Translations under genes and position numbers: made by a program
Notes under the pieces: generated by a model
Told to the model about the DNA's origin: nothing
The model's database searches: none
The model's input: the letters and a program-made list of their open reading frames with translations, nothing else
Assembly (NCBI GenBank): GCA_038496445.1
Contig: JALMLS010000440.1
Span: forward strand, 186,001-250,000
Length of the DNA: 64,000 nucleotides
Reading direction: 5' to 3'
Origin: Trichosphaerium sp. ATCC 40318
Taxonomy: Eukaryota; Protista; Tubulinea
Part shown: positions 1-64,000 of the stretch, piece after piece
Position numbering within the stretch: position 1 is the first letter of the stretch
Layout of the letters: every line of letters begins with the position of its first letter

Positions 1-3000
1 TGAAGCCCTAGTATTTTGTTGACCCCCATTCTGCTGAAACTGATGTGATAATCCCAATTGTGTCTGCAATTGCTTGGACGCATTAGGAAATGGTGACTGA
101 GGCTGTATCTGTTGCAGCTGCTGTACTGGAAGAAAACCTGGCGGCTAGACAGTAGTCAGTGAACTGTAAAATAGTACATAACATTGATAGTTCTGTGATA
201 GCGAAGCCGCTCCGGTTGCTCTTGCTGCTCCTGGTGTTGCAACAAATGCAAATTAAAGCGCATACCTGTTGGTGAGGAAACATGTGCGGCTGCATATTGT
301 ATTTAGGTCCATAAAGTGGTTGAGGAAAGACCGGATAAAGAACACCAGAAGGACCATTTGGGATATTAGTTGGTTGTACGGGATGAATAGGATGATGAGG
401 TAAGAATCCTTTTGGAGCGGTTCCCTTTGGAAGGAATTTGGGTGTATGAGGGTTTAAACCTTTCGCAGCTGGTACTTTTCTTGAAGGTGCCTTTGGACTA
501 GTTAGTGCTGTTGAATACCTCATTGGCTGTTTTGGTGAAATTGAAGGCGATCGAAGGCTTTTCTTGGGGGTTGACGGTGTTGGCTTAGGTTTCGGAGATG
601 TCATCTTTGCTCTTTCTTTGGTTCTCTGCTCCTGAAACACGAGTTAAGAATTTGAAGAATTGTAACAGTACTTACTTCTTTGAGTGTTTTCATATAACTA
701 GAGTCAATGATCGATTTATCCATGACTATTACATCCTTTTCACTAATTTTAGAAATATCTGGAGTCGTTCCTGCTGAGACAAAAGTATTTTGTTTCTTGC
801 ATGTTGAGATAATCGTGTTAAGTTCAGGGCATCTAAAAACGTTAAGTTAGTACTGTTATCAGATTTAAGTTAGCTATACGTACCTGCAAACGCATTTCTC
901 ATCACCGACAATTATAGCAAGAGATATTGCCCTACTCAGAGCTGTATTTAACCTTTTAGGGTTGAACACAAAGCCAACCTAGCTCAAATTACGTTTTATT
1001 TTGTAAAAAGAAAGAAATACGTTATGTGTTTGGTCTCCTTTTAAAGCGCCACGTGTTGTACGAACTGTACTGATGATAATCACCTATAGAACTAATATTA
1101 GCTTATATTCAATACAGTAGGGTACATACCTTCCGTTCATGTCCTTGAAACTCAGCAGTACTACCAACTTTTACATTATAGAATTTGCTCTGTTTTAGTA
1201 GATAAGATATCTTTTGGACTTGCTTTCTTGTTGCTGCAATGACACCAATATCTTCCTCATACATACCGTTTCTCTTGAGCGCCTAGAAGTACCTATTTAG
1301 GTTTGGAGCACAAAGTTATCAAAGAACATACATTTATGAGATGCTTTACAGCAATAGCTTCCTTGCTATTAAAGTAAGATGGAGAATCTCCTTCACGCTC
1401 ATCTGTGCTCCCTTGAACATCATAGAACATGATAGGAAAGCTATCATTAGCACCCATGCTAAACTGGAAGTCTATGCTTTATTGTAAACGATGAAATCTT
1501 ATCTGATACAGTACCTTGAATCTCGAGCATTTCAGTATTGTGTGCACATGCTACATACAGTTAATATAAATATGATCAACAAAACGTGCCTATCAGTTTC
1601 CTCTTGTAGAACAACTGAGATAACGAGGTAAGTATCTTTGGATGGTTTCTATAGTTTCTTTGAAGCTCAACACAGAGTCTTGGATCTTTGCGTCCAACAT
1701 AGACCTTAACAATCAATAAGAGGTGCCAACAATATTACAATTATACTTACATCAAGCTCAACAAGATGCTCCATAACTGACTTGTGTAAGCCATGGTGAC
1801 CCGCTATTTGAGATTGAACTACAGGTCCAAGCTGCTTATCATCGCCTTGGGAAGTTCTTGTTAGTACTAATCCATTTTCACTTGTGTACCAGCCATAATT
1901 ATGGTTGTGTCTTTATTTGCCATTGATATTGGAATCAACGCTTCAGCTTGCATCAACTGTGCAGCTTCATCCATGATGATATGAGTAAAATGTCCTGGTT
2001 GGATTCCAAGAGAATACAGTTGTCCAGCTGAACGAACAGTAGTTACAAGAACTTTATATTCCTTCAACTTAGAAAGTGATGGCATCACGAACACTTCCTA
2101 CAAAAAAGTAAGAAAAAACAAAGAAACAACTTACTTTGTACCTTTTCTTCATCGTAGGCTGTATATTTGAATGTAACATCTTTCATCGTCCAACGTTTAC
2201 GATGAATTGCCATAAGACGAAGCATTTCTTTCGGTTTTAAGAACCTTGCAAGCGAAATAACAAAGGTATCGGTAGCACTATGTCAACAATTAGTAATAAA
2301 TTTCGAGAACAGAAAAGCTCTTACCTGTTTGATGGCGCACACACAAGTATTTTTGCAGATCTTTGCTTACAAGTTATTTGATATATAACTTCACAAAGCG
2401 TTCTGGTTTTACCAGTACCAAAAGGACCAAATAAAAGGAATGGAGCACCTTTTTTTTCAACACTTAGAAAGACGTTTTCTAAAAAATAAAAATACCTTTG
2501 TGTTGGCGGTTGAGGATATTGAGAACAGCACTTGCTTGTTCAGGGTTAGCAGATACATGTTTATCAAACCACTTGATTGAATTCATCTTATACATTTTTC
2601 TAGTTGGTGGAGAAAACCCTTGGCAAAGTTAACAATAAAATAATGTGTTTGTGTACTCTTTGGCCAAACTACATCAATGTCTGCAACTTCGATTGCGCGG
2701 TGAAACAATCTAAAGTCTAGCTTAATAAGATGATACATTCTCGAAATAAACTAACCTCATCTCCATTCTATTGTACGAAAATCTAACGTTCCAAAGTTGA
2801 TCTTCATTTGCGAAGGTATAGAATTCAGGAGCTCCAGCCTAAAAGTTGTTTGGGTTCAAACCACTGTAACTAGTTAACTTACAACTATTACACTGTCTTT
2901 CTTCACAAGATACACACGTCCTTCATATGCATACTCAGGTTTTTCATCACGCCACATAAAGATACTATCACCTGGAGAAACAAAGTAAGGAACTATTCTT

Positions 3001-4791
3001 TTTTTTCATATTTTGTACCGGATAGAATTGATGGTCGACCTTCAGCTAATCCTTTCACTTTGACTTCTGTAGAACGTTTTGTAACAGCTCTCAAAGTTCC
3101 TAAATGTCGCCATAAGAAATCACTACCTGGCTCTTAGGCAATACCATTGATCATGTTGTGTTTGACTTCGGTAACTTTACTTTGTCGCAAATCATACCAT
3201 CTAACAAGTTGCTTTTGACGTGCTTCCTAATTTCTTTTAGAATAAACTTGAATACAAACGTTGTTACCTCTATCCATAGTAAGTTGTGAAGCCTATGTCT
3301 CCAGTTTGGTCTCAAATTCCAAGGATTGTAATCATCAACACGATCAACTGCATCAAGACAGTTTTGCATTTCTTCAGGAACAGGGTACTCACCTAGTTTC
3401 TACACAAAGAGTTAGATGTTTGTGGATGGTGTATGCATTACTTACCACTTTATAAGGTGTATACACCGGAGTGTGATAATGATTATTTGAGAAAATGGCT
3501 TGCATTGAAGGTGCAACGAATACTTTTTCGGGATTGTAAGGATCTTGTTCAGAGAACTTTGCTTCAGGATGATTAGTACAAAAATTTACTTCCAGGTAGA
3601 CTATTCATACGTCCTACTGCTGCAAGTTGTTTTTGAGCTTCTTCATCAACAACATTTGCTGAAAGAGCGTGTATGTATTGCTTAACTTTATCTGTGTTTT
3701 GAATCCACAAGTCAATAATAATATGTTTTGTGTAGCAGTTTGGTATTCCTGTAACTTGATTAAACACCATTGGCACCTGATCATTTGTTAGTATTACAAA
3801 CAATTAAATTGTTTATTAACGTTTTAATGTACCTCTAGAGATCCACCATACGCTTTAAGACCCTTGCTACGATATTTATTTCTGTCATTTTTGAAAGAAA
3901 AGAATCCTTTTGAGTTTCCAAAGGTACTGAAAGACCACGTGATGTTCTTTACTTTATACGATACATTTGTGTTGTTCCTGATTGTCATTTTAAACTTTGT
4001 TGTAGAACCAACCAAAGGCGCAATAACCTTGAGTTTAAACAAGTTAGCATACTGTACAGGACAAGTGAGGTTAAGTGTACCCTAGGTAAGTTGTCAACAA
4101 TCTTGAAGTGGCTTGCTGCTTTAGGGCGAGTCTTTTGTTTCCATTGAAGGTGCAAGGCTTTCTCACGCTCGATATCTTGCCTGTTTGAAGAATAAACCTT
4201 CAACAGATAAAAAAAAATAAAATGACGTACCGCCGCACATGTTTATTGTCGTTTCGCAGTTTCGAAGGCTTCATATTTATTGTGCCAAGGCCAGTCACAT
4301 TATGCTTTACTCCTTTCTTAGTATAACTATTAGTAACTTTCGAAGCTTGCGATGGGTCCTGGAACGTTACAAAGCAATGTCCTTGTTTTGTAAATAGAAC
4401 CTAAAAAAAATAATAAATACACATCAGTCCACTATGGAGAGTTGACGTAAAGCTTAACAACCATAGCGGTAATCTTTTTTAAGACGGTTAAACTTCAAGT
4501 ATAGTTCGTTAAATATTCAAACCGTTTATGGCGCTTATGTGATTTACAAGCGCTGTAGGAATTGAAGAAGCGTGTAGAAAAAAAATTTTACGCACGTCCT
4601 GAAGAGGTGTTTTGAAATACGCTTCAAATAATCCTTGTAGTCGTTTTTCATCAGGTAGAGGCTGTTTACAGCGTACGAAGTATACAAAAACTTTAAACTC
4701 ACTGGTTACAGCGTTTAGACTATAAAAAGGTAAGTAGAGCGCTAAAATAACGTTGTTACCCATTGTTGGCTTTTTTTGGTAGGTTGGCCAT
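1..4791 (-). CDS. MOV10/SDE3/Armitage-like SF1 (UPF1-like) RNA helicase with N-terminal RRM-like domain and Pro/Gln-rich tail; multi-exon, 3' end runs off the window
   Basis: Spliced motifs on the minus strand: [13 protein letters not shown] (Walker A, ~2405-2445), [19 protein letters not shown] (Walker B), [34 protein letters not shown], and the MOV10-typical [16 protein letters not shown]1-like KQGHCFVTF near 4370. ATG at 4791 ([11 protein letters not shown]) splices in frame to the next exon. Confidence 0.88.
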
Positions 4792-5905
4792 GATATGCCA
4801 CAACAATAACCTGTATGTATACTACGTATGTGGAGTCGTTAACAGTTGTTAAAATCTGGTTTTGATTGACTGGGAGATAGCTGTTCTCTCAGAGGAAATC
4901 ACAACTTTTCTTTGCACAAACCAGAACGTTAGATTGCGCATATCAATAAGGGGACGCCCAGGGCTAAAGATCCCCTCTCTTCAGTGTGGATCTAGCATAA
5001 CCTTTAGACTCACCCTCAAGAGCAAATGTGTTGATCAAGAGACAACAAAAATAGATACTGCGTTGTTGGTGGTTGGTTGGCGGAAAAGTAGTTCGAGGTA
5101 CTGTTGTAGGAGGCAATGTCGGAGGAGCTGTATAGGAAGGGTCGTTGGTGTTCAGTAGGAGGCTTGGAAAGCTATCACATTAAGCGGAAACAAGTTATGA
5201 ATGCCTCAACACTGTTAGCTGTATGTTTTTCTATGGTTTGTTCAATCACGTGGTTTGAACGGTTGGATTCGCTAGCTTGAAGAATAGCAATTGTTCTTTT
5301 TGTCAGTACTCAAAGATGTCATCATTTATTTCAATGACCGCTAGCCGCAAGCATTATCAAAGCAGCAATTTTTCCCTTATATATCACATGTGAATCTGTA
5401 GTGCGTGTCAGTTATCATCAATTAACACATATCTGCAAATTTCAACGGCTCTCACCAGTAGATTAAACAAGTCTCAATAGTCAAAAAAAGTGATAACCTC
5501 CTATCCACCTAAGTGTGCACGTGCATCAAAGTGATGACTAGGGTATTGGTTACACCTAGCTGTCACTTTCGCGCTCTTTTTGTGGTTTGAGGATAGTCAT
5601 TTAACAAAAAGCACACGTGTTTACACAAACACTGCAATCCTCTCCAAAACAGTCCTCTGAATACTCCACCATATTTTAAGTTGAAGTAGGGCAAAAAAAA
5701 TACGACGTTCTTAGTGATGGCTGATTAAAATTCAGTGTTAGCAAGCACAAGAACGCACAGCATTATCAACCAGAAATGCGTTGATATGTTAGGGTATTTT
5801 TTACTGAAATAATGTGGCGTTCTATGTTATGAGAAGGTTGTGATGCATTTCATCGTTAGTTTTCATTCATCACAACACAGTAAACAACACAACAGCAAAA
5901 ATCTA

Positions 5906-6824
5906 ATGAGCGCCGGTGGAGATTACACTTACACTTTTACCTTTGGGTCCGAAGTTACAATCTTGGCATGCTTCGATGTACAAAAGGTAGTCTTGTACAA
6001 CGTTATAGCATTGGTTTTCCACCTTACGAACTATATTTTAGGGCTCGTGGCGCAAAGATAAGCTCAAATGGCTGAAAGTAAACGGAGACACTCAAAAAGA
6101 CATCACGTTTGTAAACAGATACAAGGACGGCATTGAAGAAGAGATAACGTTCGAACACAAGGGAACGAAATATCGCTTAGCTTGGATCTCCGTTTTAGGT
6201 CGTTGGTGTGTATCAACATCACGTAGTATGGCGCCTTGTGCCCCTAAAGTACCAAAACCAAAAGATAACTCAGTTCGACCTGCTGAATTGAGTGGTATCA
6301 ACGGATACATCGACGAAATCAAGGCAAGCTACTTTTGTTGGAGATGGATGAAAGACGCCGATGGTGTTAAACGTCGAGCACTTACCATTGAAGACAGAGG
6401 ATCTTCCGCTTGCTCTGCACCAATCAAGTATCGGTAAGACCTAGCTTGCTTTGACTTTGTTGTATCCTTACTTATTTTTTTCTTATTTAGCCCACGTGAT
6501 TTTGTTGGTGTGGATGATAGTTTTGCCAAAGATTTTGGTAAATCATACTTTTGTTGGAGATGGTATAAACGCGGTCTTATTGAGTCCTTCCGCCTTGTGA
6601 CTATTGAAGACAAGGATGGCGATGTGTACGAAAATGATGATCCTGTTGTTTCTCCAATAAGTCTTCAAGGTAATGAATCAATTACCTAAAGTACCATTGT
6701 GTTGTTACTAACGCTTTGATTTACAGGTATCAATGGATACAGTTCTGGAATAGAAAAGATGAAATGGAATTGGAAATGGTTCTCACGTCCTGGCAGCAAG
6801 TACCGTGTCTTGGTAATCGAATAA
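5906..6824 (+). CDS. Uncharacterised 4-exon protein with three ~40-aa Trp-rich repeats (copy A)
   Basis: Splices to MSAGGDYTYTF...QK|GSWRKDK...PIKYR|PRDFVG...SLQ|GINGY...RVLVIE*. Exon structure is conserved with the inverted paralog at 9140-10056. Confidence 0.8.
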
Positions 6825-7068
6825 ATCATTATATTGTCCGCCCAAGAGCACCAACTCAGTCATTAACCAAATAAACAAGTTCATCTATTAGTTCTGGTGT
6901 ATTGTTATGCTCTACATAAAATGTAGCTTCATGTAGAAGTAAAAACTTCAAACTAAGGTCATACAGTTCATTGCACTATTACTCATCTATAAAGATCACC
7001 TGATAGCAAATAGTGCACAAGTCAAAAATCAGTCATGGTCAAAAGATACTTTTGCTTTCTCCAAACAA

Positions 7069-8937
7069 ATGGCACCATTCATAAACTCGTACATGTTCTT
7101 GGTACTGGTGCTCTTATTTAATATCGAAACATGTCAAAGTGTATGCTACGGTGCTCCTGATTCTATAGTTGCTCTCTACAAGTTCGAAGAAGACAGTAAT
7201 ATACCCATCAATTCGATAAACAATCCGAACGTAATTTCTCGGTTCTCAACAGCATCAGGTGATGTCATTACCACGGTGAGTTGTAATTAGGAATTTGCAT
7301 CACTTGTATTTAATAAAACCTACATGGCATTATGGTGGCGCTTCCGTTCAACGGAATAAACAATAACGATTTTTTCAAATTAATCACGTGCTCCTATAAA
7401 ACTCCGTTGAAACTTATTTTGTTTGTTGACTTCCCGCACTTCGCTGTTGTTTTAACATCCCGCAGGGTCATGTGGGCAACGGAGTGTTTTTAGATGGTAC
7501 AGGAGCTTTTGAAGTAGACACTGGCGATGTAAAGGGCACCAATTTCAGTAAGAAACATTTCATAAGCCAGTTTGAACCGGTATCAATTTTAGGCAAAATT
7601 TAGTAACATACTGAATTTTAGGTAATTTCACTGTTGAGTTCTGGTTCATGCTGATTGTTGAACCAGTTGACATCAAAAATTTGTTTTATATGTTCAATGG
7701 TACCGGTTTACAAGTTTCTGTATCTCCACAAGCACATTTGTTAGCAACATATATATCAAACGGTGGCCAGCAATTTGTACCTGATGCATCTCATGTTCTG
7801 CTCGATGGCCAATGGCATCACATAGCTGTAACTTTCTCTGAGTAAATTGTTGATTATAAAAGATTATAACTCACTAGGTTAGGCGCTCCTATCAGATTAT
7901 CATTTATCTTGATGGGAATATTAGTCATACTAGTTCTCTACTCTCATGTTGTATGACTCATTCTGGAAACCCGTTCGAAATTGGACAGAAGGGACTTATC
8001 CTTGAATTAGATGAAGTACTGTACAGCCAAACACATTTTGTACCTAACAGTACATTTAACAGGTATCTTATTATACTACGACACTAGTACCTTCGGAGAT
8101 ATCAAGTATCTACGCAGCAGGTAAAACTTAAGTTCTATTTCAACAAAAAAGAGTTTGCTCCTCAATCCTGTTTAGGGCAAGCTGGCAAATGCGTCGAACC
8201 AACACAAGTGGAATTGAAGCCCAAAGTAATTGCTCTTGAATCACTTGGTGCAACATGCTCGAACAACACTTTTTGTGTTTTCTTTAACCAAAATGTTGCG
8301 CTAGCCGGAGAGTTAGACTTGCGTGGTATCACCATCAAAGTACAAGGTACAAAATGAATAACAACCTTGTAATATACTAATGTGGTGTTAGGGAACATCT
8401 CATTTGATAGCGCTGTAATCACAGTTGATGAGAATACAACGATAATTGTTGAAGGATGTACTTCATTTGGTACTCTCACAGTTTCACTTGATTCTGTAGT
8501 TACCGGATTTGAATTATTCAACTCTAATTCATTCTGTGATGAATCTTCAGTTGAGGATGTATTGGTCAAGCGTGCTTCTGGTTGCTCATCACTAAAATCA
8601 GGTACAGTATTTTTTGATTGTTAGGATACGTGTTTATTGTATTTGTAGAATTGTCTTCTACACGTGCTCTATTCTTTATTGGAGATATATTCCCGTGTAC
8701 TTCAGGAGCTATACAATTATACCGTTCTCTTCTATTTATGATACTACTACTTGTGTTGTTGGCACAGTTGTAAGCCAATTTGTACTGTTACAAAGCTTGT
8801 AAATGCGTTGCTATAAAGTATCTTTGAATATTCCATTGGCTGATACGTCAAAGTACCTTTGTCTTAACGAACACCAACGATCATTGCTTTCAACAATCTG
8901 TGATCGCTTCGAACGTACAAAGGACAGCCAGTTCTAA
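7069..8937 (+). CDS. Secreted LamG/concanavalin A-like (Laminin_G_3) domain protein; 3' end approximate
   Basis: Signal peptide MAPFINSYMFLVLVLLFNIETCQS, then IVALYKFEE, GNGVFLDG, FTVEFWF, DGQWHHIAVTF, IYLDG, LDEV and EISSIY, in the motif order of a LamG jellyroll. Confidence 0.75.
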
Positions 8938-9139
8938 TGTCATTAATGGTTACTCAAACGGTGCTGCTATTATTGAGTTTATAGCGCTGTTGAAATGAGC
9001 ATAAGTTTGACAAGTCGCAAGCTAGGCTAGTAGACGTGTCTCTTTAACTTGCACCAATGAATCAAGAGTCAAACTATATTTCAGTTTATTTATACTCAAA
9101 TTGCTGAAACACTTCTTCAGCGTTGGAAGGACAAGAGAT

Positions 9140-10056
9140 TTACTCGATTACTAATATACGGTACTTGCCACCAGACCCTGAGAACCATTTCCAATTCCAT
9201 TTCATCTTTTCTATTCCAGAACTGTATCCATTGATACCTGTAAATCAAAGCGTTAGTAACAACACAATGGTACTTTAGGTAATTGATTCATTACCTTGAA
9301 GACTTATTGGAGAAACAACAGGATCATCATTTTCGTACACATCGCCATCCTTGTCTTCGACAGTCACAAAACGAAACGTGTCATTGCCACGTTTAAACTG
9401 TCTCCAACAAAAGTATGATTTACCAAAATCTTTGGCAAAACCATCAACACCAACAAAATCACGTGGTCTAAACAAGAAAAAAATGAGTAAAGAAAGGTCA
9501 GTCACGCAATTCTTTAGCGATCTTACCGATAACTGATTGGCTCTGTACATGCAGGAGCTCCTCCTTTATCTTCAATGGTAAGCGCACGACGTTTAACACC
9601 ATCGGCGTCTTGCATCCATCTCCAACAAAAGTAGCTTGCCTTGATTTGATCGATGTATCCGTTGATACCGCACAATTCAGCTGGGCGAACTGCGTTATCT
9701 TTTGGTTTTGATACTTTAGGGGCACAAGGCGCCATACTACGTGATGTTGATACACACCAACGACCTAAAACAGAGATCCAAGCCAGAATATACTTGGTTC
9801 CCTTGTACTCAAAAGTTATCTCTTCTTCAATGCCGTCCTTGTATCTGTTTACAAACGTGATGTCTTTTAGAGTATCTCCGTTTACTTTCAGCCATTTTAG
9901 CTTTTCTTTGCGCCACGAGCCCTAAAAATAGTTCGTAAGGCAAGCCATCAATGCTGTAACATTGTAAAAGACTACCTTTTGTACATCGAAGCATGCCAAG
10001 ATTGTAACTTCGGACCCAAAGGTAAAAGTGTAAGTGTAATCTCCACCGGCGCTCAT
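9140..10056 (-). CDS. Uncharacterised triple-repeat protein (copy B, inverted paralog of 5906-6824)
   Basis: Reverse complement aligns with copy A across all exons and about 110 bp upstream; ends RILVIE*. Confidence 0.8.
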
Positions 10057-10728
10057 TAGATTTGCTGTTGTGTTGTTTACTGTGTTGTGGTAAATGAAAA
10101 TTAACGATCAATGCATCACAACCTTCTAATAACGCAGAACGCCACATTTATTCAGATAAAAATTACAAAACATAGCAACGTCCCTCAACACGTGTTACTA
10201 TGACATATGTCTCTGGCGCTCATTTCTACTCTTTTGAGAGGTTTTCCGGAGTTAAACTACAGTGCTAAAACCTCAACAAACTAACTCAAAGCTAAACATT
10301 GGTGTTTTATGTTCGAACCACACTGTTTGTAACGCGAATGCTAAACTGCTATACAGCTTCGCGTATTTTTTACAGACTTTCCATACTTAGTACAACAGAA
10401 ACAATAACATCAAGAAGACAACAGTTTGGCATACCTACAGATGGATCATAGTTTGCTTGTAAAGTACTTGGCATTCTTATACCACACTGTATTAAAAGGA
10501 CAGTTTAACCATCCTATAATGTTTGTTGTCATACCTAAACAGTTTCCGTTACTCTTGTTGTAGCACGCTCTAAGCACAACAGCAACACAACCAATAATAT
10601 GAGAAAAAAACTTCTCTTAGACTATTTTTAGAAACCTCTATTATCTTACTCCTACCTCATCCAATTGGGAGGAAGACAATATCTACTCCGGCCCTTGATA
10701 GTCTTGTTTACTAGCCAACAAGAATATA

Positions 10729-11028
10729 CATGGGCACTGCTTTTGAGACAGTTTTTTCGAATTCTTTTTCTCGCAAATGGAATGAAACGAATCTCTGATT
10801 TTTGATTTTTAAGGAATTCAGAATCTTTGAGACGTTTTTTCTCACTCAGACTATCCTAGTTCAATTACTATTTGAACATGCATCTATACTATAGGATTGA
10901 TTTCCATTGCGAGTTGGCTACGTACCGAGAAAAAGTACCAACAGTCATAGCAATTTTTTACAAAGTAGCTCATTTTTTCAAAAAATGATGGAATTTCTGA
11001 AACTGTCTCAAAAGCGATGCTGCCCATG
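10729..11028. mobile_element. Putative ~300-bp MITE
   Basis: Left end CATGGGCACTGCTTTTGAGACAGTTT versus reverse complement of right end CATGGGCAGCATCGCTTTTGAGACAGTTT. Non-coding interior. TSD imperfect (tata/ttta). Confidence 0.6.
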
Positions 11029-11224
11029 TTTATCGTCAACCACTTTAAACTACAAAACTAATTTCCACTGTATTTTAGAGTTAGACATTACACAACATGT
11101 TGTAAATAGATCTCGAGAAAGTTTGTGAAATCTCTTTCTATGGTTTGAATAAGAATGCAACAAAATTCTAGTGATCAACACATGCACAAAAACGCCTTTG
11201 AGCTTGCTATGTGCAACTCATGTA

Positions 11225-11445
11225 CACCAATTAATACCTTGGCACCCTCTTTAGTTGCACGCGTATCATATAAGGTAATGGTATGATCACCAACTAAGTA
11301 CTTCAAACATTCATCTGTCTTTCTAATTCAATCTCATGAACACATGCCAAAGCCTTGCCGCCCTCATCTGTAATTGAAGTACAAGATAAGTCAATTGTAT
11401 GAACACCAGCTAAAGCCTTGATACCCTCATCTGTTATATTGACAT
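11225..11445 (-). pseudogene. LRR relic related to the F-box-LRR gene
   Basis: ITDEGIKALAGVHTIDLSCTSITDEGGKALACVHEI matches the repeats of 13412-14170, then degrades; no F-box or start found. Confidence 0.7.
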
Positions 11446-11673
11446 AGTATGTTGTGTTATAGGCAATACAATTTGAAATAGACTGTGGTCGATTATTGTT
11501 GGCTAAGGCGATTTGTAATTTAGCAACCAAGCCTTGTGTGATTCCCTGAAACCGAACACCATACTGACTTATTTTTAGGCACAAACCAGGCTAGAGAGCT
11601 GTTACTCTCGGGTACATGTTTCCATTTCAAGATTGAGGATAGCTTAAACAAAAAACATGAGATTTTATTCCAA

Positions 11674-12966
11674 TTATACACCAGATAGTTCTCTATCCGG
11701 AGGATGGTACTCTGTAGTAGAACCGTATTCACCTTCCCTTCTGGTGGCTGTATTAAAGATAAACATGACTCCATCTTTGACATAGCCAGGTACATTCATC
11801 CAAAAGTAATAGTTTGGAAGCAAATGATGCTTGTCACTCCATGGTTGTTGCCTGTAACAGAATTTAATTAATCAATAATTTCATACCATGACAAGGTACC
11901 TTTTAAATCGGTTCCACATGACACCAGAAACAACGTATAAGACAATAGCCACGATGAACAAAATGAGAAGGATCGTTCCAACACTAACACCACCTTTCCC
12001 ATTGCTGACTTCTTTTACCACTGGACAAGCTTCCTTTGACCTTAGTGTTATCTAGTAAAGAAAGTCAAAGACTAACAAACGAAGGTTTGTTGTTTGCATA
12101 CTTTAGGATGATATGAGTCTACGTTATCAACAAGAGTGTTCTCAAACCCTATTTAAGTTATTTTTATACATGTCACGTGTTTAACCGAAAGTCTGTATTC
12201 ATACCGTTGAAATTTGGGTCACAAATCAGCATAACTGTAGATTTTGCATTTAGATCACCCGCTATTATGTAAAATTCAGAAACCTTGGAAGAAGAAGAAA
12301 AAAAGAGATGTACACGTGAACTGAAACTCTACTCCTTCATCTCCATAGCTATTTTTATAATGACGAATACTTGTCGTTTCTGACGTATACTTTCCTTCGC
12401 AGTACGAACTACTGTACCTACTTGAACACACCGCACATTGATTATTGCCTTTACAAAAGAGTCAAATTAACAAACAAAAAACTGCTGACGTTTTTATCAC
12501 AAACGCACCTACGTTACCGCAACTTTGGCCGTGGCCACAGACAGACCACTTAAAATACCATTCAGTTCCAGAACTACCTTTATTTTCTTGAATACCCAAG
12601 GCCTAATCACGTGATTAATAAAAAAAATAAAGAAAGTAGATCAGAATGATGCTTTTGGAATTTTTCGCTTTCCCACAGTACACGCTAGGGCACCTAGCTC
12701 TCTGTCTAGCATAACTGCTATTTCGCTTATTTGTAAGAAATAAAATCCCTATTTTGGTATAAAAAGATTAAAGTAACTAACGTACAGTCAGAGCAGAAAG
12801 ATCATACTTCTTGCCACCAACTATTTCCATTTAAATCATTCTTTTAAAATAAAAACTAACACTTACCCTCAAGTCGGGAACAGTCAGGTGGGAAAGCAGA
12901 AGTGATGACAAAGAGAGTAGTGATAAGGAGAGCAAGTGTTACCATTGAGTCTTTATCGAAAAACAT
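11674..12966 (-). CDS. ATG27 / cation-dependent mannose-6-phosphate receptor-like type I membrane protein
   Basis: Signal peptide; MRH-like exons (KKYDLSAL, YFKWSVCG, STVMLICD, ITLRSKEACP); TM GTILLILFIVAIVLYVVSGVMW; tail LPNYYFWMNVPGYVKDG typical of this family. Confidence 0.8.
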
Positions 12967-13140
12967 GCACTTAAACTTGGTGCACTTAACATCTTTCTGT
13001 TTTGTTTATGTTGTTACGGTGTAATTTTTTCCTTGAACTTAGCGTCAAAAGTCACGTGCCGTAAAAATTTAGGAAGCATCATTTCTCCGAAAACGTTGAG
13101 TGGCTAGCATCCTGCTCATGACTGTACAAATGTGGAATTG

Positions 13141-13330
13141 ATGACTACCGCTTCACCAACTACGCCTTTGCCATCTCTTAAACCTTCCATTTGAGTTACA
13201 GCTCGATATTATTGATTTGGATACAGAAATTTATCTAATATGGCCTGTTTTATCAAAATACACAGCAACAACCACAAGATTTGATGATGAGTTAAAGAAA
13301 CATGGGAAATGGAAAAAAATCAAAAAAAAA
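13141..13330 (+). pseudogene. Truncated, frameshifted copy of the F-box-like 5' end of the MORN gene at 23711-23899
   Basis: Near-identical DNA to the reverse complement of 23725-23899 (LLNLPFELQLDIIDLDTEIYLIWPVLSKYTATTTRFDDELKKHGKW); ends in A-runs. Confidence 0.8.
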
Positions 13331-13411
13331 TACAGAAGCAATCAAAATCCTCAAAATCGTTTTTACGATCATTCACAAAGGTCAACTTTATTTTAAGTTC
13401 AAGTTTTTGTT

Positions 13412-14559
13412 TCAATCCGCCCAAACTTCAATAATACATTGACTAAGATATTCAGCAATACCCTGCTTTGTAACTGAAGTTCCATGAATATCAATGAACT
13501 TAACACCAGAAAGAGCTTTGATTCCTTCATCTGTAATGCTCTTACATCCCAATAGAGAAATGTCATAGACACCAGTAAGCGCTTTGATGCCTTCATCTGT
13601 CACTGAAGTATAGCGTAGATTTATGGTATGAACACCAGCAAGAGCTACTATACCTTCATCTGTAACTGAAGTGTTGTTCAAGGTAATAGTGTGTACACCT
13701 TCCAACGCTTTGATACCTTCATCTGTAATACCTTTACACTCCGTAAGATTAATCTCATGAACACCAGCAAGAGCTTTCAACCCTTCATCTGTAATGCTCT
13801 CACAATTGCTAAGATCAATGGTATGTACACCAGAGAGACACTTCAAGCCTTCATCTGTTATTGAAGTTCCTTCAAGGTCAATAGTGTGTACACCAGAAAG
13901 AGGCTTCAAGCCTTCATCTGTTACTGAAGTTTGGGAAAGATGAATTTCATGAACACCTTTCAGTGCTTTGATACCTTCATCTGTAATACCTTCACATTCA
14001 TTAAGACAAATGGTGTGTACACCTGCAAGCGATCTAACTCCTTCATCTGTAATACGGCTACGCCAACGTAAGTTGATTGTATGAACACCAGCTAGAGCAT
14101 GTAACCCTTCATCTGTTATCCTTGCGCACTGAGAAAGGTCTACTTCATGACAACTAGAGAGCGATTTCAATCCTTCGACTGATGCGTTGATGCAGCTCAG
14201 TGCAATGGAGCGAACGCCTGAAAACTCTTTAATGAACGCTTCAGATAGAGATTTGCTCGATATCTTGACTTTTGTGTGTTGTAGAGTACTGCGATGTTTT
14301 AAAACTGCTCTTGCTTGCTCGATACTCGATATCGTGACTTCGTGGTATCCTATAACATCATGAATGATAGAAGCAAGGCAATGACATGTCTGACAAGCCG
14401 CGAATCGCGCTGTTGTCGTTCTTCGTAAAATATCCGCTAAAGTCTCTCTAGGAAGGTCTAAAATGCTTTGTGGAGCTCTATTATAGGTGTTACATTAAAT
14501 ATTGTGTAGAAATATCGCAAGTACGTTTGCTTTAAGCTAGTTAGCCTGTTTTTTGACAT
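13412..14559 (-). CDS. F-box-like + leucine-rich repeat protein
   Basis: Short first exon, then SILDLPRETLADIL...ACQTCHCL (F-box-like) and about 11 tandem 22-23-aa repeats ITDEGxKALxGVHTIxL. Confidence 0.8.
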
Positions 14560-15161
14560 ATATGGTTAAGGTGTTGTTATACGTTGCTGTTTACGCTGGT
14601 TCCGGTGGAAAATAATGGACTCAATCAACCGAAATAGAAGCGCTTTTTTTCGGCATTTTTTGTGGAATTTTTGAGGCTATGCAATCACTTTTATCGCTTT
14701 AAATTCGGTTTATCTTAGTAGGCTACACGAAGAACTTTTTGACATGTGACAAACTCTGAGCAAACCGTTATGTGAACACTTTACATTGGCAACGTAAAGT
14801 GTTTTCATAACAATATTCGTGTCACCCTGTGGCAGTTCTCTCTTTGAATTGATAAAAAAAAATTTCGTGACGCTGTACTGGAACTTGTTGCGGTCTTGTC
14901 AAATTATCAGAAAATCCTAATTCGATATCATCAAACAAGGTCTATTATTAGCGACAAATAGAAATCATTTACAACAGGGTTTTTTGGCTTAGAAGAAGAC
15001 TTTCAACCTTCCCTCAGATACAAGTTAGCTACCACACAAGTCAAGTGGTGAAGAAGTTGAGAAAAAAAAGAAAACTATCCAAGAGTTTGATTTCAAAATA
15101 CAACTTTCTTTTCTCTTTTATTTCTTCCTTTTTTTTATCATTTGCACACGTGTCCCCTTTA

Positions 15162-17904
15162 TTAGAACTGCCCAAATAATGGTTCCAAAGGCATAGTATA
15201 AGAAGCATCATCACTTCTACCCAGAGACTTCCAAGACGATAAAGAAGTGTGATGTTGATGGAAATTAGGTGAAAAAAAAGTATCAGACGGCTGCACTTGT
15301 ATTTTTGAAAAAAATTGTGCATCTGCTGCCTGGAAAGGTGTCAGAGGAGGTTGTCCTCTAGGAGATAAAGTCTTAATTGTTTGGTCCACTTGGACTTGCT
15401 GTTGAGGCCGATTTTCGTTATTTTCTCCATTCACCGCCAATGAACGCTTAAAAGGGTTCGTATGTAGCGTAATGACTTTTGTTTTTGTATTATCGGGTAC
15501 CAATTGGAAGGTAGTGCCAGATTGATTCTTGATTTGTGTTGACTTTTGTACAGGGTTGAATTTTCTCGCATTTGCTTTCGTATTTGTTGTAGGGTTTAGG
15601 GAAGTAGTAGGCCATTGACTTATTTCGTTTTTAGGCTTAACAAGCCTCTTTCCACTCTTACGTTGTTTAGACGTACAAGTATTGGCTGTTTCTGCCAATC
15701 TAGCTGTAAGATTTACTGATCCGTTCACTTTCTCATCTACGCTTCTCTCATTCTTTATAACAATACATAAAGAGTTATTCGTATCCTTCTTAGCTTGACG
15801 TAATTGCTGGGCGGTTAAAGGCTTTGTTAATAGGATTTTTCGCTTTACGTTCGGCGACTTTTCATTCTGATGAGTTTTGGGATGTTTTCCTGAAGAAAAG
15901 TGTCGTCGCGTAGATGCTCTTGTTGTTTTTTGTGGTTTAGGTGACATTATCTCCATTTCATCTTCAGAATGTTCTTCATCATCAGTTTCAGACATAGGAC
16001 AATCTTGAGACATAGACGTAGATGTTTGTAGATTAGCAGCACAGCTTAATTTATCTTCTCTACTTGGTGATCCTAAACGCAAAGAAAAACATAAGCACAA
16101 ACAGCCAAACAATATAAAATAGCCGCTAGCGTGTAACCAGAGCAACAAAACCACATATTTTGCTCGCACAAAAAGAAAAAAAAAAAATTCCTTCTAGATC
16201 ACCGCTACACATACCTTCATATTGAACCCACGTATATGTTGTACAATGCTCAGCACCAGGTAACTCCTATAACAACATATAAGTAACCAAATCATCAAAA
16301 GAGAAAACTAACGTTCAGTCAAAAAAAAGCCCAAAAGGAATTGAAAACATAGCGTCTTGAGCGCCACAGAGGCAAAAAAACAAAACGAGTCAGACAATAA
16401 CAACGTACTTGAAATAACATTCGAACTCGTGAATCACTAAATCCAAACATCTTAAAACCACGTCAATATACACCCCAATACATTCAAAGCAAAAAAACAA
16501 TAAAGGATTCGATAAAAAGTAATTACCCCTGGACCAGAAACTGATATTGTATCTTTTTTCTTAATCTTCTTTAAAATCTCCATCCAAGCCCTTGACGCCG
16601 TCCCATATACTTTATTACCAAGTTCAGGACAATCTTCGGGATACACCTAAACCGCTCTTAGCCAAAACACAACACCTCATCATACTATAACGAAACTACA
16701 ATAATATTTTGGCGCGATAGACGTAATACGGATAAAAACCCTTCCTTATCACAATAACGCAATCAAAGGATCACCACAGCCTTTACAGCATCCGAAATAT
16801 ACGAATAGAAGTACTTTTACGGTAATTTGGATGAAAAAGAGAAAAAACTTACCTTAAAACCTGGTGCTGTGTTTAAATCTACAATTTCAGATACGTATGT
16901 AACGTATTCTTTAGAATCCTTTATACTAGGCATTTTTCGTGTACTACAGGAGGTTTTACTAAAAATAAACAGAAAAAAAAAAGCCTGACGTCTACTTGTG
17001 TTTTTCTTTATACAATAAACGACGTCAAACGTATTTTTAAACGTTCAATCAAGCTTGAGAAGTAAAAACGAGCGTATTTTCGTGAAGAAAAAGACAAAAC
17101 AAGAATTCCTGCTAGTTTACATACCTTTTGAACCCTACAGGCCATATATAGTTCTTAGTGTGAAATTTGGGCCGCTCGCATACTACAGTCCCCAAACAGT
17201 GTATTGTTGCACCTTTTGCTTTGAAAGGGAGTATTGCTCTACCGTCAGCATCTCTAGTTACTTTCCTTGAAGAAAGACGTTAATTACCGACGTTGTACCA
17301 TGACCTTTTTTTTTTTTCGTTCAAAATATATTTGGTGTATTCAAAAGTATCTAGTTATATACCAATGTAATAATATATTCTATTGGTTATATATCTGATA
17401 GTGTAAGAAAAAATAATTCTTGAACTTGCTGCTTGACGTGAAAACCGTTTTTCGTTAAATTCAGCCTTTAAATACTTTTTTTTTTAATGAATTGGGGGTT
17501 AAAGGATTTTAATCAATTAGGCAGCGGGGTTTTGTTTGTAGCGTGTAATTAAGTGTGAATAAATGAAGGCGAATAGGTTTTAAAGTTCGTGAATAGACCC
17601 CACATCATCTATGATAACTGCGGGATGTATTACCAACGTTAAGGAAATTGAGCCAGCACAATTATGGTTTCAACGTTTGTAGTTTAGCGTTTGCTCCAAT
17701 AATTGACAGCGAACCACTACATGATACGCCCGTTGTTTTCGTTACTTTGAAAATCAAAAAGAGACCCGTTGTTACTTACTTCAATCTCTTTGACTTCGTC
17801 TTTGTCCTACGTTGTTTTTTTGAAGGTGGAGGAGAAGAACCCGAGTCCGTAAGATTAGTTGTTTGCCTTGTCCTTTTTCTAGATATTCTGTTTCGTGTGG
17901 ACAT
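15162..17904 (-). CDS. FYRN/FYRC-domain nuclear protein (TBRG1-like) with long low-complexity C-terminus
   Basis: Exons VLSLGTVVCERPNFHTKNYIWPVGFKS|TRKMPS...YVSEIVD...GFK|VYPED...GTASRAWMEIL...VSGP|EMFGFSD...|ELPGAEHCTTY join the 15162 ORF. Basic NLS-like first exon MSTRNRISRKR. Confidence 0.8.
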
Positions 17905-18174
17905 AAATTAAATTAAATAAAGCAGAGACGTCCTGCAGAGTGAAAAAGGCTAAAAACTGAAATTACCTTAAACGTTATCAACTTAATCTCCAAGCCGCTC
18001 GGACATTTTCCTTTCACAACCCCATGTCAACTTTATACATATCTTTATGTATGCGTAGATAGTAATCGATTGGGCGTTTAAAAAAGAATACGTGAATCAA
18101 AAGCAAACCCAAAAATTAAAAGAAAAAACGCGTGCAGGTGACAATAATACATTTTTAGAGACTGCTCTTTACAT

Positions 18175-21100
18175 TTATACAGGGTTTGGTTTGTGTTTTT
18201 TCCGCCAGCGCGTGGGATTATTGAGAAAGGATTCAAGTCTTGCTAATTTCTCGTTTGAGTAGCTATTTAGGTCTATTTCTACTTCACCACTCTATTAAAA
18301 TAGTCAGGAATACAACTAATAAAAACAGAAGTTCACTTTTTTGTTGTTCTCAAAACTCGATAAAATTCACATTCAAAGGGAGTTAACACAATAAAAATCC
18401 TAAAATCGTACCGCGCTTGGTTTTACAGCTAAAATCGATAATATTTCATTAATGTCTGCTGGGTTTTGCAAGTTGTTCAGTTTTGCGCCGAGTTTATCTT
18501 TCTCTGTCTTTGTATATACTTTAGTACCATTGGACGCCATGCTAAATAGGATAAGATAAGGACAAAACGCGAAAATCAGTCGATTTAAAAATAAAATATG
18601 TACCTTTCATCATAGCTTCGTTTCTGGCCTGTTTTTTGTCTAAAACCAACATTGTTAGCGATAACTCGATAACTACAATGTAACGAGCGTTTTTAAAGTA
18701 TAAACAAACGTACGATCGTGCTGGTGCTGGTGTTGAGTTTGGTGGTGGTATAAGCTTTCCTAAAGGCTTTCCAGGCCTAAGTTTACCTGTGTACGTAGTT
18801 TCATACAGTACTTCTAAAGAAACAAGACATCAATCTTGGTGACAATTTGCGCGGCAAAAAAACCCAAAAAATTTTTCCATTTTTCGCGTGCACTGCTACT
18901 CGCTCAGAATTCTGTCAAAATGATGTGTGTACTATACAACAAGCGTAGAAGTGTAATTATAAACGAGTAGACGTACGGTTTGTAACTGCTGGATCGAAGT
19001 CTGCAGGAAGTCCAAGCTTCCGCTTTAACGCTGTATACTTACTCTCCCAGAATTTATAAAGGCCTTCTGCGGTGTTCCAGACAGGCGAACGTGGCATGTT
19101 GTACAACATTGCATTTGCCCAAGTAAAGCGTATATCATTTGCAAACCCTTTAATGGTTTTGTATTTGCCAGTAATCAAGTTTTCCTGTTAACAAGTAAGA
19201 GCTGGAACTGTTTCTTCGGAGAATTCTTTTTTTCCCTCCCTCTAGTCGTACCTTGACAGTACCAAGATCCATAGGGTTTTTGACAACAGTTGGGTAATCA
19301 AAAAGATTGTGTTTCTTCCAATCAACAGGTTCCTGAAATATTTCAGCTCCAGGCTGATTCCATATTACGTTAAGGACTGCTTTACACCTTTCAACAATAG
19401 CTGGTGTCTATGCAAGCACATTAGACGAAAAAACCACAAGCGAAGAGAAGCGTTAACAACGAAGGCAACCACACAACGCAGTTATTCGCAAGAAATTTTC
19501 CACAAGAAAAAAATTGACGAACCATTTTACTTTTTGCTGCTGGTGATAATGACTTTGCTTTCTTTGGTGGTTTAGGCTTAGGTTTAGGCTTTGGTTTTGG
19601 TTTAGGCTTATGAGCGGCTTTGGTAGGTGTCACAGACATTTTTTGTAGAGACGAAAGATGAGGAACTGTTAACTTCTACGCACTGGTTACAACAAAACGC
19701 TTTACTTTGAACAAAGTCCCTGTGTACCTTAACTACAGCATGTTTTATAAACTTGTAGATGTCTTGTCCAAGATCTACTTTTTTGGCCAAGTACGTCGTT
19801 ATTCCAAGGTATGCGCAGTATTGCGCAACTCTAAACAACGCGTAAACACTTACGTAGACTTAACATTATAAAAAACGTACTTGTCACATTTATATCTTTC
19901 TGCGAATTTTAGAACTCCTGTCATCGTCTTTGTGTTAACATTAGATAATAGTAGACCCTCAGCGTAGGTAGTCAATCTATAAAAATATTTCAGTACATAG
20001 GATTGTTTGTAATCACGTTTAGATTGCTTTGAAGCGTTAAATAATCGGAATAGAACCATAGTAGATTAACAAATAAACAATCAAACAAAGTCACTACTTA
20101 CGTGTGTATTTCCCATTTTTTTGCTGCTTCCCATATATCTAATATTGTTTTCACATCAACCTGTCCATCCGTATCAAAAAGGAAATCACCAGTATAAAGA
20201 AATTCAAGAACATTTATCAAAACAGCTGGTTTAACCATATTGAGTTGCTCACCGGCAAGTTCCTAGAGCGAATAACTGGTTAGAAGCAAACTAGTGTATT
20301 TTATCGGCGATACAAGTTGACATTTCGATAAAATGACGAAGATACAAAAAAAAACATTTGTCGTTTTGTTCTCATTTTACGTACATAGAGCGTCTTTGAT
20401 CGTTTGGCTATAATACATTTGTGTCCATAGAACGTTTGGCCATCGCAAAAAAATTTCAAATCGCTAAACTCCTGAGGTAGAGATTAGATTGATTAGTTAA
20501 AGAGAATGAATTCATTCAAAATGAGTAAATTTGTTTTTTGATTTCCGTTGAATAAAAGTGTCTAGAAGCGTTAATTATCATACTTTGTTGTTTACAAGGC
20601 TTCTAAGATCTGCTGCGAGGCTTGTAAGAGGTGATTTATAAGTTGGTTTTTGATCTAAGGGTCACTTTAGTCAAAAGTCTTTTGATTATTGTTGCGTGTA
20701 AATAATAGAATTGGTTCATCTTGACAATACCTTGAAGCTGTAGAAGTTGTACAGGAGTTTTTCCATTAATATCAAGTACAACAGTGGAAGCAGATTTTTT
20801 AACTAGAAAAGCAGCTAATTGATGATATCCCACCATAGTAGCAATATGTAGAGGTGTACGTTTATACTAAAAACATAAAAATTAATTGACCGAATAAAGG
20901 TAATAATAAACATACTAAAAGGACAGAAAATAACAAAAAAAAAACCAGTCAAATCAAGTGAAGACAGAAAATAAGAAAAAAACTTTTTCGTACAAAATGT
21001 CTTTACAATTTTTTTTTTTGGTCTTTTGACACTTCTTCACTAAAAAAAATGCGTACGTTATCAACAGGGTCACATTTAGCGCCATGATCAGTTAGTGCTT

Positions 21101-21960
21101 TTATAATGCTATAGTGGTTATAATATGCTGCGTAGTGCATTGGAGTCCACTTGAAACTATCGGTTGTATTAACCTAAAACAAAAACGAAGTTAGTAATTT
21201 GTTCCTAGCTTTCTTTGTTTCTTCTTACAAAACTAGCATCGTGTACTAATAATCCTTGAAGACACTTTGTTTGACCTTTTATAGCAGCAATATGAATAGC
21301 ATTTTGCTTCTTACTATTCACTTGAGCACCAATTTTGGCTCCTTTAGTCAATAGTAGAGATATACCTATCGAAAGAAGAAAAATTAGAAAAAAATCAAAA
21401 CGTCATAATCAAAGGACTTATTGATTGAAAAAACATGATAAAGTAATATACGTGTATCTCAAGCACGCAACAAAAAATTTGATGAGGGTGCACAAAGGGT
21501 AAAAAAACGAAAAAATCAAAAATTGAATTTTGTGGAGTTTTTTTCTGTAATTTCTACCAAGAGGTACATTTTTTAAAAGCAATTTAGTTCGTTTCATTCG
21601 CGTCGAATAGTCATTGTGCTATCGATACAACAGTCTTTTTTTATCATGTCAAAAAAAAAACCAACCAACGGTTGTGGAAGAGGACGTTTTGGCGTGTTTT
21701 TAGATACGTACTGCGTTGAGAACCACCAAGAACAGCAAAATGCAATGGGTACACGTTCTTATTTGGTAGAAGCGCGTTAGGTTGTCCTACGGGTACTTTA
21801 GTATAATCGAGTACATTCTCAAGGAAGAGTGAAGAGTTTTAAGTGCGTCTGTAATCAACTGCAAGCAATAGCACCTTTATAGAGCTAATAATGCTATTGG
21901 TTGCATAATGTCAAACATGCCGTTAGGCGCCCAAAAAAAATTGATGGCAGCTGTTTTTCC
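18175..21960 (-). CDS. Ankyrin-BTB-bromodomain-ET protein; 5' end approximate
   Basis: Ankyrin motifs (YPLHFAV, AIHIAAIKG, WTPMHYAA, RTPLHIA); BTB (VLINVLEFLYTG); (PK)n linker; bromodomain (DYPTVVKNPMDLGTVK...FANDIRFTWANAMLYN); ET-like (EKDKLGAKLNNL...GEVEIDLNSYS). Similar architecture is known from Dictyostelium. Confidence 0.82.
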
Positions 21961-22752
21961 ATACTGCTGCTTATGAATTTTGTAAATCCGGAGCAATAAG
22001 AGCGATTTTTAGGCATTTGAAAAGATCGTGAAAAAACAGATTAGGCTGTGCGCCATAATATCGATCAAAAGCAAGCAAACTATGCCGATTACTTAAAAAG
22101 TAAGCGCGTGAGTTATATTAAAACATAAAACATGGCCTCGTATGTTTAAAAAGCTAATCTGTCTTTACCGCGTTGACAAGCTTCAGAAATAGTATTGTAT
22201 GTGTCTCCCTCCATTAATGCACTAGTGGAGCAATATTTCCTACCACTTGCTCCACAGTACGGACCAACGAAGATAAAAAGAAAACTCGGAATTTTTAACG
22301 ACAATGACAACTTGAGGTCAAGTTCGATTCCAAAGCCCATGTTTTGTCTATGATAACGCTGTAGGTATGTAGATGTGTAGAAGGTGCGTAAAGTCGATCC
22401 TGTTCACGTAAGGGTCAGAAAGCTTCATTGTTTTTTGGGCTCATGCTTTTAATTGCTTTTTTCTCTGTCGTTTCGTAAGTTGTGCTGCTTTAGAGGTTGT
22501 TGGTACTTGTTAATGTTATGAGTCGTACTGAAACTTCCAGATGAGTATAGTACAAATTCGCTGGAGTCTATTTTTGGAATTCTTAATTGATTTGTTGCTA
22601 AACAAAGACAATACTGCACAACGTGTATCTGTTTTGTATTGTTATAGCTCTTTTCCTTAACAATGTATGTGTGTTTAATTGGGTGTATGTTACAGCGAGT
22701 AACAAGGCTAAGTATATTTATTATTGTAAGATACATTCAGGATATAATAAGA

Positions 22753-23899
22753 TCAGTACTTGTAATACATTAAATAATAGAACGCAAGAAACAAAAATAT
22801 GACAAAAGGAACAATAGATTGCCATATGTCTGGTGGTCCATGGCGACTATGAACAGTTAAACGGCCGCTCGTATCCCACTCCTTATGCTCTCCATATTTC
22901 CGACGACATCTTTTATGGTACATGGTCTTCATGTTACCATTCTTGTACCACTTTTTGTACTGACCATGTTGTTCGCCATTGAGATAGTTTGCTTGGATTT
23001 TTATTTGTCCATTTTCATACCACTCTTTGAACTCTCCTTCTCGTTTGTGATTAATGTATTGTGCTTTGTATATTATTTGTCCATTTTGAAGCCACTTCTT
23101 ACACTCTCCATCACTAATTCCATTGACGAAATGACAGTGTTCCCTTAACTGTCCGTTTTCATGCCATGTCTTGTATTCTCCATTTCGTCTACCATTCTTG
23201 TAGTGACTACATTCTATAATATTACCGTTTTCATACCACATCTTACATTCTCCGTTACGTCTACCACCCAAATAGCTAGATGCTTCCTTTAATTGGCCGT
23301 TCTTGTACCATCTCTTATAATCTCCTTCATACTCATTATGGTGGTAGTTACAGTGTAACTCCAGTTGGCCATCATCATACCAGGTCTTGAGTTCTCCCTC
23401 TAGTTTATCATTTATGTAATGGTACTGATGCCGCAAGCGCGTATTTTTATGCCAAGCCTTGTATTTTCCTTCTTTTTTACCATTTTTGTAACAAAGTACA
23501 ATTAATTGGCCATTTTTTGTCAGCCAACTTTTGAGCTCTCCGTCAAGTTTTCCGTTCACATAGTACTGCTCAATGTACAGTTTTCCATTTTTGTACCACC
23601 TCTTATACTCTCTATGTCGTTGGGTATGTCTCCAATCATCTTCAGCCTAAAGACATGTAAATGTCAAGTTTTCATTTATTGTTTTTACCATAAAATCAAA
23701 AGTCTGAGGATCATATTTGAATTTTCCATTTCCCATGTTTCTTTAACTCATCATCAAATCTTGTAGTCGTTGCTGTGTATTTTGATAAAACAGGCCATAT
23801 TAGATAAATTTCTGTATCCAAATCAATAATATCGAGCTGTAACTCAAATGGAAGGTTTAAGAGATGGCAAATAGGCGTAGGTGGCGAAGCAGTCATCAT
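22753..23899 (-). CDS. F-box-like + MORN-variant (YwqK-like) repeat protein with C-terminal TM; apparent +1 frameshift near 23722
   Basis: About 11 repeats of GEYKxWYENGQLxxxxxYxNG; C-terminal IVPFVIFLFLAFYYL. The N-terminal ORF stops at KWKIQI* while the shifted frame continues FKYDPQTFDFM|intron|AEDDWRH. Confidence 0.72.
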
Positions 23900-24109
23900 C
23901 TAATACTGTTATTGTATGTTTAGTTATGAACCCTTTATTTCAGGATAGATCACAAAGTATAAAAGATTGTTAATCCTTCAACGGTTGTTAAACAATTTAT
24001 GACTATTTATTTTGTAGTGCACTTGACTAATTTTGAACGTGTTCAGTTTTTACATGTCAGGTCATAGCACAGTTTGTGAACCTCATCTCGACATCAAGGA
24101 TTCTAAGCG

Positions 24110-24250
24110 CCAAACTTACCACTCTAGTTGGACTATTTGTATTCTCCATTCAGTCTACCAGTGACATCTAAGCTTTGCGTGACCATCTTCACACCATACT
24201 TTGGGTTCTTGTAGATCCTCGTAATTGATATGGATGTACAAGAGTGTGAT
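24110..24250 (-). pseudogene. Degenerate MORN-variant relic
   Basis: Fragments KVWCEDG and RLNGEYK with stops. Confidence 0.35.
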
Positions 24251-24586
24251 ATGATGGTAAAGCTTTATAAAGGAAAAACCTAATCTTTGGAATGAAGATA
24301 TAGGCGAGCCTTGTTCTGTCAGTCATCAATAAAATCTAGGCAAAATTTATAACAAAAAATGTAAGCAAGCCCATCATGTGTCTATTGATGGGTTCAAAAT
24401 ACCTTGTAGATACAGCCACCATGCGGCTGTCATAGTTGACCGTTAATTTCATAAGTCGTGAATGCGTTCAGGTCTTTGTTAAAAAATTATGGTTTATTCT
24501 TTGCACACAAAAGTGGATGTGACGCACATGATTGATGTAATAGAAAAACTTCGTTTGGTGATAATTCAAATCTGGTAAACAGTACC

Positions 24587-25585
24587 ATGGCCACGTGTTG
24601 TGGTGTTTGCGCCACTTTGATAGTAGCTTTGATGAGTGTATTCGTATATTTTCTAGTAACGACAGCACCTACAGAGGCATACAAACCTGTAGACACGGAA
24701 GACATTATTGCTGAGCATGGAAAGTTCCTTAGACTGTCAAACGGTCGTATCCTTGAATATTTTGAATCAGGTGACATAACATCAGGTGATACTATACTAT
24801 TCCTTCATGGATATGGCCAGACAGGTCGATTCTTTAAGTTTTATTCGAAAATTTTTAGGAAACTAAAAGTACGCGTTTTATCCCCTAGTTACCCTGGTAC
24901 TGGGCGATCAGAGTTCTTTCCTTATGAGTTTAAAGACTTTCATAAATATGCAGAAGAATTATTGAATCACGTGGGAACTTATAAAATTTATGCTGTGGGT
25001 GTCTCAAATGGAGGTCCTCATATTGCTGCTGTAGCTGCAGGTCTTGGAGATCGAATTAAAGACATTGCGATGATCGTACCTCTTTCAGAAAAAGTACCAG
25101 GGAATGATCCGTTTAAAGAATGTCCCTTGATGTTTAGAACAGCGATGACGCTACTACAGCTTCCTTATATTGGCAGTTTTATTAATAATTATGTTGTTAG
25201 ACCTTCTCTTAGATATGATCCTATCGGTCATTTCGAGAAACTGATTCCAGAAGAATGGGCCATTTTAAGAAACGAGGCAAGTAAAGAAGAGATGGAGAAC
25301 CTGGCGAATGACCAAGCGCGTGGTGTTGTAGAAGGTGTTGATAGCTTGACTCATGTTATGTATCTTAATAGTAGACCTTGGGGTATTGATTATGGTAAAG
25401 TGGGGGAGAACAGAAGAGTATTTATTTACTCTTGTTCACGTGACACAGTTTGCCCTAGTTCTGGTCAGGAGTACTTGGCAAGCCGTATACCTAATAGTCA
25501 ACTCATTAAATACGGCTGTTCTCATATGACATCGTTCTCACATTTAACAGAAATTATACAGAAATTAATGCGCCATGACGAATAA
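24587..25585 (+). CDS. Intronless alpha/beta hydrolase with N-terminal membrane anchor
   Basis: ILFLHGYG oxyanion motif, GVSNGG nucleophile elbow, acid in RDTVCP, His in SHM; N-terminal hydrophobic segment. Confidence 0.9.
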   Translation: MATCCGVCATLIVALMSVFVYFLVTTAPTEAYKPVDTEDIIAEHGKFLRLSNGRILEYFESGDITSGDTILFLHGYGQTGRFFKFYSKIFRKLKVRVLSPSYPGTGRSEFFPYEFKDFHKYAEELLNHVGTYKIYAVGVSNGGPHIAAVAAGLGDRIKDIAMIVPLSEKVPGNDPFKECPLMFRTAMTLLQLPYIGSFINNYVVRPSLRYDPIGHFEKLIPEEWAILRNEASKEEMENLANDQARGVVEGVDSLTHVMYLNSRPWGIDYGKVGENRRVFIYSCSRDTVCPSSGQEYLASRIPNSQLIKYGCSHMTSFSHLTEIIQKLMRHDE

Positions 25586-25939
25586 ATGTGAAGCACGTTT
25601 TTGTGAAGCAGTTTCTACTTGTATCTCTTGTTTGTTTTTGTCTTTTCAATAAATTAAAGGTGTTTGCACGTAGTAGTTCCTTTCGTGTTCACAAGTCACT
25701 TGGTGATGGAGTTTATGGCTTTGCTTGTGTTCATAGTGTTTACTACATTTCGCTACAAGGATGTAAACGTATCACAGGATCATGTATTACGTACCTTACA
25801 GATGTAAACTGTTAACTTGTCAGGCGAAATGCAACAGATGATTGACAGTTTCCACTTTCAGCTATTAGCGCAATAGGATTAAATGGCTACAATAGGGTTG
25901 CATCAATGTTACAACTAGTTCTTGAAGAAAAAGATAAAA

Positions 25940-26210
25940 AACAATAAAAAAAAGAAAATTATGTAAAGGGCAAGGCACAAGGAGCTTATTTGAAATGGAT
26001 GGCACAGTAACGGGCAATTGTACTACAGATCCTTTTAAAAACAAAAATAGAAGACAGGGAGAGTTTAAGTCATTTTTTGCCAATGGACAATTAGGACAGA
26101 AATGCATGTATAAGAATGATCTCAAAGAAGGAGAGGAAGAGTGCTGGACAAGAGATGGCACATTGAAAACGCGCTACTTTTATAGAAACGGCATCAGAAG
26201 ATCACGTTAA
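25940..26210 (+). pseudogene. MORN-variant repeat fragment
   Basis: ENYVKGKAQG (shifted frame) then RQGEFKSFFANGQLGQKCMYKNDLKEGEEECWTRDG; no intact 5' part. Confidence 0.6.
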
Positions 26211-26664
26211 CAACTTTTCAAAGTTACTAAACACAACCGGTGAAAAGATAATACATGTGACAAATATTGTACTAATAAACCTTCATTTCAGTCAAACATA
26301 CTGTACATAGCAATTCCAAGTTTATTTCAACCTTGGAATTATGTTATGTTCATCTTTACTAGTCACTGTAAATCGTGCATTGGTATTTAAGGTCTTAGCT
26401 GACTTCATGTTATGTTCTGAGTGTGAAGAGTTCCCGTTATCAATGGTTAATGGACAGAGATATTGTATATGGTGTGCTAGGTGGAACAGCAAAAGGTCAC
26501 CACCACTACTAGAAGTTCCTAACATGTGCACAGACTGTGATTGCATTCATTGATGTTGTGAATAAGATAACTATTGTATTCTTATTCAATAAGAAAGAAT
26601 ATGGAAATGTGAGGAAGAAGAACTGAACCTGTAGTAATACTTTATTACATTTTGCACGTGATAT

Positions 26665-27126
26665 TTATGCCACTATTGTGTCAAGTATTGTTACTTTGTC
26701 TGCATCTTTCAATGGCGTCTTTAGCTCAGCTCCATTGATTAAAACAATTGTGGATACTATTGCATCAGCAATTTGAGGGTATCTATCTGCCACAATCTTT
26801 TTTAGAGCAGCAGGAGTTGTCTCATTGAATTATTAGCTTGTAAACAACAAATAAAGGCGTACTTGTACTGGTACTTCAAGATCTAAAGTCAATTCACCAC
26901 CAAACACTTTTTTAATCTCCTCAGAAGCGAACGTGCACACTATGCGTATTTTCTATAGCCAAGTATTGGTTTTTTGTAGAAAACAATGTTAACTTGCTTG
27001 TGGGGGTATATACTCCAAATTAGGCGTATCAGTAGGTTTATCCGACTTATTTGAAGGTTTGGGTATTTCAGAAAGCTTTCTGTCTGTGGTTTTACCCGAG
27101 CTTCTGTGCATCATCATCCACATCAT
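26665..27126 (-). CDS. MoaD/ThiS/URM1-like beta-grasp protein lacking C-terminal GG
   Basis: Three exons splice in frame (one GC donor): KIRIVCTFASEEIKKVFGGELTLDLEVPVQ|TTPAALKKIVADRYPQ...IVLING...PLKDADKVTILDTIVA*. Confidence 0.55.
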
Positions 27127-27699
27127 TATACAGAAAGGAACAGTTTTATTAATACTTAGTTTTATTTAATCACTAAGTCAAAGTTGGATAAGTCACAGTA
27201 CATCGCATAGTGATTATCATTGATAAGTAGTACTCAATACGGTAATAGAATGCTAAAAAACGTGCCAACAAGAGCAAATTGTTAGCGTGTATTCTGTGAA
27301 TTGTATAACGTTCTGTTGTGTTTTGCTACAGCTTTTTGTGGGTTTTGTTTGATATGTCACTTATGTAATTGTTGTATGGCATTCATTTTAGCTTCAAGGT
27401 GTTGTAATCGAAGTAATACCCTATTAACATTCATTAAAAGAATACTTTTGAAGGTTTTGTAGTAACATACTGAGTATACCCATCTGGATTACTCTCCAAA
27501 GGGTTTGTACCTTCGACTTGTTTATTATCAGAATCAATTCAACTGTTTTTATCACGTGATTCTTTTTCAATGGTTTGTCAATGATTCGCTCTTAGCATAC
27601 AGTAACACTATACCGCTACGCCAGAATCCAATATTCTTTCACCTAAATAGTAATTGGAGGTATACGAAAGCCAATTAAAACAGAAGGCACTTGTTTTGA

Positions 27700-29810
27700 A
27701 CTCTGAAATTAACAAATTTAACTCATACCTGTGATGGTACCCAGTCTTTCAGGAAAAGGCAAAACATTACCCCAGCGCCATACTAGTAGTGTTTAGTTTC
27801 AACTTTTTTAAAGAAGGTACCATGCCCTAGATTAGAGAGTGCAACAGCTGAAAAACCCTTGAACAAATATTTGTTATCTTTTCATTATTCTCCAAGTTTA
27901 GAATGATAACACGTGAGAAGCAAAAACTTCCTTTGACCGACAGATGTCGGTGTTTTTTCTTCACTTATAGGACTGTAAGTGCAGTTTCCGAGTTGACCTT
28001 CTTTGTTGTTCCCAAAGGAAAAAACCTCACCATCATAACACAAAATAACTGCAAAGTCAATGAATGATACTCTTTCCAGGTATACAAAATTTAGAAAACG
28101 CAGGGTATTCTGGCGAGTCTTTCTTGTGAGTTGTTTCAAACTGTCTTCCATGAAAATAGGTGCTACCTGTGGATAACAAGATTATATATTGTGATCATAG
28201 GAAAAAAAAAGAAAACTTGGAACCTTCAGTTATAACTGCAATACAGCAGTAAGGGCCTGCTGATATCTGAATAAACTTGTCACCTCTAACATTGTTTTGG
28301 GTGATACAAGATTTGGGTAAGGATTGTAATGGAAAACAGTCGGATTCTTGGGTTCCTTGTCATGGTGAACAAAACCCCAAATGAACGTTGATGAAGTGAC
28401 CTTGATTACGCACACAACTGGAATATTATCCATAGAATAGTTATGGCGAGCTCGGTTGTTACCCCATAGGAGAGCCTGTCCTTGTGTATTGCAGCATAAT
28501 GTATTACTTTTCATAGTCTCGTATAAAAACAACATTGGGTTGTTTATGACGGTAGTCTATTTACAACCTTAGCGTTATTTGTAGATATTTCGTAGCACGT
28601 GCGTTTGATTACTTTCTTGGATAAAGAGCACAGATCGCCCTTGGATTTTTCTGCGACTAAGGGTGCTATGCCTAGTTTTTTGCCAAAAGTGCCATCATTG
28701 ATTATTGCTTGAAGGTTTGGAGCTGAGAAATAAACTTTGGTGGATTCTCATCTAGTATGACGTGTTTAGATATTTTGAAATTGTAGCTGTATAGGTTTAC
28801 CTGGTTCGTATATCGTAATGACAATATCCTCCGAAACAAGTCTCAAGGCTCATCTTAAAAAACAAGTTGGATATACTTTACCCCCGGAAAACATGGGGTA
28901 AAAACCAAGGGAACCAATTGAAGAAAGAAAATGTACTGTTGGTATTGTTAATATCTCTGTTTCTGATATGCCATCATCTTCACAATAAAAACTTTGAATT
29001 TCGATAGCCTGACCACGCTTGACATGCGGAGGTGCATTATAAACAGCTGTTGACTGGATCTTTGTAAAATGGTCTTTGTCCAGAACGAACCATTTCTTTG
29101 AAACATGCCATTGTTGTTTTTCCTGAATAACTGGTGATGTAGAGAGTAGAATGTACGGTTTCAAACTTGTATGCTTGCCTGTTGACATCGATTTTAGCAA
29201 GGTATTCAACGCTCAAGTAACACTGCCTATTGTATACTATAACATTAACTGCACTGTCACAAACACTGTCATAAGTCGTAAAAATATTAATGTCACGGTT
29301 GAATAACTGTCAGGTCAAATAGAGAATTGCAAATTCATCATTTGTTGTACCTTGATTCAGACGAACCACGTTCAACACCAAACAGTGCTTGCCTCAAGCA
29401 TTTTATTGCTTCTTTGTAAAAGCGTATAAAAGTAAATGCTTTTAAGATTAGAACAACTTGCATGTTGTTTGTAGCATACTAATCCCTTTAGCAAGAAGTG
29501 GTGAAAATACTTATAGGCGTTGTCTGTCGACGTTGTATTTATATGGCCAAGTGCTTTATCACAAGCCTTTTGAAGTACATGGACATGTGCTCCTGTTAAG
29601 AAGGCATCTTGAAGTGCTTTAGAAATCAGTTTACCTGCACTTTTTCTTCTTGTGTTTTTATTTTTGGACCATTTACAGATGCTACAATAGATACGATATC
29701 ACTTGTAGTAAGGGCTCAGCTACTTCGAAACTATTTGGATCACCTAGAAGCGCAGCTTTCTTGTTTTGAGATAACCTAATACCAATCTGCTTCTCCAAAG
29801 CCTATTGTAT
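27700..29810 (-). pseudogene. Degraded TPR-like + RCC1-repeat gene; boundaries approximate
   Basis: RCC1 motifs FAVILCYDGEVFSFGNNKEGQLG, GQALLWGNN, VWRWGN; TPR-like FLLKGLVCYK...YKEAIKCL; stops and frame changes. Confidence 0.45.
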
Positions 29811-30160
29811 GTTTAACTATCTCTAAACCTAAGGGCCCTTAAACCAAGACTCAGATTGAAAAGGTTTACTGTTTCTTTTGTCTACGTAAAAGGAAGGAAC
29901 CACGTGCTTTGGCTGAGTCGGGGGTATTTTCTACTTTTGACGTTTGCTATATTCTGGTGAAAGTTATTACCGAGAAACAAGACCGTGATTGTAAGGTACA
30001 TTCAAAGAATATTGTATTGATATTTTGTTTTGTGTAAAGAATGCTTTGTTTCAATTAAAAGATGGACAGCATTACCTGAAGATGATCAATGTTAACTTGT
30101 AGAGCTGTTGAAATATTAAAAAGTTTCATGGCATAAACGTCAATTGTACTTTCAATGAAT

Positions 30161-30976
30161 CTAGGGTATGCAGTCTGTTCGAATGTTATTTACATAATTC
30201 CACTGTTCATTCACTTGACCGTCTTCATGCCATGATTTAAACTCTCCCTCTCGTTTACCATTGACATAGTTAAACAGTTCTTCTAATTGTCCATTATCAT
30301 GCCAAAGCTTGCTCTCTCCTTCTGTTTTACCTTGAACATAGTAACACTGTTCATTCAATTGACCATTTTCATACCAACATCTGTACTCACCATGTTGTTT
30401 GTTATTGACATAATAAAACATCTCTTCAAGTTGACCATTCTCATACCACAGCTTATACTCTCCTTCACATCTACCATTAACAAAATGACTTTGTTCAAGT
30501 AATTTACCACTCTCAAACCAACACTTATGTTCTCCTTCTTTCTTATCATTAACATAATAAAACTTTGCTTTCAATTCTCCATTACTATACCACTGCTTAA
30601 ACTCACCATCTCGTTTATCATTGACAAAATACCACTGCTCTTCCAGCATACCATCCTTAGAATAAAATCTCTTGTATCCTTCTTGGATACCATGTTTCCA
30701 CTGTTGAGTTACAACTCTTTTTGATCTTTTACTCCGTTTCTTCCACTTGCCATGTTTTTTCATCTCTTCATCAAACCGTGTTGTTGTTGCTGTGTATTTT
30801 GATAGTATCGGCCATTTTAAGTACGATTCTGAGTCTATATCGATGATATAATGATGTAGCTCTACTGGAAGATCTAATATTCTCGTATTGTGTTCGTTGT
30901 TATGTGCGTACTCCTTGTGTATGGTTTTGTAAGTGAGAAGTAAGCTACAATTACGTACCTTTAGTTTTTTAGCCAT
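30161..30976 (-). CDS. F-box-like + MORN-variant repeat protein
   Basis: RILDLPVELHHYII, then WPILSKYTATTTRFD shared with the 23.8-kb paralog, then about 7 MORN-variant repeats. Probable in-frame 45-nt first intron. Confidence 0.85.
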   Translation of the reverse strand: MAKKLKVRNCSLLLTYKTIHKEYAHNNEHNTRILDLPVELHHYIIDIDSESYLKWPILSKYTATTTRFDEEMKKHGKWKKRSKRSKRVVTQQWKHGIQEGYKRFYSKDGMLEEQWYFVNDKRDGEFKQWYSNGELKAKFYYVNDKKEGEHKCWFESGKLLEQSHFVNGRCEGEYKLWYENGQLEEMFYYVNNKQHGEYRCWYENGQLNEQCYYVQGKTEGESKLWHDNGQLEELFNYVNGKREGEFKSWHEDGQVNEQWNYVNNIRTDCIP

Positions 30977-31465
30977 TTGACATCCAAACTACTTGTAGCG
31001 TTGCTGTAAGATATTTTTACGCCAAAACCAGTAAATCTAACGTCGTTGTGGAGTTCGCTTGGCTTAAGAAGGTTATCGAGAAGAAAGATTGTCGGCGGTT
31101 ACGTAATTGGCTGTTTTTCTGGCTGGACTTGCCAACCAAATCGCGTAAGAAATCTCATAATTTTATGCTCTTGTCCAACATTTTCTTTTTATCTAGCATT
31201 TGCTTTGTAGTTATCTGTGGGCGTAAGATATTCTTCACAAAAGTCCTTAGCCCAAATAAAAATCCAGTATTAAATGAAAAGTGCTTTCACGTGAATCAAC
31301 TATTTGTTGCTTGTTACAATGTCCTGAAATGCTCATAGTGATAAAAAATACAAGCAAAACTTACTACTTATTTCTTGATAAAACGGGTTGGTCAATTCCA
31401 TTTGGTAATTTTTATTTAAGCCAATTTGTGGTCTAACATCTAATTTGAACTAGTATTCGCTAAGC

Positions 31466-34149
31466 ATGGCTCCCAATCTGTTGTTAACGCTTTGTATTTG
31501 TTTATTTATAATTGTACCTGTTGTACAATCTAGCTGCGCTCCGTACACTCACAATGTAACTGGGACTCCATACAGGTGCGTAATTGCGTGATATTTAAAA
31601 CAAAATACTCTTTTTGTAAAACACCTTTCTCGTGATCACGTGCTTGTACGTACACTCGAAATGCACAGTAATAACCACTGTGTATTGACTAGCCATTAAC
31701 AATTTCTGTTCTAACGCTAGTAGTTTTATGTTTCACTACCAAGTGAGTTTCTTACGTTCTGTAGGTGTGATAGTGTTATTGAAGACGAAACAATTGTTTA
31801 CCTTACAGAAAACAAAACTCAAGAAGAAATACAAAGGTACTATCTTTATTCCTTAGCACGTTTTTCGTCTTTTGACTTAAACACAGTTTTTGGATTTGCG
31901 AAGAAGTTTGTCTGAAGCTCAACCTGGACTTCAAATTCACCTGCGCTGTTCACTAATTATTCATAGAGAAATTGAAAATGAGTTGAAGCTGCTAGATATT
32001 TTAGATTTCGTGGGTGGTGCATCATGCAAGCAATCAATAATTTTATTTGTTTGTCAGAGTGCTTTTAAAACATGTAATGATTCATATCCGGATGGTTTTT
32101 CTTTACCTTGCCGTGATAAATGTGAAGATATTACACCTCTATGCACTCCATTCTTGAGTCTTGGAGATGTGGATCTACCAGATTGCGATGAGTTGTCTCA
32201 GCAATGTAACAACACCAGCTCCAATTCGACATGTACCTTTTTTTTCAATCTCTAATCAAATAATGTTATCTCACCTCTCTTAGTACAAGCAAGTGAATTA
32301 CTTTGCTATCCGCCTTACCTATTTCCAGACCCTAAATCTACAGTGGAGGCTTATAGTAAGTGCTAATATTCCCAGTACTATTTACATTTCTAGATGGGGG
32401 CCCTTGTTATTCATGTCCAGCAGCTGTATTATCGCCTTCGTCACAAAGAATCTTGGATATATTCGCTGCTATTGTAAGTAGCATAGGAGCCTTTCTCGCC
32501 TTAGCGGCCTTTTTGATGTTCATTGGAAGTCCTAAGTAAGAAGAGTAGCACACATAATATCATTTGTGCACAAATCTAACGGCATTTCAGGTTTCGGACT
32601 TTCCAAACTCAATTCTTTCCGATCATCTCAGCGGATGCCTTCGCCGCAGGAATATGTGTACTTGTGTGTATACTATCACCTCAGACATTTATTTGCGAAA
32701 GCAAAGCAAGATTAGCTCATGTATGGCATGTACGATGCACCATTCAAGGCAAACAACAAATACAAAAAATTCACTTGTAACTTGTAAGTAGGAATGTTTC
32801 TTATATTTGCTGCAAATCAACTCATAGTCACATGGTGCCTTATGGCAACAAATATTGCATACATAACTATACGAGGTACCAAGCTTGTCAGTGGCAAGTT
32901 TCCATTACATTACAGAGTTGTACGTACTTTTCAAATGGCATTTATCAAAAACTTATGCCTTTCAGATTGTGACCTGTATACTATGGGGTATACAAGTGCC
33001 ATAACATTTATTTGCTTGGTGAGTGGGTTAATAGAAGCAATACCAGGAATACCATTTTGTTTCAGTACGAACAGTGCTTCTGACTTGTTGAGAGCCTCTT
33101 TTTGCTTCGGAAGGATAGAAACCTTTCTAATGTCCAACACTTAATTGATTTTTGTTAAGTTACTGTCGGGCATAGGTGGGCCCAATGGTTATTTTATTTC
33201 GGTTTCCCAATGATCCCATGTACGATTATTGGTGTTGTATCTCTTTCTTATTTACTGCACCGGTTTTATAAAGTACGATCAAAGTAGTTATTAAAAATCA
33301 AGATTGATTTCATTTTTCAAGCGACCACAAGTATCAGCAAGCTCGAAATCAAAGTCTCAAACGAGAAATCTCATCATTGCTCATCTTGTGGTTTATCTTG
33401 GTACTATACTTTATATATTAGGGCACGTGCACATAAAAAGTATTCAACCATTTTCATACGAAAAAAAAGCATGCTTAATACTTCTGCCTTCTACTGTCTT
33501 CATGCTCGCTGATGCAACCCGTCACGTCATATGTTGTCACTACCAATACTATTAAAGTCGCCATGAAGCGATTGTGATGGCAGCTGGCTCGGTCTATTGG
33601 GTTTTATGATTTGGCCAAGCTAATTTTTCTTTTATGTAGATATCGCGTGTATTCAGAGTCAATTGCTAGTGTTGCGGAAACTGATTTTAAAAGGTGTGCA
33701 CTTGAAAATATAGGCAATATAGATATATGTTTTGACAACGATATTGTTAATCTACCAGCAACGCTTATATTTATCTTTTGTCTTGGAGGTAAGCATAAAG
33801 TAGTTCTTTGTAGCAGTTTTTTCCTAAAAGCATTTTCCTTGATGAAACGATGTCACGTGATTTTCCAAAACGACAAACACTTGGTATAGATATCTGATCG
33901 ATAATTTATAGGTTCTGGCATTAGTTTATTTGCAGCATTCTTGGTTGGAAGGTAAACAAACTTTGACCTTCTTTTTCATCTAATTTTTCTAACACAGATC
34001 ATTTCGGGTTCTCATTGCAAGCTATTTTGGACCTTTCTGGAAACGCACGTTTGGTCATTTTTCAAGGAGTGACACACCAAGTACAAATTCAGAAAGTGCC
34101 ATTAATACAAAAAATGAGGGTCAATAATACAAAGAGACCAACAGTCTGA
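31466..34149 (+). CDS. Frizzled/Smoothened-like GPCR, copy 1 (apparent 1-nt frameshift near 32993)
   Basis: Signal peptide, Cys-rich Fz domain (SCKQSIILFVCQSAFKTC...PCRDKCEDITPLC...LPDC), multiple TM exons (RTFPNS, CTIQG, PFCF). Confidence 0.8.
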
Positions 34150-34781
34150 ATCTTCCAGTAGGCCATCAGCTGACTTTCTATTGTTCTTTGTAAAATCGTA
34201 AAAAAAGTTTAAAGCAGTATGATACGCTATGCGTTGGAGCAGTTATGTTAGTGGTAAACTAGAAGGGGTGCACAATGAGGTCGCATTCAAATTGCTATAG
34301 TAAAAGCAACGAATAGGTGAGTAAATATTTCAAACTAGGGATTCTATCAAAAGGCTTCATCTATTGCACGTTTTTTCTGCAATTTCTGTTTCTAAAGTGA
34401 GTAATTGTTTTCAAATTCTCCGTACACGTTTCCCCATAACACCTCTAAAGAAAAAAGAACCGGGCATATTGAACTTATGATTCACAATGTGATCACAAAA
34501 GTATCCCCGGTAAACGAAACTAGCAGTTATTTGTTTAAGGATCCTTTAAGTAGAGACATTCGTGAAAGGCATTTTGAGTTTTATTCTACAAAGCAGGGGA
34601 AACTCGGACTAACTCATCATTTTGCTTGGTATGTTCTTTGAACCATTGGAATCGTCATTGTCCCGAATAAGATACTAGCGGGTTAAAATCACGTTTATTG
34701 GAGTATTAATTGGTTCTTAATTAAGCCAGGTGTGGATTCTTATCCTTAAATCATATTTAGATGAGCTAGTGATCACGAACT

Positions 34782-37501
34782 ATGGCTCCCAATCTGTTTT
34801 TAACGCTTTGGATTTGTTTATTTATAATTGTACCTGTTGTACAATCCATCTGCGCTCCTTACACTCATAATATAACTGGGACGCCGCACAGGTGCGTAAA
34901 ATAGTGTCAGACAAACAGCAATTAAACAAAAATCAGAGCCTATTGAATTTAAAAAAAGCTACTGTCCGCTGCGTGCCCACGTGTTATACGCCGTAAACGA
35001 GTATTTTACTCAAGCGTCGTCATAATATTTATTAAAGAAACCATTTTAAACACTCGCTTCAAGCACTAATACTCCTCATTTTTTAAAACGTGTACCGCAC
35101 GTGATACTTCAAAAAAACTAAAATGGGCAAAAACTCAAGTCTGCAATTTACCATCTAATATTGTAACTAACGCAATGTAGGTGTGATAGTGCTATTGAAG
35201 ACGAAACAATTGTTTACCTTACGCAAGACAAAACTCAGGAAGAAATTCAAACGTAATTATTATTCCTCAGCACGTTTTTCGTCTTTAGACTTTTTGTCCC
35301 CTTAAACGCTCCGATGCTGTTTGGTAATTAATTATAGCGTCATTGAAAAGGAGTTCAAGTTTCTCGACGTTTTAGATTTCGTGGGTGGTTCATCATGCAA
35401 GCAATCAATAATTTTATTTGTTTGTCAGAGTGCTTTTAAGACATGTAATGATTCATATCCGGATGGTTTTGCTTCACCTTGCCGTGAAAAATGTGAAGAA
35501 ATTGGAGCTCTGTGCACTCCATTCTTGGCCCTTGCAGATGTGGATCTACCAGATTGCGATGAGTTGTCTCAGCAATGTAACAACACCAGCTCCAATTCGA
35601 CATGTACTTTTTTTTTCAATCTCTAATCAAATAATGTTATCTCACCTCTCTTAGTACAAGCAAGTGAATTGGTTTGCTATCCGCCTTACCTATTTCCAGA
35701 TCCTAAATCTACAAAGCAGTCTTACAGTAAGTGCTAATATTGCCAGTACTATTTACATTTCTAGATGAGGGACCTTGTTATTCATGTCCGGCAGCTGCAT
35801 TCTCTAACTCGTCACAAAGAATCTTGGATATATTCACTGCTATTGTAAGTGGTATAGGTGCCTTACTCGCCTTAGCGGCCTTCTTCATGTTCATTGGAAG
35901 TTCTAGGTAAGAAGAGTAGCACACATAATATCGTTGTTTACTAACACCTTTCAGGTTTCGTACTTTCCAAACTCAATTCTTTCCAATCATCTCAGCAGAT
36001 GCTTTTGCTATGGGAATATGCGTCCTTGTATGTACAATATCACCAAATGCATTTGTGTGTGAAAGTAAAGCAAGATTAGCTCATGTATGGCATGTACCAT
36101 GTACCATTCAAGGTACGTCTGAAACAAAGGTAGTAAGCATCTTGTAACAATACATAGGAATGTTTCTCATATTTGCTGCAAATCAACTCCTTGTCACCTG
36201 GGGTTTAATGGCAACTAATCTTGCATACATAACTTTCAGAGGTACTAAGCTTGTAAGTGGCAAGTTTCCATTACATTACAGAGTTGTACGTACTTTTCAA
36301 ACAAAATCACAAAGAGAAACTTATGAGGATTTTTAAGATTGTGTACTGTGTACTATGGGGTATACCAAGCGCAATAACGTTTATTTGCTTGGTGAGTGGA
36401 TTAATCGAAGCAATACCAGGACTACCATTTTGTTTCAGTACGGATAGCCTTCCCTCTTTTAGCTCTTTGTGCTTCGGAGAAAATAGCTCTGATGTTGTAC
36501 AACTATTTTCCAAATTTGTTAATTTTTGTTAAGTTACAATCGGGCATAGATGGGCCCAATGGTTATTTTATTTCGGTTTTCCGATGATCCCATGTACGAT
36601 TATTGGTGTTGCATCTCTTTCTTATTTACTGCTTCCAGCCACATTCATTGGTGTTGGATCCCTTCTCTATTTACTCTACCATTTTTATACAGTACAAACA
36701 CTTCTTTCGAAAAAGCATGATTTGACTTCATTTCTCTAGCAACCACAAGTAGCAGCAAGTTCGAAATCAAAATCTCAAACGAGGAATCTTGTCATTGCTC
36801 ATCTTGTTTGTTATCTTGGTGCTATACTTTACACATTAGGGTACGTTCACATCAACCTTTTTGATAGCACGTGCAGTCCGTTTTTCAATATCTGCTCTAA
36901 AAAAACATGTTCATTTTTTTTTCTGTGCAAGCTAATGTAGTTTTTTAGGTATCGTTTGTATTCAGAGTCACTTACTAATGTTGTGGCAACCAATTTTAGA
37001 AAGTGTGCCAATGAAAACTTAGGCAATATAGATAAATGTTTTGAGAACGATATTGTTAGTCTACCAGCAACGCTTATCTTCGTCTTTAGCATTGGAGGTA
37101 CACAAGTTTTTTCCTTTACTTTTTTTCAATTCGATTTTTCTTCATTAAGCGATCACGTGATTTTTCCAAATACGTTTAATTGTTGTAAAAATATATTACT
37201 AATCAAAAATTCAAGGTGTTGGTATTCTTTTATTTGTTACATTTTTGTTTGGAAGGTAAACAACTTTAGCCTTTTTATTTACTTTATGATTTTTTTTAAA
37301 CTTGAAGTTTCTCATTCATCTCTGACATGCCTTTTGTAAAGATCATTTCGGGTTCTCATTGCAAGCTATTTTGGACCTTTCTGGAAACAAACTTTCGGTC
37401 AATTTTCAAGTAGTGACACGCCAAGTACAAATTCAGAAGGCTTGAGTAGTATTGCTACAAAAAGAGCGTCAACAATACAAACGAGAGGATCAACAGCATG
37501 A
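34782..37501 (+). CDS. Frizzled/Smoothened-like GPCR, copy 2 (tandem paralog)
   Basis: Same exon structure and motifs as copy 1; reading frame intact at LWGIPSAIT. Confidence 0.82.
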
Positions 37502-40059
37502 ATCTTATTCCATTTGAATAATACTAAATAATAATAAAGCATGATCTACAAGTTGTATAAGTAACATTACCATCCAATATTTCTAATTGTAGCTTTTTTA
37601 TCCACAGAATTGCCTACGTTTTATATCTGATAAATATGCAGCAAAAACCATGAGAATTTGGATGATTTGAGCTAGTATTGTAAATACATGCAGTTGCACA
37701 ACAATAAAACATACTCATAGGAGCATCTTCCATCATGGTGCTTGCTATATCTAATGCATATTGTTCATGAAAAAGACAGCCAGACCAATCTTGATGCCCA
37801 GGGACGGTTAAGGACAATTAAAGCAGTTTATGGTGCAGTAATCCTCCTTGACAAAAGGCCAACCTAGGGTAGGATAAGCATTTCTCCAGCCATCATCATA
37901 ATAGCATAACTCAGCTTGATACTCTTGTCCGCCATAGTGGTAGAACTTTAGTGGCTCATCAATGATAATTTTGTAGCCATTCACAGAAACTATTTTCCTG
38001 AGTTCGTTTTCATGGAGTTGTTCTCCATCAATAAAAATTGATGTTACAAACACCATTTCTTGACCTGCTTCTCCAAGATATACTAAACATTATTAGGATC
38101 AGTATAGGGGTTGAGTGACAATGCTTACAAGTTCGGCCTAAACGCGACCATGTTGGGTAAAATCTCTTTCCATGAATTTCGCCCTGGTCATACACTGCTA
38201 TACCTTCCTATGTTGAAAGTCAATACAATGGATTTAGTGTCTGGAGGTAGGAGCTTACGTTATGATAACTTGATCGTATTCACCAGCTGGTTTAGCACCG
38301 TGAAATGTAATTGTAATGTTAGAGTTAAAACGACATGGATGGAGCAAAAGTGTACTTGTTCACCAAAACCTGTGATAAGAATGTTTAGGTAGGAGCTCAT
38401 TCAAAGAAAACGAGTCGTTTACCTTTGTGTTGGCTGGGAGAGTGATGGTTTGGTCAGAAGTAGGTACTACTGATCCAGGCCACGTGCTTTCTTCTTGCCA
38501 TAAGTTTAATCCAGCTTCATTATGCGGACAACCAACTCGTTGATAAACAGACACTTCAGGTTGTGGTCTGATGTGAAAAAATACGAGGTTAGAGTAACTT
38601 GGCTAATCAAACGTGACTTACGGTTTTCTTGCTGTTATCCTTGTTGTACAGCTTGGTAATAAACTTGATATGAATGGTGCTTCAGGTGTTTCTATACGCA
38701 TATTCTTCATTTCAAACTCGGATTGAATAAACTGTTCGGAAGCACCATTGTCAAGCCAAAATAAGAATATCCGGTAGGTTTCAATGAGAACACGTGATTT
38801 TTCAACACAAACCATTATTTTGTTACATTTTTAGAACTACGGTTACATGGTGCATACACAGTATCGCCTCCAGAGATACCTTGAGTGATTTTGAAATGTT
38901 CAATCAGTTATTTCACGTTGATTGGGCTCTTTTCGGCGCTTCTTTGGTGAGCGTACAGCGCTCCTACGTAAAATACTTGTTACAGTGCTGTTTTATGGAA
39001 AAAAAAGGTACAAAGCTCCAAACACACGAGATTTCTTGGTTAAAATAACAATGTAGCTACTTACCAACAGCTGCCTAACGCCCTTCCGTTATGAATACAA
39101 GCAATATTCATATTCATTGTCCCATAAGCCATATTCATTAATATCTCTATGCGCTGAATAAGCCCAGCTCACTGAAATGAAGTAAAACCGTTCGGAAACA
39201 ACTCCGCTGTTCTTTTATAGAGCTGCCGTGCTGTTTTTGGCGGTGCTGAAAATGCAAAAAATATGCATCCAAATGCGCATGGATGTTAGCCTTTTTTTAC
39301 ATTTGCAAAAAAAGCAAAAAGCTGTGTTATCTCGCCAAATGTTACCTCAAATCACACATAGGCTATTTTACCATTGATACAAACCATGAAAGTACATAAC
39401 ACATTTAGACAACACCTCAGTACGGCTCACAAAACAAGTAGAGAAGTTAAATACAACAGCATTCTACCTAAAACAAATAGTTAGGTGTAACCCGCCTTCC
39501 TCAGTTACACAAAATGCTTCTCCTATACTACAGAAGCCCCAAATACAAGTGTTTAGTATGGGATATTATCTATACCAATGTATACAATCTAGTGGCACTT
39601 GTAAAAGCATTTTGTACAATAAAACTGTGGAATGGTAACAAGCTTTGTTTTTCCATCAATTGTAACCCATTGCCGATACATAGGGCATCCACTGCAAAAC
39701 CTACAGTTGTTAGATATATACGAGAAGGATTATTACAGTGTCCTATTCCTATTTTTGCAAGCTCTTCTAGAACAATTTGAATACTTTAGCTGGCGTAAAT
39801 GCTGATGGTAATCTGATTGTGAAAGTGACAAAAGTTCATGACTTCGTTTGTTTGATTTGGTTTTCATCTTAATTGGCTGGTGTGTAGGGTGTAATAAAGC
39901 ATGTTTCACACACTGTCGCTCGGTTGGTGGTTCTTGTACAGTTGTGGTTGTACATCTTAATCGTTTTGATGACCTTGATGGCTTTCTTTGCTTGTGTGCA
40001 TCAATTGATAGTTTTTTATGCCACTCTCTTAAAGAGAATTAGATAAAACAATAGGCTTA

Positions 40060-42109
40060 CAGGTCTAAAATTTTCGAGCTGTTTTTATGGTAGATACCAT
40101 GGATTTGTGGTATAATTATACCATCGATTACAATTTTATACCACAAATTCCAGTATAATATACCATAAATCAAAGGATTTATACCATAAAACAGCCAAAT
40201 TATACCATAAATATGCAGTAAAAAGTGCGAATTTATACCATATTTTTTCACCTGAAAAAATGCAATATATGGTATAATTCTACCATAAAACATGGTATAA
40301 AACACAGTATAATACCACAAAGTCTGGTATATTATACCTTAAAACTTGGTAGATTATACCACAAAACCAGGTGTATTATACCGTGTAAAAACTGTTCTAA
40401 TAATAAAACCACATTTATTAATACATTTTTTTGTTTACATCCGTGACTTTTGGTTTTGTCCATATCCTCTTTTGTGGTAGTTGACACATCAAATAACCTT
40501 CAAAAAAAATATTGTACTTGCTGTAAGTGCATCGAATGGACATAGCATGAAAACTAGAAGAAGAATTAGTGAAGGCTTGATGCACAAAATAAATAGTCGT
40601 ACAAAAATTGCTGTTTTGTTGTGGTGGCAGCACTGGGAGTAACAAATGACCTGTGCGGTGGAGCCAAACCAAGGCTAAAACAAAGAAATTAAAATAACTG
40701 CCAACTTCATCGGAAACAAGTTCTAGCAGAATTGTACCTGTTAGCTAACACATCTTGGTTTTTTTTTTATCATCTATCTAGCTTGGTTAAAACCTATGGC
40801 AAGCGGCTTCAAAACAACTACTTTTAGCGTACCTTGTGTTGTGCGGGCGATAAACTGGACAAGACTTAGTTTTGTGCTCTGACTTAGCCAATTGGTTTAC
40901 AATATCACTCGTAAGGTCAACGCATGGGTGTGAAGCCTAAATGCTATCTGTTCTGGCAAATGCGGGCGTTTAGTAGGGAAAAATTCAAAAAAATCCAAAA
41001 AAATCCAAAAAAAACCAAAAAAATCAAAAAATGGGTAGACTCTGAAACAAATTGGCCTTATAGCACTATTCACGCGTTTTAACATGCATTGGAGCATATA
41101 TCAAAAATGTCAAAAAAAAATAAATAATTTTGCTCCTGATTTGGTAAATGAGGCTGTATGGCGTTGATTGAGTGTAAAAATGCCTATGGAGGGGAGAAAA
41201 AAATGAGAGCCGGAGAAAAAAACCTCCAATTGGAGGTTTTTTGCGAATGGGCATTTTTCGAGCGCTAAACGCGTTTTTGGTGTGTCTACCACTGTAGCGT
41301 TCTAACATGGGTACGCGGAGTGGTTTCTTCCTCAAATACCATTAATCGGAGAAAGTTGGCCAATTTATCCCTAAAACGCCCGTAATTGGGGCGCGTTACC
41401 AGATTTCTCTCTTAAAACTGTTTTTCACACATTTATATGCCAATTATGTTCAACAACGGCTACTGTCAAAGCATTGTGTGGTATGGCATTTGTGTAGGTC
41501 CATATGCTATTAAATCAAGTGCAGACCAAGTGAGCTTTGACTAACTTATACTTATACAGTATAATACCACGGTATAATACCACATTTTATGGTATAATTA
41601 TATGGTATAATGCACGGTATACAATACTGTAAAATACAGTATAATACCATGGTATAATACTGTGTTTTATGGTATAATTATATGGTATAATGCATGTATA
41701 ATATACTTTAAAATGCAGTATAATACCATGGTATAGTACCATGTTTTATGGTATAATTATATGGTATAATGCATGGTATAATATACTGTAAAATGTGGTA
41801 TAATACCATGGTATAATACTGTGTTTTATGGTATAATTATATGGTATAATGCATGGTATAATATACTTTAAAATGCAGTATAATACCATGGTATAGTACC
41901 ATGTTTTATGGTATAATTATATTCTATAAATTGAGATATGGTATAAACATGGTATAATGGCTGTTATACCATTTGTCCAAAAAACATGGTATTATACCAT
42001 ATTTTATGGTATAATTATATGGTATAATTATGGATTATACTGAGCTTGTACCATAAAAGGTGATTATACCATAAAATATGGTATTATACCATGATAATTT
42101 TCAGACCTG
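40060..42109. mobile_element. Nested 2.05-kb non-autonomous TIR element with TA TSD and GGTATAAT arrays
   Basis: TA|CAGGTCTAAAATT at the left end and AATTTTCAGACCTG|TA at the right end; dense GGTATAAT/ATTATACC copies at both ends. Confidence 0.85.
41557..41920 (+). repeat. About 80-bp tandem repeat x4.5 built from GGTATAAT motifs
   Basis: Units start at about 41557, 41637, 41716, 41796 and 41876; units 2/4 and 3/5 share diagnostic variants. Confidence 0.9.
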
Positions 42110-44549
42110 TATGTGTTGTTTAAAATGCATACCTACACTGTGAGCATGATGGCTTTCGCTGGCGTATAGTGTAAGGTCTTTTGGAAGTGAGTTTCAACAA
42201 CAGATCTGCAACTTGGTTCATGTACATGGGATAACTTATTGAAGTAGGATTCAGCATTGAATCCAGCAAAAAGATGAAGCAAGAAACAAATCACTAAACT
42301 CATTAGTGTAGCCATACAATAACTACGTACAAGTATGCTGCCAATAAAGCTGTGGTCCAACGTGTGTGTTTTGTGGAATGGATACGTTTGTACTTAAGCA
42401 CACTAAAAACAGTCAATGGCATAAAACACAGTATTACAGACAATCTGTTGAAAATATCACAGCAGTTCTTCAGTTCTGAATATGCGTGTACTGGTTCTGG
42501 CTTGTTTACAGCTTTTTTATCTGATTTGGTTGTTTTTTTGCTTGATACAAAAACAGATGGATTGCCAATGTTTGATATGTACTTTTATGTCTTTGAACAT
42601 ACCAACACAAACAACCATTGTTTATAGTGTCAGCATCATAAATCCAACAATGGGCTCCCACACCGTTGTTGGGAAGCATCTAACAAGCTTAAGGAATTTC
42701 GCCAAATGGTTACTTACTTGTCGCAAATGGTTTATCATATTTGGTGCTTTTTTGGAACTCATCAAGCCAACAAACTTAAATCTGTCATCATCTAAAAGCT
42801 TAGAAATGATTGGTGTAGTGTAGTACGAGTCAGTTGCTATAGTTATACGCTTTGTGTTGTCTTTTTTGAGTATTTGTGATGCTATATAATGTGCCATGTG
42901 AGATGGTGGAATAGTACTTTCTCCAAATCGCATTTCCAATATCCAGGCCAAACGTGCTTACCATTCTATCTTAATATTAATATGCTAAAGTTATCACCAT
43001 GTACCTTAAAACATAATTCAAAAACCCAAAAGCCCTCTTTAACTGGTTTACGTGAACAAAAACAAGTGAACCATATTTCTACACAAAGTCAAAATGCATT
43101 GTAATCAACATCGTACTTGCTCCTGGTAGTACAGTTTCATCCAAACACGACAATATTCCGGGATTAAAGTTTTTTTTAATAGTTGAATTCAGTAAGCTAC
43201 ATCCTTTAGCACTCATAGATTATTTCACATACCGTTGGACCTCTAAAGGCTGGTAGTCAATTTGTTTTGTGAGTTCTTGCCATTGCTCTTTTGTACAACT
43301 TGTTTTTATAGCTATTAATGGTATGTTAATAATACTTTGTTACGCAACATTAAATAAACATGCCTATATTCCCAAATTTTGTATCAGTACTCCAAAAATC
43401 GCTAAGAGTAAACTGTGGAGACAACTTCATTGTTAACAACACACCAAAGTAGTGTTCAATGCCTTTCATATTCCAAGAACCAGCACATGTCCATTTATGA
43501 TGTTTTTTTTTGTTACAAGAAGCAACATACTTCTTCACATCAATATGCGCTTGCAATGACTCCAATGTGGTAATGCCATTTTCTTCAGCCTTTTTAAGCC
43601 TCTTTTTTGTCTTTAACACCGTGTTTTTGTACCAGCTAGTTGAGACCACATCTTTCATTACTTAATATAAAATGACAGAACCTTATAATGTACCTGGATA
43701 GAACTCTACCGTTTTGTTTTGCATGTCGTGTGTATACTTGATTAGAGTGTATTTTTTAAGTGCATTGTACTGTTCTCGAAGATCATTTGGAAGTGTTCTA
43801 TACCCTACAAACTATTAAAGCAATAAAACCACATTTACCACCTTGATTTGAACACCGTTTAACCATTTGAAATAATGGATGTAACCACTGTTTTACTGCA
43901 TCACGTATGGAAGGAGGATAAGAGTGCTCCCAGACAGCGTTATTACTAGACTCTATATCAAGTATATCTTTGGCATTTATGTGCTTGAGTGGCTGTTGGT
44001 TAAGCTGTTTAAGTGTTTCGTTGTTGTGCCCAGTAATCCAATTCTATTCATGTAAGTAGTTACACATAGCTTTTTATCACATACTTTAGAAATAGTGTCC
44101 TGCTGGGCTTTCCATTCTTTAAATGCTCTCTTAAAGCCAGTTATTTCTTTTGCTTCTATTTCCCACATATCGTGTTCACAAGTTTTGTTACTAATTGTCA
44201 TCTTCACCCGTACAATCCACTTTCTATTGCCCTAGAACAACTTAGCTATTATATTGAAAAATGTCATAATACACACAGCCTTTTCAAACCACAAGGCCCT
44301 TCGTCTACCAAGTACAACAACAATAGAAATGCTCTTGTGTTTTGGACCAGGAACAAATATTGTAGCTTTAGCAGTCTCTTTATTTTCAACTGAAAAAGCC
44401 TCATCATGCTCATTGCTATTGTTGTTGGTGGGTACAAACATAGAATCAGAACTGTTGGGCTCATCAAGCAAGTCTATTTGAATAGTACTTCTTTTGGTGG
44501 TGCGAATGTTGTGACTATGTTTGACATCCAAAGTGACTTTATATGGATT

Positions 44550-45510
44550 ATCACATTTGTATATTACACGCTGAACTCTCCACCCATCACCATGCACTTT
44601 TGTATTTGTCCCTACAGTTGTCAACTATTAATTTGTCAAAAAAAACAAACATGGGTTTGATTTAACACCAATAGTTGGGTTTTTCATGTTATCCACAAAC
44701 CACCAACCGCTGTTGGTGCTGACGTAACATGTAAAATGTTTTGGATTTGGCTGCCACATAATTATGTACTGTGCTTTCCACTCACTATGTAAAGTTAAAT
44801 GAAACCATAATTATGTTAGTACTGTTTGTTATGCATAAACAACTCTGGAATGATATTGAAATCATTCTTTGGCAGTACTGTAAGTAACAACGGCAAAGTA
44901 ATAGCCTATAATTGTGTAAGCACTGTAATGTTGAGATATTGTATGCCTTGATTTCTTTGGAACCACCATAGCGCATGTTTTGCAGTTTGAAGCTCTGCCA
45001 ATTTTCTTGTTTACCCATTCTTCAAAATTGTGTTGGACGCTTCTAGGTGCAAAAACAAACACAGGTTTTGTTTGGTATTCTATGCAATGTTATAGCTATA
45101 AATATGGGCACAATACCTTCACAGTTGCATTGTACATCATACTCATAGGTCGCATGAAAAGCAAGACATTGTTGTTGCACAAACTCATGAACAGCATCGA
45201 CATTGAATAGTGTTGAATATATGCCAGAACGTTGTTTGATATATGCCGCTTCAATCTTCTTTTTCTCCTTCGGAAAACGTTCGTAGAGATCAGCCAAAAA
45301 CTGTTTAATGAATAATTCTTTATTTTCTGTGCTTGGATCTCTCAAAAGCACTAAAAGAGTAGGAAACACCTAGCACGTGTAAATCCACTTGCAGCTTCAA
45401 AAAATGTACGTTATCACCAACAGACTGTAAACCTGTGTATACAGCATCCCAAGCACAGCTATGATTACGCCAGCTAACGAGAGGCCATTCATTAGGATCT
45501 ATCAACAATT
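44550..45510 (-). pseudogene. Transposon-borne USP-fold cysteine protease (deubiquitinase/deSUMOylase-like)
   Basis: Cys box WRNHSCAWDAV (~45450-45475); Zn-finger pairs VQCNC and CKTC; ITLPLLLTV; His box WKAQYIIMWQPNPKHFTCYVSTNSGWWFVDNM (~44690-44785); terminal strand WRVQRVIY. At least one frameshift near 44970. Confidence 0.7.
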
Positions 45511-48500
45511 TACATTAGACGAGCTAATTGGGAAGCTTAAAGTAGATTGGCATCTTATTTAACTCGTAAACATGAGTGTGGTACTATTCCGAAGGAGTAT
45601 AAACCCATTGAAGACATCTTTCATTATTTAGCGTTTTTCGGTTCCGTACCTTCGTTCAACTGCACTTTAGAGGCCATAAAAACCCTACCTCTACAAGAAG
45701 TTCATGTTTGAAGCACTTAGACCTTGTAAAATATGAAACACGTGTGAACCACAAACCGTTTTTTTTATTCTCAACATTATGAGCTGTACTTGCAGGTAGC
45801 GGTTCTACAGTGTGTTTAAAGTTGTTTAACACTATTCAGAGTATCGGAAATCCTCTTTTAGCTATTCAGCGCATAGAGATATTCATTCATGAATATTCAT
45901 GGGCATTTGGCGAGTCACGAAGTTGAGGAGCTTTTGGTTTGTAGCACCTAGCGATGTTCCAAATGGATAGATTCAACAAGTTGCGTTTGAAAACCGAATC
46001 GGAATAGTCAACAGAACACCAAAACCCACAAATCCAGTCAAAAGCAGCCATCAAATTGCACAATTTTCGACCGTTTACTGTGTGCATGAATAATGAATGA
46101 ATTTTTTTAGTCGTGAATATTTGTGAATGTAGGCTGTATTTGAATATTCAAATTATTCATTCATAACGGAAGGGCGTTACAGCTGCCTTTTTGAGTTGTT
46201 GTGCAGTACTATCCAAAAGCACGTGTACAGAAAAAATGAAGACATCTCCTTCAACAGTCTCTTCTCTTGTAGCAATAGCGAGTAAGTCAATAGCTATTCC
46301 ATGCCACCACACTGCAGGTCTGTTTTATTCATAGAAAAGCGTTAACTAAGTCCGTAATATCATTCATAAGAGTACAACAGCGTTGTTTTGACGTACACTG
46401 GTCTAGATACGTAGACTGTATGGCCTCTTCCATGTGTTTTAGCGTTAGTAACACTGACAGTCGTTGTTGGACCGCCTAGAGCGTACCAACCATTTAATAA
46501 TTGGTTGTTCTCGAAGTCTTTAGAGTACCAGTGAGGCGTTTACAATGGTATTACAGCGAGTACCTCCATTGTGCAATAGATTCGAGATACAACTGTCAGT
46601 AACGCATGTATTGTCTCCGTTCGCGCGTGAATAATCGCTATCGTGTGTGATAAAGACAACAGCAATTGCTACAGCGATTATTGTTATAACAATTGCTACT
46701 GCAGCAAATTACGCCTGGCTTCTTCATTACGGAAGTACTGCGTTGATAAGTTTGTAATTTAGCTAAATTGGAATTACTCACCTCGTACCATACTCCCCGT
46801 AGCCTTGGTACTTTAATGGTACCTGGTAATGTTCATAAAGTGGCCGTTACCTTTATCAGGAAGAACGATTCCGTTTTAATATTAAAACAGCATTCAAAGA
46901 AAAAGACGGTTTGACCGTATCAGGACAAGGGTGCGAGTATCTTTCCAATCCAGAGAGTTGCAACAACTTCAAATTAAGGGAGAAAAATAGTTGGTGGTAG
47001 TGAGTGACATTTATCTAGGCCATAGTGATTTAATCACGTGAGAACTTTTTATTTTTCTGCTCGTACCTACAAAGCCTTATTCTTGGATAAGAAAGTATTG
47101 TGGATTACTTCACCCACACGATTCCGTTTGTTTATTTTGCTATCTAGCGCCGCCAATCGCGTATGGTATCATTTTACGTTCCTTGTGGTCTTTTTGGATA
47201 CAATTCTGCAGCTTGGTGCCAAAAACGTTTTGTTGCTAAGTCCAATATTCCAAAAATATACTTCCCGCGTGTTGGAGAACAATATTATACGTAGCAATGT
47301 TTTAAAGTATGGTGTTCAATGAGTGTTAGCGTTCACCATAGCTTATGATACGTACCTCGGACTTATAATCGTAAAGCAGCCAAGAACAGCCAAGTTGGTT
47401 ATTTTTTGTTAACGGCGCAAAAAGTATACGACGTAGGAGTACGTTTTAACGCTGCTTTTAGCTATTTTATCAAATTATTGAGCGGGTAGTCGCGCGAAGA
47501 TTTTTCGATCAAAATTTTCTATCACGTGTAGCGTCTGCAATTAAATACTTCAAAAAAAAAAAAAGTGTTGTCAATTTTTTTTGAAAACAGCGTAACGTCG
47601 AATGATGTACAATTTCCGTACGACCATATACGTATCATAACTGCAAGGGAGTTTTCAAAACACGGCAAAACTATACCCGCTTATAAAGCTCAAACTGGTC
47701 AATGTACGAATACTTTTTAGCGAAGCAAGAAACATATTAGGAACTTTCTTTTCGTGCAGTTTGTGAGGATATTCACAGTTTTTTCATAACGTTCTTCTAT
47801 CCAATCTCTGCAATTACATTCTGTCGTAAGAAAGAGCAACATTAAAAAAAAAAGTGAACGGATAGAATGAACTTTCTTACGTCTTTTACTTTTCTTGTGT
47901 TTTGGTCTTTCATGTATATTCTCAAGAACAGCAAACAGTAGAGACGAGGACGGTTAGGGTTTTGCTAATTTTTATTCATATGTGACACGTTTTGTGAAGT
48001 AGTGGACTTATTTTTTGTTGACTTGGTACAGGTTGTCTTGAATCCGGTTAGAGTCTTAGTGATTGGTTGTTTTAAATTAACGCGAGCGAATCATAAGTTC
48101 ACAAATACTATGCGCTTTAAACGACGCCAGGGGCGTTCCCTTTTGTAACGTTTTGATGTAAAGTACACTCATTACATCCTAACGCTAGCTACTGTCGTTA
48201 TTTTGTACTGTGTGAGTGACACGGCCAATCTTTTTTGCCGTACCCAGTTCACATGGTTTTTTTTGATGTTTCGTTCTCCAATAGTCTACTAGATCGTTTA
48301 TCTAGCCGTTTACTACAACCTTCGGTTGGGCAAATCTACTCTTTCTCCATAGTGTTTTGAATCGGGTAAGTCCGTCCCCAACACAAAGTAGTCCAGAAAA
48401 CACAATAATACTGCTCGTTTTTTTATAGAAACTAGCGCCACTAAAGATTTGGGTTGCCTCGAATCACTCCTCGCTAGTTTGAAAAGTCACCAGTTTTAAC

Positions 48501-48667
48501 AGTTTTTATAGAACACAAACAGAACCAGCAACACAAGTCCATGTACGTTATTATTATTACCTTTAACAACATACCAACAAATCTTTTTTGTTTACACAAA
48601 GTAATAATTACGTCATAAAAACTCCATCCACCGCAAGTTCTTTTTAGCATTCTTACCTTTTTTTAGA

Positions 48668-51600
48668 ATGCGGGTTTCGTTTTGCTTGGCCTCGCTTTAT
48701 TTGGTTGCTCTTATTGCGACCGTATACGGCGCTTCAAGACCTACAGAGTCTGTACCGAACTGCGATGCTGCTTCTCCTGAATGGGGATGTCCTCCTGATG
48801 ATTACAGAGTGTTCCGAAATGGTAGAATTGATAGACTTACCTGTAACACAAGACCAGAACCTCGTATGTCATGGGCAACAAAGGTTGTTCGCAGCAATGC
48901 ATACAGCACTTGGGCTGGTGCAGAAGACGCTAAAGAGACCGAATACGTCCCAGAAAAAGTGATGGATATTAGCATTCGCGTCAACAACTATGCCTTCAAA
49001 TACCGCGGTATTCTTATCTATGCTCAAGATGCCGATGGTAACAGAGTTGGCGAATGGCTTCTACCAGATGAACAGAACCGTACGTTAAAAAAAAACAACT
49101 TCGAAAAGTCGGCGTTTTATTTTTTCCGGTTGATACGCAAAATCACGTGATAAAACGTGTTGTTTAAAAAAATCACGTGATTTTCGTTCGTTTTAACTTT
49201 TTGACTACTTTTCTGACTTGCCTTCCTCAGTTGGTTCTTTTGCTTTTTTTTGTCGTTCACGTGCTTACTTCTTTTTGTAGCATTCTTTCAATTGCCTTGG
49301 CCTAATACACACGAGTGTCGCCAGAGTATTACACACCAGAGTGCTGAACTCAAGCCTCTCAAGTCAACATGGAAATGGAAGGCTCCTCCAAAGGGAACAG
49401 GTCCAGTAACGTTTCACTGCTTGATTAAGCAAGGTGACGCTAATACCGGCGCCTTTTATTGGCCAAACAACGCCGGAACCGGTCCACTTCAACTCACAGA
49501 ATCAAGTGCACGTAAACCACGTCAAACATGGTTTCAATCCAACGTAAGCGTTTTTCCTTGTACAATTTTTTCTATTGTTCCCTGGTCTAATGTTTCTTCT
49601 TAGAGAGGTCAATCTTGTACTGATAGATGTGCCGAAGAGAATCTCCTATGTGATGTTGTCCATATGGAGCGTGTAAACAGCCCAACAAGAATTGAACAGC
49701 TCATTATTCCACAAAGTTTCCCTTGCAAACTTCCTTATGTCAGTGGTTGTAGCAACAAAGGAGCTACAATGGGTACTGATGGTCTTTGCTACTTTGACGA
49801 CACAAGATGTGCAGACCAAGGGCGTAATACAGGACGAGTTACTTGTGACTCCAGAAGTGGTGATACAAGAATCGGGTATGCTAAAGTCAAAGTCTTTTTG
49901 GTTTTTTTTCTTACTTCCGTTTTCTTTGAACTTACTTTTTATTTAGCCTTCGTATGTGCAAATGTCTTGCAAGTACTCTTCCTCCTGCCAATCCAGGTAA
50001 TACTGTTATTGCCGCAAGAGGTGCAACTTCACCTGCCACAAAATCGACAACATCTTTCTTGTTCATGGCTCTCGCTGTCCTCGGTTTGACAATGCGTTCT
50101 TCTGGAAAGATGACAACTTCAGTCGTCTTGGCTCTCTTCCTCATCGCTTTGGTTTCCTTCCCTTCAGTTAACGCTCACAACTGGGCTACAAGTTTTGCTA
50201 GAAGCACAAACATTGCTAGTACCACAACACCTTGCCCACCAAGAAGACACGCTTCCCCTCATGTTCAACTTGGCGCCGGTCAACAATTTGAAATCGAATG
50301 GGCTGTCGGTCATACTCAGCCTTCGTACTACGTCATAGTGAAGGCAGAAGATGAAGCAAGGCTCAAAGAGGTTTCATTCGCTGCTATGAACGCTTACATG
50401 GACAATGCACCTGCCGGCGCATGCCAGAACTTGCCTGTATACCACAGACAGTTCAGAGCTCGAACTGGCTATGACGCTTTCTTACAATACTACAGTGGAC
50501 CTATCGCTGCGACTTCTCCAAACTTCATTCCAAGGCCAGAAGCTTTCGGTGGTTGGGCAGATGATGCTACTTTGTTCGGATACAAGGACGAACTTGAAGT
50601 AAGAAACTACTGCGAGTATGCAAGCAATGAATTAGATTTCGTTCTTGGTATCTTCAAGTTCGAGCACTACGCACACAGGCCTCAAGACGCTGATATGGTA
50701 AGGCTCACAATGCCAGCTGGTGCTGCTTTTGGTGATTACGTTGTACAATGGCTATGGAGAGGATACAGAGATTGTGTTGATGTTAATTATGTCAACAAGC
50801 AGGTAGAACATATCTACGGTCTTGCAGATCCTGTTGGTGGATTCACGTACGTTTTTCTCATTTCTACCTTTGCTCCTTTTTCTTTTTCATAATAAAGGCG
50901 TTTTTCTTACTTCTCTCTTAGCCGTATTGATCACTGCTACTTACCAGCTCGCCGTGATGTTTATGGTACGTAAAAAATCTTGAAACTTGAAAATCACGTG
51001 TTAGCATTTTGCATGAAAACGTGCTCTTTTATTGTTTTGTTTGTTTCTTCTTCTCACTTCTATTATAGATTGTCATAGAATCTATACAGACACAGATGTT
51101 TGCGCCAGGGCTTGTTCAATCAGACGAGGATGCAACGCCTATATTGTAATGCCTAGACAACAACTCGCAAACCAATACAACGCCCAAGCTGATCTTCTTC
51201 CTCAACTTTGCAAAGATAACGTTGTAGATCTCGGAGAAGATCCCTCAAACGTTGATGTTTGCTTTGGAGTACGCGGACGTATTCCATCCGAGACTTTTGG
51301 ATTAGAAGAAGTCGTACATGCTGGAGATCCTGCTTACCACTCAACATGTTACATCAAAGGATCTGGTCGTCTCTTTGCAGACTACATAGTACCTCCTCAA
51401 CATCAAGATATCCCTTGGAGACACGGCGACGAATGTATCTCTTGCGATGCTGTCAATCTAAACAAGAACATAACACGTGTACCTAAATGGCCAATGACAA
51501 ACGACTGCAGGAACTGCGACTTGGAACCTAAAACGGACACACCTCCTTTCAACCCACCTAAACTTATCCTCAGAGAAGCCGACCACTACTGCGATGGACA

Positions 51601-51937
51601 TGGTGTTTACGTAAACCTTGGAGGGGGTAGGAGACATCATGATTGTCCTGGAGACACATGGAGGCAATGTAAGAAAGAAGTGTTGATTAGAGGACGTGCT
51701 GCACCTTGGCACAACCGTCATTTTGCTGGTGATTGCGCTGCAGCTGCATCTAGGGATCCAGAGTGTTCAGATGAAATCTACACTCAGAACCTTGCCTCTG
51801 TGCAATACCAAGGTAAAAATGCTGTAAGATGCTACTGTATGACAAAGATGGCTTGCTGTAACGGATGTCGCCCAAGAGCTCCTGGAGTTAGAGCCTTCCT
51901 TTGGAACGTATACACTCTAGACCGTGGAACATCTTAA
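48668..51937 (+). CDS. 919-aa precursor: signal peptide, Reeler, Cys-rich module, hydrophobic hairpin with internal signal peptide, His-brace LPMO-like domain, PAN-like/Cys-rich tail
   Basis: Exons 48668-49079, 49281-49543, 49604-49875, 49947-50846, 50922-50965, 51069-51937 sum to 2760 nt and splice in frame with GT-AG. Reeler motifs YRGILIYA..VGEW, ITH, WKAP..GTGPVTF. LPMO-like VNA|HNW, EWAVGH, YVVQWLWRGYRDCVDV. Confidence 0.85.
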
Positions 51938-52399
51938 ATCTATCCCAAGTCTGCACACACCGCATATTAAACAGTAACAATAAAGTAGTTAGAATTTCTT
52001 CACAACAAAGTTATTGTTTTTTTCAATTGTCACAGATTCAAATATGGTTTTTCCTTAGAGAGGCATCAAGTTAGTTTGTACTAGCACGTAACAACCAAAT
52101 ATTCATTTGACATTTGACATAACCAAGTCAATACATATGAATTGAACTGAAAGAGTTTACTTGAGAACAAACGAACACCATAGTCATTGTTTAGTAGAGG
52201 AAAAACCAGTACAATACCCATACATTCTCTTCCATGTGCTAGCGAGAGAGCTCTATCGGTGCAACTCTTATGTAAGCCCTTGGCAGGTACCAAAGTATCT
52301 ATCTGTCTTTGAACGAGCCGTTTGCTGCAACGCTGACTAGTAGAAGTAAAGTATTTTCAAATTACAAACTTGATCGTCAGCGACATGTGAATTTTTTAT

Positions 52400-53375
52400 C
52401 AAAAATATGCGTGGTAAACTTGTGCTATTTATTGCCTTGAAAAAGACTTTACTATTGCCTGCCTGTACATTTCATCAACACCTGTACCATCTTTTGCTGA
52501 TGTTTCAAAATAATCTAATCCTCTTTCATCACAAAACAATTGTGCTTCCTCCCGTGATACTTGACGATTTTCCTCGTCAATCTTATTACCAACTATTACT
52601 TTCAAGCAATCCTAAGTATTCATTAGAACTTCCAAAACTGACTTAAAAATAAATTGCCAACAATCCAAAAAAATTCTTGTTGTCACGTGTCTATAGGTAT
52701 AGTCACCAACCACAAGTGTAGTAGTAGGTACATAGAATAGATTCACGTATATTTGAGAGAACCAAATACACCACAGTAGCAAACAAGACCTTTTTTTGGA
52801 AAGATTAAACAACTTTTAAAAAAAAATCATATCAGCATTATTTTACCTCACTACTCCGTTCTTTTGCAATCCTAAGCCATTCTTCTACTTCCATCCATGA
52901 ATCTCTATCACAGACACTAAATACAATAGCAATACAAGATGCTCCACGAATATAAGACGGAGTTATCGACCGAAATCTTTCTTGACCAGCAGTATCCCAT
53001 AGGTTCGCTCTAAAAACCTTACCATTAGCCTCCAGCCTCTTATATCCCTTGAAAGAGCGTTAAACAAACGTTCCTGATAAACAACGTACAAAGTCTACGC
53101 CAATAGTGCTTATTTCCCTCTCAGAAAACGTGTTTTTCGTGTACCGTTGTTGTAAGCATGTCTGAGGCGGCGTAAGAGAGAAATATTGAACAGTTTTGCA
53201 CTTTGCCGACGCCGCTGTTGCCCAATACAACCATCTTAACTAAAAACTCGTCTATACTATCATAGTGCCCGTTAAAAGCCTATAAAGTCTGTTTTAAGAA
53301 TGTACATAAGACACAGCAAGAAATTACCTTCTCTTGATTAAAAAATGGTATGCTAGTTGTACAACTGTTGCCCAT
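52400..53375 (-). CDS. Rab-family small GTPase with N-terminal MGNSCT acylation motif; 3' end uncertain
   Basis: MGNSCTTSIPFFNQEK|AFNG...KMVVLGNSGVGK|TCL...STIGVDF|...LWDTAGQERFRSIT..YIRGA...VGNKID...ETSAK. Confidence 0.85.
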
Positions 53376-53637
53376 GCGTAGCGGGTTCGGATGTCAAGCA
53401 GTTAAGGTACTTATCGCTTTTTCAAATAATGAAAGTCGTTCGTTTTTCAAATAACATTGCGTTTTTAACGTGGTGTGTTATCTCTTTATCAATGGTATAA
53501 ACAGTGTTCGTTAATAGTTCTTCTTCTCATTGATGCAACCACAACACCACAATCACGTGTTTCAAGAGAAAAAAAAACTAAACAATCTCTATTTTATTTA
53601 AGGGACAGCACTCGAACAAATAGTTGCAATATGGTAT

Positions 53638-55410
53638 CTAATAAGCAGGTGGGTAGTATCCAGGTGCACCTGGTGCTGGAGGATAAGCAGGTGGCATCTA
53701 TCCAAAAGTAAGAAAACTGAACAGTGCGTTAAAAACTAGATTTCGCGTACTCCTGGTGCTGGGTAACCTGGTTGTTGTGGTGGGTACCCGCCTGGCGCTG
53801 GGTATCCACCTGGTGCTGGATAACCTCCTGGTTGCGGTTGGAATGACATAGCTGGAGCTGGAGCACCTAAATAACATACAATCAATAATCTTGTTTTAAA
53901 TATTTTTTCAATGTAACTTACCGTAAGGATTTGGTGCATGGCCTGGAGGTGTAAGTCCAGGTGGACCACCGTAACCAGGAGGATGATGAGATACTGCATG
54001 TGTTACAGAGTAAGAGGTAGCAGGTGGTTGATGTGGTGGGTATGCTCCATGTGGAGGTTGGCTATATGCAGGCTGAACACCGTAGGCTGGTGGGTGTGCT
54101 CCATAGGCAGGTGGATGTCCTGGGTATCCTGCATGTTGTCCTGGGTGTCCGTGAGCACCTCCTGGGTATCCTGCTAAAGAGGGGCGTGAGGTGGTTGTGA
54201 TGCAGTGTTTACTTTAAAAATTGATAAACGCACGTTTCTTTCCAAACCCGTTTGCAGTTACAGCTGTAAGGTACCACGCGTTAGATTGTTGGTGGTGTTA
54301 ATTCATTAACGTACCAATATTAACTTGACCAGCAGGTTTACCATATTTACCACTAAATAGGTGTTAGTCAAGTGATAGTTTGATGTAAAAAAACTAAAAT
54401 AATTTTCATGAAAAAAAAAATCTTCTTTGCGGTCTTTTCGAAAGTTCTAGTTATATGGAATAAGAAAAGTGGTATATTTAGTATTTTATGAAGTGATGTA
54501 TCACGTGGAATAAACTAAAACGAATTTGAGTTTAAGAAATCGAAAAGAAGAGAGTAATTTATTGAAAGAGTTTTCGGGTTTTTTGGAATTTTTTTGGGTT
54601 TGTGAAATTTTTTTTTTCAAATTAAAGGCCAGTTACCGAAGTGGTAACCAAAGGTTCTTCTCTTTACTGTATGGTAGAGTAGTAAGCGATACCTGCGCTT
54701 CACCTAGCTAGTTTGGAAAAAAAAAAAAGGTAAGTGACATGTGTCACAATCAAAATAAAAAAACCGTTGAGTTATTTATGGCTTCGAAGTGGTAGGTTTT
54801 TACCAAAATTATGCTAAACTAACTTTTCTATGTAATGTACTAAACTAAACTAAACTAAAATCGGTAGTACTTGCGTCGTTTTCAAATTATAAACGAGACG
54901 AAGCCTCTGGCAAGATCAAAAAGAAGGTTTCAGTTTTGAAAAAAATGTAAAATTCAAAATGCGGTTAATATAGATCAAGCTAGCCTTTTCACGACGAAAG
55001 TACTCTAATAAGATAGTAGCCATTTAATAGCGTTTTATAGGCCAAAAGTAAAAGCTGTTAGATCGGTTCTAACTTGACTAAACTAGTTTTTCGAACAAAA
55101 ACATCTAAAAAAGAATTTGTACCAAATCATCCGCATTCCATCTATCTTTATCCTTGCAACGAATAATGAGAGTATCTTTCGTGTTTGAAACGTTTAAAAT
55201 CAAGGTTTGGTTCCAATGAGGCGTTAACGTTTTTTTAATTACTCTAGTCTTTGTTTTGAATCCTCCAAGGTATAATTCGATGTATGGATCGGATAAACCT
55301 TGGGTTTAAAAGTCAGCATCACACTTTTGCGGGTTTACCCCAATACCGTTTAAATCAGCAGCAGGTAGGCCATTGGCGCTTACTACGCGACATCTGAGGC
55401 TTTTAGACAT
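53638..55410 (-). CDS. C2-domain protein with Pro/Gly/Tyr/Gln-rich C-terminal region
   Basis: MSKSLRCRVVSANGLPAADLN|GLSDPY...KTRVIKKTLTPHWNQ...RCKDKDRWNADDL|GEAQV...WLPL; tail of PGGYPAP-type repeats ending GYYPPAY*. Confidence 0.85.
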
Positions 55411-55563
55411 GTTTTTTTTCTTACCAAACTACACTAGATGTCAGTAAGAGTATTATGTTTATTGTATTCGTAGTTTGTAGTTTACCGTTTAGTTGTGTGA
55501 GAACACTCCTTTTGTGTTTTACAACTTCCCTTGACTTCCCGTATTTACTTTTAAAATCCCCAA

Positions 55564-58028
55564 ATGCTTCCCATTACTACCGTAGCGGCGGTTTTGTTAC
55601 TGGTTGCAAGCACGTTTGCTCAAACGAATAGTGACAAGACATGGGTGTTTTTTACTGACAAGGCAGCGACTCCTTCGCCTACTGACACTCAAGAGCGTCT
55701 ACAGACCGCACTTGAAGACATGAGCGTGTCTAAACCGTATATTCGGGCTGTAGAAAAACTATGCGGCAGCAAGGCGATCACAGTGTCGCGATGGCTGAAT
55801 GCGATATCTATCAATTGTGACAAGACACTCAAAGTCGTCAGTTTGGGTTTTGTGTCGTCATTACAACCTGTACAACGATTGAGGTGCGTAAAGAGTTCTC
55901 TGTATTGTTTTCACGCACAAACTAGCGCGTATTTCTAATTCTACAATCTAGTAAGCCAACGCCTATTAAAGAAAGCGTTCCAGTATTCAATATACCTGGT
56001 GTATCCGTAGGAAAACGTCAAGCGGGAAATATAACTTACAGTGGCGAAGCCGAACCTCAACTCGCTCAAATTAAGGCAACTGATGCTCACGCACTTGGTT
56101 ACACAGGAAAGGGCGTCAGGTACTCAATAAATAATTGTTTGGCTGGTTTTTTTTCTAATTTTAGTAATCAAGGATTCTTGTTCTTGATACTGGTTACTTT
56201 ACTGACCACGTGGGTTTAAAAGATGTTAACGTTATTGCACAAAAAGATTTTGTAAAAGATGTACGTTTGTTGCTTTTTTGCCTAATGTACGCTCTACAAC
56301 GCCTAAGGTTTATCCTTGCTTGGTTTTAGGCGTTGCTATGAGTGTTGTGTCAGTATTTGTGCAATGCACAGGCTCTGGCAAGCCAAATACTCGGTTTCAA
56401 AGTGATAATTGAAGACTTACATTTTCGTCAATGTAACGCAAGCACTGCTCACCGTTGTTCACTATTTGTTTATTTTCTCTTATAATTCTTTAGGATTCGA
56501 ATACTCAAAATGAAGCTGGTGATCCTGTTGATCAAGATGAGCATGGAACTTCTGTTCTGTCACTTATTGGTAAGATATTTTTAACCCTTTTAATTCTTCA
56601 ATGAAAACCGTTAATATTGGTGTACAGTTAATTCTTATTTTTTATAGCTGGTAAGACTGCAAATGGTGATATTGTTGGTGTGGCTTGGGAAGGTTTGTGT
56701 TCAGATACGAAATAGTGATTTACTAACGTATTAAATAGCCGAGTTTTTGTTGGCTAAAACAGAAATTGTTGATAATGAAATAACTCTTGAGGAGGTACAC
56801 CTTATTTAAACCACGTGTATTTTTCTAACTTATCACACAAGGATCATTTTGTGGCTGCTATGGAATGGGGTGAAGATAATGGTGCTTTTATAATGACAGC
56901 ATCTTTAAGTTATCCAGATTTCTACAAAGCTTATGAAAGAAACGGTCAAGTTAGCACTACAACTAAAGCTGTATGTGTTTGCAGCAATCTATTTGCTCCC
57001 TTATTGTTCCTCTTACTAATATATAAACTACTTAGGTTAATATTGCTACAAAGAGAGGTATTCTATTCCTTAGTGCAGCAGGAAACTCAAACTTGGACGG
57101 TATTGGTATGTTTACGTTTTTTTTTTTGGTGATCTTGGTTGATTTTTTACTGTGATTTAGGTGTACCTGCTGATGCCCATCTTATGCTAGCTGTTGCTGC
57201 TGTAACATCAACAGGCGCTAAGAGCAGTTTCTCGTCTATTGGGCCTTCTGCTGATGGTCGTATGAAACCAGAGAGTAAGTGCTTTTTTGAATCATAAATG
57301 CTTACAGTTTTCAAAGTTGCAGCTTGGGGATCCCAAAACTTCCATGCATCTGCTCCTAATGGTATTCTTGGTCGTTCTACCACAATTTGGAGTAGAGGAA
57401 GTGGCACATCTTTCGCGTGTCCTATGGCTGCTGGTGCAGCTGCGCTTGTTAAACAAGCACATCCTACTTGGCACGTGTCAACTTCAGAAATTAACGCTAA
57501 TACCTTATTTAAAGGACTGCTCAAGAAATCCGCTATGCTCTTATGAAAACTGCTTCTCAAGCAAGTCAACCTGATAATGAGCTTGGATGGGGTATTATCG
57601 ATGTTGTTGCAGCTATTCAGTCTACTCCAGTGGCGGTATGCAACTAGCTAGACGAACAATAATTTTTCTGATTTTTGGGATTTTTAGGCTTGTAGTTCTA
57701 GCTGCTCTGGAAGAGGTTCTTGTGTTAATACTACCCAAGGAAGTTACTGTGATTGTAATGCACCATATTATGGTTACTTGGTAAGTAGTATTTAAGGGTA
57801 CAGTTTGTTTTATCTGTCTAATGTCTTCTTTAGTGTGAGTTAACTCCTACACCTTGTAGTGACTTTTGTGTTAACGGAGTTTGCTCAAACGGCACTGTTT
57901 GCATGTGTAACGAAGGTTTCCAAGGTATTACATGTAAGAGCAGTGGTAACACATTGGCACCATCGTTCACACTCTTGGTAGCGATATTATCTGTCTTTGT
58001 TGTCTTGTCTCGCACGTTTTTTGTTTAA
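55564..58028 (+). CDS. Subtilisin-like S8 peptidase with EGF-like repeats and C-terminal hydrophobic anchor
   Basis: Signal peptide; triad ILVLDTG, DEHGTSVLS, GTSFACP; oxyanion SAGN; GPSADGRMKPE; EGF-like Cys spacing; hydrophobic C-terminus. Confidence 0.92.
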
Positions 58029-59318
58029 AACTCATAAACATTAACATGTATATAACTTAATCATAATGTATACATTTTTTTTTTGATTGAAATCACTTCG
58101 CTTGGATGCTTATGATATTAGAGAAGCTGTTATATAAGTTAGAAGCGCTCTAAAAGGACCGTGTAGTCCTTGGGCCTTTGTGTCTTCAACAAAGCTTGTT
58201 TATTGTTGAATTTAGTTAGATGGTTTTTTGTTGCATTAACGAGAAATTCCTGTTGGTGAACTAACTGAAAAAGTCAAACCAATTAGACTTCTCCCTCGTT
58301 GTCGACAAACCAAATACTGTTAACTGGCTGCAAATCCTTTTAATTTAGGAGTCATTGTTAACTCAACAACAACACAAACTTACGGCGGGTTATCTCTGAA
58401 TTCTTTTGTAGGTTTTGCATTTCAATCGCCTAATTATTCTCTTCCCGCATCTGATATAAGGTTCAGTAGTACATCATTCACCTGAGTTTGATATCTATTT
58501 TGACATTTGAAATGTTTAGCTTAGATTTGTTTGTCCCGGTCAGTCTTTTACTACAGGTTCGCATATATATTTTCAATAGAACCACCAACAACGTCACCTC
58601 CAACAACACCTCTAACAACTTTGGATCCAACACCACTTCCAACAACATCACTTCCAACATCACAGGCACCTACACAATCTATTCCGATAGCATTAACAGC
58701 TACCCATACGCTAAAATTAGTCATGATGTACACATCATTCCATAGCATACATGGACGAATTTGCAATTTAAAAACAGTTCTTGTCTCAAAGAAAAACTCA
58801 AACTATTAAAACTTATTTTTTCAAAAAAGTGCCGTTAGCCTGATGGTCGATCTACCAAGCTTTGAGAATTCAACTTCTGTTGCACATCTTTTGAGTTCTT
58901 TTGGTTGCTTGTTTTACTTGTTTTCAATTGTAGCGCTCTGTATCTAAGACTTCTAAAACAAAATTCTACCACTTATGCCATCTTGAATATATTTGTTTAT
59001 CATCCTTTGAAGGGGTACATAGTCAGATATGAAAGTACTTGCTAGAATACCAAAGATAAACATGTCATTCTCAGATATTAGTGATGATTAATTGTCCTAT
59101 TGTTCGACTTATACAATCAGCGAACACGGGTTTGTCCCATCACATAACAAATCTTCATTTGTCATCCTTACTTGAGCACGTGTCCTTCAATCATGCGTAC
59201 CATCACATTCATATTTTCATTCAATCCAATTACTTGTAACAAGAGAAACTATAAAACCGTTTGTAACACGTGGGATTTATTTTAATTGTTCTAGTCAATA
59301 AAACAAACTGTTTTTTTC

Positions 59319-62300
59319 TTACAAGTTTGCCACCTCTGTAATGTAGAAATCACCATCTACTTCCCTCCCTTTTTCGTATGATGAGGATGAAGATGAGAAA
59401 TCGAGCCCATCTTCGCTATCCCAAGTACCCAGCAATTTTTGTATTGTTTGCACAATCTTCGCAAAAGTAGGTCTTTTTTTGTATTCACTTTGAAGGCAAT
59501 TCGTCAATAACTCTTTTCCTCCGTCGATACCTACATTCTCTGGTATTGGTATACATTCGCCGCTTCTGATACGATCTAGAATATCAGTTGGAGATACTCC
59601 TTGCCAAGGTACTTGTAGTGTCTCAATTTCCCATAGAAGTAGTCCAAAAGAATAAACATCCGATTGCATATGAAATTGCTTCGATGAGATAACTTCAGGT
59701 GCCATGTACGCTGTATGAAAGAAAAATTAATTATTAACACAAATAATGTATATTGAGATATTAAGTACGTACAAACAGCGCCAGGTATACCTATAATGTA
59801 CTTTTGGTCCTTTCCTGTGAAAAAAACAAAAGTGAGAAAAAAATACGAAAGAATAATAAAAGGTAGTACCAAGCAATTTGCTGAAACCGAAGTCTGCAAC
59901 TTTAGCCAAACCCTTCTCAGTCAACTAGACATTGACACAAACATTAGAAACATCAACATACAGTATAACATACCAAAACATTTCCTCCATTTAAGTCACA
60001 GTGAAGAACGTTCGACAAGTGTAAATAATTCAAACCTAATAAGAAGTTGACACTACTAACAACAAAATAGTTTGTACCAAGCGCTATATCTAATGCTATT
60101 TCAAGCTTCCTATCATTTGATAGACTCCTTCCATTGACTTGAAGGTAATGACGCAAAGATCCTCCACTACAATACTAACAAGGATGAGAACAAAAACAAT
60201 AACAGTTAAAGAAATTTTTACCTCCATCAGAATGTACTTTACGTTTGAGTCCAATGATGCTCCAAGGAACAATACAATATTCGGGTGTCGTAACGTCCAA
60301 TGTACACCAAGCTCATCAGCAAGTAGTTCAAGCTTTGTTTGTGATTTCTTGGCACGTTCTATAGTCTTGCATGCAACAGTGAGTCCACGGAAAGTTGCTT
60401 TATATACAACACCAAAATATCCTGTGATAGAATGTACTGAGCAAACCATAGGTTCTTTTTGCAGATGTTTAATAAAGAACGTACCTGCGCCTAATTCATC
60501 ACGAAGTGTTACCTCATGACTTGGTATTTGCCATGACTTATGCAATGTTTTTGCCAAATCAGCTCCTTTTTCTTGAACTGTATCAACAAAAAATTGTAGT
60601 AAAGAATTATCGCTCAGGCTGTCCAAAAACGATAATGCCAAGCGAAAGTCTACAAGATTATCATGTAAGTATAGGGCTATGTATATTATAGTTCGAGAGT
60701 ATTAACTACGAAAAACAAAGTGAGTACCAATTTCATCCTGTACAACTATTCTATCTTTTCCGGCTGTGTATGAAATCTTCATGTCTGATATGTCATGGTT
60801 CTCAAGTATCATTTCTTGGAACTGATCAAGAGTATGTTGTTTAGATATAGCAGCAATAGATGCTTTCCCGTTAATTACACATTTAATAAATAAGACGTCT
60901 AATAGACATAAGAACATTGAACTTTAATAAGAAAAAAATAAGAAAAAATTAACCTTTGTTTTCCAGCTGGGAGTAAGTGCGTGTGGGTTCTCTTTGGCTA
61001 TGACAAGAGTGAGATAGTTTTTATACATTTATATTACGTACACTGGGCGTGCTTTATAGTTCTCAAGGATTCGTACGATTTCGCCAAATTTAGGTCTATT
61101 TTCTGGCTTTTTCTTCCAACAATCCTTCATAATATTTACAAAAATCTCCTTTGTGTGCAGGTGTATTGAAGGTCGTAATCGCCCAGAGCATATCAGCGCC
61201 TAAAATATGGATATTTAAAAATAAAGATAAAACACAAGGAGGAGGAAAAATAGAAAACAAAGTGAAGTTGTATTTTTTTTTTGTACAATGTTGTCACTTC
61301 TTTCGCCGGAAACATAAGGACCTTTGACAACACTAAAAATACTTGTAAGATATTAAACAAGTTACGTGTGTATAAAGTACGCCTGTTGTGTTGCTGTTAA
61401 TTGCCACAAAAACATTCCATACATGTAGGAATTTGCACTATTAGTTCATTAAATGTACATTAAACAACTGAAGCGTACCTGAAAGATGTTCCTGCAAAAT
61501 CGTTTTGTAGTATTTCAGGGGCAAGAAACTCATAGTTACTTTGTATAAGAGACTGTAAATCTTTACTGAAAGGAACATGGAATAGTGGTATCGCTTCATG
61601 AATGCCCTGAAATGAAGGTTAATAATACACAGCAAAAAAAAAATATACATACACATAATTTAACAATTGGGTTAGCACTGTTTATCTGCTTTATCTATAT
61701 ATGTATAAGTTGCTTGTAATATTTATAAGACTTGAGCGTACGCCTATATACTTGGCATTAAACTTTGGGAACAGTAGATCAGGGTTTTGGGCTTCGAGGT
61801 ACTCAAAGGCTTTGGCAATATCAAGCGCTATTTTTAACTTTTTTTTCTGCGAGAGAGGTTTTCTATCTGACGCCTGGGCACGTTTGGTTCAGTAAAAAAA
61901 ATTGTGTTAACGTTTATTACACGTGTGGCTTACCACCAATACTTCATGAAGTCGCTTTGGGAATTTTTCATAAGCAAAGCCTCGTTGGGAGTCAAAACAA
62001 GTTCCAATGAAAGTTTGCAAAGTTGGTGATGAAAGAGTACTGGCAAGAACTGTTAGAATTCAGTTGTTCTAGATAAAATACGTACCTGAGTATTATATTA
62101 GAGACTATGTACGGGATATAATTATCGTCTTTGAGAAATACAAGCTCTTGGTGAGATGCTGGTTTAATCATTGTTCGACGTAGTAATCTAAGAAAAAAAT
62201 GAGAAACTTTTTTTTCTGAAGTGTACCCAAAGTCAGGCGCCAAGTGTGTTAGTCTTTGAAGCGTTTTAGAATCTTCATCACCATCTTTTAGTTATGTAAG

Positions 62301-64000
62301 TATGAAATATAAAAACGGAGGTAATAGCATCATACCTTTGGCTTCACGAATTAAAGCAAAATATTCTTGAGAGTATGAAACTTCAATGGGTTTATGAGTT
62401 TTCTTATCGTAAGTCAATATAACTCTTTTAAATCTGATTGATTCGTTTTTTATAGATTCTTCAATAACGTAAATGAGATTCATAAAAGCGTGAAACTTAG
62501 CATTGCTAAAGAGCTGTTAATAGACCAAAAAAAAGAACGAAGAAAAAAAGAGGAAATTACAAAAATGTATTTTTTCCTTCACAGAAAGCATTCATACAAC
62601 ACGGTTAAACTCAAATTTTATACTAAGTTCTTGTGTACAAAACTTTGAAGTGTTTGTTTGTATAGTACAATGTTCGGTTGTGACAAAAAAAAGGAGTAAA
62701 AACAGAAAGAAAATAAAAAATTGATAAAAAAGAGTGTACCCTTTTGCGTAGTTACAAGCCATAAGCTCTAAAACGTTGTCTTTTAGCCTAAACCCTATTT
62801 CAGATTTATCTTCCGATGCTTGAAGAAACATTCCAGTTTTCCATATTGATCTTGTCGTATATTGTCCCAAACAAATGACTCTATGTTGTAATCTTACAAA
62901 AGTCTTTTCAGATAAATCAGATTGAAAAGTCCATTGACGTCCAGTTATATGAGCACCATGTGAATGTGATTTTTCTACATTAAACATACTGAAATCTCTT
63001 GATGGTTTAGGTGGTAAGAAGAAAGGCATGAATACAACAACATCCTGTACAGTAGATATAAACGAACTTAAATATAAAACTTCTTTATCCAATAAAATCT
63101 CAAAAATAGCATCCTTAAGAGTTTCCAATTGTGATACTTTAAGACCTTTTAATTTACTTCTAATACCTTGAAGCCATAATATAGGTACTGGATTCTCCCC
63201 AAAACTTGTCACAAGTTGAGAAAAAAGCATCAAAAGAAGAGTAGGTTCCAAGATAATCAAATGCCTTTTTCTGTTTTGAACTATATATCCCGATTCTTCA
63301 AGCTTATCAATAAGTGTACGTAGGTAAGATAGATCATAAGATAACTCCTCACAATGATCCTCAAACGCCTGAGTGCTTATACTAGCTCTATCTCGCTTAA
63401 GGGATAAAATCTTTTTCAGGATTTTCGAAAACTCTTGACGTGCTGATGACATTGCATATTCTATCAGATTTTGTATCAAACTCTTGAAAAACCTTTTTCC
63501 TTTTCTTATTGCCAAAAAATCAACTTGTTGTTTTTCGAATTTCACAGTTATTGCTGTCAACTCTTTACTAGCATATTTTCTACCCGTTAAATCACATGCA
63601 ATAATATGAGCGTTAGGAACCAAATCACTTTTAATCACGTGTCAGTGGCGTCGAGAGAACAAAAAACGAAAAACTGGACCAGTTTTTTTTAAATAAAGCG
63701 TTATTTGTACCGTATTGACTGTAAACGTGCGTCAAGCCATCCGGATAATACATCGCTTTCGTCATAAAAAACAACATAAACGCCGTCATTATTTATGAAT
63801 AAATGAGCCACAGGCCACTCAAAGTCGCTTAAACATGTGCATTCGAGCGTAATCTAAACGAAACAAATAATTTTAGAACGTCTGGTTTTGTGTGTACTCT
63901 AAACGTTCCGATTTACGTACCCTGTCGTTTAGTTCGAGCTCGAAAGACGCACGTGATAAACCAACACCGCGTTGTCCTACCTTCGACCAGTTAAAAGTAT
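59319..64000 (-). CDS. ROCO-like protein: degenerate Roc, COR, pseudokinase, PB1, TKL kinase; 5' end beyond the window
   Basis: COR-like ORF 62592-63638 (LIILEP, FMPFFLP, FVRLQHR, IWKTG), LAPDFG linker, kinase-like exons (KLKIALDIAKALEYL, FLAPE, DCWKKKPENRPKF) that splice in frame into a PB1-like segment (LFIKCVING...ISY..DRIVV) and a kinase (GAG/YFGVVY, VACK, HCDLNGGN, DFG, APE, DVYSFG). Confidence 0.78.

Follow-up and report, generated by a model that had tools for sequence, protein, structure and literature searches.

Organization of the locus

Within the 64-kb stretch of DNA analysed here (the window), an element of about 7.1 kb is bounded by terminal inverted repeats (TIRs) and a target-site duplication (TSD), and a second pair of inverted repeats lies inside these ends. 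The terminal features are the following:

39068..39075, no strand: left copy of the TSD, CAGCTGCC, read directly and identical to 46180-46187
39076..39096, plus strand: left TIR, 21 bp, TAACGCCCTTCCGTTATGAAT, with 2 matches in the window and 0 expected
39140..39160, plus strand: left sub-terminal inverted repeat, AATATCTCTATGCGCTGAATA, exact, 43 bp inside the TIR
45863..45883, minus strand: right sub-terminal inverted repeat, 275 bp inside the TIR, an asymmetric placement relative to the left end
46159..46179, minus strand: right TIR, identical to the left one at 21/21 positions (exact reverse complement of TAACGCCCTTCCGTTATGAAT)
46180..46187, no strand: right copy of the TSD, CAGCTGCC, directly after the right TIR

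The left junction reads CAGCTGCC followed immediately by TAACGCCCTTCCGTTATGAAT, the termini of the element can be written TAACGCCC..., and the TIR contains a 5-bp palindrome (TAACG..CGTTA). When up to 3 mismatches are allowed, the TIR 21-mer still matches the window at these 2 places only (0 expected from 100 shuffles), and the perfect 21-bp sub-terminal repeat also has 2 matches only, with 0 expected. The direct repeat is confined to 8 bp, neither inverted nor direct repeat continues into the flanks, and the chance of an exact 8-bp direct repeat abutting the TIRs is 1 in 65,536. Both ends are rich in TGAAT/ATTCA pentamers, with 5 per 125 bp at the left end and 9 at the right (window mean 0.42), the cluster beside the right TIR being the window maximum. 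The window holds one copy of the element.

A preliminary description of this DNA had reported perfect 21-bp TIRs, an exact 8-bp TSD and termini foreign to piggyBac, and reading both ends bears this out: the repeats match perfectly and recur nowhere else in the window, the TSD has a length of 8 bp, the TIR starts with TAACG and TTAA is absent from either junction. The sub-terminal repeat pair had not been noticed in that description. Its statement that no internal TTAA-CC terminus pair is present also held, since our scan of TTAA pairs between 38000 and 47500 found none with a matching inverted sequence just inside (criterion, at least 13/20 inverted bases matching; two spurious low-quality pairs were disregarded).

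A foldback element nested in the transposon

The interval 39068-46187 had been taken as one element, and it does form a coherent TIR transposon with an 8-bp TSD, but 2 kb of its interior belongs to a separate nested element, N1:

40058..42111 including the TA on each side (N1 proper 40060-42109), no strand: N1, foldback or MITE-like, recognized from its repeat structure and ends

Subtracting this 2,052-bp insertion leaves a parent element of 5,052 bp. The ends of N1 are TACAGGTCTRAAA (13 bp, with one R position), a pattern that gave at least 2 matches in 3/100 shuffles; its arms are dense in GGTATAAT/ATTATACC units, and an 80-bp unit is tandemly repeated 4.7 times at 41557-41929. A stop codon comes after CSQC, and N1 lies 12 nt downstream of it. 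None of its ORFs has a Pfam match, and neither a related transposase nor a second N1 copy is present within the 64-kb window. With its TA flanks, short (TA)CAGG ends, long inverted arms and noncoding body it is like the foldback MITEs of the Tc1/mariner type, from which it differs in having arms built from GGTATAAT-type units plus the 80-bp tandem array; its flanks and ends suggest a candidate Tc1/mariner-type MITE.

A long intron-rich gene fills the parent element

Nearly all of the parent element is occupied by a gene on the minus strand, which leaves about 0.5 kb free next to one TIR and about 0.55 kb next to the other and starts at a putative ATG at 45626. Its parts are the following:

39592..39705, minus strand: candidate last exon, CxxC-x22-CxxC-x3-CH and then a stop, a rare pattern read by eye
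42133..43661, minus strand: piggyBac-like DDD core, modelled as 9 exons with 8 GT-AG introns of 32-62 nt, 391 aa
43662..44650, minus strand: linker and N-terminal region of the transposase, 5 short YAG introns, equalled by 3/100 shuffles
44651..45626, minus strand: upstream Cys...His region, protease-like, 4 YAG introns, equalled by 5/100 shuffles

With 16 introns of 30-65 nt the minus strand reads through from 45500 to 42133 as a single ORF, where 100 shuffles needed at least 24, and the plus strand gave no traversable reading over the same span. In this splice-traversal test the catalytic core alone required 7 introns, while 200 shuffles required at least 10 or could not be crossed. Host introns elsewhere in the window measure 42-80 nt. 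The richness in introns and the extra N- and C-terminal parts of the gene are additions to the preliminary description.

The upstream region contains the motifs NHSCAWDAV, VDAVHEF, CNCEG, NCKTC, KHFTCYV and WWFVDN, which, read from the motifs alone, give weak evidence of a resemblance to a papain-like or USP-type protease; the region returned no Pfam match at E<=10 (UCH/USP and OTU included) and no PDB sequence match. An acidic low-complexity ORF of 130 aa at 44235-44624 lies within the linker and N-terminal region. The Cys-rich pattern at the other end of the gene occurs twice in all six frames of the 64 kb, against 0.1 expected per shuffle. Cys-rich domains (CRDs) of piggyBac-related transposases have been described as CxxC-CxxC-CxxH-CxxC or as the variant CxxC-CxxC-CH-CxxxH (PMC8086355), and the candidate last exon, judged by its residue pattern, resembles the variant, without the final CxxxH. 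No splice route from this exon to the core was found.

The present copy is probably defective: N1 separates the core from the zinc-finger exon, two or more splice junctions would have to use an AAG or GAG acceptor, and the C-terminus could not be connected to the core.

A DDD catalytic core with piggyBac-type motifs

The piggyBac-style motifs that had been noticed before were all recovered, collinear on the minus strand: CLDET (43147-33), TDSYYTT (42834-14), CCDIFNR (42464-44) and HTRW (42368-57), the first three containing the residues that we assign as D1, D2 and D3, respectively. In the spliced model D1 and D2 are 77 aa apart and D2 and D3 91 aa, spacings that depend on an intron model in which 4/8 acceptors are not YAG. 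The sequence contexts (DE, 16 aa, KP..G; KP-x5-Y-x7-D-x2-N; 18 aa to RW) are piggyBac-like by the consensus of that family, and the position of the fourth conserved Asp (D450), three residues after D3 in CCDIFNR, is occupied by Asn.

Pfam placed DDE_Tnp_1_7 (PF13843) on the exon 43353-43661, upstream of D1 (E=0.013, profile positions 18-70), with a score of 15.2 bits against a gathering score of 22.4 and on this one exon only, the other exons giving no match to it. Around D2 (42625-42957) it returned DDE_Tnp_1_4 (E=0.14) and RNase_H (E=0.24), and these three were the sole transposase-type matches. Among the 30 largest stop-to-stop ORFs of both strands (46-130 aa) no hAT, P or Merlin domain was detected by Pfam, nor any match to THAP, Tnp_P_element, IS1016-like DDE or SWIM/KDZ; Zisupton and Novosib, which have no dedicated Pfam model, are only weakly excluded by this search. 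The motifs ER.FS and D.W[TS] are absent from the element. The only recognizable coding capacity is that of a DDD transposase whose motifs follow the order and spacing of the piggyBac type, in agreement with the earlier remark that the sole visible transposase is piggyBac-style. A search of 1.84 billion representatives with the 111-aa piece around D2 retrieved no piggyBac, PDB sequence searches never returned piggyBac, and no relatives of the gene were found in the databases searched.

Origin of the element and its gene

The explanation that we favour, with a probability of about 0.5, is a cognate piggyBac-related lineage with an 8-bp stagger. The element would be a single, recently inserted cut-and-paste DNA transposon, in which the TA-flanked foldback N1 inserted later, and its body would be one long intron-rich minus-strand gene, whose product would be a DDD transposase of the RNase H fold, related to piggyBac but very divergent from it, with a Cys/His protease-like region before the core and a zinc-finger exon at the C-terminal end. 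This transposase would bind the sub-terminal regions rich in TGAAT/ATTCA and both 21-bp repeats, the TIR and the sub-terminal one, and it would excise the element and join it to target DNA, the stagger being 8 bp and not the canonical 4 bp (TTAA) of piggyBac. We infer that the protein is related to piggyBac and not to a different DDE clade, that it acts on these ends as their cognate transposase and that the 8-bp stagger is its own property. The reach of the gene to roughly 0.5 kb from each end argues against a small nested fragment. Against the favoured explanation, there is one copy, so the pairing of ends and gene is unreplicated, and the combination of 8-bp TSD and 21-bp TIR is classic for hAT. 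The divergent piggyBac lineage proposed in the preliminary description keeps the support of motif order, spacing and a gene that fills the element, but the DDE_Tnp_1_7 match lies below its gathering score and these ends occur in a single copy.

We consider it unlikely, if the most serious competitor, that the ends are those of a hAT (or other 8-bp-TSD) element, non-autonomous and moved in trans by the transposase of another locus. The piggyBac-like gene would then be cargo, and would go back either to a host gene of piggyBac descent, captured or domesticated, or to an old insertion whose own ends are gone. hAT elements reportedly share the terminal consensus 5'-YARNG, which the first five TIR bases, TAACG, satisfy; ends unrelated to hAT would fit it with a chance of about 1 in 64. 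The hAT element Tam3 starts with TAAAG. The superfamily has 8-bp TSDs and TIRs of 10-25 bp (PMC3942097), a range that includes the 21 bp found here, and because TSD, TIR and TAACG are all fully hAT-compatible, hAT ends are a stronger competitor than the preliminary description implied. Short sub-terminal repeats are typical of hAT ends as well, some 16 introns would suit a long-resident or domesticated gene (Tpb2 has 12), and the copy looks defective although nothing in its TIRs or TSD has changed, a state that implies mobilisation in trans in any case. The extent of the gene towards both TIRs is, however, that of an autonomous element; no hAT domain was detected in the ORFs scanned and no hAT motif in the element, inner piggyBac termini are absent, and it would be unusual for a hAT element to capture a whole gene with many exons over about 3.8 kb. 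Target preferences in hAT are nTnnnnAn for the Ac type and nnnTAnnn for the Buster type, and CAGCTGCC matches neither, which is a weak criterion.

It seems improbable that the element is autonomous with a cognate gene from another or undescribed RNase H-fold DDE/D superfamily with 8-bp TSDs (e.g. Novosib- or Zisupton-like), the piggyBac-like motifs being convergent or over-read. The marginal sequence support for piggyBac, the lack of database relatives, the termini and TSD that fail every piggyBac criterion and the lack of conservation of D450 would all accord with such an origin, but DDE_Tnp_1_7 is the sole Pfam transposase family matched upstream of D1, the 77/91 spacing and the Asp contexts are piggyBac-like, and a CxxC-CxxC-CH tail is a feature of the piggyBac family. 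That no transposon inserted at all, and a host gene is bracketed by chance repeats or a segmental rearrangement, is very improbable: there is one copy and no empty site to compare, but two independent perfect 21-bp inverted repeats, each with 0 expected, an exact 8-bp direct repeat abutting the TIRs precisely and end-specific pentamer arrays speak against it.

Beyond the favoured cognate piggyBac-related transposase, we propose, tentatively and at a little under even odds, that the element represents a branch of the piggyBac superfamily not described before, or a sister group that connects this superfamily with the IS4 type. Its transposase would cut with an 8-bp stagger at non-TTAA sites, act on hAT-like termini that begin with T and include a cysteine-protease-like module at its N-terminus, in a host whose proteins are essentially without close database relatives. 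To our knowledge, every piggyBac transposase is regarded as defined by TTAA targeting together with seamless excision, two properties seen as mechanistically linked, the 4-nt TTAA overhangs permitting scar-free repair. A natural DDD enzyme of the piggyBac type that integrates with a stagger of 8 bp where the target is not TTAA would, if true, mean that the target-joining geometry of the fold is evolvable, provide a comparison point between piggyBac and the IS4/Tn5 enzymes with their 9-bp stagger, and offer a possible starting point for piggyBac-like tools free of the TTAA restriction. If the ends were instead hAT ends carrying a piggyBac-derived gene, this would be a rare case of one transposon family ferrying the transposase gene of another.

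Comparison with known systems

Bacterial transposons of the IS4, Tn5 and Tn10 type encode transposases with an RNase H fold, distant members of one grouping with piggyBac, which make a hairpin at the end of the transposon. Their target cuts have a long stagger (9 bp in Tn5 and Tn10), close to the 8 bp of the duplication described here. The element differs from them in lacking the YREK signature, in having Asp and not Glu as third catalytic residue and in its eukaryotic gene structure, and significant sequence similarity was not detected.

The element is like hAT elements (Ac, hobo, Tam3, Hermes) in its 8-bp TSD, TIR length, YARNG-type start and short sub-terminal repeats and in its size of about 5 kb without the nested insert. 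It is unlike them in that neither a BED nor a hAT-dimerisation domain was detected in the ORFs scanned, nor any hAT motif in the element, in a resident transposase with piggyBac-type motifs and, by the same weak criterion, in a target that fits neither the Ac nor the Buster preference. The C/DxxH signature that hAT transposases carry between the second and third catalytic residues (PMC9587614) is absent between D2 and D3.

With the piggyBac superfamily the element shares a DDD triad of similar spacing in the spliced model (77/91 aa against 78 and 101 aa for D268, D346 and D447 of T. ni piggyBac; PMC5381638) and the piggyBac-type context around each Asp; possible further resemblances are the weak match of its N-terminal domain exon to PF13843, below the gathering score, and the candidate C-terminal Cys-rich zinc-finger exon. 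Its short TIR with an asymmetrically placed sub-terminal inverted repeat also recalls T. ni piggyBac, where a 13-bp TIR is combined with a 19-bp repeat at 3 and 31 bp (PMC5381638). In contrast, all 157 piggyBac-like elements surveyed have 4-bp, essentially TTAA targets and TIRs that begin with C, the TIR criterion being 12-19 bp, a start C[C/A/T][C/A/T]... and a final G (PMC5381638), whereas here the TSD is the 8-bp CAGCTGCC and the 21-bp TIR starts with T. Further differences are the Asn at the D450 equivalent, the many introns, the extra N-terminal Cys/His region and a divergence so high that the 1.84 billion representatives yielded no piggyBac.

The domesticated ciliate proteins PiggyMac and Tpb2 are likewise long (about 0.9-1.2 kaa; Tpb2, 1,220 aa and 12 introns, PMC5381638), encoded by intron-containing genes, and join a DDD core of the piggyBac kind to a Cys-rich domain of the variant CxxC-CxxC-CH type. 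Since the genetic code of the host is the standard one, the host is not a Tetrahymena- or Paramecium-type ciliate, and, unlike PiggyMac and Tpb2, which are single-copy host genes without TIRs or TSDs, the gene described here lies inside a TIR- and TSD-bounded element.

Termini, target duplication and insertion site

Both junctions of the element (39068-46187, target site duplications included) were read directly. On the left, the target site duplication (TSD) CAGCTGCC is followed by the terminal inverted repeat (TIR) TAACGCCCTTCCGTTATGAAT, and on the right the exact reverse complement of this 21-bp TIR TAACGCCCTTCCGTTATGAAT is followed by CAGCTGCC, the ends of the element starting with TAACGCCC. 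The direct repeat measures exactly 8 bp and the inverted repeat is not continued into the flanks. With up to 3 mismatches allowed, the TIR 21-mer has 2 matches in the 64-kb window (0 expected from 100 shuffles), those at the two ends. The perfect 21-bp TIRs and exact 8-bp TSD reported in the preliminary description are real. Another inverted repeat of 21 bp, also perfect, is AATATCTCTATGCGCTGAATA (39140-60 / 45863-83; 0 expected); its copies are set 43 bp inward of the left TIR and 275 bp inward of the right one. Additionally, TGAAT/ATTCA pentamers are enriched, with 5 in the outermost 125 bp on the left and 9 in those on the right, the highest count in the whole window (mean 0.42). Judged from sequence, the TIRs, the TSD and the sub-terminal repeat with its pentamers are hallmarks of a cut-and-paste transposon with putative sub-terminal binding sites. 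A chance origin of this structure is negligible, and the perfection of the repeats points to a recent insertion.

Each TIR also contains its own 5-bp palindrome, TAACG-CCCTTC-CGTTA (39076-39091 / 46164-46179). These terminal 16 nt could conceivably fold into a small stem-loop or act as a symmetric binding site, the palindrome alone being statistically unremarkable.

The genetic code of the host is the standard one; all three stop codons occur at the ends of long ORFs, and a ciliate code was therefore rejected. Host introns, read in the kinase gene at 59300-60480, measure 42-80 nt.

Features surrounding the element
13412-14170, LRR_6 protein
22753-23559 and 30161-30976, minus strand, paralogous MORN_2 repeat proteins, intron-less ORFs (Pfam E=7e-32 and 9e-29)
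24587-25585, plus strand, complete alpha/beta-hydrolase ORF of 332 aa (Pfam E=5e-12)
48668-51937, plus strand, GC-richer block (41-45% vs ~36%) with three long ORFs (160, 312 and 301 aa)
59300-60700, Tyr/Ser-Thr-type kinase with many 42-80-nt introns

The 332-aa hydrolase is not on record, and a search of the word-indexed protein collection gave no homologue at E<=1e-5. The three ORFs of the GC-richer block gave no Pfam match, and an Rfam scan of the window returned nothing. The element may have inserted into a host exon. Read as the two halves of a single host exon or gene, the flanks yielded neither a continuous path nor a Pfam match, and the disruption of a G8-domain gene was dropped as a candidate. 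When the element is removed in silico, a 51-aa ORF (46188-46324, minus strand, plus 39040-39067) spans the insertion site, with a donor-like GTAAGT 3-4 nt after it.

Gene model of the putative transposase

The motifs CLDET, TDSYYTT, CCDIFNR and TRW, named in the preliminary description, were found collinear in minus-strand stop-to-stop ORFs of the element. A curated model with 8 GT-AG introns of 32-62 nt joins them in a 391-aa open frame at 43661-42133, hereafter the core.

Exons of the core
43661-43360, minus strand, exon 1
43298-43233, minus strand, exon 2
43196-43117, minus strand, exon 3
43078-42998, minus strand, exon 4
42956-42718, minus strand, exon 5
42679-42583, minus strand, exon 6
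42520-42438, minus strand, exon 7
42392-42331, minus strand, exon 8
42298-42133, minus strand, exon 9

An unbiased splice-traversal test against shuffled sequences supports coding on the minus strand. The core is stop-free with 7 introns of 30-65 nt, whereas none of 200 dinucleotide shuffles required fewer than 10 and 40% were untraversable; over 45500-42133, 16 introns are needed on the minus strand compared with at least 24 in 100 shuffles. On the plus strand, 45500-42133 is untraversable and the core alone takes 11 introns.

Upstream of the core, a Cys...His region (45626-44651) contains NHSCAWDAV, VDAVHEF, two CxxC, KHFTCYV and WWFVDN. These motifs seem to resemble a USP or papain-like protease, which we take as a lead only; Pfam and PDB searches with the region gave no match supporting a protease. 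Downstream, beyond a nested element, a candidate last exon (39705-39592, minus strand) encodes CxxC-x22-CxxC-x3-CH followed by a stop, a pattern with 2 occurrences in the six frames of the window against 0.1 expected, and similar to the variant cysteine-rich domain of piggyBac-related transposases (PMC8086355). The sole other CxxC...CxxC..C..H pattern of the window lies outside the element, at 26464-26550 on the plus strand. The gene would thus reach to within ~0.55 kb of the right TIR and ~0.5 kb of the left one, as in an autonomous element and unlike a small nested fragment.

The nested element and the state of this copy

The stretch 40060-42109 is a separate foldback-like (or MITE-like) unit of 2.05 kb with TA on either side (40058-42111), whose ends, TACAGGTCTRAAA, are in inverted orientation and whose arms are crowded with GGTATAAT/ATTATACC units. 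No coding signal was found in it, and without it the parent element measures 5,052 bp.

Repeats within the nested element
40979-41031, A-rich 10-bp microsatellite
41557-41929, 80-bp tandem array, 4.7 copies

This copy of the parent element is probably defective, because 4 of the 8 modelled acceptors deviate (AAG or GAG) from the YAG seen in all 7 host acceptors read, because a stop follows CSQC (42146-35) with the nested element 12 nt beyond, and because the core could not be spliced to the Cys-rich exon, no convincing path across the nested element having been found. A model restricted to YAG acceptors was discarded, since its paths exist only with the catalytic motifs spliced out.

Probable relationship of the protein to piggyBac

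We consider it likely, short of demonstration, that the protein is a piggyBac-related DDD transposase. Support from sequence tools is thin. Queries to Pfam and the databases were single ORF or exon pieces. Pfam gave DDE_Tnp_1_7, the profile named in the preliminary description, on one exon, upstream of the first candidate catalytic Asp, and below threshold (E=0.013, 15.2 bits, cut-off 22.4); around the second Asp (D2), Pfam returned DDE_Tnp_1_4 (E=0.14) and RNase_H (E=0.24). HMMER, run with the 111-aa D2 piece against all 1.84 billion representatives, recovered only two spurious phage tail-fibre repeats. Word-indexed protein searches with pieces of 103 and 108 aa were blank, as were back-translated protein scans of metagenome and viral contigs, and PDB sequence searches with four pieces produced chance matches only, never piggyBac or USP. 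AlphaFold2 modelled the D2 exon alone at pLDDT 51, in a strand-helix order that fits beta3-alpha1-beta4-alpha2-beta5 of the RNase H core with D2 after beta4; all Foldseek matches to this model had E>0.3 and are meaningless.

The distances from DE to KP..G (16 residues), from G to [FY]G (22) and from the third Asp to RW (18) equal those of the piggyBac family consensus. The candidate catalytic Asp residues (CLDET / TDSYYTT / CCDIFNR) are 77 and 91 residues apart, a spacing that depends on the curated splice model, compared with 78 and 101 in Trichoplusia ni piggyBac (D268, D346, D447; PMC5381638).

Mobilization of the element

No TTAA-flanked inverted pair was found at 38000-47500, which excludes a canonical piggyBac inserted within a different element and agrees with the absence of an internal TTAA-CC terminus pair claimed before. 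We favour, at a probability of about 0.5, a divergent piggyBac-related lineage cognate to the ends, whose encoded transposase would join the element to its target with an 8-bp stagger, because the gene fills the element, because a hAT remnant is absent and because the TSD matches neither of the two hAT target preferences. Among the stop-to-stop ORFs of both strands, the 30 largest (46-130 aa) showed no hAT, P or Merlin domain; the element lacks hAT motifs, and no C/DxxH signature was found between D2 and the third Asp. A transposase that is cognate to the ends but belongs to another DDE clade appears improbable to us. Somewhat better placed, if still doubtful, is the alternative of hAT-type ends mobilized in trans and carrying a piggyBac-derived gene, to which the many introns of the gene and the terminal TAACG would point, this pentamer matching YARNG, the hAT terminal consensus (chance ~1/64). 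The preliminary description rightly called the termini non-piggyBac and overlooked the YARNG match. Its proposal of a divergent piggyBac/IS4-related lineage is partly supported, being consistent with a gene that fills the element and with the lack of inner piggyBac ends; the YARNG match weighs against it.

Both the cognate piggyBac-related lineage and the trans-mobilized element remain because each rests on a single copy: blastn and tblastn found no further copies or paralogues in the 64-kb window, and the exact TIR 21-mer had no match in metagenome, viral or prokaryote-genome contigs. The former would be a piggyBac-type element with a different target-cut geometry, surprising to specialists since all members of the superfamily are considered to target TTAA, and the latter an unusual hAT-type element with cargo. 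In the literature we found no piggyBac-like element with a TSD other than 4 bp, nor one with a USP module. The 8-bp TSD and the 21-bp TIR agree with hAT elements, whose TIRs range from 10 to 25 bp (PMC3942097). By contrast, the 157 piggyBac-like elements surveyed have TTAA TSDs and 12-19-bp TIRs starting with C (PMC5381638), and the termini described here differ from them in every one of these respects, the combination of a TIR with an asymmetric sub-terminal repeat being all that they share with piggyBac ends.

Follow-up and report, generated by a model that had tools for sequence, protein, structure and literature searches.

A predicted secretory precursor from Trichosphaerium sp. that carries an internal signal peptide in front of a candidate histidine-brace domain

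Gene model and features of the locus

The window, i.e. the whole 64 kb stretch of Trichosphaerium sp. DNA that was analysed, contains a six-exon gene with the following features (positions are those of the window).

48668..51937, forward strand: whole gene, six exons, 919 codons plus TAA stop (splice enumeration, translation, gapless homologue alignment)
48668-49079, 49281-49543, 49604-49875, 49947-50846, 50922-50965, 51069-51937, forward strand: exons 1 to 6
48668..48730, forward strand: putative signal peptide at the N-terminus of the precursor, aa 1-21, MRVSFCLASLYLVALIATVYG (hydropathy peak in the windows of aa 1-9; cleavage site placed by reading the sequence)
48731..49543, forward strand: Reeler-like module, aa ~22-225, split by intron 1 (49080-49280) (phmmer homologues)
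49604..49965, forward strand: Cys-rich module, aa 226-322, GQSCT...CKC, spanning intron 3 (49876-49946) (homologues)
49966..50052, forward strand: stalk of low complexity with many small residues, aa 323-351; candidate GPI omega region
50053..50091, forward strand: hydrophobic segment 1, aa 352-364, SFLFMALAVLGLT; stop-transfer or GPI-signal-like tail (hydropathy)
50092..50109, forward strand: basic loop MRSSGK, aa 365-370, with a predicted cytosolic location
50110..50175, forward strand: internal signal-peptide-like segment (segment 2), aa 371-392, MTTSVVLALFLIALVSFPSVNA, ending in V-N-A
50176..50846, forward strand: HNW domain, aa 393-615 (369 relatives, conservation, AlphaFold2, Foldseek)
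50176, 50311 and 50764, forward strand: candidate metal site His393, His438 and Tyr589 (family conservation)
50233 and 50773, forward strand: co-varying Cys412 and Cys592 (family conservation)
50922..51934, forward strand: C-terminal Cys-rich region, aa 616-919, starting with RIDHC and spanning intron 5

An exhaustive scan of GT/AG combinations yields six open solutions, one of which is the 919-amino-acid model. The junctions of this solution are gap-free against 14 homologues of full length whose transcript contigs lack introns; for example, GGFT/RIDHC runs across the exon 4/5 junction and a CxC motif across the exon 3/4 junction. All exon junctions of the model are thus confirmed through homology to these transcript-derived relatives. 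The single 919-residue frame from six exons that had been proposed from the letters of the window (the sequence-only reading) is borne out, and on re-translation its peptides and coordinates for the hairpin, His393, His438 in EWAVGH and Tyr589 are all correct. No paralogue of the gene was found within the window.

The front half and the C-terminal region

The Reeler-like part of the protein has 77 homologues in phmmer with E-values down to 1e-48, and for the whole front half these go down to 3e-70. Pfam Reeler does not match the separate exon translations of the window, as the domain is split by an intron. Homologues P0003, P0005, P0006 and P0013 match PF02014 with 30-39 bits (gathering cut-off 21), and the window protein aligns to the Reeler-positive homologues over this region with E-values from 2e-29 to 8e-35. 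The Reeler label, already given in the sequence-only reading, rests by transitivity on homologues above the PF02014 threshold, and not on the exon pieces of the window themselves. The front module is common to 74 of the 85 relatives in which the two halves are fused.

The Cys-rich module that follows has 46 homologues (E down to 3e-20) and conserved GQSC and CxC motifs; its exon pieces match no Pfam family. Beyond it, the 15 residues upstream of segment 1 consist for 61% of G/A/S/N/D/C/T across the family, versus a background of 46%.

Downstream of the HNW domain, the C-terminal Cys-rich region has 41 homologues (E down to 4e-34) with a conserved RIDHC motif, and gives only a trace of PAN_4 in Pfam (E 0.99). 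No transmembrane-like 19-mer was found in this part of the window protein. A topology check of homologues with a late transmembrane segment places a cytosolic-type WW domain beyond that segment.

The HNW domain

The HNW domain has 369 relatives at E <= 1e-3. In domain numbering, His1, Cys20, His46, Tyr197 and Cys200 correspond to His393, Cys412, His438, Tyr589 and Cys592. His46 (125/125; His438 of the EWAVGH motif, 50311-50313) and Arg9 are invariant in an alignment of 125 members, and position 197 (Tyr589 in QWLWRGYRDCVDV, 50764-50766) is Tyr in 121 and Phe in four. Residues H1, N2, W3, W194, G196, Y197, D199 and D202 are each conserved in at least 90%. The two histidines and the tyrosine that the sequence-only reading had singled out are therefore conserved throughout the family. 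Positions 20 and 200 are both Cys in 99 members, neither is in 23 and only one is in three, a co-variation that connects the N-terminal arm with the strand of the Tyr. The YxxC spacing is the same in AA9 enzymes. Four aspartates are also conserved in the family (D143, D173, D199 and D202); the window protein departs from the consensus at two near-invariant positions, with Arg for D143 and Asp for P154.

The AlphaFold2 model of the window domain is a beta-sandwich (pLDDT 94.5, pTM 0.91), and the models are confident both for this domain and for a second family member, P0030. When the window model is compared with the PDB using Foldseek, 19 of the best 50 matches are LPMOs of families AA9, AA10 and AA11, with probabilities up to 0.99. 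These matches are weak (E >= 2e-3, TM 0.2-0.37; the best, 5ftz, has E 2e-3, probability 0.99 and TM 0.30/0.37), and N-domains of GH123 rank above them. For P0030 nothing is found at E <= 1e-3, p53/Grainyhead-type sandwiches are on top and only four of the best 50 matches are LPMOs, with E-values of at least 3.5e-2. LPMO structures are present among the matches, with E-values no better than 2e-3 and TM scores around 0.3, and more weakly for the second member. Despite their enrichment among the matches to the window model, the structural likeness to LPMOs is at most marginal and a shared fold is not established. Against viral structures, the model gives nothing significant.

At the sequence level, the window domain matches no Pfam family at E <= 1 and no entry in a PDB sequence search, and a profile of 125 HNW sequences gives no PDB match at E <= 10. 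None of the 125 members reaches a Pfam LPMO family; AA9 is the only Pfam family matched by more than one of them, weakly in four (best E 0.0057), and is matched by none of ten members that were scanned individually. Membership of AA9, AA10 or another LPMO family was therefore rejected on the lack of a family-model match, and the earlier suggestion of an LPMO-type domain in this region is not established. Judged by these searches, the HNW domain is a large uncharacterised domain family without a Pfam model.

Copper or LPMO-type chemistry is plausible for such a domain. The alternative that survives best accepts that the precursor is cleaved and takes the HNW product to be non-oxidative, either a metal-binding or metal-scavenging protein like X325/Bim1 or a beta-sandwich for lectin-type binding or adhesion, with the N-terminal His serving only metal capture or structure. 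This would agree with the lack of an LPMO family by sequence and with fold matches that point to LPMOs no more than to generic Ig-like sandwiches, and the four conserved aspartates could add ligands in the manner of the X325 Asp. According to a review, the presence of a His brace does not predict oxidation of polysaccharides (PMC13353379). On the other hand, the use of either Tyr or Phe at position 197 and a disulfide pattern of the YxxC type are reminiscent of catalytic LPMOs, and the large Cys-rich C-terminal regions, which in P0003 include a Mucin2_WxxW domain, look like substrate-binding appendages. We regard a non-oxidative product as a serious but rather unlikely alternative.

The hairpin-His junction

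His393 (CAC, 50176-50178) immediately follows the V-N-A that ends segment 2. Among the 150 listed matches, 134 align from domain residue 1, which together with the window gives 135 junctions. Residue +1 is His in 134 of these, the sole exception being Asp. At the internal junctions residue -1 is Ala in 78, Gly in 10 and Ser in four (A/G/S in 92/92) and residue -3 is A/V/S/T/C/G in 92/92, so that the -3/-1 rule of signal peptidase is obeyed throughout. A hairpin of two hydrophobic segments with a positive loop is present in 86 of the 92. In these 86 relatives the two segments are separated by a short charged stretch with a mean net charge of +1.8. As the same junction recurs across the family, its occurrence is far beyond chance. 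The hairpin-His junction, which had been pointed out in the window together with the suggestion to look for it in homologues, and whose conservation had been named as a test of the reading, is indeed conserved.

About 30 paralogues carry the HNW domain directly behind an ordinary N-terminal signal peptide. The internal segments have a median h-core of 12 residues and a median c-region of five, and the h-core of these paralogues has 11; by this measure the internal h-region is indistinguishable from their N-terminal signal peptides. With 13 residues in the window, segment 1 is rather too short for a genuine transmembrane helix; its core has a median of 13 residues in the family (IQR 11-15). This is within the 10-20 residues of the hydrophobic tail of a GPI signal, although such signals lie at the C-terminus and this one would be internal. 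The window shows the complete architecture of a signal-peptidase polyprotein: an N-terminal signal peptide, then a putative stop-transfer segment, a positively charged loop and, after it, an internal signal with a -3/-1 site.

Both hydrophobic segments could in principle remain embedded in the membrane, giving an uncleaved two-pass protein with two ectodomains in which His393 is an ordinary membrane-proximal residue. The adherence to the -3/-1 rule and the near-universal His at +1 argue against this, as do the paralogues whose mature protein would likewise begin with HNW, behind a normal signal peptide, and h-cores of 12-13 residues are of signal-peptide rather than transmembrane length. We consider an uncleaved hairpin improbable.

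The fusion of the two halves does not depend on any splice call, since the last part of the Cys-rich module, the Ser/Thr stalk, segment 1, MRSSGK, the segment ending in VNA and His393 are all found in exon 4, where the entire junction lies in one uninterrupted reading frame (49954-50892). Relatives are single-ORF transcript contigs of about three times the protein length (in L001 the ORF covers 46-2976 of 2994 nt), in agreement with the original proposal that both halves lie on one mRNA. Least probable of all, to the point that we set it aside, is that two messages, internal initiation at ATG 50092 (MRSSGK) or 50110 (MTTSVV), tandem-gene read-through or a misjoined model account for the locus: the window does have these two in-frame Met codons just ahead of the h-region, and with intron 3 retained the upstream frame would end at TGA 50087-50089, 2 nt ahead of ATG 50092, but there is no stop codon between the halves, the location of everything within exon 4 leaves no room for a terminator or promoter, the conserved CxC motif that closes the upstream module is read from this exon too, without a change of frame, and the transcript-derived relatives hold both halves in one ORF. 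Just 24 of the 86 relatives have a Met in the loop or early h-region. Re-initiation is therefore not the route that the family conserves, and the internal start at MTTSVV, named at the outset as a possible objection, is not conserved as a start codon. The two-gene reading and an assembly or annotation artefact were both rejected, as the junction lies within one exon and single-ORF transcripts are conserved among the relatives.

The fused form is found in Amoebozoa, in Rhizaria and in a transcriptome of the ciliate Euplotes, and dozens of distantly related protist homologues have the same internal-junction design. A contig scan found no relatives in viral contigs. Word-based searches returned a single fragment (P0001) for a 250-aa piece, matches dominated by low-complexity words for P0009 and, for a region of P0003, eight proteins that do not include the window's own protein. 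A published description of the Reeler/internal-signal-peptide/HNW architecture was not found in the literature.

Proposed processing

The pattern of segments and cleavage motifs makes it well supported that the protein is a secretory polyprotein that would be split by host signal peptidase in the ER. In the proposed pathway, the N-terminal signal peptide would direct the Reeler-like module and the Cys-rich module to the lumen, segment 1 would halt transfer with the basic loop remaining cytosolic, segment 2 would re-enter the membrane as an internal signal peptide and signal peptidase would cleave after V-N-A. Two products would result in a fixed 1:1 ratio. The first would be a membrane-held Reeler/Cys-rich protein, anchored either by the leftover hairpin or, as segment 1 and the stalk resemble a GPI attachment signal, by GPI after transamidase cleavage. 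The second would be a soluble protein with His393 as its first residue. Its free N-terminal His would most likely form, with His438 and Tyr589, a metal site of the histidine-brace type on the beta-sandwich, a candidate copper site like that of LPMOs and related copper proteins. Such a precursor, split by signal peptidase to release a soluble protein that starts at His393 and has a putative His-brace copper site, is in our judgement the probable explanation of the locus.

A bolder version is possible, which we put forward tentatively. Transamidase acting at the stalk and signal peptidase acting at AxA/H would together remove the hairpin, releasing a GPI-anchored Reeler-type protein and an equimolar member of a new family of His-brace copper oxidases in phagotrophic protists of several supergroups. 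If so, a catalytic N-terminal His would be made from the middle of a polypeptide. Roles against prey cell walls or in the cyst wall are speculation.

Comparison with known systems

To our knowledge, every LPMO or LPMO-like domain described so far adjoins the first signal peptide, because a His-brace protein needs a free N-terminal His. As in LPMOs (AA9, AA10, AA11 etc.), the HNW domain would acquire a mature N-terminal His through signal-peptidase cleavage, and it shares with them a second conserved His, a Tyr/Phe near the C-terminal strands, a beta-sandwich core and a YxxC motif whose Cys is paired to one of the N-terminal region, here suggested by co-variation. It differs in starting with HNW, in having an invariant Arg9 and a second His as early as position 46, and in a location that is usually internal.

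The fungal copper proteins of the X325/Bim1 type likewise combine a candidate His brace with a link to the cell surface, GPI-type signals and a possible non-catalytic role for copper. In X325, however, the His-brace domain itself bears the C-terminal GPI signal, whereas in the HNW precursors it is the Reeler module further upstream that has the GPI-like signal; the HNW product of the window is without a membrane segment and no sequence similarity to X325 was detected. Reeler proteins (PF02014: the N-terminus of reelin, FRRS1/SDR2, insect Noduler) share the front module, which in relatives scores above the Pfam threshold. We know of none that is joined to an internal signal peptide or to a domain resembling a His-brace protein.

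The closest parallels in topology are viral. In C-prM-E of Flaviviridae, core-E1-E2 of HCV and Gn-Gc of bunyaviruses, one translation product similarly becomes two lumenal proteins by means of a stop-transfer segment, a loop of few residues in the cytosol and an internal signal with a -3/-1 site. The HNW precursors, in contrast, form a cellular protist family without detected viral relatives, and they seem to need the cut for generating a functional N-terminal residue, not just for separation. [quoted passage not shown] That construct is artificial, whereas the HNW precursors, with their putative GPI attachment, would be its natural counterpart.

Implications

Genome mining for new LPMO families relies on a domain directly behind the first signal peptide. 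Through an internal signal peptide in a larger precursor, the HNW family would have a conserved way around this N-terminal rule, and as its domain is placed internally, searches limited to N-terminal domains would miss it. The precursors would also be a rare cellular counterpart to the viral signal-peptidase polyproteins and possibly a natural case of an internal GPI signal. With members across Amoebozoa and Rhizaria, the family is open to direct testing for copper chemistry.

Gene model and neighbouring sequence

The window DNA is eukaryotic, with a G+C content of about 37% and short GT..AG introns. All GT/AG choices around the previously proposed junctions were enumerated, which gave six open solutions. 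One of these is the 919-amino-acid model, whose exons are listed together with the features of exon 4.

Exons of the 919-amino-acid model (GT/AG enumeration) and features of exon 4
48668–49079, +, exon 1
49281–49543, +, exon 2
49604–49875, +, exon 3
49947–50846, +, exon 4
50922–50965, +, exon 5
51069–51937, +, exon 6
Exon 4, first part: CxC end of the upstream Cys-rich module (same ORF)
Exon 4, second part: stalk rich in small residues, between the CxC end and segment 1
50053–50091, +, exon 4: hydrophobic segment 1, SFLFMALAVLGLT, amino acids 352–364
50092–50109, +, exon 4: loop MRSSGK
50110–50175, +, exon 4: hydrophobic segment 2, terminating in V-N-A
50176, +, exon 4: His393, followed by the entire HNW domain

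The sequence-only reading of six exons in one 919-amino-acid frame is borne out by comparison with 14 full-length relatives from intronless transcript contigs. The alignment is gapless at every exon junction and conserved motifs lie at several of them (GQSC at exon 2/3, CxC at exon 3/4 and T-RIDHC across exon 4/5). Exon 4 is a single unbroken ORF (49954–50892) and, since it alone encodes everything from the CxC end through the HNW domain, the fusion of the front half to this domain is independent of any splice prediction.

Retention of intron 3 (49876–49946, 71 nt) would carry the upstream frame (ORF 49664–50089) into a Phe/Leu-rich peptide up to a TGA stop at 50087–50089, 2 nt before the ATG at 50092 that opens MRSSGK and the signal peptide. 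This proximity probably arises by chance from the T-rich sequence of the intron; retention, if real, would yield a two-ORF isoform with stop/start coupling.

Neighbouring genes
13412–14170, −, LRR_6 protein
24587–25585, +, alpha/beta hydrolase
52429–52605, −, Ras-family GTPase exon, convergent with the 3′ end of the gene under study
60096–60641, −, protein kinase fragment

No functional link between these four neighbours and the gene under study is evident. Two ORFs with MORN_2 repeats, 22753–23559 (−) and 30161–30976 (−), lie about 7 kb apart (Pfam E = 7e-32 and 9e-29) and are likely to be paralogous genes. The 64 kb window contains no tRNA genes.

Conservation of the junction

Using the 223-residue domain beginning at His393 as a query against 1.84 billion representative proteins, we recovered 369 relatives with E ≤ 1e-3, of which 172 have E ≤ 1e-10. 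The alignment begins at query residue 1 in 134 of the 150 matches listed, and these together with the window form a set of 135 junctions. The +1 residue, which precedes N-W, is His in 134 and Asp in one. The domain is internal in 92 of the 135, starting anywhere from position 88 to 921. At these internal junctions the −1 residue is Ala (78), Gly (10) or Ser (4), and only Ala, Val, Ser, Thr, Cys or Gly occurs at −3. Two uncharged hydrophobic segments are found within 70 residues upstream in 86 of the 92, separated by a short charged stretch (mean net charge +1.8 in these 86 relatives); the median hydrophobic cores are 13 and 12 residues long, with a c-region of five. In about 30 paralogues the mature protein starts directly with HNW after a genuine N-terminal signal peptide (h-core 11), from which segment 2 is indistinguishable. 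The hairpin–His junction seen in the window is thus conserved in homologues.

The pre-hairpin linker is highly variable in length: at the position of the 29-residue stalk of the window, the relative P0025 carries an insertion of about 170 residues, repetitive and rich in Cys (about amino acids 310–480, between the CxC motif and the hairpin).

The HNW domain

Conservation was counted on an alignment of 125 sequences. Arg9 and His46 are invariant, while His1, Asn2, Trp3, Pro19, Gly45, Tyr74, Asp143, Tyr148, Pro154, Asp173, Gly186, Trp194, Gly196, Tyr197, Asp199, Asp202 and Gly215 are at least 90% conserved; position 197 is Tyr in 121 and Phe in four. The two histidines and the tyrosine singled out from the window are therefore family-wide features. 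Cys20 and Cys200 are present together in 99 sequences, absent together in 23 and found singly in three; this covariation argues for a disulfide linking the N-terminal arm to the Tyr197 strand. The same YxxC spacing is present in AA9.

In the window protein only Asp143 (Arg) and Pro154 (Asp) depart from this conserved set. These positions (amino acids 535 and 546, within 50602–50637) are Asp in 114 and Pro in 115 of the 125 sequences, and the family motif KYPW is missing as well, with the core His, His and Tyr retained. The window copy may be a divergent paralogue, or the alignment may be shifted locally.

AlphaFold2 with the 125-sequence alignment confidently predicts a β-sandwich with two helices for the window domain (pLDDT 94.5, pTM 0.91), and the same fold for the relative P0030 (pLDDT 94.0). 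Pfam matches no family to the window domain, and PDB searches by sequence and by family profile gave no match. AA9, the sole Pfam family matched by more than one of the 125 members, is matched weakly by only four. By these sequence searches, the domain belongs to no known family. In Foldseek, AA10, AA11 or AA9 LPMOs make up 19 of the 50 best PDB matches to the window model (best 5ftz, E = 2e-3, probability 0.99), a large over-representation given how small this structural class is; TM-scores are 0.2–0.37 and GH123 N-terminal domains outscore the LPMOs. The P0030 model has no PDB match reaching E = 1e-3, and p53/Grainyhead-type sandwiches head its list, with LPMOs at only four of the best 50. 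The predicted folds are weakly compatible with the proposed LPMO-like identity.

For an invariant His precisely at the signal-peptidase +1 position there is a single well known rationale, the histidine brace, and a putative metal site is therefore our best inference for the HNW domain. Oxidative LPMO activity would be only one of the possibilities; the domain may instead have a non-catalytic role.

Conserved architecture and proposed processing

Among 151 retrieved proteins (the 150 matches and the fragment P0001), 78 also match the window front half (amino acids 1–348; E down to 3e-70) and 41 match its C-terminal Cys-rich region. Of the 85 fused members included in the alignment, 74 have a window-like front module. 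The Reeler label given to this module rests on homology: Pfam Reeler is above threshold in four relatives, in the region aligning to about amino acids 60–200 of the window. The separate exon pieces of the window fall short of the model's length and have no match. All 15 aligned front modules share a Cys and an [LIM]-H-x-[ST]-A motif (C-x3-I-T-H-Q-S-A in the window, about amino acids 150–158, within 48731–49543), which may provide a metal or cofactor ligand.

Fused forms occur in Rhizaria (Lapot gusevi and a cercozoan, MMETSP0087), where Phyllostaurus siculus has the unfused form; further sources are the amoebozoans Flabellula baltica and Rhizamoeba saxonica and a Euplotes focardii transcriptome. 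In a domain tree built with FastTree, unfused forms group together (15 state changes; shuffle mean 25) and are not a single clade.

Most relatives come from transcriptome or metatranscriptome contigs whose length is about three times that of the protein, for example the 2994 nt contig L001 with a single ORF at 46–2976. One mRNA with one ORF spanning both halves, as proposed for the window, is thereby independently supported. Internal initiation or two separate genes is contradicted by these family-wide data; only 24 of 86 relatives have a Met in the stretch from segment 1 to the h-region, so an internal start is not a conserved route. A precursor remaining uncleaved as a two-pass membrane protein is likewise contradicted across the family.

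In its sequence features the precursor is shown to resemble a signal-peptidase polyprotein. The Reeler/Cys-rich part would be translocated into the lumen first, segment 1 would then stop transfer with the basic loop remaining cytosolic, and segment 2 would re-insert, allowing signal peptidase to cleave after VNA. The stalk and short segment 1 resemble a GPI attachment signal, and an internal GPI signal can be processed [Caras (1991), PMC2288913]; the front product may, speculatively, be GPI-anchored, with the hairpin cut out at both ends. The window HNW product has no membrane segment and should be secreted, or retained via its Cys-rich C-terminal region.

A late transmembrane segment is seen in 17 of 120 relatives. 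In the long relatives P0018 (amino acids 1506–1534) and P0022 (1581–1608) it lies near the end and precedes a WW domain (Pfam E = 9e-11 and 3e-9). As this WW domain is of cytosolic type, the order is consistent with the chain crossing the membrane an even number of times ahead of the HNW domain, and the HNW product of such relatives would be a type I membrane protein bearing a signalling tail in the cytosol. P0003 has a Mucin2_WxxW domain downstream of the HNW domain (amino acids 675–755, Pfam E = 5e-6). The C-terminal appendages vary from one relative to another and may act as binding modules.

Significance

Full-text literature searches found no account of a His-brace or LPMO-like domain freed from within a precursor, no link between LPMOs and Reeler domains and no amoebal or rhizarian LPMO-like families. 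The clusters of 30 relatives that were looked up carry no functional annotation, their source names being only 'hypothetical protein' or transcript identifiers, and word-based homologue searches gave no informative names. The kinds involved, His-brace-type proteins and signal-peptidase polyproteins, are known, and the HNW-precursor architecture is a variant. Each step of the proposal is directly testable. The architecture is both conserved and unexpected, and its internal HNW domain breaks the rule of an N-terminal domain by which such proteins are found.
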